Source: Escherichia coli | GTDB taxonomy: Bacteria > Pseudomonadota > Gammaproteobacteria > Enterobacterales > Enterobacteriaceae | Assembly: GCF_048403405.1 (NCBI RefSeq) | Contig: NZ_CP183129.1 | Length of the DNA stretch: 64,000 nucleotides | Direction: 5' to 3' (one strand) | Shown: in pieces, positions 1-64,000 of the stretch | How the letters are laid out: each line of letters opens with the position of its first letter | How positions within the stretch are numbered: position 1 is the first letter of the stretch | The notes under the pieces: generated by a model | Seen by the model: the letters and a program-made list of their open reading frames with translations, nothing else | What the model was told of the DNA's origin: nothing | The model's database searches: none | Translations under genes and position numbers: made by a program

Positions 1-1104
1 TCACTCGCTTACGGGATTGCGCAACTTCCTTGCGGCCCACTATTGGATCGTAAAGGCCCACGCCTGATGCTGGGACTGGGGATGTTCTTCTGGTCACTGT
101 TCCAGGCCATGTCTGGCATGGTGCACAGCTTTACGCAGTTCGTGTTGGTGCGTATCGGTATGGGGATTGGTGAAGCGCCGATGAACCCATGTGGCGTAAA
201 AGTCATTAACGACTGGTTCAACATCAAAGAGCGCGGACGCCCGATGGGCTTCTTCAACGCAGCTTCTACCATTGGCGTAGCCGTAAGCCCACCGATTCTG
301 GCAGCGATGATGCTGGTGATGGGCTGGCGCGGGATGTTTATTACCATTGGTGTACTGGGGATTTTTCTCGCCATCGGCTGGTATATGCTCTATCGCAACC
401 GCGAGCACGTAGAACTGACTGCCGTTGAACAAGCTTATCTCAATGCAGGTAGCGTCAATGCCCGCCGAGATCCGCTCAGTTTTGCCGAATGGCGCAGCCT
501 GTTCCGTAACCGCACAATGTGGGGAATGATGCTCGGATTCAGTGGCATCAACTACACTGCGTGGCTGTATCTGGCCTGGCTTCCTGGTTACCTGCAAACA
601 GCCTATAACCTGGATTTAAAAAGCACAGGGTTGATGGCGGCTATCCCTTTCCTGTTTGGGGCTGCCGGGATGCTGGTCAACGGTTACGTTACTGACTGGC
701 TGGTCAAAGGGGGAATGGCTCCGATTAAAAGCCGTAAGATCTGCATTATTGCCGGGATGTTCTGTTCTGCCGCCTTTACGCTGGTCGTACCGCAAGCGAC
801 AACATCCATGACAGCGGTTCTGCTGATTGGCATGGCACTGTTTTGTATTCACTTTGCCGGAACATCCTGCTGGGGCTTGATCCACGTCGCAGTTGCTTCT
901 CGCATGACTGCGTCGGTGGGCAGTATCCAGAACTTTGCCAGCTTCATCTGCGCCTCTTTTGCGCCGATCATTACTGGTTTTATTGTTGATACCACCCACT
1001 CATTCCGTCTGGCACTAATCATCTGCGGTTGCGTCACCGCGGCGGGTGCACTGGCGTACATCTTCCTGGTTCGTCAGCCGATCAACGACCCGCGTAAAGA
1101 TTAA
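1..1104 (+). CDS. lgoT: MFS transporter, L-galactonate transporter LgoT/YjjL (5' end truncated by window edge)
   Basis: Frame 1 is open from position 1 to the TAA at 1102-1104; translation is a multi-helix MFS permease recognised as YjjL/LgoT C-terminal portion; lies next to tsr as in K-12. Confidence 0.8.
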   Translation, partial: SLAYGIAQLPCGPLLDRKGPRLMLGLGMFFWSLFQAMSGMVHSFTQFVLVRIGMGIGEAPMNPCGVKVINDWFNIKERGRPMGFFNAASTIGVAVSPPILAAMMLVMGWRGMFITIGVLGIFLAIGWYMLYRNREHVELTAVEQAYLNAGSVNARRDPLSFAEWRSLFRNRTMWGMMLGFSGINYTAWLYLAWLPGYLQTAYNLDLKSTGLMAAIPFLFGAAGMLVNGYVTDWLVKGGMAPIKSRKICIIAGMFCSAAFTLVVPQATTSMTAVLLIGMALFCIHFAGTSCWGLIHVAVASRMTASVGSIQNFASFICASFAPIITGFIVDTTHSFRLALIICGCVTAAGALAYIFLVRQPINDPRKD

Positions 1105-1112
1105 TCTCCCTA

Positions 1113-1146
1113 TGCCCGATAACATTTTGCTTATCGGGCATTTTTA
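1113..1146. terminator. Hairpin terminator between convergent lgoT and tsr
   Basis: Inverted repeat tgcccgataa / ttatcgggca with 8-nt loop, followed by TTTTTA on the + strand. Confidence 0.5.
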
Positions 1147-1152
1147 TGGCGA

Positions 1153-2817
1153 TTAAAACGTTTCCCAGTTCTCCCCGCTATCTGCCACGGCCATTTTACG
1201 CGGCGCAGCTGGCGTCACGGTTTTTACCACAGCCGATGTTTCACGCTGCTGTTGCTGCTGTTGCTGAATCCGGAACACTGCCACAGCTTCGGTCAGGCGA
1301 CTGGCCTGCTCTTCCAGCGCGGCAGCGGCGGCGGCAGATTCTTCCACCAGTGCGGCGTTCTGTTGAGTTACCCGGTCCATCTCAGCAACCGCTAATCCAA
1401 CCTGATCGATACCACGGCTCTGCTCATCAGAAGCAGAAGCAATTTCGCCCATAATGTCCGTCACGCGGGTCACGGCACTGACAATCTCCGCCATTGTTTC
1501 CCCTGCGCTTTCGACCAGCGTAGAGCCAACATCCACTTTCCCCACCGAGTCTTCAATCAGGCTTTTAATTTCACGAGCCGCCTGGGCGCTGCGCTGGGCC
1601 AGATTACGCACTTCTCCCGCGACCACCGCAAAACCGCGCCCTTGCTCACCCGCACGCGCAGCCTCAACCGCCGCGTTCAAAGCCAGAATATTGGTCTGGA
1701 AGGCAATGCCGTCAATTACGCTGATAATATCGGCGATTTTCTGCGAACTGGTGGAGATATCGCGCATAGTCTGCACCACGTTATCTACCACTTTGCCGCC
1801 GCGTTGCGCCGTTTCAGAAGCACTTAACGCCAGATGGCTGGCCTGACGCGCATTCTCGGCGTTCTGTTTCACCGTTGCGGTCAGTTGCTCCATGCTGGCT
1901 GCCGTCTCTTCCAGCGAAGCGGCCTGTTGCTCGGTGCGCGAAGAGAGATCGTTATTGCCGGTGGCGATTTCGCTGGCACCGCTATAAATGGCATTGGCCC
2001 CGTTGCGCACATCACCGACGGTACGCATCAGCTCTCCCTGCATATGGCGCAAACTCTCTGCCAGTTGCCCCATCTCATTAGAGCCATCCACCTCAATCGG
2101 TTTCACCAGATCGCCGCCTGCAATATGACGAATGCTGTCAATCAGGCGATTCATTGGCGCTACCAACGAGGCTTTAATACCGAACCAGACGGCGAAGATG
2201 ACCGCCAGTACGACGATCATCACGCCCACCAGGATCCACATCGCCTGGCTGTAGGAGGCATTATTATCGCTGACGGCGATATCATAGAGCCGATCGTTTT
2301 GCTCCATGTAAGCCACATACTGCTTCTCGAAACCGTCCTGATATCCCTGGGTCGGCTGATCAAAGAACTCGTTGATTTTGCCTGCACCTAACAGTTGGAT
2401 CAGCTCCGCCAGCGCATTGTGATAAATATCGTAATTACGTTTGATCTCTGCCGCTGCGGCGGTGCTCTGACGCGGGTCACGCGGCAACGCTTCGTAATCC
2501 GCCCAGTTTTTTTCCGCCTGTTTCAGCGAAATACTGGCACTCTGCATCAGCTCAGCAACGGTTGAACCGCTACCAATATTATTCTGATCCATCATGTAGC
2601 GGATACCCGCGCGGTTGAGGGTGTTACGCGTCTGCAACAACGCGACCCAGCTGCCATTCAGCGTGGATTGCTGCTGGCGAATGGTTTGTAAAACAGTGAA
2701 ATTTTCTTTGTCATTCTTTAAGGCATTAAAGAACAGACCGCCTGATGTCAGTTGTAAAAGGCCAAAAACGGCCAAAACCAGCAGTAAGCTGGTCACAATT
2801 TTGATACGTTTTAACAT
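1153..2817 (-). CDS. tsr: Methyl-accepting chemotaxis protein I (serine chemoreceptor)
   Basis: 554-aa ORF; N-terminal TM segment, periplasmic ligand domain, HAMP, conserved MCP signalling domain, C-terminal NWETF pentapeptide; recognised as Tsr. Confidence 0.95.
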
Positions 2818-2847
2818 GTTTTCTCTTTCCTGTGGACCGATGCAAGA

Positions 2848-2874
2848 TTTTCGGCCTGGAAAGGAAAAACTTTA
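2848..2874 (-). promoter_or_regulatory. sigma28 (FliA) class III flagellar promoter for tsr
   Basis: Minus strand reads TAAAGTTT-N11-GCCGAAAA, a near-perfect match to the FliA consensus TAAAGTTT-N11-GCCGATAA, about 30 nt upstream of the tsr start. Confidence 0.6.
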
Positions 2875-2935
2875 TGAAAAGGTGTAACCCGCCATCCATG
2901 GAAAAACCAGGCGCTGGTTATCAGATATTAAAAAG

Positions 2936-3382
2936 TTATTCATTATCGCCCGGGATGTCTTCTTGTCGGGAATTACCCAGAGCAATAAATTCCTCTAACA
3001 GATGGGTTAACTGTTGCATTTTCTCGGCAGTAAACTGAGCTTCAATCTGCCGATAGGCCTCTTCAATCTGTGTCTGAGCGCGGTTATACAGCGCCTGCCC
3101 CTCTTTGGTCAGCGAGATATAGAGCTTCCGCTGATCATTGATCGGCTTTAATCGCAACACTAAACCGTCGCGTTCCATCCGCGTAAGGATCCCGGTCAGG
3201 CTTGGGCGCAAAATGCAGGCGCGATACGCCAGATCGTGAAAATCCATTGATGGGCTTTCCGCCAGAATACGCACGATGCGCCACTGTTGCTCAGTCAAAT
3301 TATGCCGTTTAACGATTGGGCGAAAATAACTCATCGCCGCTTCTCGCGCCTGGAGCAACGCAATGGTTAGAGAGTCGTGCAT
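2936..3382 (-). CDS. hpaR: MarR-family repressor of the homoprotocatechuate (hpa meta-cleavage) operon
   Basis: ORF track gives 175 aa; the internal Met (MHDSLTIALLQ...) gives a 148-aa MarR-type winged-helix protein recognised as HpaR; divergent from hpaG. Confidence 0.85.
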   Translation of the reverse strand: MHDSLTIALLQAREAAMSYFRPIVKRHNLTEQQWRIVRILAESPSMDFHDLAYRACILRPSLTGILTRMERDGLVLRLKPINDQRKLYISLTKEGQALYNRAQTQIEEAYRQIEAQFTAEKMQQLTHLLEEFIALGNSRQEDIPGDNE

Positions 3383-3604
3383 TATCTTTCCCCTGAAAAA
3401 TTCAAAATCATTAATATAGAAACAGTTAATCATCACGTTACCGGGACTGCGCTGCCCCTGCAATTCTTCATTTTATCAAAATTGAGCATGTTTTGTTAAC
3501 TTGCTGATATTTAATATTTTATTATCTTTAAATGTAAATAGTTTGTTAATTAGATCACATTTACATCACTTACTTTTGCCAAACTACGCAATCGGGAATA
3601 AAAG

Positions 3605-3628
3605 TAATCATTAACATATTAATGATTA
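3605..3628. promoter_or_regulatory. Perfect 10-bp inverted repeat, candidate HpaR operator at the hpaG promoter
   Basis: TAATCATTAA-cata-TTAATGATTA, 26-49 bp upstream of the hpaG start; related half-sites AATCATTAAT (3406-3415) and TTAATCATCA (3427-3436) sit next to the hpaR start. Confidence 0.5.
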
Positions 3629-3653
3629 AGATGATCGAATCCGAGGAGTGGTA

Positions 3654-4943
3654 ATGAAAGGCACTATCTTCGCCGTAGCGTTGAACCATCGCAGCCAGCT
3701 TGATGCATGGCAGGAAGCGTTCCAGCAATCCCCCTACAAAACCCCGCCTAAAACTGCGGTCTGGTTTATTAAACCGCGCAATACGGTGATTGGTTGCGGT
3801 GAACCGATTCCCTTTCCACAGGGTGAAAAAGTACTGAGCGGTGCGACTGTTGCGCTGATTGTGGGGAAAACGGCGACGAAAGTACGTGAAGAAGATGCGG
3901 CAGAGTACATCGCCGGATATGCGCTGGCTAACGACGTCAGCCTGCCGGAAGAGAGCTTTTACCGCCCGGCAATCAAAGCAAAATGTCGTGATGGATTCTG
4001 CCCCATTGGCGAAACCGTGGCTCCCAGCAATGTCGATAATCTGACTATCTATACCGAGATCAACGGGCGTCCTGCCGATCATTGGAACACCGCCGATTTA
4101 CAACGTAACGCCGCGCAGTTGCTGAGCGCTCTGAGCGAATTTGCCACGCTGAATCCAGGCGATGCCATTCTGCTCGGCACGCCACAGGCGCGCGTGGAAA
4201 TACAGCCAGGCGATCGCGTGCGTGTTCTCGCAGAAGGTTTCCCGCCACTGGAAAATCCGGTAGTGGACGAACGTGAAGTGACCACGCGCAAGAGCTTCCC
4301 AACGCAGCCACACCCGCACGGCACGCTGTTTGCCCTCGGCCTGAACTACGCCGACCACGCCAGCGAACTGGAATTTAAGCCACCGGAAGAACCGCTGGTG
4401 TTCCTGAAAGCGCCGAATACCCTCACTGGCGATAACCAGACCTCCGTGCGCCCGAACAATATTGAATACATGCACTACGAAGCGGAGCTGGTGGTAGTTA
4501 TTGGCAAGCAGGCGCGTAACGTCAGCGAAGCCGATGCCATGGATTATGTCGCGGGCTACACCGTGTGTAACGACTACGCCATTCGCGACTATCTGGAAAA
4601 CTACTACCGCCCTAACCTGCGGGTAAAAAGCCGCGACGGACTGACGCCGATGCTTTCAACCATCGTGCCGAAAGAGGCGATCCCGGACCCGCATAATCTG
4701 ACCCTTCGCACCTTCGTCAACGGCGAGTTACGCCAGCAAGGCACCACCGCCGATCTGATCTTCAGCGTGCCCTTCCTGATCGCCTACTTAAGCGAATTTA
4801 TGACCCTGAATCCGGGCGACATGATCGCCACCGGCACACCAAAAGGCTTATCTGACGTGGTGCCTGGCGATGAAGTAGTGGTGGAAGTAGAAGGCGTGGG
4901 CCGCCTGGTGAACCGAATTGTGAGTGAGGAAACAGCGAAATGA
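3654..4943 (+). CDS. hpaG: Bifunctional 5-carboxymethyl-2-oxo-hex-3-ene-1,7-dioate decarboxylase / 2-hydroxyhepta-2,4-diene-1,7-dioate isomerase
   Basis: 429 aa from ATG 3654 with GAGGAG RBS at 3644-3649; duplicated FAH-family domain; recognised as HpaG. Confidence 0.9.
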   Translation: MKGTIFAVALNHRSQLDAWQEAFQQSPYKTPPKTAVWFIKPRNTVIGCGEPIPFPQGEKVLSGATVALIVGKTATKVREEDAAEYIAGYALANDVSLPEESFYRPAIKAKCRDGFCPIGETVAPSNVDNLTIYTEINGRPADHWNTADLQRNAAQLLSALSEFATLNPGDAILLGTPQARVEIQPGDRVRVLAEGFPPLENPVVDEREVTTRKSFPTQPHPHGTLFALGLNYADHASELEFKPPEEPLVFLKAPNTLTGDNQTSVRPNNIEYMHYEAELVVVIGKQARNVSEADAMDYVAGYTVCNDYAIRDYLENYYRPNLRVKSRDGLTPMLSTIVPKEAIPDPHNLTLRTFVNGELRQQGTTADLIFSVPFLIAYLSEFMTLNPGDMIATGTPKGLSDVVPGDEVVVEVEGVGRLVNRIVSEETAK

Positions 4944-6406
4944 AAAAAGTAAATCATTGGATCAACGGCAAAAATGTTGCAGGTAACGACTACTTCCAGA
5001 CCACCAATCCGGCAACGGGTGAAGTGCTGGCAGATGTGGCCTCCGGCGGTGAAGCGGAGATCAATCAGGCGGTAGCGGCAGCGAAAGAGGCGTTCCCGAA
5101 ATGGGCCAATCTGCCGATGAAAGAGCGTGCGCGCCTGATGCGCCGTCTGGGCGATCTGATCGACCAGAACGTGCCTGAGATCGCCGCGATGGAAACCGCG
5201 GACACGGGCCTGCCGATCCATCAGACCAAAAATGTATTGATCCCACGCGCTTCTCACAACTTTGAATTTTTCGCGGAAGTCTGCCAGCAGATGAACGGCA
5301 AGACCTATCCGGTTGACGACAAGATGCTCAACTACACGCTGGTGCAACCGGTAGGCGTTTGTGCGCTGGTATCGCCGTGGAACGTGCCGTTTATGACCGC
5401 CACATGGAAGGTCGCGCCGTGTCTGGCGCTGGGCAATACCGCGGTGTTGAAAATGTCGGAACTCTCCCCGCTGACCGCTGACCGCCTGGGTGAGCTGGCG
5501 CTGGAAGCCGGTATTCCGGCGGGCGTGCTGAACGTGGTACAGGGCTACGGCGCAACCGCAGGCGATGCGCTGGTTCGTCATCATGACGTACGTGCCGTGT
5601 CGTTCACCGGCGGTACGGCCACCGGGCGCAACATCATGAAAAACGCCGGGCTGAAAAAATACTCCATGGAACTGGGCGGTAAATCGCCGGTGCTGATTTT
5701 TGAAGATGCCGATATTGAACGCGCGCTGGACGCTGCCCTGTTCACCATCTTCTCGATCAACGGCGAGCGCTGCACCGCCGGTTCGCGCATCTTTATTCAG
5801 CAAAGCATCTACCCGGAATTCGTTAAACGCTTTGCCGAACGCGCCAACCGTCTGCGCGTGGGCGATCCGAACGATCCGAATACCCAGGTTGGGGCGCTTA
5901 TCAGCCAGCAACACTGGGAAAAAGTCTCCGGCTATATTCGTCTCGGCATTGAAGAAGGCGCAACCCTGCTAGCGGGCGGTCCGGATAAACCGTCCGACCT
6001 GCCTGCGCACCTGAAAGGCGGCAACTTCCTGCGCCCAACGGTGCTGGCTGACGTTGATAACCGTATGCGCGTCGCCCAGGAAGAGATTTTCGGGCCGGTC
6101 GCCTGTCTGCTGCCGTTTAAAGACGAAGCTGAAGGTCTGCGCCTGGCAAATGACGTGGAGTATGGCCTCGCGTCGTACATCTGGACGCAGGATGTCAGCA
6201 AAGTGTTACGCCTGGCGCGTGGCATTGAAGCAGGCATGGTGTTCGTCAACACCCAGAACGTGCGCGACCTGCGCCAGCCGTTTGGCGGCGTAAAAGCCTC
6301 CGGCACCGGGCGTGAAGGCGGTGAGTACAGCTTCGAAGTGTTCGCGGAAATGAAGAACGTCTGCATTTCCATGGGCGACCATCCAATTCCGAAATGGGGA
6401 GTCTGA
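4940..6406 (+). CDS. hpaE: 5-carboxymethyl-2-hydroxymuconate semialdehyde dehydrogenase (NAD-dependent aldehyde dehydrogenase)
   Basis: 488 aa; ATGA start/stop overlap with hpaG; aldehyde dehydrogenase family with catalytic Cys region (FSINGERCTAGSR). Confidence 0.9.
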   Translation: MKKVNHWINGKNVAGNDYFQTTNPATGEVLADVASGGEAEINQAVAAAKEAFPKWANLPMKERARLMRRLGDLIDQNVPEIAAMETADTGLPIHQTKNVLIPRASHNFEFFAEVCQQMNGKTYPVDDKMLNYTLVQPVGVCALVSPWNVPFMTATWKVAPCLALGNTAVLKMSELSPLTADRLGELALEAGIPAGVLNVVQGYGATAGDALVRHHDVRAVSFTGGTATGRNIMKNAGLKKYSMELGGKSPVLIFEDADIERALDAALFTIFSINGERCTAGSRIFIQQSIYPEFVKRFAERANRLRVGDPNDPNTQVGALISQQHWEKVSGYIRLGIEEGATLLAGGPDKPSDLPAHLKGGNFLRPTVLADVDNRMRVAQEEIFGPVACLLPFKDEAEGLRLANDVEYGLASYIWTQDVSKVLRLARGIEAGMVFVNTQNVRDLRQPFGGVKASGTGREGGEYSFEVFAEMKNVCISMGDHPIPKWGV

Positions 6407-6407
6407 T

Positions 6408-7259
6408 ATGGGTAAGTTAGCGTTAGCCGCCAAAATCACGCACGTACCGTCGATGTATCTCTCTGAACTGCCAGGGAAAAACCACGGTTGCCGCCAGGGT
6501 GCGATCGACGGGCATAAAGAGATCAGCAAGCGTTGCCGGGAAATGGGCGTCGATACCATTATCGTTTTCGATACTCACTGGCTGGTCAACAGTGCTTATC
6601 ACATCAACTGTGCAGACCATTTTGAAGGCGTCTACACCAGCAACGAGCTGCCGCATTTTATTCGTGACATGACCTACAACTACGAGGGCAACCCGGAGTT
6701 GGGGCAGCTTATTGCCGATGAAGCCTTAAAACTCGGCGTGCGGGCAAAAGCGCACAACATTCCCAGCCTGAAACTGGAATACGGCACGCTGGTGCCAATG
6801 CGCTACATGAATGAAGACAAGCACTTCAAAGTGGTCTCCATTTCGGCTTTCTGCACGGTTCACGATTTTGCCGACAGCCGCAAGCTTGGCGAAGCGATTT
6901 TGAAAGCAATCGAACAGTACGACGGCACCGTGGCGGTCCTTGCCAGCGGTTCGTTATCGCACCGCTTTATTGACGATCAGCGTGCGGAAGAAGGGATGAA
7001 CAGCTACACCCGCGAGTTCGACCGCCAGATGGACGAGCGCGTGGTGAAGCTGTGGCGCGAAGGCCAGTTCAAAGAGTTCTGCAATATGCTGCCGGAGTAC
7101 GCCGACTACTGCTACGGCGAAGGCAATATGCACGACACGGTGATGCTGCTGGGGATGCTCGGCTGGGATAAATACGACGGCAAGGTGGAGTTTATCACCG
7201 AGCTGTTCCCAAGCTCCGGTACTGGTCAGGTTAACGCTGTTTTCCCGCTTCCCGCGTAA
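6408..7259 (+). CDS. hpaD: 3,4-dihydroxyphenylacetate (homoprotocatechuate) 2,3-dioxygenase
   Basis: 283 aa; starts 2 nt after the hpaE stop; recognised as HpaD extradiol dioxygenase. Confidence 0.9.
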   Translation: MGKLALAAKITHVPSMYLSELPGKNHGCRQGAIDGHKEISKRCREMGVDTIIVFDTHWLVNSAYHINCADHFEGVYTSNELPHFIRDMTYNYEGNPELGQLIADEALKLGVRAKAHNIPSLKLEYGTLVPMRYMNEDKHFKVVSISAFCTVHDFADSRKLGEAILKAIEQYDGTVAVLASGSLSHRFIDDQRAEEGMNSYTREFDRQMDERVVKLWREGQFKEFCNMLPEYADYCYGEGNMHDTVMLLGMLGWDKYDGKVEFITELFPSSGTGQVNAVFPLPA

Positions 7260-7268
7260 GGACGTTTT

Positions 7269-7649
7269 ATGCCGCACTTTATCGTTGAATGTACTGAAAA
7301 TATTCGTGAAGAAGCCCGCTTACCTGAGCTGTTTGCCAGTGTTAACACTGCACTGGCGGCGACGGGGATTTTTCCGCTTGGGGGAATACGTAGCCGGGCG
7401 CACTGGATCGATACCTGGCAAATGGCTGATGGCAAGCACGATTACGCCTTTGTGCATATGACGCTAAAAATCGGCAGCGGGCGCAGTCTGGAAAGCCGTC
7501 AGGAAGTGGGCGAAATGGTGTTTGATCTGATTAAAACGCACTTCGCCTCACTGATGGAGAGCCGTTACCTGGCGCTTTCATTTGAGATTGCAGAGCTGCA
7601 CCCGACGTTGAATTTCAAACAGAACAACGTACACGCGTTGTTTAAATAA
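7269..7649 (+). CDS. hpaF: 5-carboxymethyl-2-hydroxymuconate delta-isomerase
   Basis: 126 aa beginning [12 protein letters not shown]; recognised as HpaF (CHM isomerase). Confidence 0.9.
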
Positions 7650-7658
7650 ATTTGTACC

Positions 7659-7690
7659 AGCTTCCAGGCCGGATGATAAGGCGCAGCCGC
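7659..7690. repeat. REP-like palindromic element
   Basis: gccggatgataaggcgcagccgcatccggc imperfect palindrome in the hpaF-hpaH spacer. Confidence 0.5.
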
Positions 7691-7716
7691 ATCCGGCAAT
7701 GCCACAGGATATCGCC

Positions 7717-8520
7717 ATGTTCGATAAACACACCCACACCCTGATCGCCCAGCGTCTGGATCAGGCAGAAAAACAGCGCGAACAGATCCGCGCGATCTCG
7801 CTGGATTACCCGGAGATCACCGTCGAAGATGCCTACGCCGTACAGCGCGAATGGGTCCGCCTGAAAATTGCCGAAGGCCGTACGCTGAAAGGCCACAAAA
7901 TCGGCCTGACCTCGAAAGCGATGCAGGCCAGCTCACAAATCAGCGAACCGGATTACGGCGCGCTGCTGGACGACATGTTCTTCCACGATGGCAGCGATAT
8001 CCCGACCGATCGCTTTATCGTGCCGCGCATTGAAGTGGAGCTGGCTTTCGTGCTGGCAAAACCGCTGCGTGGGCCAAACTGCACGCTGTTCGACGTTTAC
8101 AACGCCACGGACTATGTGATCCCGGCGCTGGAGCTGATCGACGCTCGCTGCCACAACATCGATCCGGAAACCCAGCGCCCGCGTAAAGTGTTCGACACCA
8201 TTTCTGATAACGCCGCCAATGCCGGGGTGATCCTCGGTGGTCGTCCCATTAAGCCCGATGAGTTGGATCTGCGTTGGATCTCCGCCCTGATGTATCGTAA
8301 TGGCGTGATTGAAGAAACTGGCGTCGCCGCTGGCGTGCTGAATCACCCGGCAAACGGCGTGGCCTGGCTGGCGAACAAACTCGCACCGTATGACGTACAA
8401 CTGGAAGCCGGGCAAATCATTCTCGGCGGTTCGTTTACCCGCCCGGTTCCGGCGCGTAAGGGCGACACCTTCCACGTCGATTACGGCAACATGGGCTCCA
8501 TTAGCTGCCGCTTTGTTTAA
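7717..8520 (+). CDS. hpaH: 2-oxo-hept-3-ene-1,7-dioate hydratase
   Basis: 267 aa from the second in-frame ATG ([12 protein letters not shown]...); the ORF track starts 6 codons earlier at 7699. Confidence 0.85.
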
Positions 8521-8530
8521 GGAGAGAACG

Positions 8531-9319
8531 ATGGAAAACAGTTTTAAAGCGGCGCTGAAAGCAGGCCGCCCGCAGATCGGATTATGGCTGGGGCTAAGTA
8601 GCAGCTACAGCGCAGAGTTACTGGCCGGAGCAGGATTCGACTGGTTGTTGATCGACGGTGAGCACGCGCCGAATAACGTGCAAACCGTGCTCACCCAGCT
8701 ACAGGCGATTGCGCCCTACCCCAGCCAGCCGGTAGTACGTCCGTCGTGGAACGATCCGGTGCAAATCAAACAACTGCTGGACGTCGGCACACAAACCTTA
8801 CTGGTGCCGATGGTTCAAAACGCTGACGAAGCCCGTGAAGCGGTACGCGCCACCCGTTATCCCCCCGCCGGTATTCGCGGTGTGGGCAGTGCGCTGGCCC
8901 GCGCCTCGCGCTGGAATCGCATTCCTGATTACCTGCAAAAAGCCAACGATCAAATGTGCGTACTGGTGCAGATCGAAACTCGTGAGGCAATGAAGAACCT
9001 ACCGCAGATTCTGGACGTGGAAGGGGTAGACGGCGTGTTTATCGGCCCGGCGGATCTGAGCGCCGATATGGGTTATGCCGGTAATCCGCAGCACCCGGAA
9101 GTGCAGGCCGCCATTGAACAGGCGATCGTGCAAATCCGTGAAGCGGGCAAAGCTCCGGGGATCCTGATCGCCAATGAGCAACTGGCAAAACGCTACCTGG
9201 AACTGGGCGCGCTATTTGTCGCCGTCGGCGTTGACACCACCCTGCTCGCCCGCGCCGCCGAAGCGCTGGCAGCACGGTTTGGCGCGCAGGCCACGACCGT
9301 TAAGCCCGGCGTGTATTAA
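8531..9319 (+). CDS. hpaI: 2,4-dihydroxyhept-2-ene-1,7-dioate aldolase
   Basis: 262 aa from ATG 8531 with GGAGAG RBS at 8521-8526; the ORF-track start at 8390 is an upstream extension overlapping hpaH. Confidence 0.9.
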
Positions 9320-9395
9320 TGCTGAATGCGCTTATCCGGCTTACAGCAGTACCAAACTGTAGCCGGATAAGGCGTTTACGCCGCATCCGCCATAA
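9320..9395. repeat. REP (repetitive extragenic palindrome) copies
   Basis: tgcgcttatccggcttacagc...gtagccggataaggcgtttacgccgcatccg, the canonical E. coli REP/PU consensus, between hpaI and hpaX. Confidence 0.55.
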
Positions 9396-9436
9396 ATCTT
9401 GTCGTACCCTACAAAAATCCCATTAGAGGAAGAAAA

Positions 9437-10813
9437 ATGAGCGACACCTCACCTGCCATACCGGAAAGTATCGATCCGGCAAATCAGCATAAAACGCTGA
9501 CTGCCGGACAACAGGCGGTTATTAAGAAGCTATTTCGCCGCCTGATCGTCTTTCTGTTCGTGCTGTTTATCTTCTCGTTCCTTGATCGCATCAACATCGG
9601 CTTTGCCGGGCTAACGATGGGACGCGACCTCGGTCTGAGCGCCACCATGTTTGGCCTCGCCACCACCCTGTTCTATGCCGCTTATGTCATCTTCGGCATT
9701 CCCAGCAACATTATGCTGAGTATTGTCGGTGCGCGGCGCTGGATCGCCACCATCATGGTGCTCTGGGGCATCGCCTCTACGGCCACCATGTTTGCCACTG
9801 GCCCCACCAGCTTATACGTACTGCGTATACTGGTTGGCATTACCGAAGCCGGCTTTCTGCCTGGCATTCTGCTGTATTTAACCTTCTGGTTTCCGGCCTA
9901 TTTCCGCGCCCGTGCCAACGCCTTGTTTATGGTAGCAATGCCGGTAACGACAGCGCTGGGATCGATCGTTTCCGGCTACATTTTGTCGCTGGATGGCGTA
10001 ATGGCATTAAAAGGCTGGCAGTGGCTGTTTTTGCTGGAAGGCTTCCCGTCGGTATTACTCGGCGTCATGGTGTGGTTCTGGCTTGATGACTCACCGGACA
10101 AAGCTAAGTGGCTGACGAAAGAAGACAAAAAATGCCTGCAAGAGATGATGGATAACGATCGTCTGACGCTGGTTCAGCCAGAGGGAGCCATCAGTCACCA
10201 CGCCATGCAACAACGCAGCATGTGGCGGGAGATCTTCACTCCGGTGGTGATGATGTATACCCTGGCGTATTTCTGCCTGACCAACACACTTAGTGCAATC
10301 AGCATCTGGACACCGCAGATCCTACAAAGCTTTAATCAGGGCAGCAGTAATATCACCATCGGCCTGCTGGCCGCCGTACCGCAGATTTGTACCATTCTCG
10401 GGATGATCTACTGGAGCCGTCACTCAGATCGCCGCCAGGAACGAAGGCATCACACCGCCCTTCCTTATTTGTTCGCTGCCGCTGGTTGGTTACTGGCTTC
10501 GGCAACTGATCACAACATGATCCAGATGCTGGGGATCATTATGGCTTCGACCGGATCATTCAGCGCAATGGCGATTTTCTGGACAACACCGGATCAGTCC
10601 ATCAGCCTGCGGGCACGAGCGATCGGTATTGCGGTGATCAACGCCACTGGCAACATTGGTTCAGCGTTAAGTCCGTTTATGATCGGCTGGTTGAAAGATC
10701 TGACCGGCAGCTTTAACAGTGGATTGTGGTTTGTTGCCGCGCTGCTGGTGATTGGTGCGGGGATTATCTGGGCAATTCCAATGCAGTCCTCCCGTCCGCG
10801 AGCGACCCCGTAA
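9437..10813 (+). CDS. hpaX: 4-hydroxyphenylacetate permease (MFS)
   Basis: 458 aa, 12-TM MFS-type protein inside the hpa cluster. Confidence 0.9.
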   Translation: MSDTSPAIPESIDPANQHKTLTAGQQAVIKKLFRRLIVFLFVLFIFSFLDRINIGFAGLTMGRDLGLSATMFGLATTLFYAAYVIFGIPSNIMLSIVGARRWIATIMVLWGIASTATMFATGPTSLYVLRILVGITEAGFLPGILLYLTFWFPAYFRARANALFMVAMPVTTALGSIVSGYILSLDGVMALKGWQWLFLLEGFPSVLLGVMVWFWLDDSPDKAKWLTKEDKKCLQEMMDNDRLTLVQPEGAISHHAMQQRSMWREIFTPVVMMYTLAYFCLTNTLSAISIWTPQILQSFNQGSSNITIGLLAAVPQICTILGMIYWSRHSDRRQERRHHTALPYLFAAAGWLLASATDHNMIQMLGIIMASTGSFSAMAIFWTTPDQSISLRARAIGIAVINATGNIGSALSPFMIGWLKDLTGSFNSGLWFVAALLVIGAGIIWAIPMQSSRPRATP

Positions 10814-10822
10814 GGAACGACG

Positions 10823-11713
10823 ATGTGTGACCGTCAGATTGCCAATATTGATATCAGCAAAGAGTACGATGAAAGCCTGGGCACGGACGATGTGCATTAT
10901 CAGTCCTTCGCCCGCATGGCGGCATTTTTTGGCCGCCATATGCTGCCACATCGCCACGAACAGTACTTTCAGATGCATTTCCTCAATAGCGGACAGATTG
11001 AGCTACAGCTTGACGATCATCGCTACTCGGTGGAAGCGCCCCTGTTTGTCCTGACGCCGCCGTCAGTACCTCATGCGTTTATTACGGAGTCTGACGCCGA
11101 CGGTCATGTGTTGACGGTACGGGAAGATCTGATCTGGCCCCTGCTGGAAGTTCTTTATCCGGGCACTCGGGAAACCTTCGGCCTGCCGGGGATTTGCCTG
11201 TCACTGGCAGATAAACCCGACGAACTGGCAGCGCTGGAACACTATTGGCAACTGATAGAGCGGGAATCGGTGGAACAACTGCCTGGACGGGAACACACCC
11301 TGACGTTACTGGCACAGGCAGTATTCACCCTACTGCTGCGTAACGCAAAACTCGACGACCATGCCGCCAGCGGGATGCGCGGAGAATTAAAACTGTTCCA
11401 GCGTTTTAATATGCTGATTGAAAGCCATTTTCATCAGCACTGGACAGTACCGGATTACGCTAACGAACTGCATATCACCGAATCACGTCTCACGGACATC
11501 TGCCGCCGCTTTGCCAACCGTCCGCCAAAACGGTTGATTTTCGACAGGCAGCTGCGAGAAGCCAAGCGGCTGCTGCTGTTTTCTGATAACGCCGTGAACA
11601 ATATTGCCTGGCAACTCGGTTTTAAGGATCCGGCTTATTTTGCGCGCTTTTTTAATCGTTTAGTCGGTTGCTCGCCCAGTGCTTATCGTGCCAAAAAAGT
11701 ACCTGTGACGTGA
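10823..11713 (+). CDS. hpaA: AraC/XylS-family activator of hpaBC
   Basis: 296 aa; C-terminal AraC-type helix-turn-helix (IAWQLGFKDPAYFARFFNRLVGCSPSAYR). Confidence 0.85.
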   Translation: MCDRQIANIDISKEYDESLGTDDVHYQSFARMAAFFGRHMLPHRHEQYFQMHFLNSGQIELQLDDHRYSVEAPLFVLTPPSVPHAFITESDADGHVLTVREDLIWPLLEVLYPGTRETFGLPGICLSLADKPDELAALEHYWQLIERESVEQLPGREHTLTLLAQAVFTLLLRNAKLDDHAASGMRGELKLFQRFNMLIESHFHQHWTVPDYANELHITESRLTDICRRFANRPPKRLIFDRQLREAKRLLLFSDNAVNNIAWQLGFKDPAYFARFFNRLVGCSPSAYRAKKVPVT

Positions 11714-11963
11714 AAATCCCTTAGCCTTAACGGGAAACCAGGCACCACCTGCTATTCCCCTTTCTCCGCCTGGAGCAAGGGGATTTAGTAACGTCAAAAA
11801 TCGCTAAAAGCGACCTCGATCACAAAACCGTACCCGACCTGAAAAGTACCAGCCATTGTCCCAAAAGTGTCTTCCCGTAATCGCCCCTTCAAGCTTCAAT
11901 TGAATAACAAAAACAACACACAAAATTAACAATCGTATTCCGATTAATACTGTAGAGGTCGAC

Positions 11964-13526
11964 ATGAAACCAGAAGATTTCCGCGCCAGTACCCAACGTC
12001 CGTTCACCGGGGAAGAGTATCTGAAAAGCCTGCAGGATGGTCGCGAGATCTATATCTATGGCGAGCGAGTGAAAGACGTCACCACTCATCCGGCATTTCG
12101 TAATGCGGCAGCGTCTGTTGCCCAACTGTACGACGCGCTGCACAAACCGGAGATGCAGGACTCTCTGTGTTGGAACACCGACACCGGCAGCGGCGGCTAT
12201 ACCCATAAATTCTTCCGCGTGGCGAAAAGTGCCGACGACCTGCGCCAGCAACGCGACGCCATCGCTGAGTGGTCACGCCTGAGCTATGGCTGGATGGGCC
12301 GTACCCCAGACTACAAAGCCGCTTTCGGTTGCGCACTGGGCGCGAATCCGGGCTTTTACGGTCAGTTCGAGCAGAACGCCCGTAACTGGTACACCCGTAT
12401 TCAGGAAACTGGCCTCTACTTTAACCACGCGATTGTTAACCCACCGATCGATCGTCATTTGCCGACCGATAAAGTGAAAGACGTTTACATCAAACTGGAA
12501 AAAGAGACTGACGCCGGGATTATCGTCAGCGGTGCGAAAGTGGTTGCCACCAACTCGGCGCTGACTCACTACAACATGATTGGCTTCGGCTCGGCACAAG
12601 TGATGGGCGAAAACCCGGACTTCGCACTGATGTTCGTTGCGCCAATGGATGCCGATGGCGTGAAATTAATCTCCCGCGCCTCTTATGAGATGGTCGCGGG
12701 TGCTACCGGCTCCCCGTACGACTACCCGCTCTCCAGCCGCTTCGATGAGAACGATGCGATTCTGGTGATGGATAACGTGCTGATCCCATGGGAAAACGTG
12801 CTGATCTACCGCGATTTTGATCGCTGCCGTCGCTGGACGATGGAAGGCGGTTTCGCCCGTATGTATCCGCTGCAAGCCTGTGTACGCCTGGCAGTGAAAC
12901 TCGACTTCATTACGGCACTGCTGAAAAAATCACTCGAATGTACCGGCACCCTGGAGTTCCGTGGTGTGCAGGCCGATCTCGGTGAAGTGGTGGCGTGGCG
13001 CAACACCTTCTGGGCATTGAGTGACTCGATGTGTTCAGAAGCGACACCATGGGTCAACGGTGCTTATTTACCGGATCATGCCGCACTGCAAACCTATCGC
13101 GTACTGGCACCAATGGCCTACGCGAAGATCAAAAACATTATCGAACGCAACGTTACCAGTGGCCTGATCTATCTCCCTTCCAGTGCCCGTGACCTGAACA
13201 ATCCGCAGATCGACCAGTATCTGGCGAAGTATGTGCGCGGTTCGAATGGTATGGATCACGTCCAGCGCATCAAGATCCTCAAACTGATGTGGGATGCCAT
13301 TGGCAGCGAGTTTGGTGGTCGTCACGAGCTGTATGAAATCAACTACTCCGGTAGCCAGGATGAGATTCGCCTGCAGTGTCTGCGCCAGGCACAAAGCTCC
13401 GGCAATATGGACAAGATGATGGCGATGGTTGATCGCTGCCTGTCGGAATACGACCAGAACGGCTGGACTGTGCCGCACCTGCACAACAACGACGATATCA
13501 ACATGCTGGATAAGCTGCTGAAATAA
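11964..13526 (+). CDS. hpaB: 4-hydroxyphenylacetate 3-monooxygenase, oxygenase component
   Basis: 520 aa beginning MKPEDFRASTQRPFTGEEYLKSL; recognised as HpaB. Confidence 0.95.
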   Translation: MKPEDFRASTQRPFTGEEYLKSLQDGREIYIYGERVKDVTTHPAFRNAAASVAQLYDALHKPEMQDSLCWNTDTGSGGYTHKFFRVAKSADDLRQQRDAIAEWSRLSYGWMGRTPDYKAAFGCALGANPGFYGQFEQNARNWYTRIQETGLYFNHAIVNPPIDRHLPTDKVKDVYIKLEKETDAGIIVSGAKVVATNSALTHYNMIGFGSAQVMGENPDFALMFVAPMDADGVKLISRASYEMVAGATGSPYDYPLSSRFDENDAILVMDNVLIPWENVLIYRDFDRCRRWTMEGGFARMYPLQACVRLAVKLDFITALLKKSLECTGTLEFRGVQADLGEVVAWRNTFWALSDSMCSEATPWVNGAYLPDHAALQTYRVLAPMAYAKIKNIIERNVTSGLIYLPSSARDLNNPQIDQYLAKYVRGSNGMDHVQRIKILKLMWDAIGSEFGGRHELYEINYSGSQDEIRLQCLRQAQSSGNMDKMMAMVDRCLSEYDQNGWTVPHLHNNDDINMLDKLLK

Positions 13527-13543
13527 CGCAGCAGGAGGTTAAG

Positions 13544-14056
13544 ATGCAATTAGATGAACAACGCCTGCGCTTTCGTGACGCGATGGCCAGCCTGTCGGCA
13601 GCGGTAAATATTATCACCACCGAGGGCGACGCCGGACAATGCGGGATTACGGCAACGGCCGTCTGCTCGGTCACGGATACACCACCATCGCTGATGGTGT
13701 GCATTAACGCCAACAGTGCGATGAACCCGGTTTTTCAGGGCAACGGCAAGTTGTGCGTCAACGTCCTCAACCATGAGCAGGAACTGATGGCACGCCACTT
13801 CGCGGGCATGACGGGCATGGCGATGGAAGAGCGTTTTAGCCTCTCATGCTGGCAAAAAGGTCCGCTGGCGCAGCCGGTGCTGAAAGGTTCGCTGGCCAGT
13901 CTTGAAGGTGAGATCCGCGATGTGCAGGCAATTGGCACACATCTGGTGTATCTGGTGGAGATTAAAAACATCATCCTCAGTGCAGAAGGTCACGGACTTA
14001 TCTACTTTAAACGCCGTTTCCATCCGGTGATGCTGGAAATGGAAGCTGCGATTTAA
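13544..14056 (+). CDS. hpaC: 4-hydroxyphenylacetate 3-monooxygenase, NAD(P)H-flavin reductase component
   Basis: 170 aa flavin reductase directly downstream of hpaB. Confidence 0.9.
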   Translation: MQLDEQRLRFRDAMASLSAAVNIITTEGDAGQCGITATAVCSVTDTPPSLMVCINANSAMNPVFQGNGKLCVNVLNHEQELMARHFAGMTGMAMEERFSLSCWQKGPLAQPVLKGSLASLEGEIRDVQAIGTHLVYLVEIKNIILSAEGHGLIYFKRRFHPVMLEMEAAI

Positions 14057-14062
14057 GCTCCA

Positions 14063-14097
14063 GCCCCTTCACGCATTCGTCGAAGGGGCATTTTTAT
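14063..14097 (+). terminator. Rho-independent terminator after hpaC
   Basis: Stem gcccctTC / GAaggggc with a 11-nt loop, followed by TTTTTATT. Confidence 0.6.
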
Positions 14098-14141
14098 TGT
14101 GATCTCAATCACATATCCACCCGATGAATAATTCTTGCCCA

Positions 14142-14170
14142 ACCGCTCACCGCCATTCCTGACCGCTTAC
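14142..14170 (+). promoter_or_regulatory. Direct repeat ACCGCTCA-N13-ACCGCTTA, candidate BtsR (YehT) response-regulator site upstream of btsT
   Basis: Two copies of the ACC(G/A)CT(C/T)A motif with a 13-bp spacer, about 280 bp upstream of the btsT start; matches the LytTR-type BtsR site as I recall it. Confidence 0.5.
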
Positions 14171-14448
14171 GTCCCTAAAATAACCACTCAGTTATTTACC
14201 TTACTTTACGCGCGCGTAACTCTGGCAACATCACTGCAGGATAGCGGTCAATTTACCTCCTCAAACGCAACGCAAACCTAGAACGGCTTCGGCCTATGAT
14301 TAACAAATTACTCTATGGATTTTGGTTTGCAGGAAGGCAGCAAGTGAGTGAATCCCCGGGAGCTTACAACAGTAAGTGACAGGGGTGAACGAACGCAGCT
14401 GCCGCACCTGTAAGCCAAAAGACGACGAGTAAAATGCCAGGTTTTACT

Positions 14449-16599
14449 ATGGATACGAAAAAACTATTCAAGCACATACCCTGGGTGATTCTCGGAATCA
14501 TCGGTGCATTCTGCCTCGCGGTAGTTGCATTACGTCGGGGGGAGCACGTCAGCGCCCTGTGGATCGTGGTCGCCTCTGTGTCGGTGTATCTGGTGGCGTA
14601 TCGCTACTACAGTCTGTACATCGCCCAGAAGGTGATGAAACTCGACCCCACGCGCGCGACGCCTGCGGTTATTAACAACGACGGTCTGAACTACGTTCCG
14701 ACCAACCGTTACGTGTTGTTTGGTCACCACTTCGCCGCTATCGCCGGTGCTGGTCCGCTGGTCGGTCCGGTTCTCGCCGCACAGATGGGCTACCTGCCTG
14801 GCACGCTGTGGCTGCTGGCGGGGGTAGTGCTGGCCGGTGCGGTACAGGACTTTATGGTGCTGTTTATCTCCTCTCGCCGTAACGGCGCATCTCTCGGTGA
14901 GATGATCAAAGAAGAGATGGGACCAGTACCGGGGACTATCGCGCTGTTTGGCTGTTTCTTAATCATGATCATCATCCTCGCCGTTCTGGCGCTGATTGTG
15001 GTTAAAGCCCTGGCCGAAAGTCCGTGGGGTGTCTTCACCGTTTGCTCAACCGTACCAATTGCGCTGTTTATGGGTATCTACATGCGCTTTATCCGTCCGG
15101 GGCGTGTGGGTGAAGTCTCTGTCATTGGTATCGTGCTGCTGGTTGCCTCTATCTACTTCGGTGGCGTGATTGCTCACGATCCGTACTGGGGTCCGGCACT
15201 GACCTTTAAAGACACCACCATTACCTTCGCGCTGATTGGCTATGCGTTTGTTTCCGCGCTGCTGCCGGTGTGGCTGATCCTCGCACCACGCGACTATCTG
15301 GCAACCTTCCTGAAAATCGGCGTTATCGTCGGCCTGGCGCTGGGTATCGTGGTGCTGAACCCGGAACTGAAAATGCCTGCGATGACCCAGTACATTGACG
15401 GTACTGGCCCGCTGTGGAAAGGCGCTCTGTTCCCGTTCCTGTTCATCACCATCGCCTGTGGTGCGGTATCTGGCTTCCACGCACTGATCTCTTCCGGTAC
15501 GACGCCGAAACTGCTGGCTAACGAAACCGACGCGCGTTTCATTGGCTACGGCGCAATGCTGATGGAGTCCTTCGTGGCGATTATGGCGCTGGTTGCTGCG
15601 TCCATCATCGAACCGGGTCTTTACTTCGCGATGAACACCCCGCCTGCTGGCCTTGGCATCACCATGCCTAACCTGCATGAAATGGGTGGCGAGAACGCGC
15701 CGATCATCATGGCGCAGCTGAAAGACGTTACCGCACACGCGGCAGCGACCGTCAGCTCCTGGGGCTTCGTGATTTCGCCAGAGCAGATCCTGCAAACCGC
15801 GAAAGACATTGGTGAGCCTTCTGTCCTGAACCGTGCAGGTGGTGCGCCGACGCTGGCGGTAGGTATCGCTCACGTGTTCCACAAAGTGCTGCCGATGGCT
15901 GACATGGGCTTCTGGTATCACTTCGGTATTCTGTTCGAAGCCCTGTTCATCCTGACCGCGCTGGATGCGGGTACTCGTTCTGGCCGCTTTATGCTGCAAG
16001 ACCTGCTGGGTAACTTCATCCCGTTCCTGAAAAAAACCGACTCTCTGGTTGCTGGTATCATCGGTACTGCGGGCTGTGTGGGTCTGTGGGGCTACCTGCT
16101 GTATCAGGGCGTGGTCGATCCGCTGGGCGGCGTTAAGAGCCTGTGGCCGCTGTTCGGTATCTCCAACCAGATGCTGGCAGCCGTGGCGCTGGTACTGGGT
16201 ACCGTTGTGCTGATTAAGATGAAGCGCACCCAATACATCTGGGTAACTGTTGTTCCGGCTGTATGGCTGCTTATCTGCACCACCTGGGCGCTGGGTCTGA
16301 AACTGTTCAGTACCAACCCGCAGATGGAAGGCTTCTTCTACATGGCAAGCCAGTACAAAGAGAAGATTGCTAACGGTACTGACCTGACGGCGCAGCAGAT
16401 TGCCAACATGAACCACATCGTTGTGAACAACTACACCAACGCAGGCCTGAGTATTCTGTTCCTGATTGTGGTGTACAGCATCATCTTCTACGGTTTCAAA
16501 ACTTGGCTTGCGGTGCGTAACAGCGACAAACGTACTGACAAAGAAACACCGTACGTTCCAATCCCGGAAGGCGGCGTGAAGATCTCTTCGCACCACTAA
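14449..16599 (+). CDS. btsT: CstA-family pyruvate/H+ symporter (carbon starvation protein A paralogue)
   Basis: 716 aa from ATG 14449 (MDTKKLFKHIPWVILG...); the ORF track begins 5 codons earlier; polytopic membrane protein recognised as YjiY/BtsT. Confidence 0.9.
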   Translation: MDTKKLFKHIPWVILGIIGAFCLAVVALRRGEHVSALWIVVASVSVYLVAYRYYSLYIAQKVMKLDPTRATPAVINNDGLNYVPTNRYVLFGHHFAAIAGAGPLVGPVLAAQMGYLPGTLWLLAGVVLAGAVQDFMVLFISSRRNGASLGEMIKEEMGPVPGTIALFGCFLIMIIILAVLALIVVKALAESPWGVFTVCSTVPIALFMGIYMRFIRPGRVGEVSVIGIVLLVASIYFGGVIAHDPYWGPALTFKDTTITFALIGYAFVSALLPVWLILAPRDYLATFLKIGVIVGLALGIVVLNPELKMPAMTQYIDGTGPLWKGALFPFLFITIACGAVSGFHALISSGTTPKLLANETDARFIGYGAMLMESFVAIMALVAASIIEPGLYFAMNTPPAGLGITMPNLHEMGGENAPIIMAQLKDVTAHAAATVSSWGFVISPEQILQTAKDIGEPSVLNRAGGAPTLAVGIAHVFHKVLPMADMGFWYHFGILFEALFILTALDAGTRSGRFMLQDLLGNFIPFLKKTDSLVAGIIGTAGCVGLWGYLLYQGVVDPLGGVKSLWPLFGISNQMLAAVALVLGTVVLIKMKRTQYIWVTVVPAVWLLICTTWALGLKLFSTNPQMEGFFYMASQYKEKIANGTDLTAQQIANMNHIVVNNYTNAGLSILFLIVVYSIIFYGFKTWLAVRNSDKRTDKETPYVPIPEGGVKISSHH

Positions 16600-16607
16600 C
16601 CGTGTTT

Positions 16608-16635
16608 AGCCCCGCTTCGGCGGGGCTTTGTTCTT
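16608..16635 (+). terminator. Rho-independent terminator after btsT
   Basis: agccccgc-ttcg-gcggggct hairpin followed by TTGTTCTT. Confidence 0.6.
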
Positions 16636-16648
16636 ATCAGAGTGAACT

Positions 16649-16852
16649 ATGTTTGGTAACTTAGGACAGGCAAAAAAATATCTCGGCCAGGCGGCGAAGA
16701 TGTTGATTGGCATTCCAGACTACGACAACTACGTCGAGCATATGAAGACCAACCATCCCGACAAGCCGTACATGAGCTATGAAGAATTCTTCCGCGAACG
16801 CCAGAATGCACGCTACGGCGGCGATGGTAAAGGCGGTATGCGCTGTTGTTAA
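16649..16852 (+). CDS. yjiX: Small DUF466-family protein associated with CstA-family transporters
   Basis: 67 aa ([19 protein letters not shown]...) immediately downstream of btsT. Confidence 0.85.
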
Positions 16853-16862
16853 TGGAGAGAGC

Positions 16863-17819
16863 ATGAACCCGATTGCAGTTACCCTACTCACCGGTTTTTT
16901 AGGCGCGGGCAAAACCACCCTGCTGCGCCATATTCTTAACGAACAACACGGCTACAAGATTGCCGTGATTGAAAACGAATTCGGCGAAGTCTCCGTTGAT
17001 GATCAACTGATTGGCGACCGCGCCACGCAGATCAAAACGCTGACCAACGGCTGCATCTGCTGTTCGCGCTCCAACGAGCTGGAAGACGCACTACTCGACC
17101 TGCTGGATAATCTCGACAAGGGCAATATTCAGTTCGACCGTCTGGTCATTGAATGCACCGGCATGGCCGATCCCGGCCCGATTATTCAGACCTTTTTCTC
17201 CCATGAGATTTTATGCCAGCGCTACCTGCTGGACGGGGTGATTGCGCTGGTGGATGCGGTACATGCCGATGAGCAGATGAACCAGTTCACCATCGCCCAG
17301 TCCCAGGTTGGCTACGCCGACCGTATTCTGCTGACTAAAACCGACGTCGCAGGCGAAGCAGAGAAACTGCGTGAACGCCTGGCGCGCATCAACGCCCGTG
17401 CACCGGTCTACACCGTCACCCACGGCGATATCGACCTGGGCCTGCTATTCAACACCAACGGTTTTATGCTGGAAGAGAACGTGGTCAGCACCAAGCCACG
17501 TTTCCACTTTATCGCGGACAAACAAAACGATATTTCGTCGATTGTGGTGGAACTGGATTACCCGGTAGATATCAGCGAAGTTTCCCGGGTGATGGAAAAC
17601 CTGCTGCTGGAATCGGCGGATAAACTGCTGCGTTACAAAGGGATGCTGTGGATTGACGGCGAACCTAACCGCCTGCTGTTCCAGGGCGTCCAGCGCCTCT
17701 ACAGCGCCGACTGGGACAGGCCATGGGGCGATGAAACACCGCATAGCACGATGGTGTTTATCGGGATTCAGTTGCCGGAGGATGAGATTCGGGCGGCGTT
17801 TGCGGGACTCAAAAAGTAA
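16863..17819 (+). CDS. yjiA: COG0523-family P-loop GTPase (zinc-associated metallochaperone-like)
   Basis: 318 aa from ATG 16863; Walker A GFLGAGKTT and CxCC motif (GCICCS); the ORF-track start at 16779 is an upstream extension. Confidence 0.9.
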   Translation: MNPIAVTLLTGFLGAGKTTLLRHILNEQHGYKIAVIENEFGEVSVDDQLIGDRATQIKTLTNGCICCSRSNELEDALLDLLDNLDKGNIQFDRLVIECTGMADPGPIIQTFFSHEILCQRYLLDGVIALVDAVHADEQMNQFTIAQSQVGYADRILLTKTDVAGEAEKLRERLARINARAPVYTVTHGDIDLGLLFNTNGFMLEENVVSTKPRFHFIADKQNDISSIVVELDYPVDISEVSRVMENLLLESADKLLRYKGMLWIDGEPNRLLFQGVQRLYSADWDRPWGDETPHSTMVFIGIQLPEDEIRAAFAGLKK

Positions 17820-17856
17820 CCAGCCCTCCAACATCACAATACCTGAGACTTTATCA

Positions 17857-17883
17857 CCCTCATATTCCTCCAGAATATGAGGG
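17857..17883. terminator. Hairpin terminator between convergent yjiA and pac
   Basis: ccctcatattc-ctcca-gaatatgaggg perfect 11-bp stem. Confidence 0.5.
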
Positions 17884-17896
17884 CTTTCGGGCTTAA

Positions 17897-20437
17897 TTAT
17901 CTCTGAACGTGCAACACTTCCTGCGACTCCTTATGCGCCTCCACATCCTGCTTCGTTAACCAGAGCGACTTACGGCCAAAATTTTCGTACATTTTCAGCT
18001 GATCTTCATAGTGCTTATCAACTGTTCCATCGGGAGCAATAAACCCACTCTGACCGGGTGCGACCACATCCCAGGCAAGCACAGGACGATCGCTTGTCGT
18101 TGGTGAGAAAACAATCATATCGTTTTCTGTTCCACGGTTTTGATACTCCGCCTGATGACGCGTTTCTTCCGCTGCGGCCTGCGGTACACCAAAGAAATTA
18201 TTTGCCCGGAACGTTAAGGCCATTGCAGGTGTTTTCCAGTTACTCACATTATTGCCATAGCGTTTGGAAAGAGTCTCCCAGGTATCTTCCAGCGCAGCCA
18301 ACACAACCTCCTGCTGTGGTTTCCCAGCAAACAGATCAACCGCCTGTGGGATTGGTGATTTGTCTCCCTGCACCGCCTCATACAAAATTTTTGCTCCAAC
18401 ACTTATATTCAGCGAACCAGTTGGGCCGTCCTGGGTTGTTTCGTAGCCACTGGCGCTGTACCACTTATCAAATGGCATAGGTACGGCAGCCACTACGGTA
18501 CGCTTCAACATACTGGTCAGCCAAACGTTCAGGATGGCAGAGCCTGGCTGCTGCCAGGTTTTACCATCATCATTAAGCAAATTGATGCCATCCCAACGTG
18601 TTAATGTTTCTACCAACTGACGACGCGGATCGCTCTGTGTCAAACCAGATGTCGCTGCTTGCAGAGTAGGTAAAAAAAGCCTCAGGTTAAGATCCTGACG
18701 ACTGGTTTGGCGAATAACATCCCATGCCTGATCAGCAGTTAAGCGTGGCTTTTGCTCAAGCAGTCGGTCGATCTCCGTAACGCGATCTGCACCACCCCAC
18801 AAAAAGGCAAACAGATCTGAAGCGGGATAATCTTTTTGGGGAGAATTGTTCCAGTTAGCAATATATCCCGACTGGGGGTTATACACCTTAGGGTTCATTT
18901 CAAAAGGCAATAGCCCTTTCCAGTCCCATTTTCCCGTACCAGGAACGGGTAATCGCGGATCATGGCCTGATTGACGATCTGGATAAGCACCAGTATGAAC
19001 ATAACCAATATTGCCGTTTACATCAGCATAGTACCAGTTGATGGTCAGTGCTTGTTTCGCTGCCTGCTGTGTCCACTCCTGCCAATTTTTGGCCTTCATC
19101 TGATGAGTCCAGGCCAGCAAAGACGCCACCTCTTTACCATCCCATGCGCGGGATTTAGCGTAAGCCGTTTGTGTCGTCTGGTCAGTTTGGAGAATGTTGC
19201 CATGCACCGTACGCCAGACAGTAAAGGTCTCTGCCTGACCATTTTTCACCGTAATGGTTTCCTCACGGCTTAACATTTTCACCCACTTACCATTATGCAA
19301 GTAGTAGCCTGGTTTCTCTGCCGACAGCCGTTCAGCAAAAATATCGACATCATCGCCGAAACCTGCCGTTGATCCCCAGGAAATCACACCATTATGACCA
19401 AAAACCAGCCCAGGATAGGCAAATGGTGTATTGCCAGTGACATCATAACCAGCACCGTGCAGACCAATACCATAAGTATACGCAGGCGCATACCAGCCAA
19501 ACTGCGGACCATTTACCATGATTGCTTTCGCATCCTGGGCTTTGCTTTTGCCGATCACCCACATATTGCTGGTCGTTGGATACCCCGCCAGACCATTGGC
19601 ACCACCCTGTGCAAATTGTGCAGCAATAGTTTCCCGGTTCTTCCCTGCTGTTAACGCCAGCAGTGCGCCATCCGCCCCTTTTGCTGGTCGGTCAAGCATT
19701 GGTGCAGGTAAATCGTAGCGTGGCAACAGAGCTGCTGTTTGCGAGTTTTGCTGATTAAATTTAAGTGGGTAGTTACTCTCTTGTACGGCAATAGTGGTTG
19801 GCGCTGATGGGTTTACCAGCCATTTCAACTGATTAAATACCGCCATGCCTTGTGATACACCATATTTATCTTTTAAAGCCGTTAGCAGTGCCAGATTATC
19901 AATTTCGCTAGTGCTATCAGAGAAGCGGTTTGCCATGGTGCCCACAAATATCATCGCGACATCAAACGGTTCCCAGCGCTTAGGAGTAAAGCCAAATGTA
20001 TTAAACTGTTTTGGTAAGAGCGTCTCTGGATTGGTATTTACCTTATCAATCCAGGCATTCATTCCATCAGCGTAGCCTTGCAGAATGGACATATCCTCTG
20101 GGGAAAGGGCAGCAATTTGCGCCCGGATAGCATCCGGCCAGTAGTTACGACGGATATCTTTATCAAATTTCACAAAATCTTTGCCAAGCACTTCCGCGAC
20201 AGTCCCTTGAGTACTGCGACGTGCCATTTCCATCTGAAAAAGGCGATCTTGTGCTACTACATAGCCATAGCCATAAAATAGGTGCCATGTATCATTGGCA
20301 TAAATATGCGGCATGCCGTATTCATCGCGAACAATCTTTATCTCACTTGACGACTGCTCAGCCAGTGCAGGTAAGCTCCAATAATACATCAGGGAAGCAG
20401 TAACACAGTTCACGATCATACGATTTCTATTTTTCAT
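17897..20437 (-). CDS. pac: Penicillin G acylase precursor (Ntn hydrolase; signal peptide, alpha subunit, spacer, beta subunit)
   Basis: 846 aa; signal peptide; beta-subunit N-terminal nucleophile motif SNMWVIGKS; recognised as E. coli penicillin amidase. Confidence 0.9.
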
Positions 20438-42589: not shown

Positions 42590-43501
42590 ATGGATGACTG
42601 TGGTGCGGTTTTGCATAATATTGAAACAAAATGGCTTTATGATTTTCTGACCCTGGAAAAATGCCGCAACTTTTCCCAGGCGGCAGTCAGTCGCAACGTC
42701 TCGCAACCGGCATTCAGCCGCCGCATCCGTGCACTGGAACAGGCGATTGGCGTTGAATTATTTAACCGCCAGGTGACGCCGCTGCAACTCTCGGAACAAG
42801 GGAAAATCTTTCATTCGCAGATCCGCCATCTGTTGCAACAGTTAGAAAGCAACCTGGCAGAGCTGCGTGGCGGCAGCGATTATGCGCAACGTAAAATCAA
42901 GATTGCCGCTGCACACTCTCTTTCCCTCGGTCTGTTACCGTCCATTATCAGCCAGATGCCGCCGCTCTTTACCTGGGCGATTGAAGCCATTGATGTCGAT
43001 GAAGCGGTCGATAAACTGCGTGAAGGGCAAAGTGACTGTATTTTTTCCTTTCACGACGAAGATTTGCTGGAAGCGCCGTTTGACCACATTCGCTTATTTG
43101 AATCTCAATTGTTCCCCGTCTGCGCCAGTGACGAACACGGAGAAGCACTGTTTACCCTCGCGCAGCCACACTTTCCGTTACTGAATTACAGCCGCAACTC
43201 CTACATGGGGCGATTGATTAATCGCACCCTGACGCGCCACAGCGAGTTAAGTTTCAGCACCTTTTTTGTCTCTTCGATGAGCGAGCTATTAAAGCAGGTT
43301 GCCCTCGACGGCTGTGGGATTGCCTGGCTGCCGGAATACGCCATCCAACAAGAAATTCGCAGCGGGCAGCTCGTTGTACTGAATCGGGAAGAACTGGTGA
43401 TCCCGATTCAGGCCTACGCATACAGGATGAACACCCGTATGAATCCCGTTGCCGAACGCTTCTGGCGTGAACTGCGCGAACTGGAGATTGTGCTTAGCTG
43501 A
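42590..43501 (+). CDS. hypT: LysR-family hypochlorite-responsive transcription factor
   Basis: 303 aa; N-terminal LysR HTH ([29 protein letters not shown]); recognised as YjiE/HypT. Confidence 0.85.
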
Positions 43502-43886
43502 CATTCTCCAGCGTCGCACTACGCCAACCGCCATTATCCCAGACCAGATCAAACGTTAGCGGTTCATCGTCGTGGTACAGCATTATCTCAAGGCTGATCG
43601 CCAGCGTGTGGCTGTACGCTTCTTTCAAATTGACCTGCAACGCCGCAATCCGTGGCTCATGAAATAACAGTGCAGAACGCAGCTGACGGCAATACCAGCT
43701 CTGAAGATGTTTGTCGCTCGGGTTATGCAGTTGCCACTCGGGCATGCCTGAAACAAGTAATGACGGTAATGCCGAATGAGGAGAATTAAAAAGAGTGAGG
43801 AGATCGCTGCATACCGATTTACGCAGCAATGACGTTTTATTGCCTGAAATTTCAGGTAAAACAGCCTGAAGTGATTGGCGCATCAT
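43494..43886 (-). CDS. iraD: Anti-adaptor protein stabilising RpoS
   Basis: 130 aa from the internal Met ([15 protein letters not shown]...); the ORF track gives 133 aa; 3' end overlaps the hypT 3' end by 8 bp. Confidence 0.8.
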
Positions 43887-44558
43887 TTTGCGCACTCCTG
43901 ACGTTTAGCAACATATGCGGCTTGCCCTGAACACCGGGCACCACTGTATTGATGCTCATTTTCCATAGCCATTCCCTTTTGTTCATTACATCCATGTCAC
44001 TCTGAGACAGGCCTGAATCCTGTCAGCAAAGTATAAAACCTTACTTGCCTATGAATATCTACTGACTTTTCAGGAAAAAAGTCATGATTTGATAAAAATC
44101 ATCAAACTCAAAAAAAAACTGCTAGTATATTCTGAATATTCCGAATAGTTACGTAGATGAAAATACTTGTCACCGTCGCTACATAATCCCGGAAAGCAAT
44201 TATTTATCTTCGCATAATCAGCCATGTATTATTTGAAACAATTAGTTTGTAAATAATATAAATTGATAACATATCAAATACATCAAAAATACCATTCACA
44301 GGCATTATTAATATAGACATCAATATAGCAACATCAAATTCCAATTAGTAATAAGATATGCTTTTAAATTGCATGCAAATAATTTTAAATGAGCGTTTTT
44401 TGATACTTTATAGTGTTTCCCACCCTTTAATATCACCGTGTAGAGTTGATATCACTACAACAGAAACATGCATGTCATTTGTTTACTTCTCTTTTTACTA
44501 CAGAAAAATTTATCTATTTTTCTAAACATCATTGAAATACTCATAAAAGGTAACTATT

Positions 44559-45389
44559 ATGTCTATGCCATTAAGCAATGCCGCTAATAACCAATTCAAT
44601 ACAAATAATCACTTCCTTCATCACCCAAAAGTCGACAATGAGTTAACACGTCGATATGAATATGCACGCATGGATACGGAAAATATCTATCTTCTGCCTC
44701 TTACTCGTGGCAATAACCATAATTACGATGGAAAAAGCGTTGTCGAAATTAGAAAACTTAATATTGGCAAACAGTCCTGGCCATTTAATTATGTAACAGA
44801 AACATGCAGCGAATTCAATGGTATTACAACAACAGGGCGTATGCTCTATCGAAACTTGAAAATCACCTCAGCTTTAGACGAAATATATGGTGGTATATGT
44901 AAAAAGGCGCATGCTGCCACAGAGTTAGCAGAAGGTTTACGGCTAAATTTATTTATGAAGAGCCCTTTCGATCCTGTTGAGGACTATACAGTTCATGAAA
45001 TAACATTAGGCCCTGGTTGCAATGTTCCTGGTTATGCCGGAACCACGATAGGATATATTTCAACCCTTCCAGCTTCTCAGGCAAAAAGATGGACCAATGA
45101 GCAGCCAAGAATTGATATCTATATTGATCAGATAATAACTGTCTCAGGGGTGGCAAATTCTTCCGGATTCGCCCTTGCCGCATTACTTAATGCTAATATT
45201 GGAATGGGAAATGACCCAATAATTGGTATAGAAGCCTATCCCGGTACCGCGGAGATCCATGCAAAAATGGGATATAAAGTTATCCCCGGTGATGAAGATG
45301 CAAAACTCAAACGTATGACTTTGCAACCGTCATCTCTTCCAGAGCTGTTTGAATTAAAAAATGGTGAATGGAATTATATTGGTAAATAA
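44559..45389 (+). CDS. yjiC: Uncharacterised protein YjiC
   Basis: 276-aa ORF in a markedly AT-rich segment, preceded by about 650 bp of AT-rich non-coding DNA. Confidence 0.75.
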   Translation: MSMPLSNAANNQFNTNNHFLHHPKVDNELTRRYEYARMDTENIYLLPLTRGNNHNYDGKSVVEIRKLNIGKQSWPFNYVTETCSEFNGITTTGRMLYRNLKITSALDEIYGGICKKAHAATELAEGLRLNLFMKSPFDPVEDYTVHEITLGPGCNVPGYAGTTIGYISTLPASQAKRWTNEQPRIDIYIDQIITVSGVANSSGFALAALLNANIGMGNDPIIGIEAYPGTAEIHAKMGYKVIPGDEDAKLKRMTLQPSSLPELFELKNGEWNYIGK

Positions 45390-45489
45390 CTACCAGGAAC
45401 AATGAGTACTAATATTCAGGTTATACAGATAGTTAAACAATACCCTGCAATTTAGAAAGTAATACTCATTGCGACTTCTTAATTTAAGA

Positions 45490-45518
45490 AAGCGCAAGGA
45501 ATGTTTACCCTTGCGCTT
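45490..45518. terminator. Hairpin terminator between convergent yjiC and uxuR
   Basis: aagcgcaagg-aatgtttac-ccttgcgctt stem-loop with flanking A/T runs on both sides. Confidence 0.45.
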
Positions 45519-45529
45519 ATCATAATAAG

Positions 45530-46303
45530 TCAGGCGTCGACTTTATCCAGCGGCCATGAATCAAACAGATAGCCGTCAAAATAAATATCGTCAACGTTCG
45601 AGAATTCCAGCAGACGTTGTTTAACGTTTTCCAGATGCTGCCACATTGCCAGCTTCGCCGCTCGGGCATCTTTTTTGATTAACGCGGCGAGGATCTGTTT
45701 GTGATCGCCCAACCACTCTTTGCGATACAGGCTGTCATCCAGATGGCTGTGCAACTGGATCCACATCGGATTGTTTTCCCGCCACTGCCAGGACTGACGG
45801 AATAGCTCCACCAGCATGCTGTTATGCGTCGCTTCGGCAATGGCGAGATGGAACTGCATGTCACCACTTTCGCTGCTGCCCGGCGCGCTGGAAGCAAGCT
45901 CACGCTCTTCCAGTTGCAATGCCTGACGCATTTTGACGATATCTTCGCGGGTAGCCTGCAGGGCGGCAAATTCCGCGATGTTACTTTCCAGTAACTGACG
46001 CGCCTGTAACAGCTCAAAAGGACCGGCATCATTGCAGACGTTGGCATCCGGACTGTCTGTGTTGTGGCTCCCTGAGCTATCAAGAACATAAATACCGGCA
46101 CCCCGGCGCACTTCCACCAGCCCTTTGATCTCCAGCATGATCAGCGCTTCACGTACCACCGTCCGCGTGACATCAAGCATTTCTGCAATTTCACGCTCCG
46201 GCGGCAGCCGTTCGCCAGGATTGTACGGCGTCTTTATGATCAGATCGCGGATCATCGCCCCGACTTCCTGGTAAGGTCTTTGCGCAGAGGTGACAGATTT
46301 CAT
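45530..46303 (-). CDS. uxuR: GntR/FadR-family repressor of hexuronate utilisation
   Basis: 257 aa; GntR HTH (EREIAEMLDVTRTVVREALIMLEIKGLVEVRRGAGIYV) and FCD domain. Confidence 0.9.
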   Translation of the reverse strand: MKSVTSAQRPYQEVGAMIRDLIIKTPYNPGERLPPEREIAEMLDVTRTVVREALIMLEIKGLVEVRRGAGIYVLDSSGSHNTDSPDANVCNDAGPFELLQARQLLESNIAEFAALQATREDIVKMRQALQLEERELASSAPGSSESGDMQFHLAIAEATHNSMLVELFRQSWQWRENNPMWIQLHSHLDDSLYRKEWLGDHKQILAALIKKDARAAKLAMWQHLENVKQRLLEFSNVDDIYFDGYLFDSWPLDKVDA

Positions 46304-46339
46304 GGTGTTGTGTCCGTTAGGTGCGGTTAATCAAATTTT

Positions 46340-46374
46340 GCCGGATGCGGCGTGAATGCCTTATCCGGCCTACA
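46340..46374. repeat. REP-like palindromic element
   Basis: gccggatgcggcgtgaatgccttatccggcctac in the uxuB-uxuR spacer. Confidence 0.5.
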
Positions 46375-46516
46375 ACGGGCAATTTTACGGCACCCGTTAA
46401 TCTCAAACTATACCATTAGCACTGGAAGTTGGCACGTACAGGTGGGCAAAAAAACGAAAACTGGTCAACCAAATATCAGTTTGATTGACCAGTAAGTCTG
46501 TAGGGTAATCAGTTAG

Positions 46517-47977
46517 TTACAGCGCAGCCACACACTCGCGCGCACCGCGTTCGCACAACTGCTGATATGCCGCCGTCACCGCGCCAACAAAGTCGGCATT
46601 CTGCGGCAGGTCATCGGCAAAAATACCGCTCAGGCCCAGCAGTGCTTTCACGCGGTCTGCGCCCTGATACTGCGCGTTAATCTTATGGAACTCGGCCAGC
46701 ATCGGGTCAACCACGTCAATGGCATTACCCTGTTCATCCACGCCCTGGGTGTAGCGCATCCAGCCAGCCACGCCCAGTGCCAGGTGACGCCAGCTGCCGC
46801 CGTTTTGCAGATGCAGACGCACCGGATCCAGCAGACGCTGCGGTAACTTCTGGCTGCCGTCCATCGCAATCTGCCAGGTACGGTGACGCAGAGACGGGTT
46901 ACTGAAACGCTCGATCAGCAGAGTCGCATAGGCGTTCAGGTCTGTACCTTCCGGCATCGACAGCGTTGGCGCTTGTTCCTGCATCATCAGGGCAAAGGCC
47001 GCTTTGCGATAATCCGGATTAGTCATGGTGTCGGCAATAGTTTCATAGCCGCCGAGGTAACCGAGGTACGCCAGGAAAGAGTGGCTGCCGTTAAGCATGC
47101 GCAGTTTCATCATTTCGAACGGCACAACGTCTGCAACGAACTGTGCGCCCACTTTATCCCAGTCCGGACGACCATTAACGAAGTTATCTTCAATCACCCA
47201 CTGACGGAACGGTTCGCAGGCAATGGCGCACGGGTCGTAAACACCCAGCTGGTCAGCAATTTCCTGTAAGGTTTCTGGCGTCGCCGCCGGAACGATGCGG
47301 TCAACCATGGTGCACGGGAAGGTGACGTTCTCTTCAATCCATGCCGCCAGCTGTGGATCACGCGCCTGAGCCAGCCCCAGTACCGCGACCTTCGCCACAT
47401 GACCGTTTTCACGCACGTTATCGCAGGACATCACCGTAAATGCTTTCAGCCCTTTTTCACGACGCAGACGCAAGGCTTCGACGATGTAACCAATCGCGGA
47501 CTTCGGCGCAGTCGGGTTTTCCAGATCGTGCTTGATCAGCGGGTTATTGAGATCCAGCTGACCGCTTGCCGCATCGGCGCAATAACCTTTCTCTGTGACC
47601 GTCAGGGAGACAATCGCCGTCTGCGGACGCGCCATCGCGTTGAGAATACCTTCACAACCGTCGATTTCCGGATGCAGGGCTTCTTTCATCGAACCGATAA
47701 TTTTCAACTCGGTGCTTTCTGCGCCTTTTTCCGCCACGGTGTACAGCAGTTGCTGTTTTTTCAGGTTTTCGATCAGCACGCGGTCGTTACCTGGCATCAG
47801 GTTAACTTCGCAGATACCCCAGTCGCTGTCGGTGCTTTCCAGCAGATGATGGGTATACAGCGCCTGGTGCGCGCGGTGAAACGCCCCGCAACCGAGATGC
47901 ACAATGCGTGATTCCAGACGAGAATGATCCCATGACGGGCGGGCAACCGGCAGATTGCTGTCAACAATAGTAGTCAT
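46517..47977 (-). CDS. uxuB: D-mannonate oxidoreductase (fructuronate reductase)
   Basis: 486 aa mannitol-dehydrogenase-family protein. Confidence 0.95.
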   Translation of the reverse strand: MTTIVDSNLPVARPSWDHSRLESRIVHLGCGAFHRAHQALYTHHLLESTDSDWGICEVNLMPGNDRVLIENLKKQQLLYTVAEKGAESTELKIIGSMKEALHPEIDGCEGILNAMARPQTAIVSLTVTEKGYCADAASGQLDLNNPLIKHDLENPTAPKSAIGYIVEALRLRREKGLKAFTVMSCDNVRENGHVAKVAVLGLAQARDPQLAAWIEENVTFPCTMVDRIVPAATPETLQEIADQLGVYDPCAIACEPFRQWVIEDNFVNGRPDWDKVGAQFVADVVPFEMMKLRMLNGSHSFLAYLGYLGGYETIADTMTNPDYRKAAFALMMQEQAPTLSMPEGTDLNAYATLLIERFSNPSLRHRTWQIAMDGSQKLPQRLLDPVRLHLQNGGSWRHLALGVAGWMRYTQGVDEQGNAIDVVDPMLAEFHKINAQYQGADRVKALLGLSGIFADDLPQNADFVGAVTAAYQQLCERGARECVAAL

Positions 47978-48057
47978 CGTAAACTCCAGAATCCGTCTTC
48001 AGAGAGTGACGGCAAGGAAGAAGGAACCGGCACGGCGCGCAGCCATGCCGGTGGATA

Positions 48058-49242
48058 TTAACGGCTAAAGAAAGCGCGCTGGATCGCCAGTTCGACACCG
48101 CGAACTTCGGCCAGGCCTTTCAGACGACCAATTGCGGAGTAACCTGGGTTGGTTTTCTTCTTCAGGTCGTCCAGCATCTGATGACCGTGGTCCGGACGCA
48201 TCGGGATCAGGTCTTCTTTGCCTTCCGCTTTACGACGGTGTTCTTCTTCAACAATCGCTTTCACCACTTCGTACATATCAACGTCACCGTTCAGGTGCGC
48301 CGCTTCGTGGAAGGTTTTCGGGTTATCTTCACGCATGGTGGAGCGCAGGTGGGTGAAGTAAATACGCGGACCGAACTGCTTGATCATATCAACCAGATCG
48401 TTGTCAGCACGCACGCCGTAGGAACCTGTGCACATGGTAAAACCGTTCGCCATGCTGTTTACGGTATCAACCATCCACTGCATATCTTCAATGGTGGAAA
48501 CAATGCGCGGCAGGCCGAGGATCGGGCGCGGCGGATCGTCCGGGTGAACAGCCATACGCACGCCGACTTCTTCGGCAACCGGAATAATCGCTTTCAGGAA
48601 GACAGCGAAGTTTTCGCGCAGTTTGGCTTTGTCGATATCTTTGTACAGCTCCAGGTGCTTACGGAACTGGTCGAGGGTATACCCTTCTTCCGCGCCCGGC
48701 AGACCGGCAATGATGTTACGGGTCAGACGCGCTTTGTCTTCGTCGCTCATAGTCGCGAAGCGTTCAGCTGCCTGAGCAATTTCTTCTTCGGTGTAATCCG
48801 CTTCCGCGCCTGGACGTTTCAGGATATGCATTTCGAATGCAGCGAATTCGATCTGGTCGAAGCGCAGAGCTTTGGAGCCGTCTGGCAGCACGTATTCGAG
48901 GTCAGTACGGGTCCAGTCGAGCACCGGCATGAAGTTGTAGCACACGGTGCGAATGCCGCACTGCGCCAGGTTGCGCAGAGTCTGCTGATAGTTAGCGATC
49001 CACTGCTCGTAGTTGCCAGTGTGGGTTTTGATATCTTCGTGAATTGGCACGCTTTCTACGACAGACCACACCAGGCCTGCATCTTCAACGATCGCCTTGC
49101 GTTTGAGGATCTCTTCTACGGACCATACTTCGCCGTTCGGGATATGGTGCAGCGCGGTAACCACGCCAGTTGCGCCCGCCTGACGGACATCAGCTAAAGA
49201 AACCGGATCGTTTGGGCCGTACCAGCGCCAGGTCTGTTCCAT
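48058..49242 (-). CDS. uxuA: Mannonate dehydratase
   Basis: 394 aa from the internal Met ([16 protein letters not shown]...); the ORF-track start at 49278 is 12 codons upstream. Confidence 0.9.
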
Positions 49243-49404
49243 GATTTTTCCTCTTTCACATAGTGGGTTCCACAGCAAAGAGACGTGGAGCCCCGGAGTT
49301 GTTTAGGTATCCGGATGAACAACCAGACCGCAGCCGTGGCGTTGCATCGGATGAGATGGCGTATAAGTTCTACCTTTTGGTAAGACATGTCAACCCGAAT
49401 TCTA

Positions 49405-49420
49405 AAATTGGTTAACCACA
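49405..49420. promoter_or_regulatory. GntR-type palindromic operator (candidate UxuR/ExuR site) near the uxuA promoter
   Basis: AAATTGGTTAACCACA containing the palindrome TGGTTAACCA. Confidence 0.5.
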
Positions 49421-49512
49421 TCACAAGAATTTCACTCTCCTGGTTGTTGCTGCAAATTGCAGCAAAGGGTAATCGATGGTTATTGATCAGAGGATGTGAC
49501 ATTCATCGCAAC

Positions 49513-49527
49513 AATGGTTGACCAATT
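49513..49527. promoter_or_regulatory. Second GntR-type palindromic operator near the gntP promoter
   Basis: AATGGTTGACCAATT (imperfect palindrome TTGGTCAACCATT), about 55 bp upstream of the gntP start. Confidence 0.45.
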
Positions 49528-49581
49528 TACATAACATGTCGCCCAAAATAACAACGGTTCAACCAGGTAAGGTAAAACGTT

Positions 49582-50925
49582 ATGCATGTGCTTAACATTC
49601 TCTGGGTGGTATTCGGCATTGGTCTGATGCTGGTACTGAATTTGAAGTTCAAAATCAATTCAATGGTGGCTTTGTTGGTGGCGGCGCTGTCCGTCGGGAT
49701 GCTGGCGGGCATGGATTTGATGTCGCTGCTGCACACCATGAAAGCGGGCTTCGGCAACACGCTGGGGGAACTGGCTATCATCGTGGTGTTCGGTGCGGTC
49801 ATCGGTAAATTGATGGTCGACTCCGGCGCGGCGCACCAGATAGCGCATACGCTGCTGGCGCGTCTCGGTCTGCGCTATGTACAGCTGTCGGTGATTATCA
49901 TCGGCCTGATTTTCGGTCTGGCGATGTTTTATGAAGTGGCCTTTATCATGTTAGCGCCGCTGGTTATTGTTATTGCCGCCGAAGCTAAAATTCCGTTCCT
50001 GAAACTGGCGATCCCGGCAGTAGCAGCTGCCACTACCGCACATTCACTGTTCCCACCGCAGCCGGGTCCGGTGGCGCTGGTGAATGCTTATGGCGCGGAT
50101 ATGGGGATGGTTTATATCTATGGCGTACTGGTGACGATCCCAAGTGTCATCTGCGCAGGTCTGATCCTGCCGAAGTTCCTCGGCAATCTTGAGCGCCCAA
50201 CGCCATCATTCCTGAAAGCAGATCAACCGGTAGATATGAATAATCTGCCCTCTTTCGGCGTTTCGATTCTGGTGCCGCTGATCCCGGCGATCATTATGAT
50301 CTCTACCACCATCGCCAATATCTGGCTGGTAAAAGATACCCCTGCCTGGGAAGTGGTTAACTTTATCGGTTCCTCGCCGATTGCAATGTTTATTGCGATG
50401 GTGGTTGCATTCGTACTCTTCGGCACCGCGCGCGGGCACGATATGCAGTGGGTGATGAACGCTTTTGAAAGCGCGGTGAAGAGTATTGCAATGGTGATTC
50501 TGATCATCGGTGCGGGTGGCGTGCTGAAGCAGACCATCATCGACACCGGCATTGGCGACACCATCGGCATGTTGATGTCCCACGGCAATATCTCGCCCTA
50601 CATCATGGCATGGCTGATCACCGTACTGATTCGTCTGGCGACGGGTCAGGGTGTCGTTTCGGCGATGACCGCTGCCGGGATTATCAGTGCAGCAATCCTT
50701 GATCCAGCAACTGGTCAGCTGGTTGGCGTGAATCCGGCGCTGCTGGTACTGGCGACGGCTGCGGGTTCCAACACCCTCACCCACATTAACGATGCATCTT
50801 TCTGGTTGTTCAAAGGTTACTTTGACCTGTCAGTAAAAGATACGTTGAAAACCTGGGGTCTGCTGGAGCTGGTCAACTCCGTGGTTGGGCTGATTATTGT
50901 GCTGATTATTAGCATGGTAGCGTAA
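49582..50925 (+). CDS. gntP: GntP-family gluconate/fructuronate permease
   Basis: 447 aa polytopic membrane protein, divergent from uxuA. Confidence 0.9.
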
Positions 50926-50989
50926 AAGAACACCTGAGCCTGCCATTGGCAGGCTCTGACTGATGACAAAGTCTAAAAATGTGCCCGGC

Positions 50990-51110
50990 CAGTCCCCTCG
51001 CCCCTCCGGGGAGAGGGTTAGGGTGAGGGGAACAGACCAGCAAAGTGCGCTTTGTTTATGCCAGATGCGACGCTGACGCGTCTTATCTGGCCTACAAAGG
51101 GCTAACGTGC
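50990..51110. repeat. Clustered repetitive extragenic elements (BIME-like: gagggg-rich unit plus REP)
   Basis: cccctcgcccctccggggagagggttagggtgaggggaa followed by tgccagatgcgacgctgacgcgtcttatctggcctac. Confidence 0.5.
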
Positions 51111-51167
51111 AGGTTTTTAGCTTCAGGTAATATTGCGTACCTGCATTAGCAATGTCCTGTGATTTCT

Positions 51168-52070
51168 TTATTGATAAACAAAAGTCACGCCAATAATCGA
51201 TTGCACATTCCCTGCAGTCACCTGCCCTCCGGTACGTGCGTAATTTGCCGTTAATCCCAGACTTACCGCCGAAGTCCCTACTGCTCCTAACGATACCGTG
51301 TTATTCGCTGGAATAATCGTACCGTTGCGTGTCAACTGTACGCCGACGCCCTGCGCTGGTGAAAACGAGGCGGTATTGGTGAAAATCGAGTTGCCCGCAT
51401 CTGCGGTTGTGCCGGAGAGGTAATACCCCAGGTTTTGGCTTTTCGCACAATAAACGGTAAGAGGAATTGGCACTGAACCAGGGTAGTCCGGCAGAGTAAC
51501 GGTGACATCACGAGCAGAAACATCGCAGCCGCCAGTGGGCACCACCACATCATTATTGGCGTAAATATTCCACACAAACTGAAAATCATCGCTGTTATAG
51601 TTGTTGGTCTGTCGCAAAATAAGCACGGCAATTAATGAACCAGCTTTAATCGCCACCCCGCCCGCACTGCTCACAGGCGTCAAATAAAGCGCCACCGGCC
51701 ACGGCTTATCCGTTCTCGAATTATAAACAACGCGCGGCGTTTCGCTGGTGGTCGGAAATGGATAGCTACTGCCACTATATTTTACGGTCCCGGAAAAATT
51801 AGATAACACGCCGCCGTAAGCCGAGCCTCGTTGCAGTGTGACATAGTCTGTAATGGTTTCCGGGTAATCGTTATGGCAAAAGATTTGCGTCGAAAGATCT
51901 ACGACCAGGTTTTGCCCCACATTCACGGCGGGCGCAAGGTTTACATAAACATTGGCGCTGCCACCGCCAATAGGGATAGCGGTGCCATTGGCGGTTTTAC
52001 AGGCGAATGACCAGGCATTTACCGACCAGCCCATCAGCAGTACAGCAAACAGGGTAATAACTCGTTTCAT
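51168..52070 (-). CDS. fimH: Type 1 fimbrial tip adhesin (mannose-binding)
   Basis: 300 aa from MKRVITLFAVLLMGWSVNAWSFACKTANGTAIPIGGGSANVYVNLAP... Confidence 0.9.
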   Translation of the reverse strand: MKRVITLFAVLLMGWSVNAWSFACKTANGTAIPIGGGSANVYVNLAPAVNVGQNLVVDLSTQIFCHNDYPETITDYVTLQRGSAYGGVLSNFSGTVKYSGSSYPFPTTSETPRVVYNSRTDKPWPVALYLTPVSSAGGVAIKAGSLIAVLILRQTNNYNSDDFQFVWNIYANNDVVVPTGGCDVSARDVTVTLPDYPGSVPIPLTVYCAKSQNLGYYLSGTTADAGNSIFTNTASFSPAQGVGVQLTRNGTIIPANNTVSLGAVGTSAVSLGLTANYARTGGQVTAGNVQSIIGVTFVYQ

Positions 52071-52089
52071 TACAATCATCTCTTCGGGT

Positions 52090-52593
52090 TCAGCTGTAGG
52101 TATAGGTGATGCTAATCACTGCCTGAATGGTTCCCTGAGTGGCTCTGCCATTTACCGTCAATGCTCTGACCTGTAACGGGAAGTGCGCTGATTGTGAGGA
52201 ATCATCCACCTGAACTGTTTTGGTTGCGCCAGTATTCAATGTGTTGCCACTGTCATCCTGTAGCTCTAACTGGATGTTTTGCGCGGTCCCCTGGTTTTTA
52301 TAATATCCGGTACTGTCGGCTGCCCCGCTGAAGCTGGCAGTGACCCTCGACGTTCCCACCGGACAATTAGTCAACTCAAGCGCAACATCATGCCAGGCCG
52401 ATGCCGCCCCGGCAGACATCAGACTGAAAGAATAAAGATCGCCGAGATCTACCGTGGCATTGGTGGTGGAAACCGTGCACGGTTTGGCGACGACCTTACC
52501 GTTCACCGTGATGGTGACATCGGCTGCCTGTATCGTCGCACTTGCGAGCGCCAATATTGCCGCCAATAAATACCCACGTTTGCGCCATTTCAT
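52090..52593 (-). CDS. fimG: Type 1 fimbrial minor subunit
   Basis: 167 aa from MKWRKRGYLLAAILALASA... Confidence 0.9.
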   Translation of the reverse strand: MKWRKRGYLLAAILALASATIQAADVTITVNGKVVAKPCTVSTTNATVDLGDLYSFSLMSAGAASAWHDVALELTNCPVGTSRVTASFSGAADSTGYYKNQGTAQNIQLELQDDSGNTLNTGATKTVQVDDSSQSAHFPLQVRALTVNGRATQGTIQAVISITYTYS

Positions 52594-52605
52594 GAGCATC
52601 TCCAG

Positions 52606-53136
52606 TTACTGATATTCAAGAGTGAAGGTAGCCGTGGCATTGATATGCCCTGCAGTGACAGGCACCTGTGTCGCCATTAGCCGGGCGTAAAAATTCAGCG
52701 TATTTGGTTTACCCGGCGTCAGGGTCGTCCACGAAATCGCGGACGATGGGGCATTAAGGGGTATCTGATTTTGTTGCTCATTCAGAAGCTGTATTCCCAG
52801 TCCCGCAGCCGCTGACACCGTATTTTCAAGTGCAAGCAGGTTGGCATTGTGGCTATCTGCAACACCGGTAAACCCAACTTTTACGGCAGAAACGGCATTA
52901 CCACAGGGTGACAGCAAAATACGAAATGGAACGACAGGAGTCGTCGCGCCAATGTTGTTAAATTGCTTCGCCGCGTTTTCCATCAGATCAACAGTAAAAT
53001 TGGTTGATTCAGCGGCCACACTACAGCCGTTATCTCTGACATAGCCGCGGATAGTAATCGTGCTATCCGCAGCCAAAGCGTGACTTACCGCCAGCCACAA
53101 AAAAGCGCACAGAAGATAAAAAGGTTTGTTTCTCAT
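52606..53136 (-). CDS. fimF: Type 1 fimbrial minor subunit
   Basis: 176 aa from [22 protein letters not shown]... Confidence 0.9.
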
Positions 53137-53145
53137 CACGCCCCC

Positions 53146-55782
53146 TTAACGACATTCAGCTGATAGCTGGGTTAATAACTGCTGCTGACTCTCTGGTGGC
53201 AGTTGATAATTGGCGACACAGTGAGCATTTTCCTCTTCTCCCCATTTCACCTGAACTTTTCCCGCTAAAGGCATTCCGCTGAGGTAAACCTGACCATTAT
53301 CCGCAACAATGCCGCTACTCTGGCTACTCTCTGATGTCACCATCGCCCCAAACGGCAGCGGCTTATTATTGTGGGTTAGCGTCATGAGCAGTTTTATCCC
53401 AACGCGCGCTTTAAACTCTGCTCGCACGATCGCCCCACGGGTGGGAACAACGTTAGCGACCGCGTTATCTAAATCGACGTTATCAGCCAGGGTATTGGTA
53501 TCCAGCGCTACTCTGTTTTCCCGATACTCAGTGGCATAAGGCAGCACGGCATAACCACGCCAGTCGGTACGCACCCCCGTCTGGTTTTCGACTTTTGCAT
53601 CTTTTGCGCCAGGCGCTTTAACAAGCACCACCGTATCGTTTAACGGCTGCCCCAGCGTTACGCCATTGGCATGAGCCAGTACCCCACCGCTGACTCCGTA
53701 ATAGAGCTGCTTAATATCATCGCTATGGCTGTAACCGATATTGGCATTGCCGTAACCACCGCGATAATTCAGCGTGGCGTAGCCTGTACTTCCGCTATTA
53801 CCATCGCCTCCCCCGGCATAGCCGGTTTGCACGCTATAGCTGAGGTTGTTGTCTTCCAGCAACGTACCGTATACGCCAGCCAGATTGGTCATCCGACCGT
53901 TGAGATCGTGTGACATGCTGTAGCTGGCACTGGCATGTCGCCACTGAGATTTACTGTCAGAACGCAGCCAGTGGCTGAAAGGAATATTGACGTTAAGCGC
54001 TAACATCTGATCCCGTCCTTTTTGCCAGGCGTTTTTCGTCAGGCTATAGCTGAGCGTCCAGTTGATATCTTCGAATGCAGTATTTAAACCAGCCTGGAAT
54101 TGCTCATCGACATTACTCGTTCCCCAATAAGTTTGATGGCTACCACTCAAATACAGTGTTGATGTGCGCCCGAGTTGCTGAGTAACGGTGAGTTGTAATT
54201 TCCCGCGTTTGTTATAAGCGAGATTGTAATAGTCGGTGAATTTCGGCTTAACCTGAATAACACCATCCTGTGTTTCGATGTTGTAGCCATTCATTCGACT
54301 GTATGTTGTATCAGCGAAATTAAAATACCCACTGGTCGAATAACGGTAACCCACTAACTGAATATTCGTGCCTGATTCATTGAGCGATTTGTTATAGAGA
54401 AAACGCACCGATTGTCCGTCATGCTGACTGTCATCGGGAAGTGTGGAATTAGCCTGCGTCATATCCACAGACAGAGCGCCCAGTGCCCCCATGTTTTTCC
54501 CGATACCGAAATTAAAAGCACGATAACGATCCGCCAGTTGCGTTCCACCATATATTGTCCAGCCAGCCGGAAGGCCGTGGAGTAATGTACTCTGGAAAAA
54601 GCGGGGTTTTTCCTGCTGCGCATTTCCACTACGGTATTCTCCTGCCGTAATGGAATAACGAGTATGCCCTTCACGTTGCAAAAGCGGGACTGACGAATAG
54701 GGTACGGTAAAGATCTGCGTGCTGCCGTCAGCCTCTTTAATCGTTACCTGCAAGTCACCACTATTACCTGCGGCATAGATATCGTTGATGGTAAAAGGCC
54801 CCGGCGGCACCGTACTATTATAAATGTCATACCCATTTTGTTTAATAGTGACCTGTGCAGTACCACGAGCAATACCGTGGATCACCGGGGCAAATCCTCT
54901 TTGGCTATCGGGTAACATATTGTCATCTGAGGCCAATTGTGCGCCGCGAAAGTTAATACCATCGAAAATATCGCCCTGGGTATAACCATCACCCAGCGTC
55001 AGCCGGGAACGTAACGGAATTATGTCTCGCTCAAGCCAGGTATTGATATGCTGCCATTTATTTTTGCTACCTGATGAACTGTCGCTACTGTTATAACTCC
55101 AGGTGGTATTGTCGCGTAAACGCCACGCACCAATATTTAGCCCACTCTGTAGGTTTAAATATGCATAATGGCTGTTACTACCAATCCGATTCTGTACACT
55201 ATTTCCGCTGAAATTATAATTGAGCAAGCCTGCATTAATACCGGGATCCCACAACTCAGGAGGAATATATCCACGCGCGCGATTACTCATAAATGCCTGA
55301 GGGATCGTCAGGTTGAGTCGCTGCTGACCAACATCTAAATGCGCAGTAGCGTCATGGATCATTGAGGTTAATGGCACGCAGGCATCATCCGCCAGCAGAT
55401 TCATACCGGAGACAGAAGCCGTATTCAGCCCCATACTGGCAAGTTGCACGCGTGTCAGGCAGGGAACAATCCCTTGTTCACTGTCGCCCGTGTTAAATGT
55501 GACATCACGCGTTGCCATATAAGCATTATTCAAATAGATATCGACGCGATACGTCCCTGGCGGTAATTCTTGCCCATTTTCAAAACGCGATAAATCGGCC
55601 ACAGCCTGGGGATCATCCGCTAAAAAGCGCGGATTAAAATAGAGTTCGGCAGATGACAAAGGTGCCTGTGCGGCAAAAGCACAGGCGACAAAGAGCCGGA
55701 CAAAAAGACCAGCCAAACGATGCTTACGAATATGCAAGCATTGTGTGTTTCGCTGGTAAAGTCTTAAATTCAGATATGACAT
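53146..55782 (-). CDS. fimD: Type 1 fimbrial outer-membrane usher
   Basis: 878-aa usher-family protein. Confidence 0.95.
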   Translation of the reverse strand: MSYLNLRLYQRNTQCLHIRKHRLAGLFVRLFVACAFAAQAPLSSAELYFNPRFLADDPQAVADLSRFENGQELPPGTYRVDIYLNNAYMATRDVTFNTGDSEQGIVPCLTRVQLASMGLNTASVSGMNLLADDACVPLTSMIHDATAHLDVGQQRLNLTIPQAFMSNRARGYIPPELWDPGINAGLLNYNFSGNSVQNRIGSNSHYAYLNLQSGLNIGAWRLRDNTTWSYNSSDSSSGSKNKWQHINTWLERDIIPLRSRLTLGDGYTQGDIFDGINFRGAQLASDDNMLPDSQRGFAPVIHGIARGTAQVTIKQNGYDIYNSTVPPGPFTINDIYAAGNSGDLQVTIKEADGSTQIFTVPYSSVPLLQREGHTRYSITAGEYRSGNAQQEKPRFFQSTLLHGLPAGWTIYGGTQLADRYRAFNFGIGKNMGALGALSVDMTQANSTLPDDSQHDGQSVRFLYNKSLNESGTNIQLVGYRYSTSGYFNFADTTYSRMNGYNIETQDGVIQVKPKFTDYYNLAYNKRGKLQLTVTQQLGRTSTLYLSGSHQTYWGTSNVDEQFQAGLNTAFEDINWTLSYSLTKNAWQKGRDQMLALNVNIPFSHWLRSDSKSQWRHASASYSMSHDLNGRMTNLAGVYGTLLEDNNLSYSVQTGYAGGGDGNSGSTGYATLNYRGGYGNANIGYSHSDDIKQLYYGVSGGVLAHANGVTLGQPLNDTVVLVKAPGAKDAKVENQTGVRTDWRGYAVLPYATEYRENRVALDTNTLADNVDLDNAVANVVPTRGAIVRAEFKARVGIKLLMTLTHNNKPLPFGAMVTSESSQSSGIVADNGQVYLSGMPLAGKVQVKWGEEENAHCVANYQLPPESQQQLLTQLSAECR

Positions 55783-55847
55783 TATTCCTCCGGTTTAAAT
55801 CACCCGGCAGTCAATTCTTTTTATTCAGGCGAAAAATTCCCCCTGCG

Positions 55848-56573
55848 TTATTCCATTACGCCCGTCATTTTGGGGGTAAGTGCGCCATAATCATTTATTG
55901 TTCGGTAAGTAATATTGCTTCCTGCATCAGAAGGCAATTTAACCGTGCTTTCGCCCATTGGAGGCACCAATGCATTTTCAAGAACCCGGGTTCCGGCATT
56001 CAACTCTGTTACCGTCAGGTAATAGGGTGTCGGGTTAATCAGCGTCAGAGAATTCGCGCTACGACGAAATCTTAATTTTTCTGCGGCCTGATCGGGTGGC
56101 AACGCTAATTTAGCCGGGCGATAGTACAGTTTAATGCGGCTGATAATTGCGAGCTGTAGCGTATTCTCAGTCAATTTTGATTTATCCATTGACGGAATCG
56201 CTTTAACATTCATCCAGAATAAACTTTCCCGATCCTGTGGCAATTGGTTATTTGTTGCATCAAGAATACGCAAGATATTCTCTCTTTTTCCCTTCATCGC
56301 AAACAGAGGAGGCGTCACGATAAAACGACCATCCTTTACACCATCGGCATTTTCCACCCATGATTGAATTAAATAGGTACTATTTTCATCATTATTTGTC
56401 ACGGCAAGTTGCACTTGTTTTTGCCCTGCCGGATAAATTACGCGAGTCGCACCTAAGGCCACTCCCGCTTCAGCGCGTCCGGCAACCATCATTGCCATGA
56501 ACATCAGGATACCTGCCAGCAAGCAGAATGTTATTTCCTGCGATTTCCTTACATTGACGTTTTTATTACTCAC
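55848..56573 (-). CDS. fimC: Type 1 fimbrial periplasmic chaperone
   Basis: 241 aa PapD-like chaperone. Confidence 0.95.
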   Translation of the reverse strand: MSNKNVNVRKSQEITFCLLAGILMFMAMMVAGRAEAGVALGATRVIYPAGQKQVQLAVTNNDENSTYLIQSWVENADGVKDGRFIVTPPLFAMKGKRENILRILDATNNQLPQDRESLFWMNVKAIPSMDKSKLTENTLQLAIISRIKLYYRPAKLALPPDQAAEKLRFRRSANSLTLINPTPYYLTVTELNAGTRVLENALVPPMGESTVKLPSDAGSNITYRTINDYGALTPKMTGVME

Positions 56574-56609
56574 TGTCCTGTTCCTGTTATCACATTATCT
56601 GCTGAACAA

Positions 56610-57149
56610 TTACTGATAGGTTAAAGAGAACCAGGCCTGGGCATTGGCGATGCCGCCAGTAACCCGACGCCCGGTAGCACGATATTTGGCGATGAAATGT
56701 AGCGAAGTAGAGCCTGAGTAAAGCCGTTTCCAGTTTGCTGGAGGACGATTAATCGGTACGAGGTTTCCTTCATCATCAAATAACGCTACGCCAATATTTG
56801 TGGCTATCCCTGGCCCCTCTCCCACGGAAAGCACATCCGGATTTTTACCATCCGCGACACCGTGAAACGCCACACCCACACGTTCACTCACCACCGTGCT
56901 ACATTCCCGTAAATGAATAACAAAAGGCACCGGTGCGCTATCTTCCCCTACCGCATGAAACCGGTTACTGCTGATTTGCCCCATATTGACCGTCATTTGT
57001 TTATCACCAGCTTCAACTCGGCAAGTTTCCGCAATAATGACGCCCTGAAATTGCATATTTCCGCCGGGCAGCGTGGTATTCCATTTATTTCCGGCCAGAG
57101 CAAACATTGGCAGTAACGACGCTAATAGAAATAATCTCTTCCTTTTCAT
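56610..57149 (-). CDS. fimI: Fimbrin-like protein FimI
   Basis: 179 aa from the internal Met ([19 protein letters not shown]...); the ORF track extends upstream to 57281. Confidence 0.8.
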
Positions 57150-57213
57150 CGTTATTTTTATCGCACAAGGGTGGGCATCCCTGCCCGTAATGACGTCCCT
57201 GAACCTGGGTAGG

Positions 57214-57768
57214 TTATTGATACTGAACCTTGAAGGTCGCATCCGCATTAGCAGCACCCGGGGTTGCCTCGCCGATTGCATAATAACGCGCCTGGAACGG
57301 AATGGTGTTGGTATCGTTATTCAAGGTTGTTTGTGCACTAAATGTCGCACCGTCCAGCGTCAGCTCATTTCCTGTTCTGTCCAGTATCTGTACACCAACA
57401 TTTGTTGCGCTACCCGCAGCTGAACTCTGCAGAGCCAGTACTTTAGGATGAGCACTGTCAATCGCAGTCCCCAAGAAGGCAACAGCGGCTTTTGTGGCAA
57501 CACTGGTATCGCAATCATTCAGCTGAATGTTAAAACCGACAGCAGAGCTGGTTGCTCCAGTCTGCTTCAGACTAGCGGTACGAACCTGGCCCAACTGAAC
57601 GGTTTGATCAACAGAGCCTGCATCAACTGCGCAAGCGGCGTTAACAACTTCCCCTTTAAAGTGAACGGTCCCACCATTTACCGTCGTGGGTGTAGTTTCA
57701 GCCAGAGCCGCTGTAGAACTCAGGGACAGAGCGGACAGAACAACAATTGCCAGAGTTTTAATTTTCAT
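57214..57768 (-). CDS. fimA: Type 1 fimbrial major subunit (variant allele)
   Basis: 184 aa; signal peptide and pilin C-terminus ...ATFKVQYQ; the central region differs from the K-12 allele as I recall it. Confidence 0.9.
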
Positions 57769-57887
57769 ACTGCTTTCCTTTCAAAAAACTATTTCTAAAT
57801 CGACATGGGCAGTCGTTCTGTACACTTTGTTTTGTCAACGAGTTTGACTGCCAACACTGCACAGTTTTCCCCCAAAAGATGAAACAT

Positions 57888-58201
57888 TTGGGGCCATTTT
57901 GACTCATAGAGGAAAGCATCGCGCACAAACTTTTTCAGTTTATTTGTTGGCTTAATATTCTATTGTTATCTTTATTTATAGATTTTTATATTGCATGAGG
58001 TGGTTTTTGGAGAGAAGAATGAGGAAGATGCGTCGAGCCACAGAAACGTTAGCTTTACATTTGGCGGAGGTGATGTGAAATTAATTTACAAGAGAAATAA
58101 TTTACATATCAAACAGTTAGATGCTTTTTATCGTTTTTTAATATTTTTATGCTTGAGAAAAAATACGTAACTTATTTATGATATGGACAGTTTGGCCCCA
58201 A
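57888..58201. promoter_or_regulatory. fimS: fimS invertible phase-variation switch bounded by 9-bp inverted repeats
   Basis: TTGGGGCCA at 57888-57896 and its inverse TGGCCCCAA at 58193-58201, 314 bp end to end, lying between fimE and fimA. Confidence 0.85.
58153..58183 (+). promoter_or_regulatory. sigma70 promoter inside fimS (TTGAGA-N18-TATGATA), directed towards fimE
   Basis: -35 TTGAGA at 58153-58158 and -10 TATGATA at 58177-58183 on the + strand, just inside the fimE-proximal inverted repeat; points away from fimA. Confidence 0.5.
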
Positions 58202-58248
58202 TTGTCTTGTATTTATTTGTTTTTTAACTTTATTATCAATGAGTTAAA

Positions 58249-58845
58249 TCAAACCTCTTCTCTTTTTAATTTTTCGTTTATGAGATTATTTCTTTCCCAT
58301 AATCCGGCAAAACGAGCAGCATTACTGGCGGTATAACGTACAGTATGGCGAATATTTCGATGCCCGAGATAATCCTGAATTAAACGGGTATCGGCACCAC
58401 GCTCCGCCAGTTCATAACCGCAAGCATGCCTTAACATATGAGGATGAGTCTGCGTTACGGTTCCAGCTTCAATACCTGCATCGCGAATAATGCGATAGGC
58501 CTGCTGGCGAGAAAGCCGACTCCCGCGGCGAGAAATAAATATAGCGTCGGTCCGGTCAGCGCCTTTCCAGTTAGCACGTTCCTGGGTCCAGCGTTCCACG
58601 GCTTCACGCTCATCAAAACGTAACGGGTGAACGGTAGAAAATCCGTTCTTCAGTCGGCGAATATTTATTCGACCTTCATTAAGGTCAAGATCCTGATAAT
58701 GCAGATCAAGCAGTTCACTAATACGCATCCCATGCCGATATGCCAACAGAATAAGACAATAATCTCTGGCTCCCGTTGCCCCGTAACAAACCGCCTGCAT
58801 CATGGCCTGAACTTCTTTACCGGTAAGATAACGACGTTTACTCAC
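58249..58845 (-). CDS. fimE: Tyrosine recombinase for the fim switch (ON-to-OFF bias)
   Basis: 198 aa lambda-integrase-family recombinase (…HPHMLRHACGYELAERG…LGHRNIRHTVRYT). Confidence 0.95.
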   Translation of the reverse strand: MSKRRYLTGKEVQAMMQAVCYGATGARDYCLILLAYRHGMRISELLDLHYQDLDLNEGRINIRRLKNGFSTVHPLRFDEREAVERWTQERANWKGADRTDAIFISRRGSRLSRQQAYRIIRDAGIEAGTVTQTHPHMLRHACGYELAERGADTRLIQDYLGHRNIRHTVRYTASNAARFAGLWERNNLINEKLKREEV

Positions 58846-59322
58846 AATAGTAGTACTCCTGACTGAGATATATTTGAATGAATACCTATAGGAAACCTCA
58901 ATCGGTCAAAATTAGCCCAATAGATAAAAAGATAACCACACACGAAGTGATGTGGCTATCAGTCAATTACATTAAATATCATACAAAAATAAAATATCAC
59001 TGATGTGACAACATCTATTTTCATTGATTTGATTCAATATAACAATAGATTGCAGTGGATTAACTTCCAGTTGCTTAAAAAATAAAGAAAAAAGTATGAA
59101 AACAGGCGAATTTAAGTGATGTGTAAATTTATGAATGATTTTGTTTATTTATTTTGAAGAACATAAACCATTGGATTTTGTATGGGTATGGTTAACTTAA
59201 TGTTTATTATGATAATTAAGAATCACACTTACAATAACATCAATTAATAAATGGTTAATCATTTTTGATATATCGTAAGAATAATGTAGTTTTTAACACC
59301 ATCCCTGGTATCTCAACTATCT

Positions 59323-59925
59323 CTATAAAACAGCGTGACGCTGTCTCCCTCTGGCTCTATCCCAGATGCCGTAAAAACGCCCTGCATTGCTGGCGGTATA
59401 CCAGACAGTATGACGAATATTGCGATGCCCAAGATAATCCTGGATAAGTCGCGTATCTATTCCCATATTCGCCAAAGCAAAACCACACGAATGGCGTAAC
59501 ATGTGCGGATGAATCTCCAGTGACAACCCGGCATTACCGCCGGAAGTCGAAATAATATGGTAAAACTGTTGCCGAGAAAGCGGATTCCCCTTACGTGATA
59601 AAAATACCCACTCGCTCTCAGCATGCGGATAAGAAGTACGGATACTCAACCAATTTTTTAAAGCCTGAACTTCTTTGTTCAATAGCGGGTGCGTTGTTGA
59701 AAAGCCTTTTTTTAATCGATGGATATATATACACTTTGCCTTAAGATCAATATCCGAAATCCTCAATCGACAAATTTCACTCGCCCGGAAACCATGAATA
59801 AAACAAAGCAAAGTCAGACAATAATTACGTGCTGCATGAGGCCCGGTATTTGCTGCTTTAAGGAGTGACTCGATTTCACTATGGGTAAGGAAGTTCCTTT
59901 TTTTGTTATCAGCCTTATTCTTCAT
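59323..59925 (-). CDS. fimB: Tyrosine recombinase for the fim switch (bidirectional)
   Basis: 200 aa paralogue of FimE (…HPHMLRHSCGFALANMG…LGHRNIRHTVWYT). Confidence 0.95.
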   Translation of the reverse strand: MKNKADNKKRNFLTHSEIESLLKAANTGPHAARNYCLTLLCFIHGFRASEICRLRISDIDLKAKCIYIHRLKKGFSTTHPLLNKEVQALKNWLSIRTSYPHAESEWVFLSRKGNPLSRQQFYHIISTSGGNAGLSLEIHPHMLRHSCGFALANMGIDTRLIQDYLGHRNIRHTVWYTASNAGRFYGIWDRARGRQRHAVL

Positions 59926-60938
59926 CGTTTTCCCTTATAATTACAGACGCGCACTAGCTGTGCTGGGTTAGCAATAATCCAACATTTTAATCCTGATTAT
60001 GTTTATAAAAGCGAACGTTTGCTTAATAACTAACGTAAGTGGACCAGTTCTTCTGAGCGAATTTAAATGGAGTAGCGATAGTTACTTATAATAACTTTGC
60101 CATACAAACGCCATGCTCTTGCATGCTATGTACCTTTATATATTTATCAATCTGATACGAATCTAATAATAACCCTCATCATTAATGCAACTAATCTTAT
60201 CTATATATCATGTGATATGTTCTGTAACAAGTAAAATCAACATAAAAAATTCAGCAAAATTTAATATTCGTTCAACTAGCCGTCTCACATATGACATTAT
60301 TAGTCAACTCCACTTGCCACAAAATGGCTATTTCATGGAACGCAGTAATTTCTTAGTGGCTATTATCAAGCTAATTCTTAGGTCCCTAGCGATTATTCCT
60401 GGCTGGTTCGTCAGTTTAGGTCATGAGATTGTTACATTCCTTTTTATCCTGGAGATATGGGGGAACGCAGGCGACGCTTTTTCATCTACATCCGTTGGTA
60501 AATATGGCTTTGGTCACTACGACTTAAACCCTCCTCAATCACAGCTACTCGCCGGGCGATACGGCAAACAAACTAATTGAAACATCATCCTGAAAACACC
60601 AGCATCAACAAGCCTCTCCAGATCGACATCAGGAGTGACCAGTTACAAGCCACAAACCAAGAAACATATTTCATGATGAGAATTATGCTCAGCCTGATGG
60701 CGGGTAAACACTTATTTTCACCAAGCTCACTGAGTTAGCTTGCAAAGCTTTCTTTGTTTAGATTCTAAATAAATTATTTATAAAACATATAGTTAAAAGA
60801 AAATCTTTAGTTTTTGAAGACCACCGCAAGTGTTCGTCTGGCTTCACATGGCATCTGCCTCTTAGAAAAAGATCGACATATTTTGTGACACGAATTGCAA
60901 ATCTGGTTTTGTTGTATAGATTGCGTGATTTTTGATCT

Positions 60939-60961
60939 GGTATAACAGGTATAAAGGTGCG
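60939..60961. promoter_or_regulatory. NanR-type operator (GGTATA repeats)
   Basis: GGTATAacaGGTATAaaGGTGCG in the nanC-fimB intergenic region, about 415 bp upstream of nanC. Confidence 0.5.
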
Positions 60962-61376
60962 CCACGATAGTCAATGAAACTGGGCATCTCGCAATCTATG
61001 GCAAACATCACTTCAGTTCTTTCTCATCGGGTGATGAAAACGCACTTCAGTCTGAAAGGAATATGAAAATGAGATCAACAGACACTCTATTTTATGACTC
61101 TGGGTAAAATGGATTGAGTAAGTGATATAGCTTACGAACATTCAAATCAATTAAACATCAGAAGAGATTTTATACTCAGGTATTTAATCTGGTTCTCTGT
61201 TTATTTAAATAATGTGGAAAGAGAATTTTCACAGGAGACCTTATACAAAAAATATAAAATAAGCTACCCGTTGCCAAAGACACTATAAGCCTGGCAAAAA
61301 ATATTACACAACATAAATGCTAATTGTTTATGCGGGCTTTGTATTGCTTTCTGTATCCTACAAATGAGTGAAATTT

Positions 61377-62093
61377 ATGAAAAAGGCTAAAATACTTTCT
61401 GGCGTATTATTACTGTGCTTTTCGTCACCATTAATTTCTCAGGCTGCGACACTGGACGTACGTGGTGGATATCGTAGCGGAAGCCATGCCTATGAGACTC
61501 GACTCAAAGTCAGTGAGGGATGGCAAAATGGATGGTGGGCAAGCATGGAAAGTAATACCTGGAATACCATTCATGATAATAAAAAGGAAAATGCCGCACT
61601 CAATGATGTTCAGGTTGAAGTTAATTACGCGATTAAACTTGATGATCAATGGACGGTGCGCCCGGGAATGTTAACGCATTTTAGCAGCAACGGCACACGC
61701 TACGGACCCTACGTAAAACTGTCCTGGGACGCGACAAAAGATCTTAATTTTGGCATTCGCTATCGTTACGACTGGAAAGCTTACCGACAACAAGACTTAT
61801 CCGGTGATATGTCTCGTGATAACGTTCATCGTTGGGATGGATATGTCACTTACCATATTAATAGTGATTTCACCTTCGCATGGCAAACGACGCTATACAG
61901 CAAACAGAATGATTATCGCTATGCAAACCACAAGAAATGGGCGACGGAAAATGCCTTTGTTCTACAATACCATATGACGCCCGATATTACGCCATACATA
62001 GAATATGACTACCTTGACCGCCAGGGTGTTTACAACGGCAGAGATAATTTATCGGAAAACAGTTATCGCATTGGTGTGTCATTTAAACTGTAG
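61377..62093 (+). CDS. nanC: N-acetylneuraminic acid outer-membrane channel (KdgM family)
   Basis: 238 aa from ATG 61377 (MKKAKILSGVLLLCFSSPLISQA...). Confidence 0.9.
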   Translation: MKKAKILSGVLLLCFSSPLISQAATLDVRGGYRSGSHAYETRLKVSEGWQNGWWASMESNTWNTIHDNKKENAALNDVQVEVNYAIKLDDQWTVRPGMLTHFSSNGTRYGPYVKLSWDATKDLNFGIRYRYDWKAYRQQDLSGDMSRDNVHRWDGYVTYHINSDFTFAWQTTLYSKQNDYRYANHKKWATENAFVLQYHMTPDITPYIEYDYLDRQGVYNGRDNLSENSYRIGVSFKL

Positions 62094-62112
62094 TAGACAG
62101 GAGACAGTCACA

Positions 62113-63219
62113 ATGAATAAAACAATAACGGCGCTTACTATCATAATGGCTTCATTTGCCGCAAACGCGTCTGTATTACCGGAAACTCCTGTGCCATTTA
62201 AAAGTGGTACTGGAGCAATTGATAACGACACTGTCTACATTGGTTTAGGTAGCGCAGGTACGGCATGGTACAAGCTGGATACACAGGCCAAAAATAAAAG
62301 CTGGACAGCGTTAGCTGCATTCCCTGGCGGACCGAGAGATCAAGCAACCTCGGCATTTATTGATGGCAATCTGTATGTGTTTGGCGGCATTGGCAAAAAC
62401 AGCGAGGGCTTGACTCAGGTATTTAATGACGTACACAAATACAACCCCAAAACCAATAGCTGGGTTAAATTGATGTCGCACGCGCCGATGGGCATGGCGG
62501 GCCATGTGACTTTTGTACACAACGGAAAGGCTTATGTTACTGGCGGTGTTAACCAGAATATCTTCAATGGCTATTTTGAAGATCTCAACGAAGCTGGAAA
62601 AGATTCAACCGCTATAGATAAAATCAACGCCCACTATTTTGACAAAAAAGCAGAAGATTATTTCTTCAATAAGTTTCTGTTGTCTTTTGATCCCTCAACA
62701 CAGCAATGGAGTTACGCTGGCGAATCTCCCTGGTACGGAACGGCTGGTGCGGCGGTTGTGAATAAAGGTGATAAAACCTGGCTTATTAATGGCGAAGCCA
62801 AACCAGGATTACGAACGGATGCCGTATTTGAACTTGATTTCACCGGTAATAATTTAAAATGGAATAAGCTTGCTCCCGTCTCATCACCAGATGGCGTCGC
62901 TGGCGGTTTTGCAGGCATGAGCAATGACTCACTGATATTTGCCGGAGGGGCCGGATTCAAAGGTTCACGGGAAAATTACCAAAACGGTAAGAACTATGCG
63001 CATGAAGGCCTGAAAAAATCATATAGCGCTGATATTCATCTTTGGCATAACGGGAAATGGGATAAATCGGGCGAATTATCGCAAGGTCGGGCCTACGGAG
63101 TATCATTGCCCTGGAATAATAGTTTATTAATTATTGGCGGTGAAACTGCAGGCGGCAAAGCGGTGACGGATTCAGTTTTGATCTCTGTGAAGGATAATAA
63201 AGTCACAGTACAAAACTAA
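62113..63219 (+). CDS. nanM: N-acetylneuraminate mutarotase (Kelch-repeat beta-propeller)
   Basis: 368 aa from ATG 62113 (MNKTITALTIIMASFAANA...); the ORF-track start at 62005 is an upstream extension overlapping nanC. Confidence 0.9.
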   Translation: MNKTITALTIIMASFAANASVLPETPVPFKSGTGAIDNDTVYIGLGSAGTAWYKLDTQAKNKSWTALAAFPGGPRDQATSAFIDGNLYVFGGIGKNSEGLTQVFNDVHKYNPKTNSWVKLMSHAPMGMAGHVTFVHNGKAYVTGGVNQNIFNGYFEDLNEAGKDSTAIDKINAHYFDKKAEDYFFNKFLLSFDPSTQQWSYAGESPWYGTAGAAVVNKGDKTWLINGEAKPGLRTDAVFELDFTGNNLKWNKLAPVSSPDGVAGGFAGMSNDSLIFAGGAGFKGSRENYQNGKNYAHEGLKKSYSADIHLWHNGKWDKSGELSQGRAYGVSLPWNNSLLIIGGETAGGKAVTDSVLISVKDNKVTVQN

Positions 63220-63224
63220 TGCTT

Positions 63225-63248
63225 CAGGGCCCCGGTAAAGGGGCCCTG
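63225..63248 (+). terminator. Candidate hairpin after nanM
   Basis: cagggcccc-ggtaaa-ggggccctg perfect 9-bp stem; downstream T-tract is weak. Confidence 0.4.
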
Positions 63249-63283
63249 CTATCAATTTATCATTTCAATTACGCGAAAATTAT

Positions 63284-64000: not shown

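Follow-up and report, generated by a model that had tools for sequence, protein, structure and literature searches.

The nearest described analogue, in Escherichia coli, of the repeat reported here is the intragenic repeat of tolA, which is built of 15-base units present in 8–16 copies, with 13 repeats found in 66% of 234 E. coli strains. Its clonal contraction (6.9e-5) is RecA-dependent and its phenotypes have been demonstrated (Zhou, Michiels & Aertsen 2012, PMC3477136). Phase-variable simple-sequence contingency loci likewise depend on an intragenic repeat that drives length change. For the protein segment affected here, the closest reference is the C-terminal tether of the serine chemoreceptor Tsr of strain K-12 (IQQQQRETS...SEENWETF), which is 30 residues long when counted from I517 (Yue et al. 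2023, PMC10561060) and precedes the pentapeptide NWETF, the docking site for CheR and CheB (PMC7390727, PMC10561060). In the work cited by PMC10561060, disorder of the pentapeptide tether was shown experimentally for Tar only. Engineered Tar tethers of 22, 29, 34 and 46 residues displaced the CheR peak, x0, by 0.128 ± 0.048 nm per residue, and tether length in Tar altered adaptation behaviour (Yue et al. 2023, PMC10561060); further engineered length variants are the truncated linkers of Li & Hazelbauer 2006, as cited in PMC10561060. Yue et al. explained a Tsr tether shorter than the 34 residues of Tar as a match to methylation-site distances (PMC10561060), a rationale that holds for the K-12 allele only.

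We analysed tsr in a 64-kb stretch of E. coli DNA, referred to here as the window, in which the tether begins with a tract of seven glutamines. Like the tolA repeat, this tract lies in frame in an E. coli gene, varies naturally in copy number around a dominant allele (two units, ~75% for tsr) and makes an extended or flexible part of the protein longer or shorter; unlike it, the tsr repeat consists of 9-base units in only 1–4 copies, is apparently stable within clones and is known from sequence. It also departs from contingency loci, as its units are a multiple of 3 and keep the frame, it has very few copies and separate assemblies of one strain give the same length, so that it provides no on/off switch. 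Compared with the K-12 tether, the window has the same gene, the same position, the same NWETF site and the same disordered, non-conserved character, with one QQQ unit more (33 versus 30 residues) and glycine instead of glutamate at residue 548. The engineered Tar variants and the tsr alleles alike change the length of a pentapeptide tether; the former are artificial and differ by 5–12 residues, whereas the latter are natural, proceed in 3-residue steps and do so at the helix-proximal end.

The tsr gene and its C-terminal tether

The window protein is Tsr by full-length family match, domain set and pentapeptide. It aligns over residues 1–554 of 554 to the NCBIfam equivalog NF011615 (PRK15041) with 1225 bits, against a cutoff of 947; the runner-up family, Tar (NF011622), scores 752 bits and stays under its own cutoff of 900. 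The TarH, HAMP and MCPsignal domains (PF02203, PF00672, PF00015) are recorded for matches at 100% (rounded) identity, the C-terminus is NWETF, as expected of Tsr, and the annotation tsr is given in every matching RefSeq genome. Serine sensing and signalling are suggested by the ~99% identity to K-12 Tsr outside the tract. The features of the gene and its surroundings are collected in Table 1.

Table 1. Positions of the features at and around tsr (window numbering)
Feature	Position	Strand	Description and basis
tsr CDS, serine chemoreceptor (methyl-accepting chemotaxis protein I)	1153..2817	-	554 aa + stop; ORF list, NF011615
C-terminal tether (linker)	1171..1269	-	I517–E549, 33 residues (K-12: 30); non-conserved, predicted disordered
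Q tract	1246..1266	-	residues Q518–Q524 of Tsr; sequence, TRF and alleles read in L001–L011
Q-tract unit 1, CAGCAACAG	1266..1258	-	perfect 9-base unit, encodes QQQ
Q-tract unit 2, CAGCAACAG	1257..1249	-	perfect 9-base unit, encodes QQQ
Trailing CAG after the two units	1248..1246	-	sequence
NWETF pentapeptide, CheR/CheB docking site	1156..1170	-	residues 550–554; translation, alignment of 48 homologues
Residue 548	1174..1176	-	G in the window
Ala tract	1318..1335	-	A495–A500 (GCC GCC GCC GCT GCC GCG), last signalling-domain helix
Hairpin	1112..1141		11-pair stem between convergent tsr and lgoT; probable bidirectional intrinsic terminator
hpaR (presumed)	2936..3463	-	
hpaG (presumed)	3648..4943	+	
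hpaE (presumed)	4940..6406	+	
Antisense ORF overlying tsr	1146..1454	+	rejected

The limits of the tether were drawn from conservation and from a structural model. Across an alignment of 48 homologues, the invariant columns end at F515 and restart at E552, continuing through F554; within the pentapeptide, N550 and W551 are nearly invariant and E552, T553 and F554 are invariant. In the AlphaFold2 model of the window protein (mean pLDDT 71.9), confidence is below 50 from residue 517 on (517–519 and 521–554), and the last helix is drawn to residue 522 at pLDDT <50, a level at which the model does not decide between a helical and a flexible tract. The segment, of a length in the range of ~30–35 residues, non-conserved, predicted to be unstructured and placed ahead of an NWETF-type end, has the properties of a pentapeptide tether, and the Q tract makes up its first residues, at the helix-proximal end. 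The first-pass annotation had described a seven-glutamine CAG/CAA tract on the minus strand at 1246–1266, in a 554-aa ORF set against a 551-aa K-12 Tsr with a shorter run, and had placed it in the flexible tether before NWETF. Direct reading bears out the tract, and the lengths hold as well, K-12 having 4 Q; the placement agrees with the alignment limits (F515/E552), with the pLDDT below 50 from residue 517 and with the I517 start used in PMC10561060.

Variation in tsr is found outside the Q tract too. The Ala tract is length-variable, with 5 Ala in AF57 (L002) and in protein P0064 and 4 Ala in P0093, and the loss of a residue from this coiled-coil helix should shift its register. An in-frame tandem duplication of 33 bases (11 aa) is present near the Ala tract in strain 2013C-3492 (L005, NZ_CP027445), at about window 1340..1372. 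Longer proteins include P0028 (570 aa), with a 16-aa tandem duplication in the HAMP domain, and P0086 (568 aa), with a 14-aa, two-heptad tandem duplication in the methylation helix.

The gene is flanked by lgoT on one side and by the hpa operon (4-hydroxyphenylacetate degradation) on the other, where we take three ORFs (Table 1) to be hpaR, hpaG and hpaE. The RefSeq annotation of identical genomes gives hpaE, hpaG and hpaX in the hpa region, and the window's first 12 kb are matched at 100% identity by the chromosomes of several E. coli isolates from humans. At least 80% of these 12 kb is covered in only 2,018 of 5,426 genomes, which indicates that the neighbourhood is variable. In five of the loci read (L002, L004, L007, L009 and L011), tsr is followed by a gene for the large permease of a TRAP transporter, not by lgoT, and in the TRAP-transporter lineages similarity ends within a few bases past the tsr stop codon. 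The hairpin between the convergent tsr and lgoT has T or A runs on both sides and is probably a bidirectional intrinsic terminator. The antisense ORF overlying tsr was rejected, being without any support.

A nine-base repeat and its alleles in E. coli

Read on the minus strand from 1266 to 1246, the tract is CAG CAA CAG CAG CAA CAG CAG, in which CAA breaks up the CAG tract every third codon. A run of seven glutamines has a chance probability of ~9e-6 given the composition of Tsr, and no other exact period-9 21-mer occurs in the 64 kb of the window, nor any in the shuffled sequence; the tract is a non-chance feature. TRF recovers it at 1245..1266 with a period of 9 (100% matches, 2.4 copies, score 44), as against 78% matches and a score of 30 with a period of 3. 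The repeat unit is 9 bases, CAGCAACAG (QQQ), rather than 3. Two units stand head to tail in the window, with a length that is a multiple of 3, and copy number differs from strain to strain in whole-unit steps (1, 2, 3 and 4 units). The tract is, in these terms, a low-copy, in-frame, intragenic variable-number repeat, present in the window as its two-unit allele. In K-12 MG1655, whose Tsr has 551 aa, the corresponding codons are CAG CAA CAG CAG (4 Q), and the window has exactly one CAGCAACAG unit more. Measured after 'VF' and before NWETF, the tail is 34 residues long in the 7-Q allele and 31 in K-12.

The distribution of alleles was estimated over 5,426 complete E. coli genomes, 5,382 of which were matched by a 95-nt probe for the 7-Q allele. 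This probe matched 4,058 genomes at 95% identity or above, where all 45 sampled rows span the full 95 nt, and 1,324 genomes below 95%, where all 15 sampled rows span 86 nt, the length expected of 4 Q; a 4-Q probe gave the mirror image of this result. Full coverage of a 10-Q probe was obtained in 68 genomes, among them HS, LF82, NRG 857C, A0 34/86 and MP1, and of a 13-Q probe in 3. The estimated counts among the 5,382 genomes are ~4,055 for 7 Q (75%), ~1,256 for 4 Q (23%, K-12 included), 68 for 10 Q and 3 for 13 Q; as they derive from identity bands and sampled rows, rare 5-, 6- or 8-Q alleles could have escaped them where the flank carries two or more SNPs. No full-length match, exact or with one SNP, was obtained with 8-Q or 5-Q probes in the complete E. 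coli genomes, and the identity band expected for 6 Q contained 2 records only (4-Q probe). Local megablast of the probes on synthetic alleles reproduced all observed bands without further alleles. The same simulation accounts for the 750 records (8-Q probe) and the single record (5-Q probe) at 99% identity or above, which arise where 4-Q and 10-Q alleles align to the probe in two pieces or in trimmed form.

Alleles were also read directly, and all of them consist of n units followed by CAG, with n from 1 to 4. One unit is present in K-12, 14EC047 and 729_270514; two in the window, Nissle, AF57, SW4848, RM13322 and 2013C-3492; three in HS and LF82 (L010/L011); and four in RM14723 (L009). Among the best 120 proteins in the search, which comprise E. 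coli and Shigella alleles only, the tract has seven residues in 117 (a few with one Q to H change and one reading QQEQQRQ) and four residues in 3. Proteins of 552, 553, 555, 568 and 570 aa were considered as single-codon Q variants and rejected, their lengths being due to indels elsewhere. Among the genomes and proteins covered, the E. coli tract thus varies in whole units only, to 4, 7, 10 or 13 Q. The 7-Q form is the majority allele in E. coli and the 4 Q of K-12 is a minority form.

Certain records of the census stand apart. There was no match to the tsr 3' end in 44 of the 5,426 genomes, three tsr 3'-end matches sit on plasmid-typed records, and the tsr of RM13322 is annotated as a frameshifted pseudogene. 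All of the tsr alleles already sit in public databases, and the polymorphism is apparently undescribed: the open-access literature searched yielded no account of Q-tract or repeat variation in tsr.

The first-pass annotation had taken the tract for a trinucleotide repeat that changes length by slippage and had staked this on K-12 and most strains not having the same seven-Q tract. Of this, the difference in length between strains stands, although the unit is 9 bases and the alleles are restricted to 4, 7, 10 and 13 Q; most strains (~75%) do have seven Q, and K-12, with four, does not. Nor is the window tract a longer, unusual allele, as had been implied, given that ~75% of genomes carry 7 Q and that its tail has the length most common in other genera. 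More generally, it might be argued that a CAG/CAA repeat slips codon by codon and that the window represents an expansion over a K-12-like norm, as the tract contains only CAG and CAA codons and is three codons longer than in K-12. A trinucleotide (CAG) microsatellite would be expected to show purity at period 3 (78%, against 100% for period 9) and single-codon alleles (5 Q and 8 Q were not found, and 6 Q in at most two genomes), and its premise of a K-12-like norm conflicts with 7 Q being both the majority form and the one with the ancestral tail length. We consider this explanation very improbable and already largely refuted.

Errors of sequencing or assembly in a stretch of low complexity might be invoked for the length differences, since some long-read assemblies can miscall short repeats. 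This possibility is virtually negligible, because the classes are separated by whole multiples of 9 bases and never lose the frame, and because independent assemblies of the same strain agree for HS, 8178 and K-12.

Ancestry and recurrence of the length changes

The direction of change was approached through Tsr orthologues of Leclercia, Enterobacter, Citrobacter, Kluyvera and related genera among the species-representative matches listed. Among these matches, the proteins are 553–557 aa long, and their tails measure 33–37 residues with a mode of 34 and begin with motifs that are rich in Q but interrupted, for example QQDQQKA and QQEQQKA. At 554 aa, two sequences closer to the window are colinear with it residue for residue. 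The first is a metagenome contig (L086) with 97.5% DNA identity, in which the same MFS-transporter gene lies downstream; its tract is CAG CAA GAG CAG CAA CGC CAG, encoding QQEQQRQ; the second (L038, 89% identical) reads CAG CAA GCG CAA CAG CGT CAG, encoding QQAQQRQ. An interrupted allele of the L038 type had no megablast match among the E. coli genomes and lies outside mainstream E. coli.

A seven-residue segment of the form (QQx)(QQx)Q thus appears to be old. Because its interrupted version is found at the same position in close relatives, both the perfect repeat and the instability of length that comes with it would be derived within E. coli: an old, imperfect segment would have turned length-unstable on becoming a perfect 9-base repeat. 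Judged by these comparisons, 4 Q is likely to have arisen by contraction, and both 10 Q and 13 Q by expansion, our confidence here being that in the account as a whole; this direction rests on two Escherichia-like sequences and the more distant genera, a set without E. albertii, E. fergusonii and Salmonella. K-12 would, with the same good probability, carry a one-unit contraction. As the units are identical, 7 Q could also be a re-duplication from a 4-Q intermediate, in which case 'ancestral' describes the length and maybe not the allele.

Residue 548 offers a separate observation on the same tail. It is G in the window and in Nissle (SGENWETF) and E in K-12 (SEENWETF); G occupies this position in nearly all of 25 outgroup orthologues and in all those at 80% identity or above. 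The E of K-12, at 7 residues from the C-terminus, is probably derived too.

The recurrence of the changes was assessed by comparing the flanks of the tract, over 40 nt on the upstream side and 87 nt on the downstream side. In three strain pairs the flanks match exactly while the tracts are one unit apart: RM13322 with 7 Q against HS with 10 Q, AF57 with 7 Q against 729_270514 with 4 Q, and LF82 with 10 Q against RM14723 with 13 Q. Two sites near the tract are polymorphic, one 19 bases upstream of it and the other 7 bases downstream, and at each of them either base is seen with both 4 Q and 7 Q. The protein P0095 combines 4 Q with a tail exactly as in the window, and 4 Q is found on at least three flank or tail types. 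Since identical flanking haplotypes carry different unit numbers, units have been gained or lost repeatedly, with independent recurrence on three flank pairs, as defined by flank haplotypes and not by whole-genome phylogeny.

Shared flanks could also have arisen if each length class originated once and was then spread over tsr backgrounds by homologous recombination. E. coli recombines often, and the occurrence of the tsr 3' end beside either lgoT or a TRAP transporter implies that the region has been exchanged; such a spread would nevertheless require breakpoints within a few bases on both sides of the tract, as set by the sites 19 bases upstream and 7 bases downstream, and in the three pairs that share their flanks a single unit is the only difference. 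We regard a single origin per class as quite unlikely. Recurrent gain and loss of units explains the shared flanks better, and short-patch recombination could yield some of the sharing.

Over shorter times the locus appears quiet. Assemblies of the same strain agree, with 10 Q in four records of HS and in three records of 8178 and 4 Q in many records of K-12, and no within-clone instability was seen across the repeat assemblies of HS, 8178 and K-12 derivatives, which amount to a coarse test. The locus varies on a phylogenetic and not on a culture time scale, without fast switching. Phase variation was considered and rejected, the units being in frame and the tract stable within clones.

Substitutions are also seen within the tract: 12 of the 120 closest proteins read QQQQQHQ (P0015, P0016, P0017, P0025 and eight others), and one, P0026, reads QQQQQQH. 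Such Q to H changes interrupt the otherwise exact 9-base repeat and should make tract length more stable in the lineages that carry them.

Proposed mechanism of length change and possible effects on adaptation

On balance, we think it likely that the tract is a two-unit allele of an in-frame copy-number repeat at the start of the disordered CheR/CheB tether and that it has undergone recurrent whole-unit change. The 7-Q tract holds two overlapping 12-base direct repeats, CAGCAACAGCAG. Overlapping direct repeats are a standard substrate for replication misalignment or unequal exchange. Units could be gained or lost by misalignment between the two 9-base units, through replication slippage or unequal recombination, over 12 bases of overlapping homology. 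The absence of single-codon steps may have two reasons: the CAA interruptions would limit pure CAG runs to two codons, and mismatch repair would correct 3-base but not 9-base loops, in line with its targeting of bulges of 1–4 bases (PMC3477136). As the loss of one unit leaves no 9-base repeat, 4 Q should rarely revert.

For the protein, each unit would add three residues and ~1.1 nm of contour length to the tether. An added unit would probably shift the zone in which tethered CheR concentrates and so bring about a modest change in methylation rate, which may be negligible. Equation 7 of PMC10561060, with its Tar-fitted parameters, was extrapolated to Tsr tethers of 30, 33, 36 and 39 residues. 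By this calculation, CheR would be ~26% less dense per added unit at the receptor's own main methylation sites (13–43% over the slope uncertainty), an estimate that leaves out action on neighbouring receptors and assumes a flexible tract. The effect of tract length on adaptation kinetics that the first-pass annotation had suggested is plausible by analogy with the engineered Tar tethers. A stronger version, in which the QQQ polymorphism is a natural tether-length dial (30, 33, 36 and 39 residues) that measurably sets the speed and precision of Tsr adaptation and the number of neighbours within reach of each tethered CheR, seems doubtful to us.

A related proposal is that selection keeps tether lengths in each lineage for the speed or precision of adaptation to serine or AI-2. 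It can draw on the change in adaptation behaviour caused by engineered Tar tether lengths, on the narrow range of tails in close genera (33–37 residues), on the concentration of 10 Q mostly in one haplotype group, which includes LF82, NRG 857C, A0 34/86 and several mouse isolates, and on an extrapolated effect of tens of percent per unit. The same lineage pattern would, however, be produced by neutral change inherited clonally; the 4-Q allele functions well in K-12, the model organism of chemotaxis; and enzymes tethered in the array also serve neighbours, including Tar with its own tether, so that small differences would be buffered. We hold such adaptive tuning to be rather unlikely.

The window itself is of little significance here, as it carries the standard E. 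coli allele of a very well studied gene, and a new mechanism is not indicated. The wider meaning is modest and includes a caution against taking K-12 as typical of the species. Quantitative work on Tsr adaptation has been done almost entirely in K-12, whose tether is three residues shorter than that of about three quarters of E. coli and also shorter than in any close genus examined. If the reading as a length dial were true, the LF82/O83 group (10 Q) or K-12 (4 Q) would differ from typical 7-Q E. coli, and quantitative chemotaxis models based on K-12 would be slightly off for the species. The natural 4-, 7-, 10- and 13-Q alleles form a ready length series for models of tethered CheR and CheB in Tsr.

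Follow-up and report, generated by a model that had tools for sequence, protein, structure and literature searches.

The flagellar genes of Escherichia coli are expressed as a cascade, in which FlhDC turns on the class 2 operons, including fliA, FlgM keeps FliA (sigma-28) inactive until the hook-basal body is finished and exports FlgM, and free FliA directs RNA polymerase to the class 3 promoters. The FliA promoter of tsr, the gene of the serine chemoreceptor, has been known since the late 1980s: Helmann and Chamberlin reportedly predicted it in 1987, and Arnosti and Chamberlin are said to have transcribed it in vitro with the sigma-F holoenzyme in 1989. Genome-wide mapping followed in 2014, and nothing in what we describe is new in this respect.

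In K-12 the tsr promoter carries a FliA ChIP-seq peak of 94 ‘fold above threshold’, the third of 52 sites and exceeded only by the peaks of fliC (110) and motA (101), and deleting fliA significantly lowers tsr RNA, which measures 630 in motile MG1655 but 9 in the mutant (Fitzgerald et al., 2014; PMC4183435). This corresponds to an about 70-fold dependence on fliA, with ~1.4% of the RNA left in the deletion. The yjiY-tsr spacer is also recovered in vitro, by genomic SELEX with reconstituted RNAP-RpoF (FliA) holoenzyme (Shimada et al., 2017; PMC5493296). A CRP site lies 132.5 bp upstream of the K-12 tsr promoter and was found not to act directly on tsr expression (Hollands et al., 2010; PMC2859248).

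Other chemoreceptor genes offer close comparisons. With the sigma-28 consensus written as TAAAGTTT-N11-GCCGATAA, as Hollands et al., 2010 (PMC2859248) give it, the promoter of tar (meche operon), which is the consensus sigma-28 promoter of mutational and cryo-EM work, has the same TAAAGTTT as tsr, the same 11-bp spacer and the same GCCGA start of the -10, and likewise serves a chemoreceptor gene. It differs in having the T of the full consensus GCCGATAA where tsr has A, and in being followed by an operon of six genes, with tar first, in place of a monocistronic gene. The aer and trg promoters are also sigma-28 promoters of chemoreceptor/aerotaxis genes, and the aer -10, GCCGACAT, is similarly without the consensus T. 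Unlike tsr, however, the aer and trg promoters depend on CRP bound at -49.5, and their -35 boxes are weaker (Hollands et al., 2010; PMC2859248).

Sequence and position of the promoter

The window is the whole 64-kb stretch of E. coli DNA that was analysed. Its minus strand reads ...ttttcaTAAAGTTTttcctttccagGCCGAAAAtcttgcatcggtccacaggaaagagaaaacATG, which contains, in this order, the -35 octamer TAAAGTTT (2874..2867, minus strand), identical to the sigma-28 consensus in 8/8 bases, the 11-nt spacer ttcctttccag (2866..2856, minus strand) and the -10 octamer GCCGAAAA (2855..2848, minus strand), with 7/8 consensus bases, the GC and the essential CGA core both being intact. The sole deviation from TAAAGTTT-N11-GCCGATAA is a T to A change in the sixth base of the -10 octamer, at window position 2850. 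The first-pass annotation of this DNA had placed a FliA motif at 2874..2848 on the minus strand, departing from the consensus at a single position; on re-reading both the coordinates and the sequence were reproduced, and the A for T at 2850 was the only departure found.

The end of the -10 octamer is separated by 30 nt from the ATG of tsr at 2817, and promoter and gene are co-oriented. The open reading frame (2817..1153, minus strand, 554 aa), annotated as tsr in RefSeq, scores 1225 bits against the Tsr equivalog PRK15041 of NCBIfam (cut-off 947) and passes the threshold of no other family, which bears out the earlier claim that the motif is found directly upstream of tsr. E. coli CFSAN018748, the closest complete genome used here for annotation, matches this stretch with 100% identity and has the two genes annotated as hpaR and tsr. 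The boxes, their spacing, their position and their conservation (described below) all agree, on the sequence level, with an enterobacterial sigma-28 class 3 promoter.

The 28-mer TAAAGTTTTTCCTTTCCAGGCCGAAAAT is letter-for-letter the motif of the K-12 tsr FliA ChIP-seq site (Fitzgerald et al., 2014; PMC4183435, Table 2), and the gene downstream is the same. Between a point 4 bp before the -35 and the ATG, the two strains differ in one base only, next to the start codon, where the window has aaaAC and K-12 has aaaCC. With this 28-mer identical, the K-12 RNA values given above confirm the earlier assignment of tsr as a class III chemotaxis gene, and we infer that the present strain would behave like K-12.

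The 5' UTR (2839..2818, minus strand) contains the Shine-Dalgarno-like sequence AGGAAAGAG at 2831..2823, and in the block 2831..2818, 8/14 alignment columns are invariant across genera. Transcription is predicted to start at C2842, A2841 or T2840 (minus strand), that is, 6–8 nt after the -10 octamer. The aer start mapped by primer extension is the sixth base after the octamer (Hollands et al., 2010; PMC2859248), and the position of the K-12 CRP site at -132.5 from the tsr promoter implies a +1 at the base equivalent to 2842, while the numbering of the tar promoter in the structure paper (Shi et al., preprint) would shift +1 two bases downstream. No tsr entry turned up in the supplementary data of Kim et al., 2012 or Cho et al., 2014, and Zhao, 2007 names tsr just as a known member of the regulon. 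No Rfam family matched anywhere in the window, neither a known leader RNA nor an sRNA. Two plus-strand open reading frames in the area, 2615..2887 and 2832..3038, are antisense to tsr and hpaR, have no support of any kind and were rejected.

Significance of the match

A pattern search of both strands of the 64 kb for sites with at most one mismatch to the consensus returned a single site, the one upstream of tsr, and such sites appeared in 0/100 dinucleotide shuffles. When up to three mismatches are allowed, the window has 2 sites versus 0.71 expected, a count no different from expectation, so the looser matches are uninformative and only the one-mismatch site carries information. For a graded measure we used a 28-column weight matrix made from 50 of the FliA ChIP-seq sites (Fitzgerald et al., 2014, Table 2), with tsr and its neighbour site excluded. 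The tsr site scored 20.5–20.6 bits, the highest value on either strand of the window (16.6 for the runner-up), and came in 8th place among the 52 known FliA sites. The maxima of 200 shuffles averaged 14.9 bits and the largest was 19.8, with 0/200 reaching 20.5. The site was proposed in the first pass as a useful internal control for promoter reading in this window, and it does serve as a positive control, the reading being accurate to the base; its value lies there, the window being an ordinary stretch of E. coli chromosome.

The runner-up, TAAAGAGCGGCGGCATCTGGCTGATAAT (42944..42971, minus strand, 16.6 bits), is antisense within the open reading frame of a LysR-family regulator (42590..43501, plus strand). 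We rejected it as a promoter, as it sits inside coding sequence and 33/200 shuffles reach its score. The matrix matches at 28227, 31241 and 31289 (~15 bits) were rejected likewise, being at chance level and inside coding sequence. The area around the last two contains a tandem repeat (31187..31349) with a period of 24/48 bp, 6.5 or 3.2 copies and 84–87% matches; each of its units has ACCGATAAA, which produces three chance matches to the FliA matrix, of 13–15 bits, at 48-bp spacing. By homology, the repeat lies in a gene whose counterpart in a related strain is annotated as encoding a pentapeptide-repeat protein.

Conservation across genera

Species-representative genomes were searched for the first ten codons of Tsr, written as a degenerate pattern, so that the sequence upstream of the ATG was left unconstrained. 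This gave 19 loci, from Escherichia, Salmonella, Citrobacter, Kluyvera and Pseudocitrobacter. Together with the window, one K-12-type genome and the E. coli copy that diverged most among those seen, they make up a set of 22 sequences. The -35 TAAAGTTT is invariant in all of them (22/22, five genera). The spacer is 11 nt long in 22/22 loci, although it occurs in 14 distinct sequences and only 1/11 of its columns is invariant. The -10 reads GCCGA[A/C]AA, with GCCGAAAA in 14/22 and GCCGACAA in 8/22, so that 7/8 columns are invariant. Outside the boxes little is kept: 0/43 aligned columns are invariant upstream of the -35, and 2/16 between the -10 and the Shine-Dalgarno block. Overall, 15/16 columns in the boxes versus 3/70 in the other non-coding positions are invariant (Fisher p = 6e-13, an indicative value only, as the sequences are phylogenetically related and the columns were treated as independent). 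Two fixed boxes with a fixed gap and free sequence elsewhere is the pattern that a sigma factor reads. Independently of the K-12 data, the alignment shows that selection has kept the boxes and the distance between them.

Within E. coli, the 73-bp promoter-leader segment is found at >=90% identity in 4874/5426 complete genomes, and the exact 36-mer in 2389/5426. Among the E. coli variants inspected the differences fall in the spacer or the leader, never in the boxes, and even the most divergent copy keeps both octamers.

At two of the loci, in Kluyvera genomosp. 3 YDC799 and Citrobacter koseri NCTC10786, the tsr frame is broken after ~30 codons and the promoter boxes are intact. These breaks are due either to a frameshift or to an assembly error; in NCTC10786 btsT is fragmented too (tblastn), pointing to indel errors in the assembly.

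The one variable base of the -10 deserves comment. The consensus T at the sixth position is found in 0 of the 22 tsr promoters, which have A (14) or C (8), whereas 48/52 of the E. coli FliA ChIP-seq sites carry the T; among the strongly bound sites, A is unique to tsr. In the structure of the sigma-28 initiation complex (Shi et al., preprint), the contacts of region 2 with CGATAA are to C, G, A and a later A of the non-template strand, with none listed for the T, and -35 recognition is comparatively weak; mutation of the CGA core abolishes the activity of the aer promoter (Hollands et al., 2010; PMC2859248). The mismatch at 2850 thus falls on a base without a listed contact, which fits the very strong ChIP signal in spite of the imperfect match. 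One might speculate that the non-T base is maintained by selection and sets how strongly, or when, Tsr is made compared with the other receptors, as in the Tsr:Tar ratio, but we consider this improbable. Shared ancestry, together with a structurally uncontacted position, explains the absence of T equally well and is the simplest explanation.

Upstream boundary of the promoter

The upstream side is where the window departs from K-12. In K-12, tsr is preceded by the divergent btsT (yjiY), with the strong CRP site at -132.5 in between, whereas here an 11.2-kb hpa cluster is inserted and the upstream neighbour is the co-oriented hpaR (3382..2936, minus strand), which ends 118 bp before tsr. HpaR was identified with TIGR02337 (201 bits, cut-off 121), in agreement with RefSeq; the gene is context and stays outside the promoter. 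The inserted segment (~2879..14095) comprises hpaR, hpaGEDFHI, hpaX, hpaA and hpaBC, and K-12-type genomes have ~110 bp of unrelated sequence in its place. A 601-bp hpaR-tsr query is covered to >=80% in 2070/5426 complete E. coli genomes, and we take these as the genomes that have the hpa segment. Altogether at least three upstream contexts exist in E. coli: co-oriented hpaR, divergent btsT (K-12) and a hypothetical gene (strain 23CRST011).

In every comparison of the three contexts, homology begins 1–5 bp upstream of TAAAGTTT. The megablast alignments of hpa-lacking genomes start at window positions 2880–2875 (query 321–326), in agreement with the pairwise alignment to a K-12-type genome, and we accordingly set the upstream limit of the conserved unit at 2879..2875 (minus strand), where ttca is shared before the -35. 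One hpa junction is therefore ~5 bp upstream of the tsr -35; the other is at ~14095, at the CRP site before btsT. This site, TGTGATCTCAATCACA (14098..14113), is next to btsT and aligns with the CRP site of K-12, but it is now ~11.3 kb away from tsr. The tsr-hpaR spacer (2818..2935) was found to contain no CRP-like site (TGTGA-N6-TCACA, up to 2 mismatches), and a CRP-activated sigma-28 promoter of the aer/trg type was rejected, there being no CRP site near -49.5.

Since all three contexts break within 5 bp of the -35, the core promoter is, by this comparison of genomes, self-contained: the tsr promoter is a core element of ~35 bp, not one of the CRP-assisted aer/trg type. Everything upstream of about -37 has been replaced several times by rearrangement, with the promoter untouched. 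This fits the notion of sigma-28 class 3 promoters as self-contained and activator-independent, and agrees with the published absence of any effect of CRP on tsr.

Other rearrangements were seen in this area. Compared to a K-12-type genome, the window has an insertion of ~100 bp at ~14320..14425 (plus strand), after the promoter region of btsT and before the ATG of this gene (14441). Its core, GTGAATCCCCGGGAGCTTACAACAGTAAGTGACAGGGGTGAACG, resembles an ERIC/IRU enterobacterial repetitive intergenic element, and Rfam gave no match to it. In E. coli ES9 (NZ_CM184323.1, 2501..3617) an IS5-like ISKpn26 is inserted after the third tsr codon; the annotation of this genome has neither the remaining tsr nor lgoT, lgoR before lgoD, and the intact, orphan FliA promoter faces the IS element.

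Proposed mechanism and alternative explanations

We propose that RNA polymerase with FliA (sigma-28) recognises 2874..2848 (minus strand) as the core promoter of tsr, and put the probability of the whole explanation at roughly 0.96. Region 4 of the sigma factor would bind TAAAGTTT, and region 2 would bind the composite -10 GCCGAAAA 11 bp downstream, where the GC and the CGA core are expected to be the critical bases. Starting 6–8 nt after the -10, at about 2842–2840, the transcript would have a leader of ~24 nt with a Shine-Dalgarno sequence before the ATG at 2817. An upstream activator site would not be needed. Because FliA is made from a class 2 operon and held by FlgM until the hook-basal body is done, Tsr and the other chemotaxis proteins would be produced only at a late stage of flagellar assembly. 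The genes of the regulators themselves (fliA, flgM, flhDC) are outside the 64-kb window.

How else could the two boxes be explained? Short two-box motifs arise by chance, and the number of sites with up to three mismatches (2 against 0.71 expected) would be in keeping with a mere likeness to the consensus, devoid of promoter function. However, none of the shuffles yields a site with at most one mismatch or with 20.5 bits or more, both boxes are invariant in five genera amid scrambled flanks, and the FliA ChIP-seq, the SELEX and the fliA-deletion RNA data all concern the identical sequence, so that a coincidence is extremely improbable. Conservation by itself does not tell which factor reads a sequence, and the boxes might in principle be kept as the site of another regulator or as an element of the leader RNA, with FliA binding being incidental. 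Two octamers around a gap of fixed 11-bp length but free sequence look neither like the site of a dimeric regulator nor like an RNA helix, though, and the Rfam-free window and the spacer devoid of CRP-like sites offer no other candidate. The boxes are also upstream of the predicted start and would therefore not be part of the RNA; we give such a role next to no credence.

A different question is whether, in a strain carrying the hpa genes, the FliA promoter is one of two inputs, with a substantial share of tsr expression FliA-independent, coming by read-through from hpaR or from a sigma-70 promoter in the 3' end of hpaR. The co-oriented hpaR, with its end 118 bp from tsr, makes this conceivable. 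The terminator scan of 2500..3300 listed no terminator at the hpaR end, and the one hairpin there, AACCAG-cgc-CTGGTT followed by a run of five T (2919..2902, minus strand), with a predicted 6-bp helix, is weak, its folding energy being no better than that of shuffles (z -0.23); from its sequence it is possibly an hpaR terminator insulating tsr. There is also a sigma-70-like site at 2969..2942 (minus strand), but it is at chance level, with 1 found versus 1.0 expected in the scan of 2500..3300. Further against a second major input, hpaR is a low-level regulator gene, the K-12 fliA deletion retains only the ~1.4% of tsr RNA mentioned above, and the core promoter and leader differ from those of K-12 by the single base next to the ATG. 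A substantial contribution of this kind is hence very unlikely, although the co-orientation of hpaR and the weakness of the hairpin mean that a little FliA-independent read-through into tsr is possible in hpa-carrying strains. The FliA promoter as the driver of tsr thus remains our preferred explanation.

Downstream end of tsr and other features of the window

The K-12 data include a second, weak FliA ChIP-seq site in the neighbourhood, described as ‘tsr/yjiZ convergent’, with a score of 3 (Fitzgerald et al., 2014; PMC4183435). In the window it is found at 1096..1123 (plus strand), with one mismatch, in the segment 1096..1141 (plus strand) that spans the region between the ends of lgoT (1104) and tsr (1153). 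A palindromic hairpin, ATGCCCGATAA-n8-TTATCGGGCAT, followed by TTTTT, has the -10-like GCCCGATAA of this site as its 5' arm. The hairpin is strong (dG -16.7 kcal/mol, z -4.1; 0/200 shuffles fold as well) and, from its sequence, looks like the terminator shared by lgoT and tsr. As the stem is palindromic, CCGATAA appears on both strands, and the weak FliA signal may be a by-product of the terminator sequence. A transcript from this site would be antisense to the 3' end of tsr. The CCGATAA-bearing hairpin is also present in Escherichia sp. E1V33.

Further along the window, after yjiA, is a gene for a pac-like penicillin amidase of 846 aa (17897..20437, minus strand; PF01804, 464 bits). The combination of hpa and pac in one neighbourhood is reminiscent of E. 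coli W. The pac position is in the variable ‘immigration control’ region, where CFSAN018748 instead has ~10.5 kb with genes for restriction and defence (HNH endonuclease, a type I R-M system, symE and GmrSD).

Follow-up and report, generated by a model that had tools for sequence, protein, structure and literature searches.

An intact 11-gene 4-hydroxyphenylacetate catabolic cluster at the tsr-btsT site of Escherichia coli, carrying a divergent hpaF allele

The hpaRGEDFHIXABC cluster of E. coli W (ATCC 11105/9637; GenBank Z37980) was described by Prieto et al. (1996), as that work is cited in PMC7180172, and the hpc genes of E. coli C (hpcR, hpcECBDGH) encode the orthologous meta-cleavage pathway. 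E. coli strains B, C, and W grow on 3- and 4-hydroxyphenylacetate (3-HPA and 4-HPA), whereas K-12 does not (PMC7201708, PMC7180172). In the pathway established in E. coli W and C, HpaX imports 4-HPA or 3-HPA, and HpaA (AraC family) responds to the substrate by activating hpaBC. HpaC then reduces flavin with NADH, and HpaB, using the reduced flavin and O2, hydroxylates the substrate to 3,4-dihydroxyphenylacetate. The latter lifts repression of hpaGEDFHI by HpaR (MarR family), such that HpaD can open the ring and HpaE, HpaF, HpaG, HpaH, and HpaI can process the product to pyruvate and succinic semialdehyde.

We analyzed a 64,000-nucleotide (nt) stretch of E. coli DNA (hereafter, the window), in which positions 2936 to 14056 hold a divergently oriented hpaR followed by hpaGEDFHI, hpaX, hpaA, and hpaBC (Table 1). 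E. coli TUM14771 carries this region with 100% identity, and gene starts were taken from the PGAP calls in a 100%-identical record (NZ_CP128875.1), whose annotation and gene order agree with ours. Our data support the conclusion that this is, with high probability, a working copy of the hpa (homoprotocatechuate) pathway encoded on the E. coli chromosome, ancestral at its site rather than a mobile island, and lost or replaced in K-12.

A first-pass annotation had called all 11 hpa genes intact, with these identities and this order, and the open reading frame map, the profile matches, and the PGAP annotation all concur. More specifically, each of the 11 proteins gave a full-length match, scoring above the curated cut-off, to the NCBIfam equivalog model for that protein, their lengths (148, 429, 488, 283, 126, 267, 262, 458, 296, 520, and 170 aa, respectively) equaled those of the references, and no internal stop or frameshift was found in any of the 11 reading frames. 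HpaB, HpaG, HpaI, HpaH, and HpaF are likewise end-to-end matches to solved E. coli structures. The gene spacing given in that annotation needed slight correction: hpaG and hpaE do overlap at an ATGA (4940 to 4943), and the hpaE-hpaD and hpaD-hpaF gaps are 1 nt and 9 nt rather than 2 and 10, respectively. The hpaB-hpaC pair has the layout of a two-component flavin monooxygenase, as had been proposed, with an HpaB-2 type oxygenase and, after a 17-nt spacer, a separate small reductase gene downstream.

Table 1. Genes and sequence elements at the tsr-hpa-btsT locus (positions in the window)
Feature	Positions	Strand	Description and evidence
tsr	1153-2817	-	Serine chemoreceptor, left core flank; full-length match to NCBIfam PRK15041 (1225 bits); annotated in identical record
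Putative sigma-28 promoter of tsr	2848-2874	-	TAAAGTTT-N11-GCCGAAAA, read directly
Segment polymorphic versus K-12	2879-14142		BLAST and MAFFT
hpaR	2936-3382	-	MarR-family repressor of the meta-cleavage operon; TIGR02337 (HpaR), 200 bits versus cut-off of 121
Candidate HpaR operator	3605-3628		Perfect 10-bp inverted repeat TAATCATTAA-CATA-TTAATGATTA, just 5' of hpaG
hpaG	3654-4943	+	Bifunctional OPET decarboxylase/HHDD isomerase; PRK15203, 974 bits; PDB 1GTT, full length
hpaE	4940-6406	+	CHMS dehydrogenase; TIGR02299, 739 bits
hpaD	6408-7259	+	Homoprotocatechuate 2,3-dioxygenase; TIGR02298, 550 bits
hpaF	7269-7649	+	CHM isomerase, tautomerase superfamily; PRK15031, 263 bits; divergent "B-type" allele
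Second REP-like unit	Within 7650-7716		hpaF-hpaH spacer; sequence read
hpaH	7717-8520	+	2-Oxo-hept-4-ene-1,7-dioate hydratase; TIGR02312, 464 bits; PDB 2EB4, full length
hpaI	8531-9319	+	4-Hydroxy-2-oxoheptanedioate aldolase; TIGR02311, 433 bits; PDB 2V5J, 4B5X
REP/BIME-like palindrome	9331-9371		hpaI-hpaX spacer; inverted repeat CTTATCCGGCT/AGCCGGATAAG
hpaX	9437-10813	+	MFS 4-HPA permease; TIGR02332, 894 bits
hpaA	10823-11713	+	AraC-family activator of hpaBC; TIGR02297, 390 bits
hpaA-hpaB intergenic region	11714-11963	+	Expected site of the HpaA-dependent PBC promoter; 98% identical to W
hpaB	11964-13526	+	Oxygenase component of 4-HPA 3-monooxygenase; TIGR02310, 1110 bits; PDB 6QYH, 6EB0 over 520 aa
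hpaC	13544-14056	+	NADH:flavin reductase component; PRK15486, 386 bits
Putative intrinsic terminator	14063-14098	+	After hpaC; GCCCCTTC-N11-GAAGGGGC then ATTTTTATT, read directly
CRP-like site	14098-14113	+	Upstream of btsT; TGTGATCTCAATCACA
Direct repeat	14142-14150 and 14162-14170	+	Upstream of btsT; ACCGCTCAC / ACCGCTTAC
ERIC/IRU-like dispersed repeat	14304-14433		Between btsT promoter and btsT ATG
btsT (yjiY)	14449-16599	+	Pyruvate/H+ symporter, right core flank; annotated in identical record

Gene set, order, orientation, and chromosomal site are the same in E. coli W (LY180), in which pac also lies downstream of yjiA as in the window. HpaR, HpaE, HpaD, HpaA, HpaB, and HpaC are identical between the two, and HpaG, HpaH, HpaI, and HpaX differ by 1 to 3 residues. 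The expected agreement with the published W cluster thus extends to ten genes (97.0 to 99.3% nt identity per gene) but not to hpaF, for which the window carries a different allele (80.6% nt and 84% aa identity; 20 aa differences). E. coli B (REL606 and BL21(DE3)) also shares the site and gene order, with identical HpaD, HpaA, and HpaC proteins; presence in W and B, as previously claimed, was seen directly, and that in E. coli C is taken from the literature. Residue 379 of HpaB is Arg in the window and in BL21(DE3), whereas REL606 has Cys379; Arg379 is required for 3-HPA use (PMC7201708), and REL606 therefore does not use 3-HPA. After yjiA, E. coli B carries the mrr-hsd-mcr immigration control region, whereas the window has only pac. 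HpaG, HpaH, and HpaI of the window match the solved chains of their E. coli C counterparts over their full length. By analogy with the reported phenotypes of B, C, and W, the present strain would be expected to express the cluster and to grow on 4-HPA, 3-HPA, and homoprotocatechuate.

A 12-gene variant (e.g., SCU-105; 49 of 5,426 genomes) occupies the same site in other E. coli. Its hpaR-hpaI and hpaBC genes are 97 to 99% identical to those of the window, whereas its hpaX (69% nt) and hpaA (67% nt) are very divergent, and an additional gene, for an MBL-fold hydrolase that the window lacks, separates its hpaA from hpaB. In Salmonella arizonae, an MBL gene also follows hpaA, and hpaBC is inverted and located upstream of hpaR.

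Several regulatory elements could be proposed from the intergenic regions. The perfect palindrome just upstream of hpaG is likely an HpaR operator, as it includes the TTAA-N4-TTAA motif of the HpaR sites in Yersinia, which were called similar to those of E. coli W (PMC7180172). The role of the PBC promoter is known from the literature (PMC4468947); a consensus promoter scan returned nothing specific in the hpaA-hpaB intergenic region and did not exceed chance (7 found versus 8.2 expected). The hairpin after hpaC is a likely intrinsic terminator, unlisted by the terminator scan because its loop exceeds 8 nt. The direct repeat upstream of btsT may represent BtsR (YehT) boxes; yjiY is under cAMP-CRP and YehT control (PMC5431176). 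Because they contain fewer REP units, the spacers between hpaF and hpaH and between hpaI and hpaX do not reach the length of those in W (67 versus 110 bp and 117 versus 174 bp, respectively).

The cluster lies between tsr and btsT, as first annotated, and these core flanks are 98.3% and 98.4% identical (nt), respectively, to those of K-12. In the K-12 derivative MGY, tsr and btsT are separated by just 377 bp of intergenic sequence, none of it hpa DNA, consistent with the earlier statement that K-12 lacks the cluster. Junctions were defined by aligning the window (BLAST, MAFFT) with K-12, a B2-type empty site, and an O157-type site. On the left, the boundary is sharp: conserved sequence ends at 2878, 4 nt upstream of the putative tsr sigma-28 promoter (called from the established sigma-28 consensus), hpa+ and K-12/B2 haplotypes part at 2879, and the O157-type flank departs from the others a few bases before that. 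On the right, BLAST picks up homology again at 14143, yet the hpa+, K-12, and O157 haplotypes already share the CRP-like site in register, at the same spacing. The ERIC/IRU-like repeat (median of 9 copies per E. coli genome) was present in all three aligned hpa+ loci and missing at the K-12, B2, and O157 sites.

These features bear on whether the cluster is a horizontally acquired island, with the empty K-12 site as the original state. Its presence is indeed patchy: among 5,426 complete E. coli genomes, the cluster occurs in about 38% (at least 80% of it in 2,019) and the K-12-type filler in 2,752. Besides the sharp left junction, the GC content of the cluster is above that of the rest of the window (54.4% versus 48.7%), and values of 53 to 58% are also found in tsr and btsT. 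Exchange of hpa genes between genera is real, since the 12-gene variant bears a foreign hpaX-hpaA-MBL segment and the Pseudocitrobacter meta operon, all of which looks Escherichia-derived, is 87 to 97.5% identical to that of E. coli while its flanks are at 79 to 87%. Against acquisition as an island, however, the tsr-hpaR...hpaC-btsT arrangement is also found in Enterobacter, Leclercia, Lelliottia, Citrobacter, Pseudocitrobacter, and a divergent Escherichia. Among the loci compared, tsr adjoins hpaR in 13, btsT directly follows hpaC in 21, and 9 loci of other genera show both; partial synteny was seen at 25 loci, and full and partial synteny together span 8 other genera. Moreover, (i) the only open reading frames of at least 80 aa in 2879 to 14142, overlapping ones aside, are the hpa genes themselves, with no integrase or transposase; (ii) no tRNA gene lies within positions 1 to 22000; (iii) the junction repeats that had been suggested as a check were not found, as no direct k-mer of at least 8 nt is common to both junctions and the single inverted 8-mer is at chance level; (iv) divergence of the hpa genes from W (0.7 to 3%) is similar to that of flanking core genes (1 to 2%); and (v) in and beside the cluster lie REP and ERIC repeats, which are characteristic of intergenic sequence native to E. 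coli. We therefore consider island acquisition highly improbable and, judging from the synteny in other genera, largely refuted. The cluster appears to have long resided at this site, and "island", the term of the first-pass annotation, is a loose label that should not suggest an inserted mobile element.

Given this synteny, the K-12 state is best read as loss or replacement, and loss from K-12 has already been proposed (PMC7201708). Most probably, hpa was already in place between tsr and btsT, with their divergent promoters, before the Escherichia lineage parted from those of Enterobacter and Citrobacter, and E. coli lineages including K-12 have since lost it, with approximately 85 to 133 bp of unrelated filler in its stead. 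The K-12 filler resembles no hpa sequence and so does not establish a simple deletion scar; recombination could have brought in a replacement, giving the K-12 state. The site and the neighboring immigration control region are recombination-prone, which accounts for the mosaic hpaF allele as well as for the patchiness of the cluster. Only one of the best 80 HpaF-encoding loci in species-representative genomes came from a non-K-12 Escherichia; the cluster may be absent from other Escherichia species, in which case several losses would be required.

The hyperdivergent patch at hpaF spans approximately 385 bp (about 7292 to 7675 by sliding-window identity). The two hpaF alleles divide hpa+ E. coli approximately 52:48, with the window carrying the E. 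coli B type (~52%), which differs from that of REL606 by 4 nt (99.0% nt identity) and 2 aa. In contrast, HpcD of E. coli C (PDB 1OTG) is of the W type: W HpaF scored 273.6 bits against it with 1 mismatch in 125 residues, versus 238.7 bits for the window HpaF. Nonetheless, the window protein begins with MPHFIVEC, can be aligned with 1OTG over its entire 125 residues, and has the N-terminal catalytic proline, so that by size (~125 aa), proline, and homology it classifies as a predicted CHM isomerase (HpaF/HpcD). The alleles differ at 39 synonymous and 20 nonsynonymous codons with Met-Pro-His retained, a pattern consistent with purifying selection. The possibility that the cluster is intact on paper and cryptic or impaired in this strain, for which the 84% identity of HpaF to the W and C enzyme and 9 substitutions versus W in the hpaR-hpaG intergenic region (96.7% identity) might speak, also appears highly improbable, given this codon pattern, the perfect candidate operator palindrome, and the presence of the same hpaF allele in about half of hpa+ genomes and in E. 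coli B, a strain able to grow on 4-HPA (PMC7201708).

Taken as a whole, the cluster is the well-known, ordinary 11-gene E. coli 4-HPA system, and the divergent hpaF allele is the mildly new element. The B-type allele also occurs in a divergent Escherichia lineage, and the W/C-type allele in Pseudocitrobacter. It is conceivable, although we think it unlikely, that the patch is an old, approximately 50:50 dimorphism in an operon otherwise conserved at 97 to 99% which, if selection maintains both isomerase forms (for example via differing tautomer or substrate preference or flux) or if the forms mark repeated inter-genus gene conversion, would constitute an undescribed balanced polymorphism of a textbook pathway. 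4-HPA is an aromatic acid of the gut, and the cluster permits growth on it in many E. coli, K-12 excepted.

Direct translation and the ORF list revealed eleven intact frames across window 2936-14056, in agreement with the first-pass annotation of a complete 11-gene hpa cluster flanked by tsr and btsT. Gene starts follow the record of E. coli TUM14771 (NZ_CP128875.1), a PGAP-annotated sequence with 100% identity to window 2818-14433, and all eleven hpa proteins gave full-length matches to their own NCBIfam equivalog models, with scores above the curated cut-offs. The ATGA overlap between hpaG and hpaE is present in the sequence, and the spacers described as 2 bp (hpaE-hpaD) and 10 bp (hpaD-hpaF) are in fact 1 nt and 9 nt, respectively. 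The tsr gene of the window is 1665 bp long (554 aa), as it is in W, SCU-105, B2-type and O157-type strains, whereas that of K-12 and of the E. coli B strain REL606 is 1656 bp long (551 aa), the difference being a 9-bp in-frame indel.

Genes of the hpa cluster and its flanks (window coordinates)
Gene	Position	Strand	Basis of start
tsr (flanking gene)	1153-2817	-	
hpaR	2936-3382	-	PGAP start
hpaG	3654-4943	+	PGAP start
hpaE	4940-6406	+	PGAP start
hpaD	6408-7259	+	PGAP start
hpaF	7269-7649	+	PGAP start
hpaH	7717-8520	+	PGAP start
hpaI	8531-9319	+	PGAP start
hpaX	9437-10813	+	PGAP start
hpaA	10823-11713	+	PGAP start
hpaB	11964-13526	+	PGAP start
hpaC	13544-14056	+	PGAP start
btsT (flanking gene)	14449-16599		

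The cluster in the window is a correct finding that was already known: hpa, its lack in K-12 and the HpaBC hydroxylase have all featured in textbooks and biotechnology since the 1990s. Solved E. coli structures were matched at full length by HpaB (6QYH/6EB0), HpaG (1GTT), HpaI (2V5J/4B5X) and HpaH (2EB4). Six proteins (HpaR, E, D, A, B and C) are the same, residue for residue, in the W lineage (LY180), and another four (HpaG, H, I and X) show 1-3 substitutions each. Window HpaB carries Arg379, the residue required for use of 3-HPA (Kim et al. 2020, PMC7201708), in contrast to REL606 HpaB, for which we confirmed Cys379. Gene content, intactness and identity to characterised proteins were observed directly. 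Following the established model (PMC7201708, PMC7180172, PMC4468947), the substrate would be imported by HpaX, hpaBC would be activated by HpaA together with 4-hydroxyphenylacetate (4-HPA), HpaC and HpaB would carry out hydroxylation to homoprotocatechuate, repression of hpaGEDFHI by HpaR would then be lifted, and meta-cleavage would run on to pyruvate and succinic semialdehyde; we infer that the window strain expresses this pathway and grows by it.

The regulatory logic of HpaA at the hpaBC promoter (PBC) and of HpaR at Pg was likewise taken from the literature (PMC7180172, PMC4468947). Directly upstream of hpaG, a perfect 10-bp inverted repeat, TAATCATTAA-CATA-TTAATGATTA (3605-3628), contains TTAA-N4-TTAA, the motif reported at HpaR sites (PMC7180172), and is a plausible candidate for the HpaR operator. 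Generic scans returned 7 promoter-like sites (8.2 expected) and 11 terminator-like sites (12.7 expected), none above chance, and the positions of Pg, Pr, PX/PA and PBC were therefore not taken from them. An Rfam scan of window 1-21000 at the gathering threshold gave zero matches. Reading downstream of hpaC, we found a GC-rich hairpin followed by a T-run (14063-14098). REP-like palindromes occupy the hpaI-hpaX spacer (at 9331-9371) and the hpaF-hpaH spacer, and REP/BIME copy number inside the operon varies among strains; the hpaF-hpaH spacer (7650-7716) measures 67 bp in the window versus 110 bp in W, and the hpaI-hpaX spacer (9320-9436) measures 117 bp versus 174 bp.

To describe the distribution of the cluster, we surveyed 5426 complete E. 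coli genomes, counting it where at least 80% of the segment was present. At least four alternative states of the tsr-btsT site occur in E. coli: (i) the 11-gene cluster (2019 genomes); (ii) a 12-gene variant with an extra MBL-fold hydrolase and foreign hpaX/hpaA (49 genomes); (iii) a K-12-type filler (2752 genomes); and (iv) an O157:H7-type state with a 543-bp hypothetical ORF (363 genomes). The last of these ORFs (5351-5893 of the O157-type locus L006) encodes a hypothetical protein of 180 aa and occurs mainly in O157:H7. In the 12-gene variant of SCU-105 (10537-13757 of locus L007), hpaX and hpaA are 69% and 67% identical to the window at the nucleotide level; in Salmonella arizonae and diarizonae, too, hpaA is followed by the MBL gene. 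The absence of the cluster from K-12 was borne out, a K-12 derivative having only a 377-bp tsr-btsT intergenic region, as was its presence in W (LY180) and B (REL606), seen at the same site. Its presence in C is known from published work (PMC7201708, PMC7180172), as is the way in which B, C and W differ from K-12 in growth.

The left edge of the variable segment is sharp (2878/2879) and lies 4 nt upstream of a putative sigma-28-type tsr promoter, TAAAGTTT-N11-GCCGAAAA (minus strand, 2848-2874), called on the established consensus. On the right, BLAST homology to K-12 starts again at 14143, at a direct repeat, ACCGCTCA/ACCGCTTA, which was taken as the BtsR boxes. Upstream of the ACCGCTCA box, a CRP-like TGTGAT-N6-ATCACA keeps the same register in all three haplotype classes, and yjiY is under cAMP-CRP control (PMC5431176). 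Thus, with a sharp left edge and in-register promoter elements on the right, the variable segment exactly fills the gap between two divergent, constrained promoters. Alignment of window 14098-14170 with the K-12-derivative, B2-type and O157-type sites showed heavy divergence between the CRP-like site and the ACCGCTCA box, and 93-99% conservation downstream. An ERIC/IRU-like dispersed repeat (14304-14433), of which E. coli genomes hold a median of 9 copies, separates the btsT start codon from the promoter elements. All three aligned hpa+ loci (window, W, SCU-105) have it, whereas the K-12, B2 and O157-type sites do not; it makes the 5' leader of btsT, reportedly under Csr control, longer.

Elsewhere in the window, a penicillin G acylase gene, pac (17897-20437, minus strand), lies between yjiA and yjiS. 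In K-12 and B, this place is taken by the entire mrr-hsdRMS-mcrBC immigration control region; the window strain thus lacks type I R-M and Mcr systems at this position. The Pac protein shares its accession with the W lineage, and comparison of 1537 nt of the gene gave 100% identity. A sialate O-acetylesterase gene beside nanM/nanC (~63284-63850) is a truncated pseudogene according to the annotation of the identical record.

The cluster had been called an island, a term that holds for its variable presence and not for an acquired mobile insertion. No junction repeats were found at its flanks, no tRNA within window 1-22000, and no mobility genes within the variable segment by ORF list and NCBIfam search. 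An HpaF-alignment scan of species-representative genomes gave a best 80 loci, with which the window proteins were compared by tblastn; among these, tsr adjoins hpaR in 13, btsT immediately follows hpaC in 21, and both adjacencies occur in 9. The syntenic loci belong to Enterobacter, Leclercia, Lelliottia, Citrobacter, Pseudocitrobacter, Klebsiella, Raoultella, Pseudenterobacter and a divergent Escherichia. Consistently, the hpa genes diverge from W by 0.7-3%, much like the flanking core genes (1-2%). Taken together, flank synteny across genera and core-like divergence indicate that the cluster is ancestral at the tsr-btsT site and not an acquired island, and that the K-12 state is best read as a derived loss or replacement, in agreement with a suggestion quoted by Kim et al. 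(PMC7201708). We tested whether the K-12 filler (133 bp) or the insert of the O157-type site could be a decayed remnant of hpa DNA, and neither showed similarity to hpa DNA. Nor did either resemble the loci of other genera; a simple deletion scar could therefore not be demonstrated, and the K-12 loss may be a recombinational replacement instead of a clean deletion.

Alignment with the published W cluster bore out close identity for the neighbours of hpaF (97-99.3%) but not for hpaF itself, where 74 nt and 20 aa differences leave an identity of 80.6% (nt) and 84% (aa). The divergent patch runs from ~7292, just past the conserved MPHFIVEC codons, to ~7675 in the REP-containing hpaF-hpaH spacer. 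HpcD of E. coli C (PDB 1OTG) is essentially the W allele (1 mismatch in 125 residues), and window HpaF scores below W HpaF against it. Of the 2071 hpaF-bearing genomes in the complete E. coli set, the window type (at least 95% identity) accounts for 1083 and an 80-90% type for 987, with one intermediate. The window type is presumably functional, because E. coli B, whose REL606 allele is of the same type (4 nt differences), grows on 4-HPA (PMC7201708). A divergent Escherichia hpaF is 96.3% identical to the window type at the nucleotide level, and Pseudocitrobacter hpaF is 93-98% identical to the W type; a search of the best 80 species-representative loci for a donor of either allele found no other genus above 84% (nt). 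In three Pseudocitrobacter species, hpaG-hpaI is 87-97.5% identical (nt) to E. coli, whereas tsr, hpaR, hpaX, hpaA, hpaC and btsT are only 79-87% identical, which suggests that the meta-cleavage operon was exchanged between the two genera by recombination; these loci also hold ~3.4 kb of extra DNA between tsr and hpaR. Within the literature accessible to the search, no earlier description of the hpaF dimorphism was found, which is not proof of novelty.

This dimorphism is the one feature of the cluster that is mildly unexpected. Only about one in two natural hpa+ E. coli carries the HpcD/HpaF type of the W/C reference, which matters for pathway models and engineering built on a single reference. 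For the locus as a whole the outcome is corrective: the "island" is better understood as an ancestral cluster of variable presence, lost from some lineages.

Follow-up and report, generated by a model that had tools for sequence, protein, structure and literature searches.

The HpaR repressor of Escherichia coli binds the intergenic region between hpaR and hpaGEDFHI and is a repressor of hpaG as well as of hpaR (Galán et al. 2003, as summarized in PMC6888825). According to that summary, the protein occupies two sites, which have been proposed to form a repression loop; one of them lies around position +47 of the hpaR transcript, where HpaR is believed to block elongation (PMC6888825). The operators of E. 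coli W (Galán, Kolb, Sanz, García & Prieto 2003, Nucleic Acids Res 31:6598) are the nearest counterpart of the locus examined here, which was found in a 64,000-nucleotide stretch of E. coli DNA that we call the window. The species, the genes and the two-site layout are the same, nothing substantive differs, and the window simply represents another strain of E. coli.

A similar arrangement has been described in Yersinia pseudotuberculosis, where HpaR produces two DNase I footprints in the hpaG1 promoter with a TTAA-N4-TTAA core, reported as ‘similar to E. coli W’ (PMC7180172). As in E. coli, one site is promoter-proximal, the other lies ~180-190 bp upstream, and both repress the hpa-meta genes; the positions are about -8 and -189 relative to the Yersinia start, such that the promoter-proximal site does not lie over +1 (PMC7180172). 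Unlike E. coli, Yersinia lacks HpaA and has the genes in one long operon; in addition, its HpaR is an activator of T6SS4, for which it uses an imperfect site richer in GC (PMC7180172). The de-repressing ligands are 4-HPA and 3,4-HPA (PMC10364317; PMC2791445). The closest characterised MarR-family relative of HpaR is NadR of Neisseria meningitidis, likewise a 4-HPA-responsive repressor (PMC2791445; PDB 5AIP), whose operators flank promoter elements of the target gene nadA. NadR differs from HpaR in controlling an adhesin rather than a catabolic operon, and its effect is modulated by phase-variable repeat spacing. The orthologue from A. baumannii, which is more distant from the HpaR of the window, has been solved on DNA (PDB 7EL3; Permsirivisarn et al. 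2022) as a dimer that makes symmetric winged helix-turn-helix contacts on a pseudo-palindrome.

Genome comparison shows that positions 2900-3700 of the window are 100% identical to many E. coli chromosomes, and the annotation of an identical strain gives the gene order tsr, hpaR, hpaG, hpaE, hpaD, hpaF, hpaH, hpaI, hpaX, hpaA, hpaB, hpaC. The hpaR product matches the HpaR equivalog profile TIGR02337 with 201.1 bits against a cut-off of 121.2, and shares the protein accession WP_000543916.1 with E. coli BL21. Its nearest solved structures are NadR 5AIP (E = 5.7e-44) and A. baumannii HpaR 7EL2/7EL3, the latter entry being homologous at E = 1.1e-32. Because hpaR and hpaG are both annotated and both recovered by profile matches, the two repeats under study can be placed within the divergent hpaR-hpaG intergenic region, which spans 271 bp (3383-3653) at 26-34% G+C. 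The features of this region are collected in Table 1.

Table 1. Genes and observed, predicted or candidate control elements of the hpaR-hpaG region, in window coordinates.
Feature	Positions	Strand	Sequence or description	Basis or remark
hpaR	2936..3382	-	MarR-family repressor of the homoprotocatechuate (hpa-meta) operon	RefSeq annotation of a 100%-identical strain
hpaR-side operator (proposed)	3406..3428		imperfect palindrome AATCATTAA-TATA-GAAACAGTT, centre 3416.5	in-register repeat, matrix, conservation
Second half-site of the original prediction	3426..3435		TTAATCATCA	unrelated sequence at this position in other genera
Predicted hpaR promoter, Pr	3470..3499	-	-35 TTAACA (3499..3494), 18-bp spacer, extended -10 TGATAAAAT (3478..3470)	consensus scan
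IHF-like motif	3497..3509	-	conserved TATCAGCAAGTTA, IHF-like WATCARNNNNTTR (WATCAR-N4-TTR)	overlaps Pr -35
CRP-like site	3544..3559		TGTTA-ATTAGA-TCACA, centre 3551.5	conserved block in 12-genus alignment
Predicted hpaG promoter, Pg	3576..3604	+	-35 TTGCCA (3576-3581), 17-bp spacer, weak -10 TAAAAG (3599-3604)	conservation
hpaG-side operator (proposed)	3605..3628		perfect palindrome TAATCATTAA-CATA-TTAATGATTA, centre 3616.5	direct reading, repeat search
Shine-Dalgarno of hpaG	3643-3648	+	GAGGAG	sequence
hpaG	3654..4943	+	first gene of hpaGEDFHI	annotation; NF011750 full-length match, 974 bits

The presence of the locus varies within the species: the hpaR-hpaG region occurs in just 2072 (38%) of 5426 complete E. 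coli genomes, and two copies are plasmid-borne. In E. coli BS-04 (NZ_CP172819.1), the match covers no more than the initial 207 bp of the intergenic region, with 88% identity and differences in homopolymers. The hpaG-side operator is absent from this strain, no hpaR or hpaG is annotated at the locus, and the hpa genes are either degraded or deleted, or else poorly assembled.

The original prediction for this region began with a perfect 10-bp inverted repeat, interrupted by four nucleotides, just upstream of hpaG, and direct reading together with repeat and pattern searches recovers it at exactly the same coordinates. The palindrome ends 25 bp before the hpaG ATG, and its core, TTAA-CATA-TTAA at 3611-3622, conforms to the footprinted HpaR motif. 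When up to three mismatches are allowed, the 24-mer pattern matches once in the window and not at all in 100 shuffles, and a symmetric weight matrix built on orthologous hpaG-side sites ranks 3608-3625 first (31.4 bits) among ~64,000 window positions. Perfect 10-bp inverted repeats with spacers of 0-10 appear in 198 of 20,000 dinucleotide-preserving shuffles of the intergenic region (~1%), and one-mismatch copies of a single half-site are not rare (10 matches versus 4.85 expected); taken alone against chance in AT-rich DNA, the perfect palindrome is only suggestive. Both arms are invariant in eight E. coli haplotypes, whereas the spacer varies. The full 10-bp arms belong to E. coli, and because most other genera keep only 7-bp arms (TCATTAA / TTAATGA), the outer three base pairs of each arm (3605-3607 and 3626-3628) are probably dispensable for recognition.

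Galán and colleagues are said to have named the HpaR sites OPR1, for the perfect palindrome at Pg, and OPR2 in 2003. We take 3605-3628 to be OPR1 and 3406-3428 to be OPR2.

Other palindromes and matrix matches occur in the window. Five more perfect 10-11-bp inverted repeats with short spacers were found (1112-1141, 17857-17883, 39260-39287, 45490-45518 and 50936-50956), compared with ~0.4 expected from whole-window shuffles; these are GC-richer and may be terminators or REP-like elements. The second-best matrix match, TTATTAACTTGTTAACTC at 32573-32590 (9.0 bits), lies between a gene for an SdiA-regulated-domain protein and yjiJ, and nothing beyond its matrix score supports this sequence as an HpaR site.

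A weaker copy of the palindrome is situated on the hpaR side of the region. Positions 3406-3429 and 3606-3629 form a direct repeat that is 75% identical and exactly 200 bp apart, and the weight matrix puts 3408-3425 third (8.3 bits) among the same ~64,000 positions. This E. coli site is weak, in that its right arm fits at five of 10 bases and its core, TTAA-TATA-GAAA, keeps the left TTAA but not the right one. Across the eight E. coli haplotypes, 3406-3424 is invariant, position 3425 varies, and the stretch between the two operators is polymorphic.

The identity of the second arm of the hpaR-side site is a point on which our analysis departs from the original prediction, which had joined the half-site AATCATTAAT at 3406-3415 to TTAATCATCA. 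Direct reading confirms the position of the former and finds the latter one base away from where it had been placed (3426-3435, not 3427-3436). Their pairing is improbable, as TTAATCATCA lacks conservation between genera and is substituted in half of the E. coli haplotypes, where two columns are polymorphic (TTAATCGTCA in three of eight and TTAAGCATCA in one of eight). For these reasons the hpaR-side half-site most likely pairs with the degenerate arm GAAACAG (3419-3425), which would preserve the 4-bp spacing of the perfect palindrome, and TTAATCATCA probably lies outside the conserved operator. An operator composed of AATCATTAAT and TTAATCATCA, with centres 21 bp apart and occupied by one distorted dimer or by two dimers, is improbable, but we keep it as a minor rival because TTAATCATCA is the closer to the arm within E. 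coli: it fits the right arm TTAATGATTA at eight of 10 positions versus five of 10 for GAAACAGTTA, and 3425-3439, read as its reverse complement, shares 80% identity with 3601-3615. However, other genera carry unrelated sequence at that position and keep the N4-spaced arm instead (e.g. TGAATGA in Citrobacter, TTAATAA in Klebsiella), the centre of the alternative pair (3420.5) fits the reported +47 worse than 3416.5 does, and the footprinted Yersinia sites have N4 spacing (PMC7180172).

A small feature flanks both proposed operators in E. coli. GATGAT (3630-3635) and ATCATC (3430-3435) are reverse complements at the same offset from the operator centres, +13.5 to +18.5; this pair is E. coli-specific, unconserved in other genera, and may be a coincidence.

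We scanned one genome per species and obtained 80 loci with HpaR orthologues of 64-99% identity, representing Escherichia, Citrobacter, Enterobacter, Klebsiella, Raoultella, Kluyvera, Leclercia, Pluralibacter, Trabulsiella, Serratia, Hafnia, Photorhabdus and Edaphovirga, among others. The two genes are divergent in all 77 other loci that retain both gene starts. The hpaG-side site is nearly invariant in 77 orthologous loci (consensus TCATTAAyATATTAATGA), and a TTAA-N4-TTAA site is found no more than 130 bp from hpaG in 77 of 78 loci. A second, upstream site with the same arm/N4/arm geometry is kept in almost all loci, and reads ATCATTAA-TATA-GAAACAGT in E. coli, ATCATTAA-TAGA-TGAATGAT in Citrobacter, TTATTAA-TAAG-TTAATAA in Klebsiella, ATCATTAA-CAAG-TAAACAAT in Enterobacter and GTTAA-TAAC-TTAATAG in Serratia. 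Ungapped pairwise comparison of 18 genera gives a mean core identity of 0.92 for the hpaG-side site and 0.76 for the hpaR-side site, versus 0.27-0.35 for the flanks (0.33 for those of the hpaR-side site).

The distance between the two sites is conserved as well. With the site in each locus chosen by best matrix score and checked against a 194-207 bp range, the centre-to-centre distance is 196-201 bp in nearly all loci and exactly 200 bp in E. coli. A second TTAA-N4-TTAA adjoins the hpaG-side site in four loci (L006, L021, L029 and L050), and an extra site is present in L034; the distances in L005 and L034 are 198 and 200 bp, respectively. Photorhabdus has overlapping candidate sites that yield either 197 or 205 bp, and only Pluralibacter gergoviae stands clearly apart, at 189 bp, approximately one helical turn shorter. 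By comparison, the gap between the upstream site and the hpaR start codon varies between 23 and 258 bp, and that between the downstream site and the hpaG start codon between 34 and 179 bp. Because the operator spacing is fixed while the start-codon distance is variable, the upstream site is tied to the hpaG-side operator and not to the hpaR coding start.

The distance corresponds to ~19 helical turns throughout Enterobacterales. Most of the DNA between the sites cannot be aligned, and the fact that its length has been kept while its sequence has not supports a geometric constraint. The data do not support strict helical phasing in every genus, since a range of 196-201 or 205 bp spans up to most of one turn. 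Looping need not account for all of the conserved length, part of which could be due to the two promoters that lie between the sites. The conserved spacing and the tie of the upstream site to the hpaG-side operator add modest support to the published cooperative-loop model.

Both promoters are predicted from sequence, and the exact start sites are inferred from their positions. Pr scores 10 of 12 consensus matches plus a TG extension, and its motif cTGnTAnAcT is kept on the minus strand at a constant distance from the hpaR-side operator in Enterobacteriaceae. The hpaR transcript is predicted to start near 3463-3465, which would place the operator centre at ~+47 (46-48 bp), in agreement with the published ‘around +47’. 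The published position and the conserved extended -10 contradict an hpaR-side operator lying over +1 of the hpaR promoter. The expectation that the repressor acts on its own promoter is thus retained in part: autoregulation stands, but the site is inside the hpaR leader, ~47 bp past the predicted start, and not on the promoter. Given this downstream location, autoregulation is thought to operate by a roadblock or a loop and not by promoter occlusion. A different scan promoter on the minus strand (3549..3521) was set aside, as its -10 is unconserved in other genera.

On the hpaG side, the TTGC and ATAAAA of Pg are nearly invariant columns in a 12-genus alignment. Pg was not called by the promoter consensus scan, which missed it because the -10 lacks the final T. 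The proposed hpaG-side operator directly follows this conserved, weak sigma-70 promoter, its first base adjoining the predicted -10, and would span the predicted hpaG +1. With the hpaG start predicted near 3611-3613, the palindrome would cover approximately -7 to +17.

Upstream of Pg, a relaxed CRP pattern, nGT[T/G]n-N6-TCACn, is present in all 78 loci, 64-66 bp upstream of the hpaG-side operator centre. Relative to the start predicted for Pg, the CRP-like site would be centred near -60 to -62, a position that suggests class I CRP activation of an hpaG promoter with a weak -10, and CRP probably assists this promoter. A second CRP site was considered at the weaker copy of repeat D2 (3492-3513) and rejected, because the critical G positions of its TGTGA half-site are unconserved in other genera; the letters that are conserved there fit the Pr -35 and/or the IHF-like core instead. 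Two other features of this stretch were observed. TGTAAAT (3533-3539) is a nearly invariant island in the 12-genus alignment, and ATGTAAAT (3532-3539) forms with ATTTACAT (3559-3566) an 8-bp inverted repeat that brackets the CRP-like site, off its centre.

The IHF-like motif matches strictly at one fixed position in 39 of 77 loci, with near-matches in most of the others. Its distance from the centre of the hpaG-side operator is 111-113 bp, and it is located roughly midway along the 200 bp that separate the two operators. The conservation of WATCAR-N4-TTR could reflect an IHF site, conservation of the promoter that it overlaps, or both.

A palindrome so close to a gene start might also act in RNA, as a hairpin in the hpaG leader that affects mRNA stability or translation. 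If transcribed, 3605-3628 can fold as a 10-bp A-U-rich stem (-6.8 kcal/mol, centroid structure), yet this is no better than shuffled sequences achieve (z = -0.91; 30 of 200 shuffles fold at least equally well), and the palindrome has no Rfam match. Because the predicted hpaG start falls inside the left arm, the hairpin would not be transcribed whole. What is conserved, moreover, is the sequence (the invariant TTAA...TTAA), while pairing is broken asymmetrically in some genera, for example as TCATTAA/TTAATAA in Hafnia, and there is a related site 200 bp away, in DNA that the hpaG transcript does not include. We consider the hairpin reading very unlikely, and the DNA operator reading is the one retained here.

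That the repeats arose by chance, or are generic H-NS, Fis or IHF targets with no specific repressor role, is a reading to which the low G+C content, the ~1% shuffle frequency and the lack of significant enrichment of single half-sites with one mismatch lend some colour, but a chance origin is untenable given the 200-bp in-register repeat and matrix ranks of 1 and 3, the pattern of two conserved islands at fixed spacing excludes it along with the nucleoid-protein version, and HpaR binding is on record in PMC6888825 and PMC7180172, so that we assign it a negligible probability.

The claim that these repeats are operators of a MarR-type repressor, HpaR, which controls the catabolic promoter and hpaR alike, is supported by gene context, strong phylogenetic footprints and published footprinting. 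We hold it to be highly probable that the two sites are the operators of HpaR in the divergent hpaR-hpaGEDFHI control region. The sites, their conservation and fixed spacing, their position relative to the predicted promoters and the identity of HpaR derive from the present analysis, whereas HpaR binding, the +47 position, the loop proposal and the inducers are taken from the literature, and the roles given to CRP and IHF are our own inference. An HpaR dimer would bind the perfect palindrome and cover the start of the weak, CRP-assisted hpaG promoter, such that RNA polymerase is excluded or unable to clear the promoter. A second dimer would occupy the weaker imperfect copy 200 bp upstream, ~47 bp inside the hpaR transcript, and the two bound dimers might then interact and loop out the intervening DNA. 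Such a loop would strengthen hpaG repression and hinder elongation of the hpaR transcript, which would constitute autoregulation. According to the literature, binding of 4-HPA, 3-HPA or 3,4-dihydroxyphenylacetate (homoprotocatechuate) to HpaR would release the repressor.

A more elaborate proposal is that the operator pair is an ancestral, length-constrained looping module assisted by IHF through the motif at 3497-3509. We regard this as doubtful, but if IHF does bend the loop, HpaR repression would operate through an IHF-assisted loop. To our knowledge, such a loop is undescribed for any MarR-family repressor.

The operator pair was already known and was mapped experimentally in 2003, and the present finding is a correct re-discovery. 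The operators, the repressor, its inducers and the loop model were published for E. coli W in that year and the system has been re-examined in Yersinia and Acinetobacter, while the loop model appears to have been tested in E. coli only. The comparative analysis makes modest additions, namely the fixed spacing of the two operators across Enterobacterales, an upstream site whose position is uncoupled from that of the hpaR start codon, and an IHF-like motif that is conserved near the middle of the putative loop. In practical terms, the value of this work lies in an accurate annotation of the control region, both for hydroxyphenylacetate biosensors based on HpaR and Pg and for the reading of natural variation.

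Follow-up and report, generated by a model that had tools for sequence, protein, structure and literature searches.

A predicted BtsR activating region of btsT with three phased octamer boxes and an upstream CRP site, beside the hpa cluster of an Escherichia coli genome

Direct copies of a short octamer lie between an hpa catabolic cluster and btsT (yjiY) in the E. coli DNA considered here, a stretch of 64,000 nucleotides that we call the window. The locus raises the question of which of these copies correspond to the binding site of the regulator BtsR (YehT), and whether the control region of btsT is still whole where the hpa cluster adjoins it. The hpa cluster sits between tsr and btsT, and the 651 bp around the repeat are 100% identical to strain TUM14771, whose annotated gene order is lgoT, tsr (minus strand), hpaR (minus strand), hpaGEDFHI, hpaX, hpaA, hpaBC, btsT, yjiX, yjiA and a penicillin G acylase gene. 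The two genes that border the repeat are:

13544–14056, + strand: hpaC, 4-hydroxyphenylacetate 3-monooxygenase reductase subunit, last gene of the hpa cluster (open reading frame; TUM14771 annotation)
14449–16599, + strand: btsT (yjiY), pyruvate/H+ symporter of 716 aa (open reading frame; annotation; orthologues with 90–100% identity in 80 species)

The ATG at 14449 (MDTKK...) was taken as the start of btsT, and an in-frame ATG further upstream, at 14434, was rejected. From the hpaC stop codon at 14056 to this start the intergenic distance is 392 bp, which bears out the length of ~390 bp that an earlier note on this DNA gave for the btsT leader, but for part of this intergenic stretch the word ‘leader’ is not appropriate.

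The earlier note described two copies of the octamer, separated by 13 bp, in a feature ending at 14170. Both copies are present, but a search with the pattern ACCRCTYA revealed a third one in the same orientation and in phase, which had been overlooked. The three boxes, together with a CRP-type site upstream and a conserved block downstream, are as follows:

14098–14113, no strand assigned: CRP-type site TGTGATCTCAATCACA, a perfect TGTGA-N6-TCACA that has no second perfect match in the 64-kb window, conserved in 77 species; 44 bp from its start to that of box 1
14142–14149, + strand: box 1 (distal), ACCGCTCA, the first copy of the earlier note, outside the published two-repeat site
14162–14169, + strand: box 2, ACCGCTTA, the second copy of the earlier note; it is the upstream half-site of the direct repeat published for YehT/BtsR
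14183–14190, + strand: box 3 (promoter-proximal), ACCACTCA, forming the downstream half-site of that published repeat
14221–14231, + strand: conserved block TCTGGCAACAT, consensus TCTGGCAnGAT, recognized by conservation and lying, in the window, 38 bp beyond the box 3 start

The spacer between boxes 1 and 2 (14150–14161) is 12 bp rather than 13 bp, the second octamer ends at 14169, and it is box 2 and box 3 that are separated by 13 bp (14170–14182); the earlier observation of a repeat upstream of btsT is in this sense partly confirmed. The boxes follow each other at 20 and 21 bp from start to start, or about two helical turns, and so they lie on one face of the DNA. Moreover, measured between centres in the window, the CRP site, boxes 1, 2 and 3 and the block downstream, which resembles a −10 element, follow each other at 40, 20, 21 and 42 bp, each near a whole number of helical turns.

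We then compared this layout across species by scanning for BtsT orthologues in one genome per species, which gave 80 loci with 90–100% protein identity from Escherichia, Salmonella, Citrobacter, Klebsiella, Raoultella, Kluyvera, Enterobacter, Kosakonia, Leclercia, Lelliottia, Pluralibacter, Trabulsiella, Pantoea, Erwinia, Mixta, Rahnella and others. The counts below refer to the ~77 of these 80 loci (Enterobacterales) that carried enough upstream DNA:

CRP site to box 1, start to start: 44 bp in 68 of 77 species
Box 1 to box 2, start to start: 20 bp in 72 of 77 species
Box 2 to box 3, start to start: 20 bp (53 species) or 21 bp (23 species), among 77
Box 3 start to the TGGCA of the TCTGGCAnGAT block: 40 bp (56 species) or 39 bp (18 species), 74 of 77 in all
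CRP half-sites: 1.57 and 1.96 bits per column
Box 1: 1.63 bits per column; exact ACCRCTYA in 53 of 77, at most one mismatch in 76 of 77
Box 2: 1.80 bits per column; exact ACCRCTYA in 68 of 77
Box 3: 1.65 bits per column; exact ACCRCTYA in 54 of 77
Block downstream of box 3: 1.47 bits per column, against 0.7–0.8 in its flanks
Spacers: 0.38, 0.47 and 0.62 bits per column

The alignment shows box 1 to be an additional distal box that is about as conserved as boxes 2 and 3. The 8-bp core is flanked by a conserved purine at −1 and by C at +1 and +2, which brings the unit to ~10–11 nt, and an extra, fourth copy occurs in phase in some species (upstream of box 1 in 10 and downstream of box 3 in 3). 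Behr et al. (2017, PMC5552118) stated that the BtsR motif is highly conserved across gamma-proteobacteria, and a yjiY reporter from E. coli was activated there in 6 of the 8 gamma-proteobacterial species tested. Box 1 departs from the motif, by a G at position 1 in K-12 and by a G at position 8 in many species of the Enterobacter group, and for this reason may be weaker than the other boxes or auxiliary to them. Conservation of this kind is evidence of constraint and does not by itself identify the bound protein.

The YehT site in the K-12 yjiY promoter was reportedly defined by Kraxenberger et al. in 2012 (J Bacteriol 194:4272) as ACC[G/A]CT[C/T]A-N13-ACC[G/A]CT[C/T]A. A passage of PMC4222967 gives the repeat spacer as 13 bp, and a table of PMC4847170 contains the sequence of a ‘yjiY YehT bs’ oligonucleotide, with which the arrangement in a K-12-type genome, GCCGCTCA-N12-ACCGCTTA-N13-ACCACTCA, is identical. 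In K-12, boxes 2 and 3 alone combine both degenerate positions (G/A and T/C) with a 13-bp spacer, so the published site corresponds to 14162–14190 in the window, and the pair of the earlier note sits one repeat too far upstream. Two copies of ACC[G/A]CT[C/T]A with a spacer of exactly 13 bp are indeed found at 14162–14169 and 14183–14190 and not within 14142–14169; aligned with the K-12 promoter fragment that carries the YehT site, to which they are homologous, boxes 2 and 3 lie upstream of the btsT orthologue and are unchanged, with a single substitution in their spacer. This sequence correspondence shows boxes 2 and 3 to match the published K-12 BtsR site, and by the same comparison the pair at 14142–14169 is one published half-site joined to a distal box outside the published definition. 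It is improbable that the ACCGCTCA/ACCGCTTA pair is itself the published two-repeat site: both octamers match ACCRCTYA, both boxes are strongly conserved and stand 20 bp apart in 72 of 77 species, and a 12-bp spacer falls inside the LytTR range, yet 13 bp is found between boxes 2 and 3 alone, the K-12 box 1 GCCGCTCA lies outside a motif that was defined in K-12, and the [G/A] degeneracy needs ACCACTCA, which is box 3. The earlier note therefore had the BtsR binding region of btsT right and the pair of boxes wrong; its exact pair is absent from the K-12 yjiY promoter, where box 1 begins with G, while the site formed by boxes 2 and 3 is present there, and its interpretation of the repeat as the BtsR operator of btsT is partly supported. 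This operator belongs to an already known system, and as a predicted functional assignment it holds in the window.

Far less probable still is a repeat that arose by chance or was left without function by the hpa insertion. The octamer alone is not enriched, with 10 matches against 6.1 expected in 128 kb (both strands of the window), as a chance origin would have it. Same-strand pairs 18–24 bp apart, on the other hand, number 2 against 0.0037 expected, there is 1 triple against 1.6e-6 expected, and a pair appeared in 0 of 300 first-order Markov simulations; a chance origin of the phased octamers is excluded. The array is also present with fixed spacing in genomes that lack hpa, such as K-12, and in ~77 species, and these conservation data already refute both chance and remnant. 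More serious, though still the less likely reading, is that BtsR binds boxes 2 and 3 only, and that box 1 is kept for another protein, for DNA bending between CRP and BtsR, or for contact with the alpha-CTD of RNA polymerase. The published definition has two repeats, which is the usual number for LytTR regulators, and box 1 deviates in K-12 and in ~30% of species; against this, box 1 keeps the same octamer, orientation and phase with equal information content, and the fourth in-phase copies, upstream in 10 species and downstream in 3, fit a repeated recognition unit.

Taken together, we assign a probability of about 0.88 to the reading of the feature as an upstream activating region for the btsT (yjiY) promoter, in which three direct BtsR octamers ACCRCTYA would be combined with an upstream CRP site. 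BtsS is known from the literature to bind extracellular pyruvate, upon which btsT is activated by the LytTR regulator BtsR, whose only target it is. The perfect TGTGA-N6-TCACA at 14098–14113 is a predicted cAMP-CRP site. According to PMC7730263, deletion of crp abolishes btsT expression, and CRP dependence together with post-transcriptional repression of BtsT synthesis by CsrA is described in sections of PMC7730263 and PMC5431176. Whether the operator is a rigid module across the family, with three equally conserved boxes (four in some species) held in fixed helical phase between the CRP site and the core promoter, we consider an evenly balanced proposition on present alignments. If it is such a module, BtsR would act as a higher-order or sequentially loading oligomer, and the distal box would be a functional third site that was left out of the published definition because K-12 has G first. 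A distal third box would bear on how LytTR regulators assemble on DNA, and it could explain the reported importance of ‘flanking’ DNA, which, according to a part of PMC4847170 that cites the YehT and YpdB papers, matters for binding of regulators of this type. Full-text literature searches (the motif, the promoter sequence and a BtsR SELEX study), in whose scope the paper of Kraxenberger et al. did not fall, returned only the oligonucleotide table and general statements, and no description of the third box was found in them.

On the promoter side, the block at 14221–14231 is probably the −10 region of the core promoter, with an extended −10-like form (TGn + CAnnAT). A scan of 14000–14500 gave no sigma-70 consensus promoter, and thus this assignment rests on conservation. 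If TGG-CAACAT (14223–14231) is the extended −10, transcription would start near 14238, the box centres would fall near −92, −72 and −52, and the CRP site would lie near −132. Blocks conserved across genera 3′ of box 3 (14195–14216 and 14221–14231) read ATTTACC, ACTTTACGCGCG and TCTGGCAnGAT and have no sigma-70 match; the conserved blocks downstream of box 3 presumably form an activator-dependent core promoter. A sigma-54 promoter, which calls for conserved GG at −24 and GC at −12 at a fixed distance and for an activator of the bEBP type, was considered at TGGCAACATCACTGCA (14224–14239) and rejected, because this sequence is not conserved: the −12 GC is lost in K-12 (TACA) and it is absent from other genera. 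Moreover, BtsR is a LytTR regulator and not an enhancer-binding protein. In the mechanism that we propose, BtsR would bind each of the three boxes, with cooperative loading or with sequential loading of the kind proposed for its paralogue YpdB (the ‘AB-BA’ scheme), and would form with CRP a stereospecific complex on one face of the DNA, which may then recruit RNA polymerase to a promoter that has no good −35 element.

The system of YpdB (PyrR) offers a close comparison for such an arrangement. In the sections of PMC4847170 that deal with the yhjX promoter, a direct repeat of GGCATTTCAT is described, with sites A and B and sequential ‘AB-BA’ binding. Like that of btsT, this is a LytS/LytTR pyruvate system, paralogous to it, with direct repeats of ~21-bp periodicity in front of a single transporter gene and with flanking DNA reported to influence activity; unlike btsT, it has another recognition sequence, and two sites are described. 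By eye, a third, degenerate copy (GTCATTCAT) can be seen in the yhjX YpdB bs oligonucleotide in Table 1 of PMC4847170, where it lies ~20 nt upstream of GGCATTTCAT (site A) and echoes the three-box layout of btsT. LytTR sites in general, as the same source puts it in a part concerned with the family, consist of two repeats of 9–11 nt, direct or inverted, 11–13 nt apart. At btsT the units of ~10–11 nt and the spacers of 12 and 13 bp agree with this architecture, and there are three units instead of two. Operators of AgrA (P2/P3), VirR (VirR boxes), ComE and PlnC/D share with btsT imperfect direct repeats of ~9 nt, spacers of 12–13 bp and an activator-dependent promoter; btsT differs from them in having three equally conserved units and a far-upstream CRP site, which would make up one rigid module.

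We next consider the hpa side of the promoter, where the following feature was found by folding, a pattern scan of 14000–14500 for terminators having been empty:

14063–14097, + strand: hpaC intrinsic terminator, hairpin 14063–14089 and U-run to 14097 (fold −18 kcal/mol, z −5.0)

The terminator abuts the CRP site, which begins at 14098, and forms the right edge of the hpa-specific DNA. The distance of ~85 bp that had been given between the end of the hpa island and the repeat is correct when counted from the hpaC stop codon, but hpa-specific DNA continues to ~45 bp before box 1. Because the terminator directly meets the CRP site, the btsT regulatory region is intact, as the earlier note held, and motifs and spacings are kept. 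The hpa cluster would thus have been placed directly upstream of the CRP site with the btsT control module left whole, and the main import of the locus is that the known control of btsT by BtsR and CRP is retained although an hpa catabolic cluster directly adjoins it. A terminator-like hairpin with the same GAAGGGG arm and a T-run also precedes the CRP site in the deaminase-island strain L002.

In comparison with the K-12 yjiY site, the gene, its orientation, boxes 2 and 3, the CRP site and the spacings are alike. The differences are in box 1 (ACCGCTCA in the window, GCCGCTCA in K-12, with G at position 1), in the one base of the 13-bp spacer, in the upstream neighbour (hpaC in the window, tsr in K-12), in an ERIC element that the window carries in the leader, and in the 48 bp between the CRP site and box 2 (14114–14161). 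These 48 bp form a haplotype that is strongly divergent from K-12 and has identical length, again with motifs and spacings kept. Across 14096–14235 the window-type haplotype is carried by ~2264 of 5426 complete E. coli genomes (~40%), and the hpaC-ERIC-btsT junction is present in ~2065. Within E. coli the flanks of box 1 belong to at least three unrelated haplotypes, all of them with the same CCGCTCA core, the same CRP half-sites and identical spacings. Such constancy amid variable flanks suggests that selection acts on three phased recognition units and not on two. Thus ~40% of complete E. coli genomes have a promoter-distal haplotype different from that of K-12, and most of them also have an ERIC in the btsT leader; each of these features could make expression differ from that of the K-12 reporter constructs on which the field relies. 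Beyond the retained control, the additions made here are small, namely the placement of the known site at 14162–14190 in this strain, a distal box conserved across the family, and the spread of the haplotype and the ERIC.

Several minor observations concern the same interval. The tsr-btsT intergenic region appears as an island hotspot with mosaic promoter haplotypes (~14057–14161 in the window; loci L001, L002, L084 and L085): in K-12 tsr is directly adjacent, in the window the hpa cluster intervenes, and strain 2017-02-2CC carries an amino-acid deaminase/N-acyl-D-amino-acid deacylase island. In FDAARGOS_1267 the promoter haplotype is recombinant and the breakpoint falls within box 1; N50 carries a third haplotype. 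On the other side of btsT-yjiX-yjiA, 3′ of it, a penicillin G acylase gene lies on the minus strand at ~18950–21490 of locus L083 (~17900–20440 in the window), according to the TUM14771 annotation. The pac gene is carried by lineages such as E. coli W.

Between the promoter and the coding sequence the leader contains a further repeat:

14308–14432, + strand: ERIC/IRU repeat in the btsT 5′ leader, ending 16 nt before the start codon and absent from K-12

ERIC/IRU elements are ~125 bp long, have a conserved central inverted repeat, GTGAATCCCCNGGAGCTTAC...GTAAGTGAC, and occur in transcribed intergenic regions. The core at 14348–14380 matches this pattern exactly, the element folds into a hairpin, and K-12-type genomes show a gap of ~123–125 bp at this place. 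No riboswitch or leader family was found by an Rfam scan of 13900–14600; its sub-threshold match to V_AS5 at 14311–14429 is explained by the ERIC element. E. albertii and Escherichia sp. E1V33 also carry an ERIC at this position, and Citrobacter portucalensis has a diverged copy there; this distribution suggests that the element entered long ago and was then lost repeatedly, or else that the site is a target hotspot. In the predicted fold of the leader, AAACCU (14274–14279) pairs with AGGUUU (14439–14444), which overlaps the weak Shine-Dalgarno sequence of btsT, and both arms are conserved in K-12 and Citrobacter. This helix may be relevant to the reported CsrA or translational control. The ERIC hairpin is nested within it and leaves it undisrupted (dG −73 kcal/mol, z −4.3).

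Follow-up and report, generated by a model that had tools for sequence, protein, structure and literature searches.

Short overlaps between the 3' ends of convergent genes form a recognized class; 58 have been counted in E. coli, the commonest phase among those of at least 5 nt is 123:132, and they are ascribed to the loss of a stop codon followed by extension of the reading frame into the neighbouring gene (Lillo & Krakauer, 2007, PMC2174442). For convergent E. coli genes in general, overlapping bidirectional terminators have been described, characterized by hairpin sites, an overlap of the two transcripts within the intergenic region and sharp 3' ends (Ju et al., 2019; Wang et al., 2022, 10.1101/2022.10.23.513370). 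A regulatory counterpart is the arfA–mscL pair, in which co-location is enriched across Enterobacterales, a stem–loop is processed by RNase III and reciprocal effects on transcript levels have been measured (PMC10070815). Finally, Homeier et al. (2010, PMC2878320) describe three states of the GimA locus, all of them between yjiD and yjiE: the GimA-positive state with an island of 20.3 kb, a state retaining a 342-bp remnant of pptE, and the GimA-negative state, to which K-12 belongs.

Here we analysed a 64-kb stretch of E. coli DNA (hereafter the window) and establish that hypT (yjiE) and iraD (yjiD), lying tail to tail within it, are two genuine protein-coding genes on opposite strands whose coding sequences overlap at their 3' ends, and that their junction is the known GimA locus in its empty, GimA-negative form. 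The original prediction had placed an 8-bp convergent overlap at this position, with the hypT stop codon inside the last codons of iraD, and this is confirmed both by the ORFs and by the RefSeq annotation (Table 1); it overlooked that the junction is the well-known GimA locus. The gene names that it used are likewise borne out by NCBIfam, Pfam and PDB matches. HypT aligns over its whole length (1–303/303) with the NCBIfam equivalog NF007488, at 693 bits against a cut-off of 301, and carries the Pfam domains HTH_1 and LysR_substrate; IraD aligns over 1–130/130 with NF010726 (299 bits, cut-off 198), and has a Pfam match to GPW_gp25 and a PDB match to 6OD1 chain B.

Table 1. Features at and around the hypT/iraD junction; positions are those of the window unless another record is named.
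Feature	Position	Strand	Description	Basis
hypT (yjiE/qseD) CDS	42590..43501	+	303 aa, LysR-type HOCl-responsive regulator; stop TGA at 43499-43501	
iraD (yjiD) CDS	43494..43886	-	130 aa, RssB anti-adaptor, gp25/TssE fold; stop TAA = complement of 43494-43496 (TTA)	
hypT/iraD convergent CDS overlap	43494-43501	both	8 bp, TTAGCTGA	ORF list and RefSeq
CATT	43502..43505		Last bases common to the GimA-negative and GimA-positive left junctions	Junction alignments
C-rich, G-poor tract past the hypT stop	43502..43581	+	Antisense to the 3' codons of iraD; C 35%, G 20%	Composition scan
Inverted repeat inside hypT	43379..43411		Perfect 11 bp, CTGAATCGGGA / TCCCGATTCAG, 11-nt loop; hypT codons 264-274	
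idlP, iraD leader peptide	43883..43966	-		RefSeq annotation; Park et al. 2017, PMC5574718
Promoter-like site directly upstream of hypT	42530..42557	+	TTGTCA-16-TAGAAT	Consensus match alone
Spacer hairpins, GimA-positive E. coli FDAARGOS_1283	L076 4099-4124; L079 2620-2655			
Spacer hairpin, remnant strain	L077 ~4450-4485			

Reading of positions 43480–43510 (...GAGATTGTGCTTAGCTGACATTCTCC...) gives a hypT frame that terminates GTG CTT AGC TGA on the plus strand and an iraD frame that terminates GAG AAT GTC AGC TAA on the minus strand, the shared bases coding for part of L302, S303 and the stop in HypT, and for part of V129, S130 and the stop in IraD. These eight bases were unchanged in six of the six E. 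coli alleles that were read, and the variation adjoining them is synonymous. The identical overlap appears in RefSeq for strain 4621, which is 100% identical to the window across 42400–44100, and for K-12 MG1655 (iraD at 4556993–4557385, plus strand; hypT at 4557378–4558289, minus strand), and it is also annotated in five further E. coli records, namely O157:H7, three diverged strains and NZ_CM189243.1. More broadly, the 42400–44100 region has 100% identity to several complete E. coli genomes and is present in 5395 of 5426 genomes. The overlap is already known, being present in the reference annotation, in K-12 and in every K-12-type record sampled. Its phase, derived from the sequence, is 123:132, and it resembles the short convergent overlaps of Lillo and Krakauer in the opposite strands, the 3' ends, the shortness, the phase and the origin; nothing substantive differs, save that the extension is here tied to a specific structural polymorphism. 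The class is common, and the overlap is no more than chance would give. Seven convergent pairs occur within the window and hypT/iraD is the sole overlapping one, the gaps in the others being 48, 77, 120, 140, 242 and 243 bp.

Some details of the two coding sequences may be recorded at this point. The hypT gene of O157:H7 Z887 (record 4866407–4867261) is annotated as 855 nt, against 912 nt here, the difference lying at the 5' end; its 3' end and the 8-bp overlap are the same. In the window hypT terminates at TGA with C as the next base (43499–43502), the next in-frame stop being some 100 nt further on, and iraD terminates at TAA with G as the next base. Among termination contexts in E. coli, UGA-C counts as the weakest. 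As for the proteins, IraD was crystallized as residues 17–130 and modelled for residues 18–124 alone (PMC6546054), which leaves residues 125–130, including V129 and S130 encoded by the overlap, outside the crystal model. In HypT, the final residues fall past the end of the Pfam domain (residue 297) and vary among lineages (IVLS, IRLS, IEPG, QAAL and HTAP). Since the IraD model stops at residue 124 and the HypT C terminus varies beyond the Pfam domain, the overlap codons specify dispensable tails in both proteins.

The three patterns described for the GimA locus (Homeier et al., 2010, PMC2878320) were recovered at the same position, now with their junction sequences. Between iraD and hypT the window contains nothing derived from GimA, be it the 20.3-kb island or the 342-bp pptE remnant, and by alignment its junction lacks approximately 425 bp in comparison with remnant strains and 20 kb in comparison with GimA-positive strains. 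For a census of E. coli genomes we used a 120-nt query spanning the junction, together with junction-specific queries for the remnant and GimA-positive states. The contiguous GimA-negative junction was found in 4879 E. coli genomes (~90% of complete genomes); in ~514 others the hypT half of the 120-nt query matches alone, up to the hypT stop codon. GimA-positive (n=247) and remnant (n=266) genomes make up, with the GimA-negative ones, 5392 of 5393 genomes in which the locus is present, and hypT and iraD are separated in ~9.5% of E. coli genomes. In GimA-positive strains the order is hypT, nhaC (ibeT), ibeA and dhaR (ibeR), then ~17 kb more, with ptsP (pptE) adjoining iraD. In remnant strains hypT is followed by a 372-bp pseudogene of a 'PEP-binding protein' and an iraD of 127 aa, the two genes lying ~425 bp apart.

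Alignment of the junctions places the divergence precisely. GimA-positive and GimA-negative sequences are identical through ...GAGATTGTGCTTAGCTGA-CATT (that is, ...GTGCTTAGCTGACATT) and divergent afterwards, and CATT recurs at the end of GimA next to iraD (...CCCGT-CATT-TACTGCGG), where it overlaps the stop codon of the 127-aa allele and constitutes a junction microhomology. Further, TTAGCTGA also terminates hypT in GimA-positive strains, where iraD is 20 kb off, and therefore the bases that supply the iraD stop are hypT's own 3' end. IraD is 130 aa long in the GimA-negative state and 127 aa long in the GimA-linked states; the allele classes of the two haplotypes share ~77% amino-acid identity and lose homology in the last 8–10 codons, the GimA-linked C terminus being ...WHRTMPQ and that of the K-12 type differing from it. 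In agreement, NCBIfam splits the IraD types into two equivalogs, NF010726 and NF010728. Because the iraD alleles are so diverged (~77% identity, with non-homologous tails), the event may have run in either direction, as a deletion of GimA or as an insertion into an overlapping site; an origin of the GimA-negative state by simple deletion between the two CATT motifs could not be reconstructed from alleles so far apart. The passages of Homeier et al. (2010, PMC2878320) consulted on this locus do not mention the 8-bp coding overlap of the GimA-negative state, the loss in that state of the hairpins present in the other two (see below), or the state-dependent C terminus of IraD (130 versus 127 aa).

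Several further observations concern the strains and the surroundings of the junction. NZ_CM189243.1, labelled E. coli Nissle 1917, has a K-12-type overlapping junction and a frameshifted yjiC. We take CFT073 to be a close relative of Nissle 1917. CFT073 (ST73) has the GimA remnant, according to Homeier et al. (2010, PMC2878320), and either NZ_CM189243.1 is mislabelled or the type of junction differs among close relatives. On the far side of iraD, the K-12-type haplotype carries a segment of low GC content (~43850–45650; 28–42% GC, compared with 50–60% on either side) that spans the leader of iraD, the small ORFs ytiD and ytiC, and yjiC (DUF2686), and that the GimA-linked haplotype does not have. 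The gene yjiC is missing from the GimA-linked haplotype, from Escherichia whittamii and from Escherichia sp. E1V33, and in all three iraD lies ~410 bp from uxuR. This points to a segment that was replaced or acquired. A search of the window for repeats also returned a near-perfect palindrome, TTGCCTGAAATTTCAGGTAA, in the 5' part of iraD (43840–43859). Elsewhere the window has an hpa (4-hydroxyphenylacetate) catabolic cluster and a penicillin G acylase gene (2936–14056 and 17897–20437), both of which are presumably absent from K-12; the strain is therefore not K-12-like overall, though its hypT/iraD junction is.

With respect to transcription, the original prediction reasoned that the two transcripts must overlap at their 3' ends, and for full-length transcripts the logic is sound: each mRNA contains its own stop codon, and full-length mRNAs therefore overlap by at least 8 nt. 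How much further they reach depends on where they end. A terminator scan of 42300–44600 found no terminator-like site on either strand, and a lenient scan returned one 5–6-bp stem on the plus strand (43604–43619), which we rejected as a terminator as being too marginal. Past the hypT stop, plus-strand RNA folds no better than shuffled sequences (z = −0.38), and an Rfam search of 42300–44600 at E ≤ 1 gave no match. GimA-positive strains, by comparison, have a hairpin with a 10-bp stem (GCCGGATGGA...TCCATCCGGC) in the hypT/ibeT spacer, 36–61 nt past the hypT stop, and both GimA-positive and remnant strains have a 12-bp hairpin in the pptE/iraD spacer, 9 nt past the iraD stop; the folding z scores of these spacer hairpins range from −3.2 to −4.9, and neither hairpin exists at the GimA-negative junction of the window. 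Given that no terminator-like element lies near the junction, the real 3' ends probably fall deep within the opposite gene. The composition of the plus strand beyond the hypT stop (Table 1) is such that Rho might load there onto hypT transcripts.

Published maps of transcript ends are consistent in listing nothing here. The Term-seq data of Adams et al. (2021), obtained under three conditions, and their Rho regions have no entry for iraD, hypT or yjiE, and no 3' end or Rho region falls within K-12 positions 4,556,600–4,557,799, which low expression may explain. The TRS supplements likewise list no 3' end at hypT/iraD. Compared with the bidirectional terminators of Ju et al. (2019) and Wang et al. 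(2022), the pair is likewise convergent and lacks a canonical intrinsic terminator, and polymerase collision could aid termination; unlike them, it has neither an intergenic region nor a hairpin at the junction, and no catalogued 3' ends. Where those terminators have a hairpin at the point at which transcripts end, the only strong hairpin here is 83–115 nt off, inside hypT.

Beyond E. coli, we scanned one genome per species for HypT, which yielded 73 loci, and ran IraD by tblastn on those; iraD adjoins hypT in Escherichia alone. Within that genus the two genes overlap by 8 or 21 bp, or lie 426 bp or 20 kb apart. Escherichia sp. MOD1-EC7003 has the 8-bp overlap, with iraD reduced to its last ~22 codons, E. 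whittamii has a GimA-free overlap of 21 bp and an IraD of 137 aa, and Escherichia sp. E1V33 has a 426-bp gap with a hairpin in the spacer. Considering this restriction of the adjacency to Escherichia and the variable spacing, the arrangement is not kept across related taxa, and we rejected any appeal to cross-species conservation as evidence of a function. In Salmonella, Citrobacter and Pluralibacter a hypT of 302 aa faces a convergent ORF of 244 aa, similar to Asp/Glu racemases, at a distance of 4–7 bp, and in Entomohabitans hypT overlaps a convergent racemase-like ORF by 16 bp. Tight tail-to-tail packing thus recurs at the end of hypT, but the partner changes. A 605-bp contig assigned to 'Bacillus coahuilensis m4-4' (NZ_ABFU01000118.1) carries a HypT C terminus with 100% identity, IraD with 97.7% identity and the 8-bp overlap, and this junction is almost certainly E. 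coli contamination in the assembly.

What, then, does the overlap represent? Mis-called gene ends can yield short overlaps generally, though usually at starts and not at stops, and one of the two stop codons might have been mis-assigned, leaving genes with no true overlap. Such an artefact is effectively refuted and we rejected it: the reading frames fix both stops, both frames have full-length equivalog matches, the 6OD1 construct finishes at residue 130, and HypT orthologues, those of other genera included, finish no more than one codon from the position seen here. The overlap might instead be a regulatory device, in which induced transcription of iraD lowers hypT expression through collision or through a 3' RNA duplex, or the reverse, and the HOCl response is thereby coupled to RpoS stabilization, the inducers of iraD being DNA damage, ppGpp and stationary phase. 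In favour of this, the transcripts must overlap and no terminator lies between them. In addition, idlP is translationally coupled to iraD within an inducible ytiC–ytiD–idlP–iraD transcription unit (Park et al., 2017, PMC5574718), which is transcribed towards hypT and in which AZT induces ytiC 260-fold, ytiD 33-fold, idlP 18-fold and iraD 14-fold (PMC11228462), and arfA–mscL, likewise a pair of tail-to-tail, stress-related E. coli genes with complementary 3' regions, is a precedent for antisense control by 3' overlap (PMC10070815). The hypT–iraD arrangement, however, is not conserved, unlike that of arfA–mscL, which weakens the regulatory reading: ~9.5% of E. coli genomes and E1V33 have spacers that contain hairpins, the overlap in E. 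whittamii differs, and outside Escherichia iraD is absent beside hypT. Moreover, HypT is activated post-translationally, no 3' ends are catalogued at the locus, and a literature search returned no paper linking hypT with iraD, no evidence of reciprocal expression and nothing on antisense transcription at iraD. A regulatory device is in our estimation quite improbable, and the interference or antisense link between an oxidative-stress regulator and an RpoS stabilizer that was originally proposed has no support. We give even less credence to an elaboration of it, according to which the GimA polymorphism would act as a natural switch in the insulation of hypT from iraD, such that in ~90% of E. 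coli the induced ytiC–ytiD–idlP–iraD unit would lower HypT, the spacer hairpins would insulate GimA-positive and remnant strains, and iraD transcripts would have their end set by the conserved hairpin in hypT. Were it true, the inducers would be replication stress and ppGpp, polymerases and antisense RNA would enter the 3' third of hypT, and the insulated GimA-positive and remnant strains would mostly be B2 ExPEC.

The hairpin inside hypT could alternatively mark the point at which iraD transcripts functionally end, whether by pausing, by termination or by blocking exonucleases. It is formed by an inverted repeat stronger than any other in the 64 kb, situated 83–115 nt downstream of the iraD stop on the minus strand, with a core (43379–43389 and 43401–43411) that extends to 18 nt at 83% complementarity (43372–43418), and the 141-nt minus-strand fold at this point has a z score of −2.63. 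The other perfect looped 11-bp repeats of the window (I6, I7, I8 and I14) are intergenic, three of them (I6, I8 and I14) in the gaps of convergent pairs; a model of hairpin plus collision has been published (10.1101/2022.10.23.513370), and the hypT hairpin is comparable to the U-tract-less hairpins of published bidirectional terminators. Among 12 Escherichia sequences, synonymous variation is suppressed in the arms and not in the loop, third-codon sites varying at 0 of 7 positions in the arms, 3 of 4 in the loop and 42 of 99 over the final 300 nt of the gene, as judged by a post hoc statistic (P ~0.014). The 11-bp core is perfect in all three E. coli haplotypes, in MOD1-EC7003 and in E. whittamii, and is matched at 10 of 11 positions in E1V33 and at 6–9 of 11 in Citrobacter and Salmonella; the hairpin is specific to Escherichia. 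Nevertheless, it is equally intact in GimA-positive and remnant strains, where iraD is distant and has a hairpin of its own, no U-tract follows it on either strand, polymerases transcribing hypT have to read through it, and Adams et al. (2021) list no 3' end at the matching K-12 position; taken together with the post hoc nature of the statistics, this leads us to regard such a role as unlikely.

We consider it likely that the pair is an ordinary overlap, which came about as a by-product of the GimA-free junction and is tolerated, the transcripts having heterogeneous 3' ends that are probably Rho-dependent, with little regulatory consequence. In the GimA-negative state neither spacer hairpin is present, hypT keeps the stop that it has in GimA-positive strains, and the iraD frame, which on the simplest reading has no stop of its own, runs through the 4-nt spacer CATT into the last two codons of hypT and ends at a chance TAA antisense to CTT-AGC, giving an IraD of 130 aa and not 127. 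Both mRNAs, for want of a dedicated intrinsic terminator, would then extend into the opposite gene, their 3' ends probably being heterogeneous and arising by Rho-dependent termination of the untranslated antisense RNA and subsequent 3' trimming, with the hairpin inside hypT as a possible stopping point for iraD transcripts. Since both genes are usually expressed at a low level, regulatory consequences would be small, and the overlap would be a by-product of genome rearrangement and not a device. We infer the absence of a regulatory effect from the lack of evidence and of conservation. Fixation of the overlap in ~90% of E. coli is compatible with neutrality combined with purifying selection on both stops, and a benefit is possible as well. 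As regards the direction of the event, E. whittamii has a GimA-free overlap of 21 bp, and one non-coli Escherichia carries the remnant. It should also be considered that under replication stress, with the iraD unit induced 14- to 260-fold, convergent transcription into hypT could grow substantial.

As it stands, the overlap matters little, since it is annotated in the reference genome, belongs to a common class and lies at a locus described in the ExPEC literature. What is added here is that the overlap is the GimA-negative junction itself, and that the strand antisense to hypT lends iraD both its final codons and its stop. Strains with and without the overlap thus coexist naturally, and constitute a ready-made control for the effects of convergent read-through from a DNA-damage-inducible RpoS stabilizer into the regulator of the HOCl response.

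Follow-up and report, generated by a model that had tools for sequence, protein, structure and literature searches.

The segment between hypT and uxuR in this Escherichia coli chromosome is best explained, with a probability of roughly 70%, as a variable segment in which iraD and yjiC are arranged divergently around an AT-rich control region, YjiC being a GNAT-like protein and the segment having been acquired long ago or having originated within the lineage. The segment was analyzed within a window of 64,000 nucleotides, the whole stretch of DNA under study, to which all coordinates refer. The iraD–yjiC tract is a previously catalogued AT-rich, H-NS-bound region, and the interpretation given in an earlier note on this DNA, that of an AT-rich, horizontally acquired islet silenced by H-NS, is largely already published. 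New here are the restriction of yjiC to Escherichia, its absence from ~10% of complete E. coli genomes, its pseudogene in ST131, and its fast evolution under purifying selection.

The window runs in the reverse orientation to K-12, and the iraD–yjiC tract within it is E. coli chromosome, with 100% identity to TUM14771 and ~96% to the majority of other complete genomes. In order, the genes are iadA (41353-42525, plus strand), hypT (42590-43501, plus), iraD (43494-43886, minus), idlP (43883-43966, minus), two small ORFs, yjiC (44559-45389, plus), uxuR (45530-46303, minus), and uxuB. The iraD product is an RssB anti-adaptor (gp25/TssE-like), as identified by NCBIfam NF010726 (E = 4e-90), Pfam GPW_gp25, and the PGAP annotation of a 100%-identical record; idlP, assigned from annotation and translation, encodes the 27-aa iraD leader peptide. 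The genes yjiC and uxuR converge, and a GC-rich hairpin lying between them (45488-45522; free energy −18.3 kcal/mol, z = −6.1 versus shuffles) is probably their shared terminator. An Rfam scan of 43400-45700 returned only two sub-threshold chance matches and no known RNA element.

The compositional contrast described in the earlier note was borne out by sliding-window analysis: GC content is 0.358 at 43900-45389 versus 0.497 for the window, and the minimum 500-bp value of the whole 64 kb (0.272, beginning at 44061) falls in the iraD–yjiC spacer. Among 1490-bp windows, the tract lies between the 1st (0.352) and 5th (0.373) percentiles of GC content. The spacer (43896-44558) has a GC content of 0.315, its 519-bp part at 44040-44558, which had been called the yjiC leader, 0.276, the yjiC coding sequence 0.392, and the yjiC–uxuR spacer 0.336. 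Third-position GC is 0.31 in yjiC versus 0.52-0.64 in iraD, hypT, uxuR, uxuB, and iadA, and TpA steps occur at a frequency of 0.10 in the spacer versus 0.05 in the window. The boundaries proposed for the AT-rich tract, from the iraD start to the yjiC stop, were too narrow, as low GC content continues beyond the yjiC stop to the uxuR stop (45529). The iraD gene itself is not AT-rich (GC 0.49), although it too lies in the variable stretch between hypT and uxuR. Eight A/T runs of at least five bases were counted. The ATA/TAT motifs said to be repeated in the leader reflect composition only, as repeat and tandem-repeat searches yielded no real family, just short two-copy chance matches and one 9-bp × 2.3 tandem. 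Likewise, sigma-70-like sites were not enriched (7 found versus 8.5 ± 2.8 expected from composition-matched, dinucleotide-preserving shuffles).

To assign the spacer to its genes, its features were compared to published landmarks. Work from the Lovett laboratory described an unusually long, 672-bp region upstream of iraD with transcription starts at −417 (P1) and −137 (P2), as well as a DnaA box, TTTTCCATA, at −81 (bioRxiv 10.1101/2021.05.20.444958). The iraD–yjiC spacer in the window is exactly 672 bp long, and the published offsets of P1, P2, and the DnaA box all fit. The box is matched exactly at 43959-43967 (plus strand), where it overlaps the idlP start codon. Mapped by its published offset, P2 (44023-44081, minus) starts at 44023, with a TATACT −10 element upstream; P1 (44303-44337, minus), mapped in the same way, starts at 44303, and a promoter-like minus-strand match at 44337-44310 (TTGATG, 16 bases, TATATT) coincides with its position, making it the candidate promoter element. 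Two small ORFs lie inside the P1 transcript: a ytiC-like ORF of 22 aa, the first of that transcript (44204-44272, minus), and an ORF of 47 aa taken from the ORF list and named ytiD in K-12-type genomes (44082-44225, minus). Published RNA-Seq work found ytiC to be cotranscribed with iraD, and in published work CsrA represses the leader peptide idlP, with translation of iraD coupled to that of idlP (PMC7652899). Regulators published as acting on this region are DnaA-ATP, ppGpp/SspA, CsrA (via idlP), and H-NS.

Thus, 43887-44303 is covered by opposite-strand iraD P1/P2 transcripts and ORFs; with the P1 start at −417 on the opposite strand, ~417 of the 672 bp are transcribed away from yjiC, which leaves at most ~255 bp (44304-44558) for the yjiC promoter and leader. 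The 650-bp yjiC leader proposed earlier therefore does not stand, since both promoters, the DnaA box, and ytiC, ytiD, and idlP serve iraD: the 672-bp spacer is a divergent regulatory region, the larger part of which belongs to iraD. The yjiC promoter and leader presumably lie in the plus-strand spacer part proximal to yjiC (44338-44558, GC ~0.27); transcription is predicted to start at ~44340-44540, and TATAGT at 44409-44414 is a candidate −10 element. This part shares one conserved block with E. albertii, AAATGAGCGTTTTTT at 44389-44403, and contains a sequence resembling an H-NS motif, TAGATAAATT (44507-44516, minus). The spacer is 97.6% identical to its K-12 orthologue. Between E. coli and E. 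albertii, identity is 90% for idlP and for the P2 promoter, 76% for the P2 leader, 61% for the stretch from P1 to ytiD, and 57% for the yjiC-proximal part; the ytiD ORF is not conserved in E. albertii.

The proposal that this region is bound by H-NS has published support. In K-12, the orthologous spacer belongs to a published set of 78 "promoter islands" (4554354, 526 bp, yjiC/iraD; PMC3661553). As tabulated in that secondary compilation, the island is marked as H-NS-bound in the ChIP data of Kahramanoglou (MG1655) and Oshima (W3110), and is tied to genes predicted to be foreign by GIST, by Nakamura et al., and by Lawrence & Ochman (PMC3661553). In addition, IraD expression is described as inhibited by H-NS (PMC6064147, citing Battesti 2012). 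The promoter-island table and the inhibition of IraD thus support the H-NS idea, which was already in the literature. The searched literature, PMC4288151 included, yielded no yjiC expression data for an hns mutant.

The term "silenced" nevertheless describes the locus incompletely, as the orthologous region, while published as H-NS-bound, is not simply silent. In published RNA-Seq data, AZT treatment induced ytiC 260-fold, making it the most induced gene in the genome, followed by ytiD (33-fold), idlP (18-fold), iraD (14-fold), and yjiC (11-fold), and the induction of all five was LexA-independent and 2.7- to 6.3-fold SspA-dependent. In Shigella, RNA polymerase inhibitors raise yjiC alongside virulence-plasmid genes and fimB/fimE. 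The joint response of both divergent units suggests that iraD and yjiC are served by a shared control region that is opened conditionally. Because H-NS silencing is, according to published results, not globally relieved by AZT, the connection between H-NS and the AZT response is one that we infer.

Taken together, these observations describe two lineage-restricted genes, iraD on the minus strand and yjiC on the plus strand, that are transcribed divergently on either side of a very AT-rich 672-bp control region. A long transcript runs from P1 (~44303) through ytiC, ytiD, and idlP into iraD, P2 (~44023) acts as the proximal promoter, and only the last ~220-255 bp of the spacer can serve as the yjiC promoter and leader. 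H-NS filaments on the AT-rich DNA may keep expression of both units low while cells grow unstressed; starvation or replication stress may then open the region, leading to strong induction of the iraD operon and moderate induction of yjiC, the product of which might acylate some substrate. The genes would have arrived or arisen at or before the split of E. coli and E. albertii, with repeated loss and pseudogenisation thereafter.

As for yjiC itself, the earlier note was right in describing its 276-aa product as lacking an assigned function, the only Pfam match being DUF2686 (PF10887, YjfZ/YjiC family), which covers the full length of the protein (E = 4.3e-146, 485.7 bits versus a cut-off of 25). 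Beyond this family, nothing was found in NCBIfam, PHROGs, PADLOC, or PDB phmmer and profile searches, and the C-terminal half matched DUF2686 only, even with Pfam hits accepted at E values up to 10. Among 5.8 billion proteins, DUF2686 occurs in 25 clusters, all from Escherichia, and only fragments of the Escherichia family were found among 1.84 billion representatives. Judged from these searches, yjiC and its family are confined to Escherichia, a distribution that appears not to have been described before. The lone outlier of the homologue searches (P0058) has a repetitive sequence and was discounted as a spurious match. The sole DUF2686 paralogue is yjfZ, which is 37% identical to yjiC, adjoins rplI, and is present in 2527 of the 5426 complete E. 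coli genomes. A published "YjfZ" qPCR marker for E. coli in water-quality testing is in fact directed at yjiC, a gene that a sizeable minority of strains lack or carry in truncated form.

A fold for YjiC was sought by structure prediction. AlphaFold2 was supplied with a shallow family alignment of 6-7 sequences, and two runs gave the same topology. The full-length model was poor (pLDDT 50), whereas residues 47-276 were modeled with a pLDDT of 68 and a pTM of 0.67, the C-terminal half reaching 74-92. Foldseek searches with both models returned GNAT acyltransferases almost exclusively (E values down to 7e-5), including the TacT and AtaT toxins, Mom, AAC(6′)-Ib, Gcn5, and SpeG, and the GNAT order of elements is present in the model (beta1, alpha, beta2-beta3-beta4, alpha3, beta5, alpha4, beta6-beta7), with a predicted GNAT-fold core at residues ~60-276 preceded by a variable N-terminal stretch of 59 residues. 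In GNATs, the CoA pyrophosphate is bound at the beta4–alpha3 loop, where motif A, Q/R-x-x-G-x-G/A, is located. The most conserved DUF2686 stretch, T194-V-x-G-V-x-N200-x-x-G203-F-x-x-A-A-L-L-N-A, of which the block from T194 to the F after G203 is invariant, falls at the beta4–alpha3 junction of the model, and the motif A position is occupied by N200-S-S-G203-F-A205, a non-canonical version with N and G fixed throughout the family and A, V, or I at its end. In alpha4, H234 (Tyr in YjfZ) appears to occupy the position at which many GNATs carry the catalytic Tyr, as read against the general consensus rather than a computed structural alignment.

At the sequence level, no link between DUF2686 and GNATs was detected by Pfam (E up to 10) or by phmmer and hmmsearch against the PDB, and when aligned to YiaC, a GNAT from E. 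coli, YjiC reached an hhalign probability of 0.7%. On the strength of the models, YjiC fairly likely adopts a highly divergent GNAT fold. It is also predicted to be an acyl-CoA-dependent acyltransferase, which is probable but held with much lower confidence than the fold. The more specific proposal, that DUF2686 is a cryptic, extremely divergent family of GNAT acyltransferases restricted to Escherichia, H-NS-controlled and switched on with the iraD operon in replication stress, which modifies a protein or small-molecule target, is distinctly unlikely as a whole; if it were true, the fast-evolving N-terminus of YjiC may specify the target, and the LexA-independent damage response would be linked to biofilm behaviour.

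Alternatively, YjiC could act as a GNAT-type toxin with a cognate antitoxin, or be secreted as an effector, and be silenced because it is harmful. Its N-terminus is Ser/Asn/Thr/Pro-rich and fast-evolving, and the locus is published as H-NS-bound in K-12, as might be expected of such a protein; however, an adjacent same-strand antitoxin-like gene is lacking (the only upstream same-strand ORF, at 44358-44525, looks non-coding), PADLOC and PHROG searches gave no match, and the locus has no associated secretion system, making this explanation extremely improbable. A module of the TacAT, AtaRT, or KacAT type was rejected in particular, as 44304-45529 contains no plausible same-strand partner ORF.

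The distribution of yjiC was examined in 5426 complete E. coli genomes, among which 4881 carry a near-full-length copy and ~531 (~10%) have no match; an intact gene is seemingly missing from about a quarter, so that any function of yjiC is dispensable. Candidate plasmid copies proved to be mislabelled chromosomes. In a "short" haplotype (e.g., BH100), homology to the window ends at the hypT stop and resumes exactly at the uxuR stop, iraD and the proximal spacer having only 77% nucleotide identity to the window. In this haplotype, 150 bp of unrelated sequence take the place of a yjiC-specific islet at 44151-45529 (1379 bp, GC 0.352; BLAST breakpoints versus L003), leaving an iraD–uxuR spacer of 413 bp with a GC content of 0.356. 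The short haplotype is also found, at 96% identity, in E. whittamii and Escherichia sp. E1V33, both of which lack yjiC, while E. albertii has the long haplotype, in which yjiC keeps its syntenic position but hypT is absent. In ST131, yjiC is a pseudogene that is interrupted by a stop at codon 12 and has lost 44 bp, and in ECZP248 it is disrupted by IS1 and IS3 insertions. The yjiC segment is thus a presence/absence polymorphism within Escherichia, and yjiC is at least as old as the split of E. coli and E. albertii. A genome scan with an IraD alignment recovered only Escherichia and one contaminant contig; as it relied on narrow peptide patterns, its bearing on more remote relatives of IraD, for example in Salmonella, is limited.

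Low GC content and a patchy distribution with an empty site agree with the horizontal acquisition that the earlier note proposed, but the search for mobility genes and a donor found no tRNA, flanking repeats, integrase, or phage homologue. With neither a donor nor a mobility signature, it is from composition and distribution that we infer a foreign origin. The same evidence bears on a different account, in which AT-richness is mainly native regulatory architecture, the spacer being packed with promoters, sites for DnaA, H-NS, and SspA, a discriminator sensitive to ppGpp, and the structured iraD leader, and yjiC is a young, lineage-specific orphan or de novo-like gene that has inherited the local composition. 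That the short haplotype retains an AT-rich 413-bp spacer without yjiC, that the searches turned up neither a donor nor an integrase, tRNA, or flanking repeats, and that DUF2686 is known only from Escherichia would all be consistent with such an account. It is nevertheless unlikely, given that the GC3 of 0.31 extends over the 831 bp of the yjiC coding sequence, that the paralogue yjfZ, 37% identical, sits at another variable locus, that composition-based predictors flagged the locus as foreign in the published table (PMC3661553), and that the predicted GNAT fold would imply an older protein family as ancestor, not de novo birth. Old acquisition or a lineage-specific origin, at or before the divergence from E. 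albertii, remains the preferred reading.

Selection on yjiC was estimated from substitution rates. Its dN/dS is 0.28 versus E. albertii (bootstrap CI 0.20-0.39) and 0.53-0.54 within E. coli (0.54 versus K-12), compared to 0.02-0.04 for the neighbouring genes, and its dN is about ten times theirs. Constraint is strongest at residues 144-276 (0.2), while the N-terminal 59 codons reach 1.4 versus K-12; the ORF has stayed open at 273-276 codons across a dS of ~0.9. The high dN, together with the ST131 pseudogene, the IS disruption in ECZP248, the absence from ~531 of the 5426 genomes, and the low confidence of the structural model, could be taken to mean that yjiC, left over from an old insertion, is decaying and without function, and that its fold match is an artefact of a shallow alignment. 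Such a relic would hardly keep its reading frame open over this distance with a dN/dS whose upper confidence bound is 0.39, nor would the strongest constraint be expected in the predicted CoA-binding core. Moreover, yjiC is transcribed and induced in published data, and a transposon insertion in yjiC made an atypical EPEC strain biofilm-deficient, the only phenotype found in the searched literature. Decay is thus very improbable, and these substitution patterns argue that yjiC is a real protein-coding gene, fast-evolving under relaxed purifying selection, which is likewise new here.

Much of this analysis is housekeeping, in that a compositional oddity was explained and the idea of a 650-bp yjiC leader corrected. 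The added value lies in a fold hypothesis for DUF2686 and in the evolutionary picture of a family that is genus-restricted, fast-evolving, and often lost. A family of y-genes thereby gains a testable structural hypothesis, namely that of a putative GNAT acyltransferase with a conserved loop at the CoA site. Since yjiC has its control region in common with iraD, a key RpoS regulator, and responds to the same stress, it can be tested directly whether yjiC contributes to biofilm formation or to the damage response that is independent of LexA.

Comparison with known systems places these features in context. Within DUF2686, YjiC and YjfZ are of the same length class and have the same conserved core, and each gene is convergent with a conserved neighbour (rplI in the case of yjfZ) and polymorphic in presence; in contrast to yjiC, yjfZ occupies another locus, has Tyr instead of His at the putative catalytic position, and forms a single, nearly invariant sequence cluster. 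With the GNAT superfamily (TacT/AtaT, AAC(6′)-Ib, and SpeG), YjiC shares its predicted topology, a conserved glycine-containing beta4–alpha3 loop, and a conserved His or Tyr in alpha4, but it differs in its lack of detectable sequence similarity, its non-canonical motif A, its variable N-terminal extension of ~59 residues, and a low-confidence insertion of ~45 residues after beta1. The K-12 iraD regulatory region has the same 672-bp spacer length, with all published landmarks at the expected offsets; it differs in that the small ORFs are called "hypothetical" by PGAP in this strain, not ytiC and ytiD, and in that the region had here been credited to yjiC. H-NS-bound promoter islands and xenogeneically silenced islets, such as nanC–fimB–fimE–fimA in the same window, resemble the iraD–yjiC tract in their very low GC content, TpA-richness, and dense promoter-like sequences, in the published ChIP occupancy of the K-12 spacer orthologue, and in the association with lineage-restricted genes of patchy distribution. 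Unlike them, the iraD–yjiC tract lacks mobility genes and attachment sites, dates to the split of E. coli and E. albertii, and contains two characterized iraD promoters, ranking among those parts of the genome that are most strongly inducible by stress.

Gene turnover in this part of the chromosome extends beyond yjiC alone, and the hotspot comprises the entire iadA–uxuR interval, since in the E. albertii locus (L007, 3816-3960) hypT is absent between iadA and iraD, while in two divergent genomes labeled E. coli it persists only as remnants (L009, 3394-3943; L016, 6397-6722). Within the same interval, iraD occurs in two deeply divergent allelic forms that share ~76-80% amino-acid identity (3528-3911 of L003, an E. 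coli short haplotype without yjiC, versus 3960-4346 of L007, a long form with yjiC). The iraD of E. coli lacking yjiC is similar to the E. albertii/E. whittamii type, a pattern that suggests ancient polymorphism or introgression.

The E. coli-specific qPCR primers and probe named 'YjfZ', with a reported amplicon of 114 bp (PMC11057252), were found to target yjiC (window 44830-44943) and not its paralogue yjfZ: they have 0-1 mismatches to yjiC of K-12 and of the window, with a predicted amplicon equal to the reported 114 bp, and 7-13 mismatches to K-12 yjfZ. This marker is not universal, because a sizeable minority of complete genomes have either no yjiC or a truncated copy. Upstream of the amplicon, codons 1-59 of yjiC (window 44559-44735) have a dN/dS of ~1.4 and 75% amino-acid identity between this strain and K-12, and dN/dS is 0.2-0.4 outside these codons; the Ser/Asn/Thr-rich N-terminus thus looks hypervariable.

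Between the convergent yjiC and uxuR genes, a strong GC-rich hairpin (45488-45522; -18.3 kcal/mol, z = -6.1) probably serves as a bidirectional terminator; it was not among the output of a simple terminator scan.

Several database records carrying these genes appear under unexpected labels. A 605-bp contig assigned to Bacillus coahuilensis m4-4 (L013, NZ_ABFU01000118.1) encodes an IraD protein that shares 98% identity with the E. coli one; the contig almost certainly reflects contamination of the Bacillus assembly with E. coli DNA. Nine PLSDB 'plasmid' records with yjiC (hits H35-H42), which are non-mobilizable and 0.37-4.9 Mb in size, are mislabeled chromosomes or chromosome fragments.

Two other low-GC tracts were observed in the window. 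The third (28951-31600; GC 0.36-0.38) spans genes for a pentapeptide-repeat protein and an SdiA-regulated-domain protein, and adjoins the large inverse autotransporter gene iatD. The second, also large (57651-61700; GC 0.375-0.393), matches the type 1 fimbrial switch region (nanC–fimB–fimE–fimA), a classic H-NS-bound region that also has an entry in the promoter-island table containing yjiC/iraD (PMC3661553).

Follow-up and report, generated by a model that had tools for sequence, protein, structure and literature searches.

The UxuR operators of the E. coli hexuronate regulon were reportedly described by Rodionov (2000), Bates Utz (2004), and Suvorova (2011), and Blanco (1986) and Tutukina (2016) are also said to be primary descriptions of the gntP-uxuAB element. 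These operators are covered in a survey of the FadR subfamily (PMC4494728) and in a genomic SELEX paper (PMC5934670); according to the survey, UxuR sites have 2 nt, and ExuR sites 3 nt, between GT and AC (PMC4494728). Genomic SELEX with UxuR gave a single peak in the gntP/uxuA spacer, which was weakened by glucuronate (PMC5934670). Deletion of uxuR led to a strong rise in UxuA, and a uxuAB promoter reporter was directly de-repressed, whereas deletion of exuR left the detected proteome without significant change (PMC9369180). UxuR has been described as a homodimer, and a synthetic AAATTGGTATACCAATTT operator placed in a promoter conferred UxuR repression that was relieved by glucuronate (PMC8092373). 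The same UxuR literature cites classical genetics for effects of ExuR on uxu and proposes UxuR-ExuR heterodimers. The operators of ExuR itself, a paralogous repressor acting in the same pathway, are found at exuT, uxaCA, uxaB, and exuR, and at uxuA where UxuR is absent; they too are A/T-rich palindromes with related half-sites, but they are odd palindromes with GT-N3-AC, e.g., AAAGTTGTATGACAAGTTA and AAAGTGGTATAACAAATAT, and so differ from the N2 sites considered here. A more distant counterpart is LldR, a repressor of the same subfamily and the third-best NCBIfam match of UxuR, which has its own pair of palindromic operators (O1/O2 of E. coli lldPRD) roughly 100 bp apart. DNA looping has been proposed for LldR, and its repression is reported to depend on the distance and angular orientation of the operators (PMC8689689).

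Here we report on two palindromes in the divergent spacer between uxuA and gntP, the uxuA-proximal O1 and the gntP-proximal O2, in a 64-kb stretch of E. coli DNA (the window, i.e., the whole stretch analyzed). This pair of UxuR operators is already known from the gntP-uxuAB divergon of E. coli and is not new. The organism, the spacer, and the regulator are the same, the sites are identical to those of K-12, and both are even palindromes with GT-N2-AC and AAATTGGT..ACCAATTT arms; nothing essential differs, and we are dealing with a known element in another E. coli strain. As both UxuR SELEX and a CRP ChIP-seq motif have been published for this spacer, the element was already known. It is a textbook-level regulatory element of E. 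coli hexuronate catabolism, rediscovered, and its main value is that of a positive control, in that true operators were recoverable from a raw reading of the sequence. The only forward-looking aspect is the conserved ~104-bp spacing together with the unusual -55 position of O1.

Two palindromes in the uxuA/gntP control region

A first-pass annotation of the window had placed the palindromes between divergent uxuA and gntP genes; these gene identities were borne out by NCBIfam and RefSeq, and uxuB and uxuR are downstream (Table 1). The uxuR product is a FadR-subfamily GntR-family repressor (the title of NF007588 being 'Uxu operon transcriptional regulator'), and past gntP lies the fim operon. 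As the NCBIfam alignment of UxuA begins at residue 13, we take the start codon of uxuA to be the ATG at 49242, the TTG at 49278 used by the mechanical ORF being too early. The divergent spacer (49243-49581, 339 bp) has 98% identity to that of K-12 MG1655, in which every element of the spacer discussed here is unchanged (K-12 coordinate = 4,600,878 minus window position); a polymorphism at 49404 (A/G) is in the flank, beyond the 18-bp O1 motif. The 451 bases around both palindromes matched several E. coli chromosomes at 100% and were found in 5404 of 5426 complete E. coli genomes.

Table 1. Genes and regulatory features of the uxuR-gntP region, in window coordinates
Feature	Position	Strand	Basis or details
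uxuR	45530..46303	-	NCBIfam equivalog NF007588, 582.8 bits vs. cut-off 442; RefSeq
Third UxuR-type site and one-mismatch copy	46458..46493	-	Core 46462-46471, 21.7 bits; copy 46482-46491
uxuB	46517-47977	-	NCBIfam / RefSeq annotation
uxuA (mannonate dehydratase; first gene of uxuAB)	48058..49242	-	TIGR00695, 793 bits; annotation
Predicted uxuA core promoter	49365..49393	-	-35 TTGACA 49393..49388, 17-bp spacer, -10 GAACTT 49370..49365
O1, uxuA-proximal UxuR-type operator, AAATTGGTTAACCACATC	49405..49422		Matrix score, conservation
TGTGA, directly 5' of O1	49421..49425	-	Precedes O1 in most related loci
Central spacer between conserved blocks	49426..49494		Unconserved sequence, constrained length
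CRP site, TGTGACATTCATCGCA	49495..49510	+	Sequence; abuts O2
O2, gntP-proximal UxuR-type operator, ACAATGGTTGACCAATTT (minus strand AAATTGGTCAACCATTGT)	49511..49528		Matrix score, conservation
Predicted gntP -10, TAACAT	49532..49537	+	Conserved in Citrobacter
gntP	49582..50925	+	NF007459, 908.7 bits; annotation; K-12 label fructuronate transporter

Both palindromes were found in the spacer. The core of O1, TGGTTAACCA (49409-49418, centre 49413.5), is a perfect 10-bp palindrome, as had been claimed, and reads TGGT-TA-ACCA; that of O2, TGGTTGACCA (49515-49524, centre 49519.5, 106 bp from O1), reads TGGT-TG-ACCA, and in each of the two operators one arm is fully consensus and the other is degenerate. 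The second palindrome had been given an end at 49527, which was wrong, the true end being 49525; the sequence quoted for it, TTGGTCAACCATT, is the minus strand of 49513-49525, where the plus strand reads AATGGTTGACCAA.

Perfect 10-bp palindromes are not rare as such, as the window holds about as many as expected (51 vs. ~62), and to this extent O1 and O2 could be chance occurrences without a regulatory role. However, the TGGTNNACCA motif has three matches in 64 kb vs. 0.8 expected, and all three are inside the two uxu spacers, the third being upstream of uxuR; as these spacers together make up only 0.86% of the window, such a placement by chance is very unlikely. In addition, we scanned the window with an 18-bp weight matrix derived from uxuA loci outside Escherichia (19 distinct sites; consensus AAATTGGTTAACCAATTT), and the top three matches were O1 (22.5 bits), the uxuR site (21.7 bits), and O2 (19.8 bits), with the next match at 14.3 bits; in Markov-simulated 64-kb sequences, 0.04 matches of ≥19 bits are expected, vs. 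the three observed. As one matrix of non-Escherichia origin puts O1, the uxuR site, and O2 on top, the palindromes are variants of one GntR-family (FadR-subfamily) operator, in agreement with the first-pass annotation.

The sites are also conserved well beyond E. coli. Among 80 loci encoding UxuA relatives (one genome per species), the 400 bp upstream of uxuA had 15 times the density of perfect TGGTNNACCA cores seen in the remainder of the loci (0.91 vs. 0.059 per kb). O1 is kept in 14 related loci, with sites at orthologous positions in E. albertii, Citrobacter (4 strains), Enterobacter sp. R1, Cedecea, Ag1, Shimwellia, Erwinia (2 species), Providencia, and BIGb0407, and paired sites at uxuA also occur in Citrobacter, Cedecea, Erwinia, and one Enterobacter. 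Between Escherichia and Citrobacter, the conserved blocks at O1 and O2 had ungapped identities of 0.79-0.97 vs. 0.21-0.35 for the spacer; for the block comprising O2 and the CRP site the identity was 83-97%, with the adjoining spacer at random level. Within E. coli, the 40-mer at O2 was unchanged in 5132 of 5404 genomes, a figure to be read in light of the little power that within-species 40-mer polymorphism has. Given the placement of the motif, the rank of the three sites in the matrix scan, the conservation of O1 and O2 across genera at a fixed distance to the promoter, and the published binding of UxuR in the uxuA/gntP spacer (PMC5934670), we consider the probability that the palindromes arose by chance and are without a regulatory role to be negligible. 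The existence of O1 and O2, the type and non-randomness of their motif, and their conservation across genera are demonstrated.

Assignment of O1 and O2 to UxuR or ExuR

It is very probable that the two palindromes are operators of the hexuronate repressor UxuR, which is encoded 3 kb away in the same cluster. O1 and O2 both have the UxuR-type GT-N2-AC spacing and fit the UxuR criterion NyGT-Nx-ACNy with x = 2 (criterion from PMC4494728), their A/T-rich arms match AAATTGGT..ACCAATTT, and they are located in the regulatory spacer of hexuronate genes with the cognate uxuR nearby; every defining feature of a UxuR operator that can be tested on sequence is present at O1 and O2. Binding by UxuR and UxuR-dependent repression in this spacer are shown in the literature.

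The first-pass annotation had gone further and proposed dual control by UxuR and ExuR. The UxuR part of this proposal stands, with SELEX, deletion, and synthetic operator data behind it; the ExuR part is unsupported, in view of the N2 spacing and of low ExuR scores. The latter were obtained with an ExuR matrix built from the published sites in the supplement of PMC4494728, on which the training sites themselves scored 7.9 bits at the lowest, 11.9 at the 10th percentile, and 17.9 at the median. By this matrix O2 scored 1.5 bits, and O1 reached 8.0 bits in a shifted register, i.e., only the level of the weakest ExuR training site, and neither the GT-N3-AC spacing nor a score comparable to those of ExuR operators was found at O1 or O2. 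The published E. coli ExuR site list (uxaB, uxaCA, exuT, and exuR) has no uxuA or gntP entry, the ExuR_ECO entries being b1521, b3092-3091, b3093, and b3094 only. Where uxuA is under ExuR alone, the site is clearly different: in genera without a nearby uxuR (Enterobacter, Kluyvera, Serratia, and a second Citrobacter copy) we found the ExuR-type TTGGTATAACAA near the uxuA start codon. While the half-sites of ExuR and UxuR are alike (TTGGT / TTGT) and the shifted match at O1 might be taken as further support, the spacing of both sites, their ExuR scores, the published site list, the different operator of other genera, and the contrasting effects of exuR and uxuR deletion on the proteome (PMC9369180) make it unlikely that O1 and O2 are shared operators, bound directly by ExuR too to a physiologically relevant degree. 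Judged by sequence, ExuR homodimer operators in the uxuA/gntP spacer find no support; ExuR may nevertheless have an influence indirectly, through cross-binding or in heterodimers with UxuR, for which there are published proposals.

A further ExuR-type candidate, TGGTAAGACAT (49378-49388, in the uxuA promoter spacer), was rejected, as its 7.2 bits were reached by 15% of random 420-bp windows, and an earlier ExuR matrix derived from class-B uxuA sites was set aside as too redundant for use. Elsewhere in the window, the top match of a crude ExuR-like matrix was GGTATAacaGGTATAaaGGTgcg (60938-60959, in the nanC-fimB spacer), a run of GGTATA repeats, which we take to be of the kind described as a NanR operator.

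Predicted promoters, CRP sites, and the third UxuR-type site

The first-pass annotation had put each palindrome at one of the two divergent promoters; this arrangement was borne out once the promoters had been placed from conserved hexamers (Table 1). On the gntP side, the predicted -10 would put the transcription start near 49544-49545, in which case the centre of the CRP site would be at ~-41.5, a class II position, and that of O2 at ~-24.5, over the -35 region. The CRP site, TGTGA-CATTCA-TCGCA, has 9 of the 10 half-site positions of TGTGA-N6-TCACA; its half-sites are conserved in Citrobacter, with variation in the central 6 nt. In ETEC H10407, the motif reported for a CRP ChIP-seq peak between gntP and uxuA is exactly the reverse complement of this site, TGCGATGAATGTCACA (PMC4287617). 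This layout is like that of class II CRP-dependent promoters with a repressor site over the -35 region, in that CRP would be centred ~41.5 bp upstream of the predicted start, the gntP promoter has no recognizable -35, and the repressor site is between the CRP site and the -10; it differs in that the gntP start is a predicted one. We envisage that without inducer (fructuronate or glucuronate) one UxuR dimer would occupy each of the AAATTGGT-YR-ACCAATTT-like sites. O2 would then fill the position between the class II CRP site and the gntP -10, and as it would cover the -35 region at its predicted position, bound UxuR would keep RNA polymerase off the gntP promoter. Inducer would free UxuR, and CRP-cAMP would then permit expression of both units.

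Also on the gntP side, the predicted leader contains at ~+16 the sequence CGGTTCAACCA (49555-49565), which has UxuR-like half-sites with one extra central base; of the four Citrobacter loci, two have the perfect odd palindrome TGGTTGAACCA as its counterpart, and two have TGGTTGAACTA. Presumably it resembles PdhR/LldR-type N3 boxes; as an ExuR-type site it was unsupported, scoring -5.4 bits on the published-site ExuR matrix. In the divergent E. coli strain SCPM-O-B-8794 (locus L004, 3540-3760), gntP, fim, and nanC are absent beside uxuA, and nanM-like and sialate-esterase-like genes abut the uxuA control region. O2 and the CRP site are intact in this strain, their block having 97% identity vs. 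74-78% in the flanks, and an intact O2 without gntP would fit either a role of O2 at uxuA as well or a deletion that happened recently.

Of 15 sequences examined upstream of uxuA, 13 had a TTGACA-like -35 and, after it, a weak -10 beginning with GA. The exact TTGACA-N17-GAAYTT occurs in Escherichia, Citrobacter, Enterobacter sp. R1, Cedecea, and Ag1, with variants in Shimwellia (-10 GATGTT), 'Klebsiella' BIGb0407 (18-bp spacer and -10 GAGAAT), and Erwinia psidii (TTGATA / GAGATT). This promoter would put the uxuA start near 49357-49360, with a leader of ~115 nt. Wherever the -35 was found, the centre of O1 is 20.5 bp upstream of its first base (21.5 bp in Erwinia psidii), which would place it at ~-55 of the uxuA start in every genus. 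A consensus-scan match, TTGTGA-16-TAGAAT, has O1 in its spacer, and if it were the promoter O1 would fall in the promoter spacer; we prefer TTGACA-17-GAAYTT, as it is conserved across genera and the rival -10 is not conserved in Citrobacter. With TTGACA-17-GAAYTT as the promoter, O1 at ~-55 would be just upstream of the -35, and for this reason could not simply occlude the uxuA core promoter. It would most likely block upstream activation (through the alpha-CTD or a weak overlapping CRP site), and alternatively or additionally it may cooperate with a second operator one hundred-odd bp off. The TGTGA beside O1 may contribute one half-site to a second, weak CRP site, TGTGATGTGGTTAACC (49425..49410), overlapping O1, a candidate whose second half-site is poor; several CRP sites have been mentioned for the uxuA/gntP spacer (PMC3105977).

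The uxuA leader (49243-49357) is ~78 nt longer in E. coli and E. albertii than in Citrobacter, and it contains a 2-mismatch box, TGGTTGTTCA (49316-49325). Its predicted fold was no better than that of shuffles (z = -1.67), and an Rfam search of 49000-49800 with E-values up to 1 identified no match.

The third UxuR-type site, upstream of uxuR, has the same motif as O1 and O2 and would allow autoregulation of uxuR. In the uxuB-uxuR spacer this site and its one-mismatch copy, 20 bp apart, are the two arms of a 14-pair hairpin (46460-46493, minus strand), which is located directly after the uxuB stop codon and is followed by UUUUCGUUUUUUU. With a dG of -19.7 kcal/mol (z = -4.1), this predicted hairpin is an intrinsic-terminator-like structure made of operator boxes. 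In Citrobacter, the stem stays paired owing to a compensatory change, from ACTGG..CCAGT to ACGGG..CCCGT, by which the UxuR consensus is weakened; as this change comes at the expense of the consensus, selection on the hairpin would be at least as strong as that on the boxes. Further towards uxuR, a promoter-like site (-35 at 46435..46430, extended -10 at 46412..46407) is followed, ahead of the uxuR start codon, by the REP-like GCCGGATGCGGCGTGAATGCCTTATCCGGCCTAC (46340-46375), which, should this be a true promoter, would belong to the uxuR leader.

Spacing of the operator pair

The centre-to-centre distance between O1 and its partner varies little among five enterobacterial lineages, even though the partner is not always on the same side. 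It is the upstream gntP operator in Escherichia (106 bp) and Citrobacter (104-105 bp), and a downstream site in the uxuA leader in Enterobacter sp. R1 (105 bp, near the ribosome-binding site), Cedecea and Ag1 (102 bp), and Erwinia (103-104 bp); in the lineages with a downstream partner, gntP is absent upstream of uxuA. The central spacer between the conserved blocks is 69 bp long here and 67-68 bp in Citrobacter, a difference of ≤2 bp, while its identity among Citrobacter strains is as low as 0.22. Site-pair distances over all loci cluster at ~2, 3, 8, 10, 11, and 12 turns of the helix, with a Rayleigh R of 0.59-0.68 at a period of 10.2-10.4 bp that was reached by 0.05% of naive random sets, although most of this signal comes from the 102-106 cluster, and the lineages cannot be counted as independent.

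A constrained spacing over an unconserved spacer suggests cooperative binding or looping, and we put forward tentatively, as a possibility short of probable, that UxuR represses via a fixed-geometry pair of operators separated by ~ten helical turns, which it would bind cooperatively or join in a DNA loop. We lean slightly towards the reading that the operators are independent, each UxuR dimer repressing the adjacent promoter only, and that the 106-bp spacing is without functional meaning. Each operator adjoins its own promoter, the FadR-subfamily divergon survey recognizes a class of independent, operon-specific double sites (PMC4494728), UxuR is by description a homodimer (PMC8092373), and in Providencia and 'Klebsiella' BIGb0407 the spacings are 142-144 bp instead. 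Several observations speak against independent operators: O1 is at ~-55, outside the core promoter, in every genus; in five enterobacterial lineages its partner is always at a distance of 102-106 bp, be it on the upstream or the downstream side; and the spacer has a randomized sequence yet is held to a length of 67-69 bp. The ~10.2-10.4-bp periodicity, with the same proviso on non-independent lineages, points in the same direction. Our literature search for looping or tetramerisation of UxuR found no report of either, and the fixed O1 to -35 geometry together with the ~104-bp partner spacing may be new.

If the looping reading is true, evolution would have swapped the partner of O1 between the uxuA leader and the upstream gntP operator, and the gntP operator would be needed for full repression of uxuAB, as would O1 for full repression of gntP. 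UxuR-UxuR contacts spanning the spacer would in this case couple repression of the transporter gene to that of the enzyme operon. UxuR would then be a second FadR-subfamily looping case beside LldR, with the difference that the UxuR operators serve two divergent promoters and those of LldR bracket one, and the arrangement would be useful to builders of UxuR-based glucuronate biosensors.

Midway between O1 and O2, at 49447-49465, is an E. coli-specific perfect 19-bp palindrome, TTGCTGCAAATTGCAGCAA, for which we recognized no match to a known site. It is in the unconserved spacer, carries a single mismatch in E. albertii, is degraded in a divergent Escherichia strain, and is absent in Citrobacter; we rejected it as a conserved site, which it probably is not.

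Outside the enterobacteria, five Vibrionaceae loci (L050, L053, L061, L068, and L074; ~1700-1900 or 3390-3540) have strong UxuR-type sites that recur in threes, spaced by 112-115 bp and 34 bp and located ~2 kb upstream of uxuA (~0.5 kb in Enterovibrio, L074). These triplets are a different, equally regular multi-operator arrangement.

Follow-up and report, generated by a model that had tools for sequence, protein, structure and literature searches.

The systems closest to the spacer between gntP and fimH in Escherichia coli are the REP sequences, the BIMEs and the BoxC elements. In a BIME, a linker connects a REP with a second REP of opposite orientation; BIME-1, also known as RIP or RIB, unites the unit types Y and Z1 across a long linker that often carries an IHF site, BIME-2 is built of Y and Z2 in tandem arrays, the linker motifs are catalogued as L, S, s, l and r, and binding by IHF, Pol I and gyrase has been reported for BIMEs (PMC3333891). 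In REP325, the source of the Rfam family naRNA4, Z2 and Y units are said to alternate, and REPs in general are described as 3'UTR stabilisers of the upstream mRNA and partial Rho-dependent terminators that are enriched between convergent genes, where about 60% of them lie (bioRxiv 10.64898/2026.03.23.713779). The third family goes by several names: the E. coli intrastrand triplex motif TMECO was earlier called BoxC and PIT (PMC4666352, Holder et al. 2015), and the HPG1 G-quadruplex-hairpin motif is another name for the BoxC element (Kaplan et al. 2016, PMC5100583). The family has been described as a 56-bp repeat with 32 copies or a 50-bp repeat with 22 copies (PMC2267715), the TMECO motif numbering 23 copies in K-12 (PMC4666352). 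Oligonucleotides of the type A mm form fold into a triplex in vitro with a Tm of 74 °C, no stable triplex was found in vivo at a BoxC site, and the element has neither promoter nor terminator activity nor a demonstrated role in gene expression; the sequence around BoxC loci is excessively variable, and no association with transposons, phages or plasmids has been reported (Holder et al., PMC4666352).

The spacer studied here lies in a 64,000-nucleotide stretch of E. coli DNA—the window—and covers exactly positions 50926-51167 (242 bp) between two convergent open reading frames: gntP, coding for the fructuronate/gluconate permease on the + strand (49582-50925, ending with the stop codon), and fimH, coding for the type 1 fimbrial adhesin on the − strand (51168-52079, stop codon 51168-51170). 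The sequence-only reading of this stretch had assigned the same two names and the same convergent arrangement, both of which agree with the list of open reading frames and with the RefSeq annotation of strain TUM14771, whose spacer is 100% identical, and of K-12 MG1655. It had further described a composite repeat cluster made of a palindrome, a G-rich motif and a canonical REP unit, and the three strings quoted for them—gcctgccattggcaggc at 50938-50954, cccctcgcccctccggggagagggttagggtgaggggaa at 50994-51032 and gccagatgcgacgctgacgcgtcttatctggcctac at 51060-51095—are all in place and, judged by folding z-scores and shuffles of the window, all non-random. The features are thus real, but they are already known and ordinary, and the spacer as a whole is an ordinary, strain-variable patchwork of repeats and most probably not an IHF- or gyrase-binding BIME. 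Scanning the whole window with Rfam yielded zero matches at the gathering thresholds and, at an E-value threshold, just one half of naRNA4—that is, the REP—together with a spurious snoRNA match, so that no known small RNA was found in the spacer by this search. No repeat feature is listed there in the K-12 RefSeq record, and the RepRanger supplements are without coordinates for the gntP-fimH locus.

The palindrome had been placed directly after gntP, and there it stands: it starts 11 nt past the gntP stop codon and occupies 50936-50956 as a perfect inverted repeat, GAGCCTGCCA-t-TGGCAGGCTC, the 10-nt arms of which are 100% complementary. Its predicted fold is stable on both strands, with −17.9 kcal/mol on the + strand (z = −5.3, 0 of 200 shuffles being as stable) and −18.2 kcal/mol on the − strand (z = −4.4). 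The palindrome is a single-copy sequence of this locus, kept throughout the alignment in every E. coli allele as well as in E. albertii and Escherichia sp. MOD1-EC7003. Two natural variants of it are found, a C>T in E. albertii and an A>G in NT1F25; in both, the hairpin can stay paired, through G-U, in the gntP-sense RNA only, and this hints at selection on a gntP 3' hairpin. Concerning termination, a terminator-like score is obtained on the − (fim) strand only and for the present allele only; the alleles of NT1F25 and E. albertii are not flagged, and the call of an intrinsic terminator is for that reason not robust. On the + strand the palindrome is followed by the tail UGACUGAUGAC, without a clear U-tract. 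Since the U-tract is missing from the gntP strand and the score is confined to the fim strand, it is safer to call the palindrome a 3'-end hairpin, probably one common to the RNAs of both convergent transcripts, than to regard it as a proven intrinsic terminator.

The G-rich motif is a BoxC element with its G-rich strand on the + strand. Its core, CCCTCGCCCCTCCGGGGAGAGGGTTAGGGTGAGGGG, is located at 50995-51030 and is of type A with one mismatch; the BoxC consensus CCCTCNCCC-N3-6-GGGNGAGGG-N3-GGGNGAGGG is matched exactly at 50995-51029, once in the window against 0.00 expected, and the pattern of the motif as first delimited (50994-51032) is likewise expected 0.00 times in shuffles of the window. 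The name BoxC reportedly goes back to Bachellier and colleagues, that of the PIT element to Hoyne and Maher in 2000. All 36 nucleotides of the core are identical to TMECO no. 23 of K-12 (type A, one mismatch, second loop TTA), which is catalogued at 4,549,883-4,549,848 between fimH (137 nt away) and gntP (70 nt away) (PMC4666352 Table 1, Table S2), and the K-12 copy is also entered as HPGQ 52 in a survey of G-quadruplexes (PMC5100583, Kaplan 2016). The similarity to catalogued repeats that was to be looked for does therefore exist, as the motif is already listed at this very locus, but its assignment to a BIME has to be withdrawn: exact consensus and catalogue number place it in the separate, named family BoxC/PIT/TMECO.

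The repeat extends beyond the core. When this copy and six K-12 copies of type A—seven in total—are aligned, they resemble each other from about 21 nt before the core, on its 5' side, through the core to a following AAnA, the 3' flank not being conserved; the repeat unit at 50973-51035 (+ strand) accordingly comprises the flank CTAAAAATGTGCCCGGCCAGT, the core and AACA. A 56-bp extended unit (50985-51040) is detected by BLAST at a median of 16 and a maximum of 27 places per E. coli genome. In the alignments the element sits on a longer, 82-bp segment (50959-51040, + strand) that is confined to the long alleles of the spacer, the short alleles and the outgroups having in its place the 13 bp TTCGGATTGTCGG. 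The unique 5' flank of that segment, 50953-50996, is single-copy and occurs in 2837 of the 5426 complete E. coli genomes (52%); no second locus that might have served as its donor was found in E. coli. A long-range pairing of 50973-50987 with 51106-51120 was rejected as a feature of the spacer, its left arm lying in the BoxC segment, which ancestral alleles do not have.

The REP, here REP-A, is one complete unit of 37 nt, TGCCAGATGCGACGCTGACGCGTCTTATCTGGCCTAC, at 51059-51095, 72 nt past the fimH stop codon. Its CTAC end falls at 51092-51095, so that the GTAG form reads on the − strand, the strand of fimH. It aligns to positions 44-76 of naRNA4 with 30.7 bits (E = 0.0094), which is below the gathering score of that model (59.5) because only one of its two hairpins is present. 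The hairpin reaches −21.4 kcal/mol on the + strand (z = −6.8, none of 200 shuffles as stable) and −21.9 kcal/mol on the − strand (z = −6.3), in folds with an internal 1x1 or 2x2 loop, and an outer inverted repeat (GCGCTTTGT at 51047-51055 and ACAAAGGGC at 51094-51102) that extends the stem over 51047-51102 forms in the whole-spacer folds of both strands. The REP pattern CTTATCNGGCCTAC, quoted as the REP consensus in PMC12306157, is matched exactly, five REP ends being present in the window against 0.05 expected, and the pattern of the REP as first delimited (51060-51095) has 0.00 expected matches in shuffles. BLAST locates REP-A in 5425 of 5426 E. coli genomes, with a median of at least 40 places in each, and at this locus it is invariant, save for a few SNPs, in the alignments of all E. 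coli alleles. With the naRNA4 hairpin, the published consensus and at least 40 copies per genome, the description as a canonical REP unit proves correct, and 51059-51095 is a bona fide REP. It is probably of the long Z type, given the match to a naRNA4 hairpin and the description of REP325 as a Z2/Y alternation; the naming of the REPs of this locus as Y, Z1 or Z2, after the Bachellier/Gilson consensus sequences, has indirect support from the sequence. Elsewhere in the window there are further sequences of REP type, namely short Z-type units at 22730-22759 and 39312-39341 and REP ends at 9331-9344 and 46360-46373.

Between REP-A and fimH lies what is left of a second REP. The 22-nt linker AAAGGGCTAACGTGCAGGTTTT (51096-51117), which in other alleles separates the two REPs, is followed at 51118-51129 (+ strand) by 12 nt, TAGCTTCAGGTA, recognisable in the alignment as the stub of an inverted short Z-type REP, REP-B, from which 18 nt have been deleted in the window allele and in K-12. 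In E. albertii REP-A and the 22-nt linker are followed by an intact inverted short REP, GTAGGCCTGATAAGCGTTGCGCATCAGGCG, and the 249- and 180-bp alleles of E. coli hold a degenerate REP-B, GTAGGTCTGATAGCGTAGCGCCTCAGGTA; two inverted REPs with a linker are thus present in these alleles, not in that of the window. The short-REP consensus, allowing up to three mismatches, has no match in the spacer, its two matches in the window being those at 22730 and 39312. Since E. albertii and the other alleles retain the second, inverted REP, the locus once held a REP pair. At the site of the former REP-B, the window has T at 51142 where K-12 has A, which creates a 6-bp stem between CAGGTA (51124-51129) and TACCTG (51138-51143); this extra hairpin, seen in the window and NT1F25 alleles, is not significantly stable as a local fold (z = −1.0 and −1.4).

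These observations decide how far the cluster can be read as a BIME. The sequence-only reading saw in palindrome, G-rich motif and REP a BIME-like arrangement able to bind IHF or gyrase; taken further, this would make the cluster a local organiser of the chromosome. A true REP is indeed there, the ancestral locus did have the BIME-like geometry of two inverted REPs across a 22-nt linker, and it is to BIMEs that binding of IHF, Pol I and gyrase has been ascribed (PMC3333891). Yet the present allele holds a single REP and a 12-nt stub, both REPs of the locus—where the pair survives—look like Z type whereas BIME-1 and BIME-2 are defined by Y+Z1 and Y+Z2, and neither the single-copy palindrome nor the G-rich motif of the BoxC family is a part of a BIME. 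The claim of IHF binding finds no counterpart either, as the IHF consensus WATCAANNNNTTR has four matches in the window and none within 50926-51167. That the three parts form such a protein-binding element is consequently very improbable, and the term "BIME-like" fits only the ancestry of the fimH-proximal half, not the three listed parts and not this allele. Two of the IHF-consensus matches, TATCAAACAGTTA at 58107-58119 and TATCAATGAGTTA at 58234-58246, are exact, on the + strand and about 130 nt apart; both precede the fim structural genes and may well be the sites at which IHF acts on the invertible fim switch.

Comparison across strains, as had been proposed, shows that the spacer varies in length, with alleles of 242, 249, 173, 180 and 184 bp in E. 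coli, 253 bp in E. coli E69 (which represents a GTDB species of its own), 186 bp in E. albertii and 127 bp in MOD1-EC7003. In an evenly spaced sample of 60 genomes, spacers of 172-174 bp are found in 24 and those of 241-243 bp in 21, to which eight genomes with a 242-bp spacer beside an internally deleted gntP have to be added; 180 bp (three genomes), 249 bp (two) and other lengths (two) make up the rest. The gntP deletion, seen in strain BE2-5 and in the ~8/60 sampled genomes, removes 1181 bp corresponding to window positions 49640-50820 and puts about 54 bp of other sequence in their place (compare L021 1322-1375), so that of gntP a C-terminal fragment of 93 nt, annotated as a pseudogene, is left beside an otherwise normal spacer of 242 bp. 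The last gntP codons of the window contain a tandem 12-nt direct repeat, TTGGGCTGATTA / TTGTGCTGATTA, at 50885-50908, one unit of which is missing from the deleted class (matched region 390 bp versus 402). On the other side, fimH of strain CE0021a (L008 1701-2950) is truncated by an IS5-like ISKpn26 insertion, with 126 nt of its 3' end left beside a 180-bp spacer. The short spacer of MOD1-EC7003 (L012 10149-10275) is without REP-A and the 22-nt linker (~62 bp), the second REP following directly on GCGCCTTTG; in E. coli a TTTGT stands on either side of the block that is absent here, an arrangement that a deletion between short direct repeats could explain.

The outgroups also bear on the origin of the BoxC segment. 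The short alleles of E. coli, E. albertii and MOD1-EC7003 have in common the junction (A/T)GTTCGGATTGT(C/T)GG, and because both outgroups possess this short form, the simplest view is that the ancestor had no BoxC here and that E. coli probably acquired it after the split. The alternative, three independent losses each restoring the same junction, is unlikely. The direction of change rests on these two outgroup genomes: the outgroup scan, in which contigs were searched with the back-translated GntP C-terminus, returned three species-level genomes, and E. fergusonii and other cryptic clades were not recovered.

A gain would at first sight suit a MITE-like mobile element that inserted here and produced a target-site duplication, all the more as the shared unit 50973-51035 is bracketed by two direct copies of CAAAGT read from the + strand, one at 50967-50972 on its 5' side and one at 51041-51046 directly after the segment specific to the long alleles, and has the imperfect inverted flanks CCGGCCAGT and ACAGACCAG. 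The junctions, however, do not fit. Excision of the unit with one CAAAGT leaves TGACTGATGA and not the TGTTCGGATTGTCGG of the short allele; BoxC copies share no conserved 3' flank, and the literature reports no link of the family to transposons, phages or plasmids (PMC4666352). At two further loci, tauD-hemB and adk-hemH, an unrelated segment stands in the BoxC-less alleles where the others have BoxC, which is not the pattern of a clean insertion. The CAAAGT target-site duplication is rejected, the empty alleles being imprecise at gntP-fimH, tauD-hemB and adk-hemH alike, and the insertion of a mobile element at this site is quite unlikely. The BoxC-less allele of tauD-hemB carries a small hairpin, GCCGGGTTGGATAACCCGGC, where BoxC would be. 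Presence or absence of BoxC is thus a matter of segment replacement at all three loci examined. From this one might go on to suppose, tentatively and with rather little confidence, that BoxC spreads by replacing existing sequence just downstream of genes instead of by simple insertion and loss. If this were true, it would point to a possible unrecognised templated or repair-linked mechanism by which the family is acquired, and a side effect at gntP-fimH would be that the tail of the gntP 3' hairpin was replaced, with possible changes in read-through.

As for recombination, the repeat cluster had been proposed to act as a breakpoint, which in its stronger form would make it a preferred one at the edge of the fim/leuX genomic island. 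The fim cluster has been described as part of the leuX island bordered by gntP (PMC4374849), and unusual variability has been reported for BoxC loci (PMC4666352). All four combinations of BoxC presence or absence with the two fimH-side variants are seen (the 242-, 249-, 173- and 180-bp alleles), so that at least one exchange must have taken place within the minimal incompatible interval 51039-51118, which spans the REP. The Hudson-Kaplan four-gamete test, though, gives a minimum number of recombination events of Rm = 26 across 2.4 kb in nine strains, the intervals being distributed as 12 in gntP, about four in the spacer and 10 on the fimH side; with Rm high everywhere the hot-spot test on these nine strains is not discriminating, and the slight surplus in the spacer goes along with a greater density of informative sites there. 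Moreover, the adjacency of gntP and fimH is conserved in E. albertii and MOD1-EC7003, the junction of the two genes being therefore old and stable. Of the proposed breakpoint, the exchange in the REP-bearing interval stands, but the spacer is not demonstrably special within a region that is mosaic over its entire 2.4 kb, and a preferred role for the repeats is unlikely.

Based on the above results, the spacer is probably a 3' UTR, assembled from four independent modules, that is shared by two transcription units running towards each other: gntP on the + strand and, on the − strand, the fim operon with fimH as its last gene. These would be the conserved GC-rich palindrome, 11 nt after the gntP stop codon; one BoxC/PIT/TMECO element on an 82-bp segment that appears to have taken the place of 13 ancestral bp in roughly half of the E. 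coli genomes; one complete long Z-type REP; and, beside fimH, the 12-nt remnant of an inverted short REP which ancestrally would have formed a BIME-like pair with REP-A. The identity of the modules, their copy number, their variation among strains and the likely order of events come directly from the comparisons described. Their function is seen through published work on the families concerned, by analogy with which the spacer may serve as terminator and stabiliser. Once transcribed, palindrome and REP would form stable RNA hairpins able to shield the upstream mRNA from 3' exonucleases and to bring about partial, often Rho-assisted termination, which in turn would limit antisense read-through between the converging units. 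With REP-B lost, no strong hairpin would precede REP-A in the fim 3' UTR. The BoxC element, when single-stranded, may fold into an intrastrand triplex or a G-quadruplex, and such loci are reported to show raised local sequence instability, which fits the replacement polymorphism at gntP-fimH.

What looked like a BIME is hence a patchwork of separate catalogued families, BoxC/TMECO 23 and a single REP, and binding of IHF or gyrase is most probably no property of this allele. This matters little beyond annotation, and what is new here amounts to small additions: the decay of a second REP, the frequencies of the spacer alleles, and a BoxC segment that was probably gained by replacing other sequence. 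The spacer is nevertheless a handy multi-allelic marker beside fimH, a gene widely used for typing, with its E. coli alleles of 173, 180, 184, 242 and 249 bp and BoxC in about half of the genomes. The locus also provides a natural pair of alleles with which to ask if BoxC or the loss of REP-B alters termination or mRNA stability of gntP and fim.

Compared with known systems, the palindrome resembles the bidirectional terminators or 3'-end stabilisers found between convergent genes, being a GC-rich, perfect palindrome right after a stop codon and equally stable on both strands; unlike those hairpins, it lacks a U-tract on the strand of gntP, and on that of fim its tail is only marginally T-rich and runs into the gntP stop codon. 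With respect to BIMEs, E. albertii and the 249- and 180-bp alleles are alike in having opposite REPs whose CTAC/GTAG ends face each other across a 22-nt linker, but in the window the second REP is down to 12 nt, the pair looks like Z+Z instead of Y+Z, the linker is without an IHF consensus, and there is no tandem iteration. REP-A itself conforms to the REP/PU family: over 37 nt it forms an imperfect palindrome, interrupted by an internal bulge and with CTAC/GTAG at one end. One position apart, its 3' half agrees with the Stern consensus ...CG(c/t)CTTATC(c/a)GGCCTAC, and REP-A aligns to the second hairpin of naRNA4 (REP325), from which its outer stem, GCCAGAT...ATCTGGC against GCCTGAT...ATCAGGC, differs by a compensated T/A swap; like 84 of the 584 REPs of K-12 (PMC3333891), it occurs singly. 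Finally, the BoxC copy shows no difference from its family at the level of the element, with the same locus and the same distances to both genes as in the catalogue. Against the published emphasis on deletion, the empty junction in two outgroups suggests a gain here, and in contrast to a clean indel, the BoxC polymorphism at gntP-fimH is a replacement, 82 bp for 13 bp.
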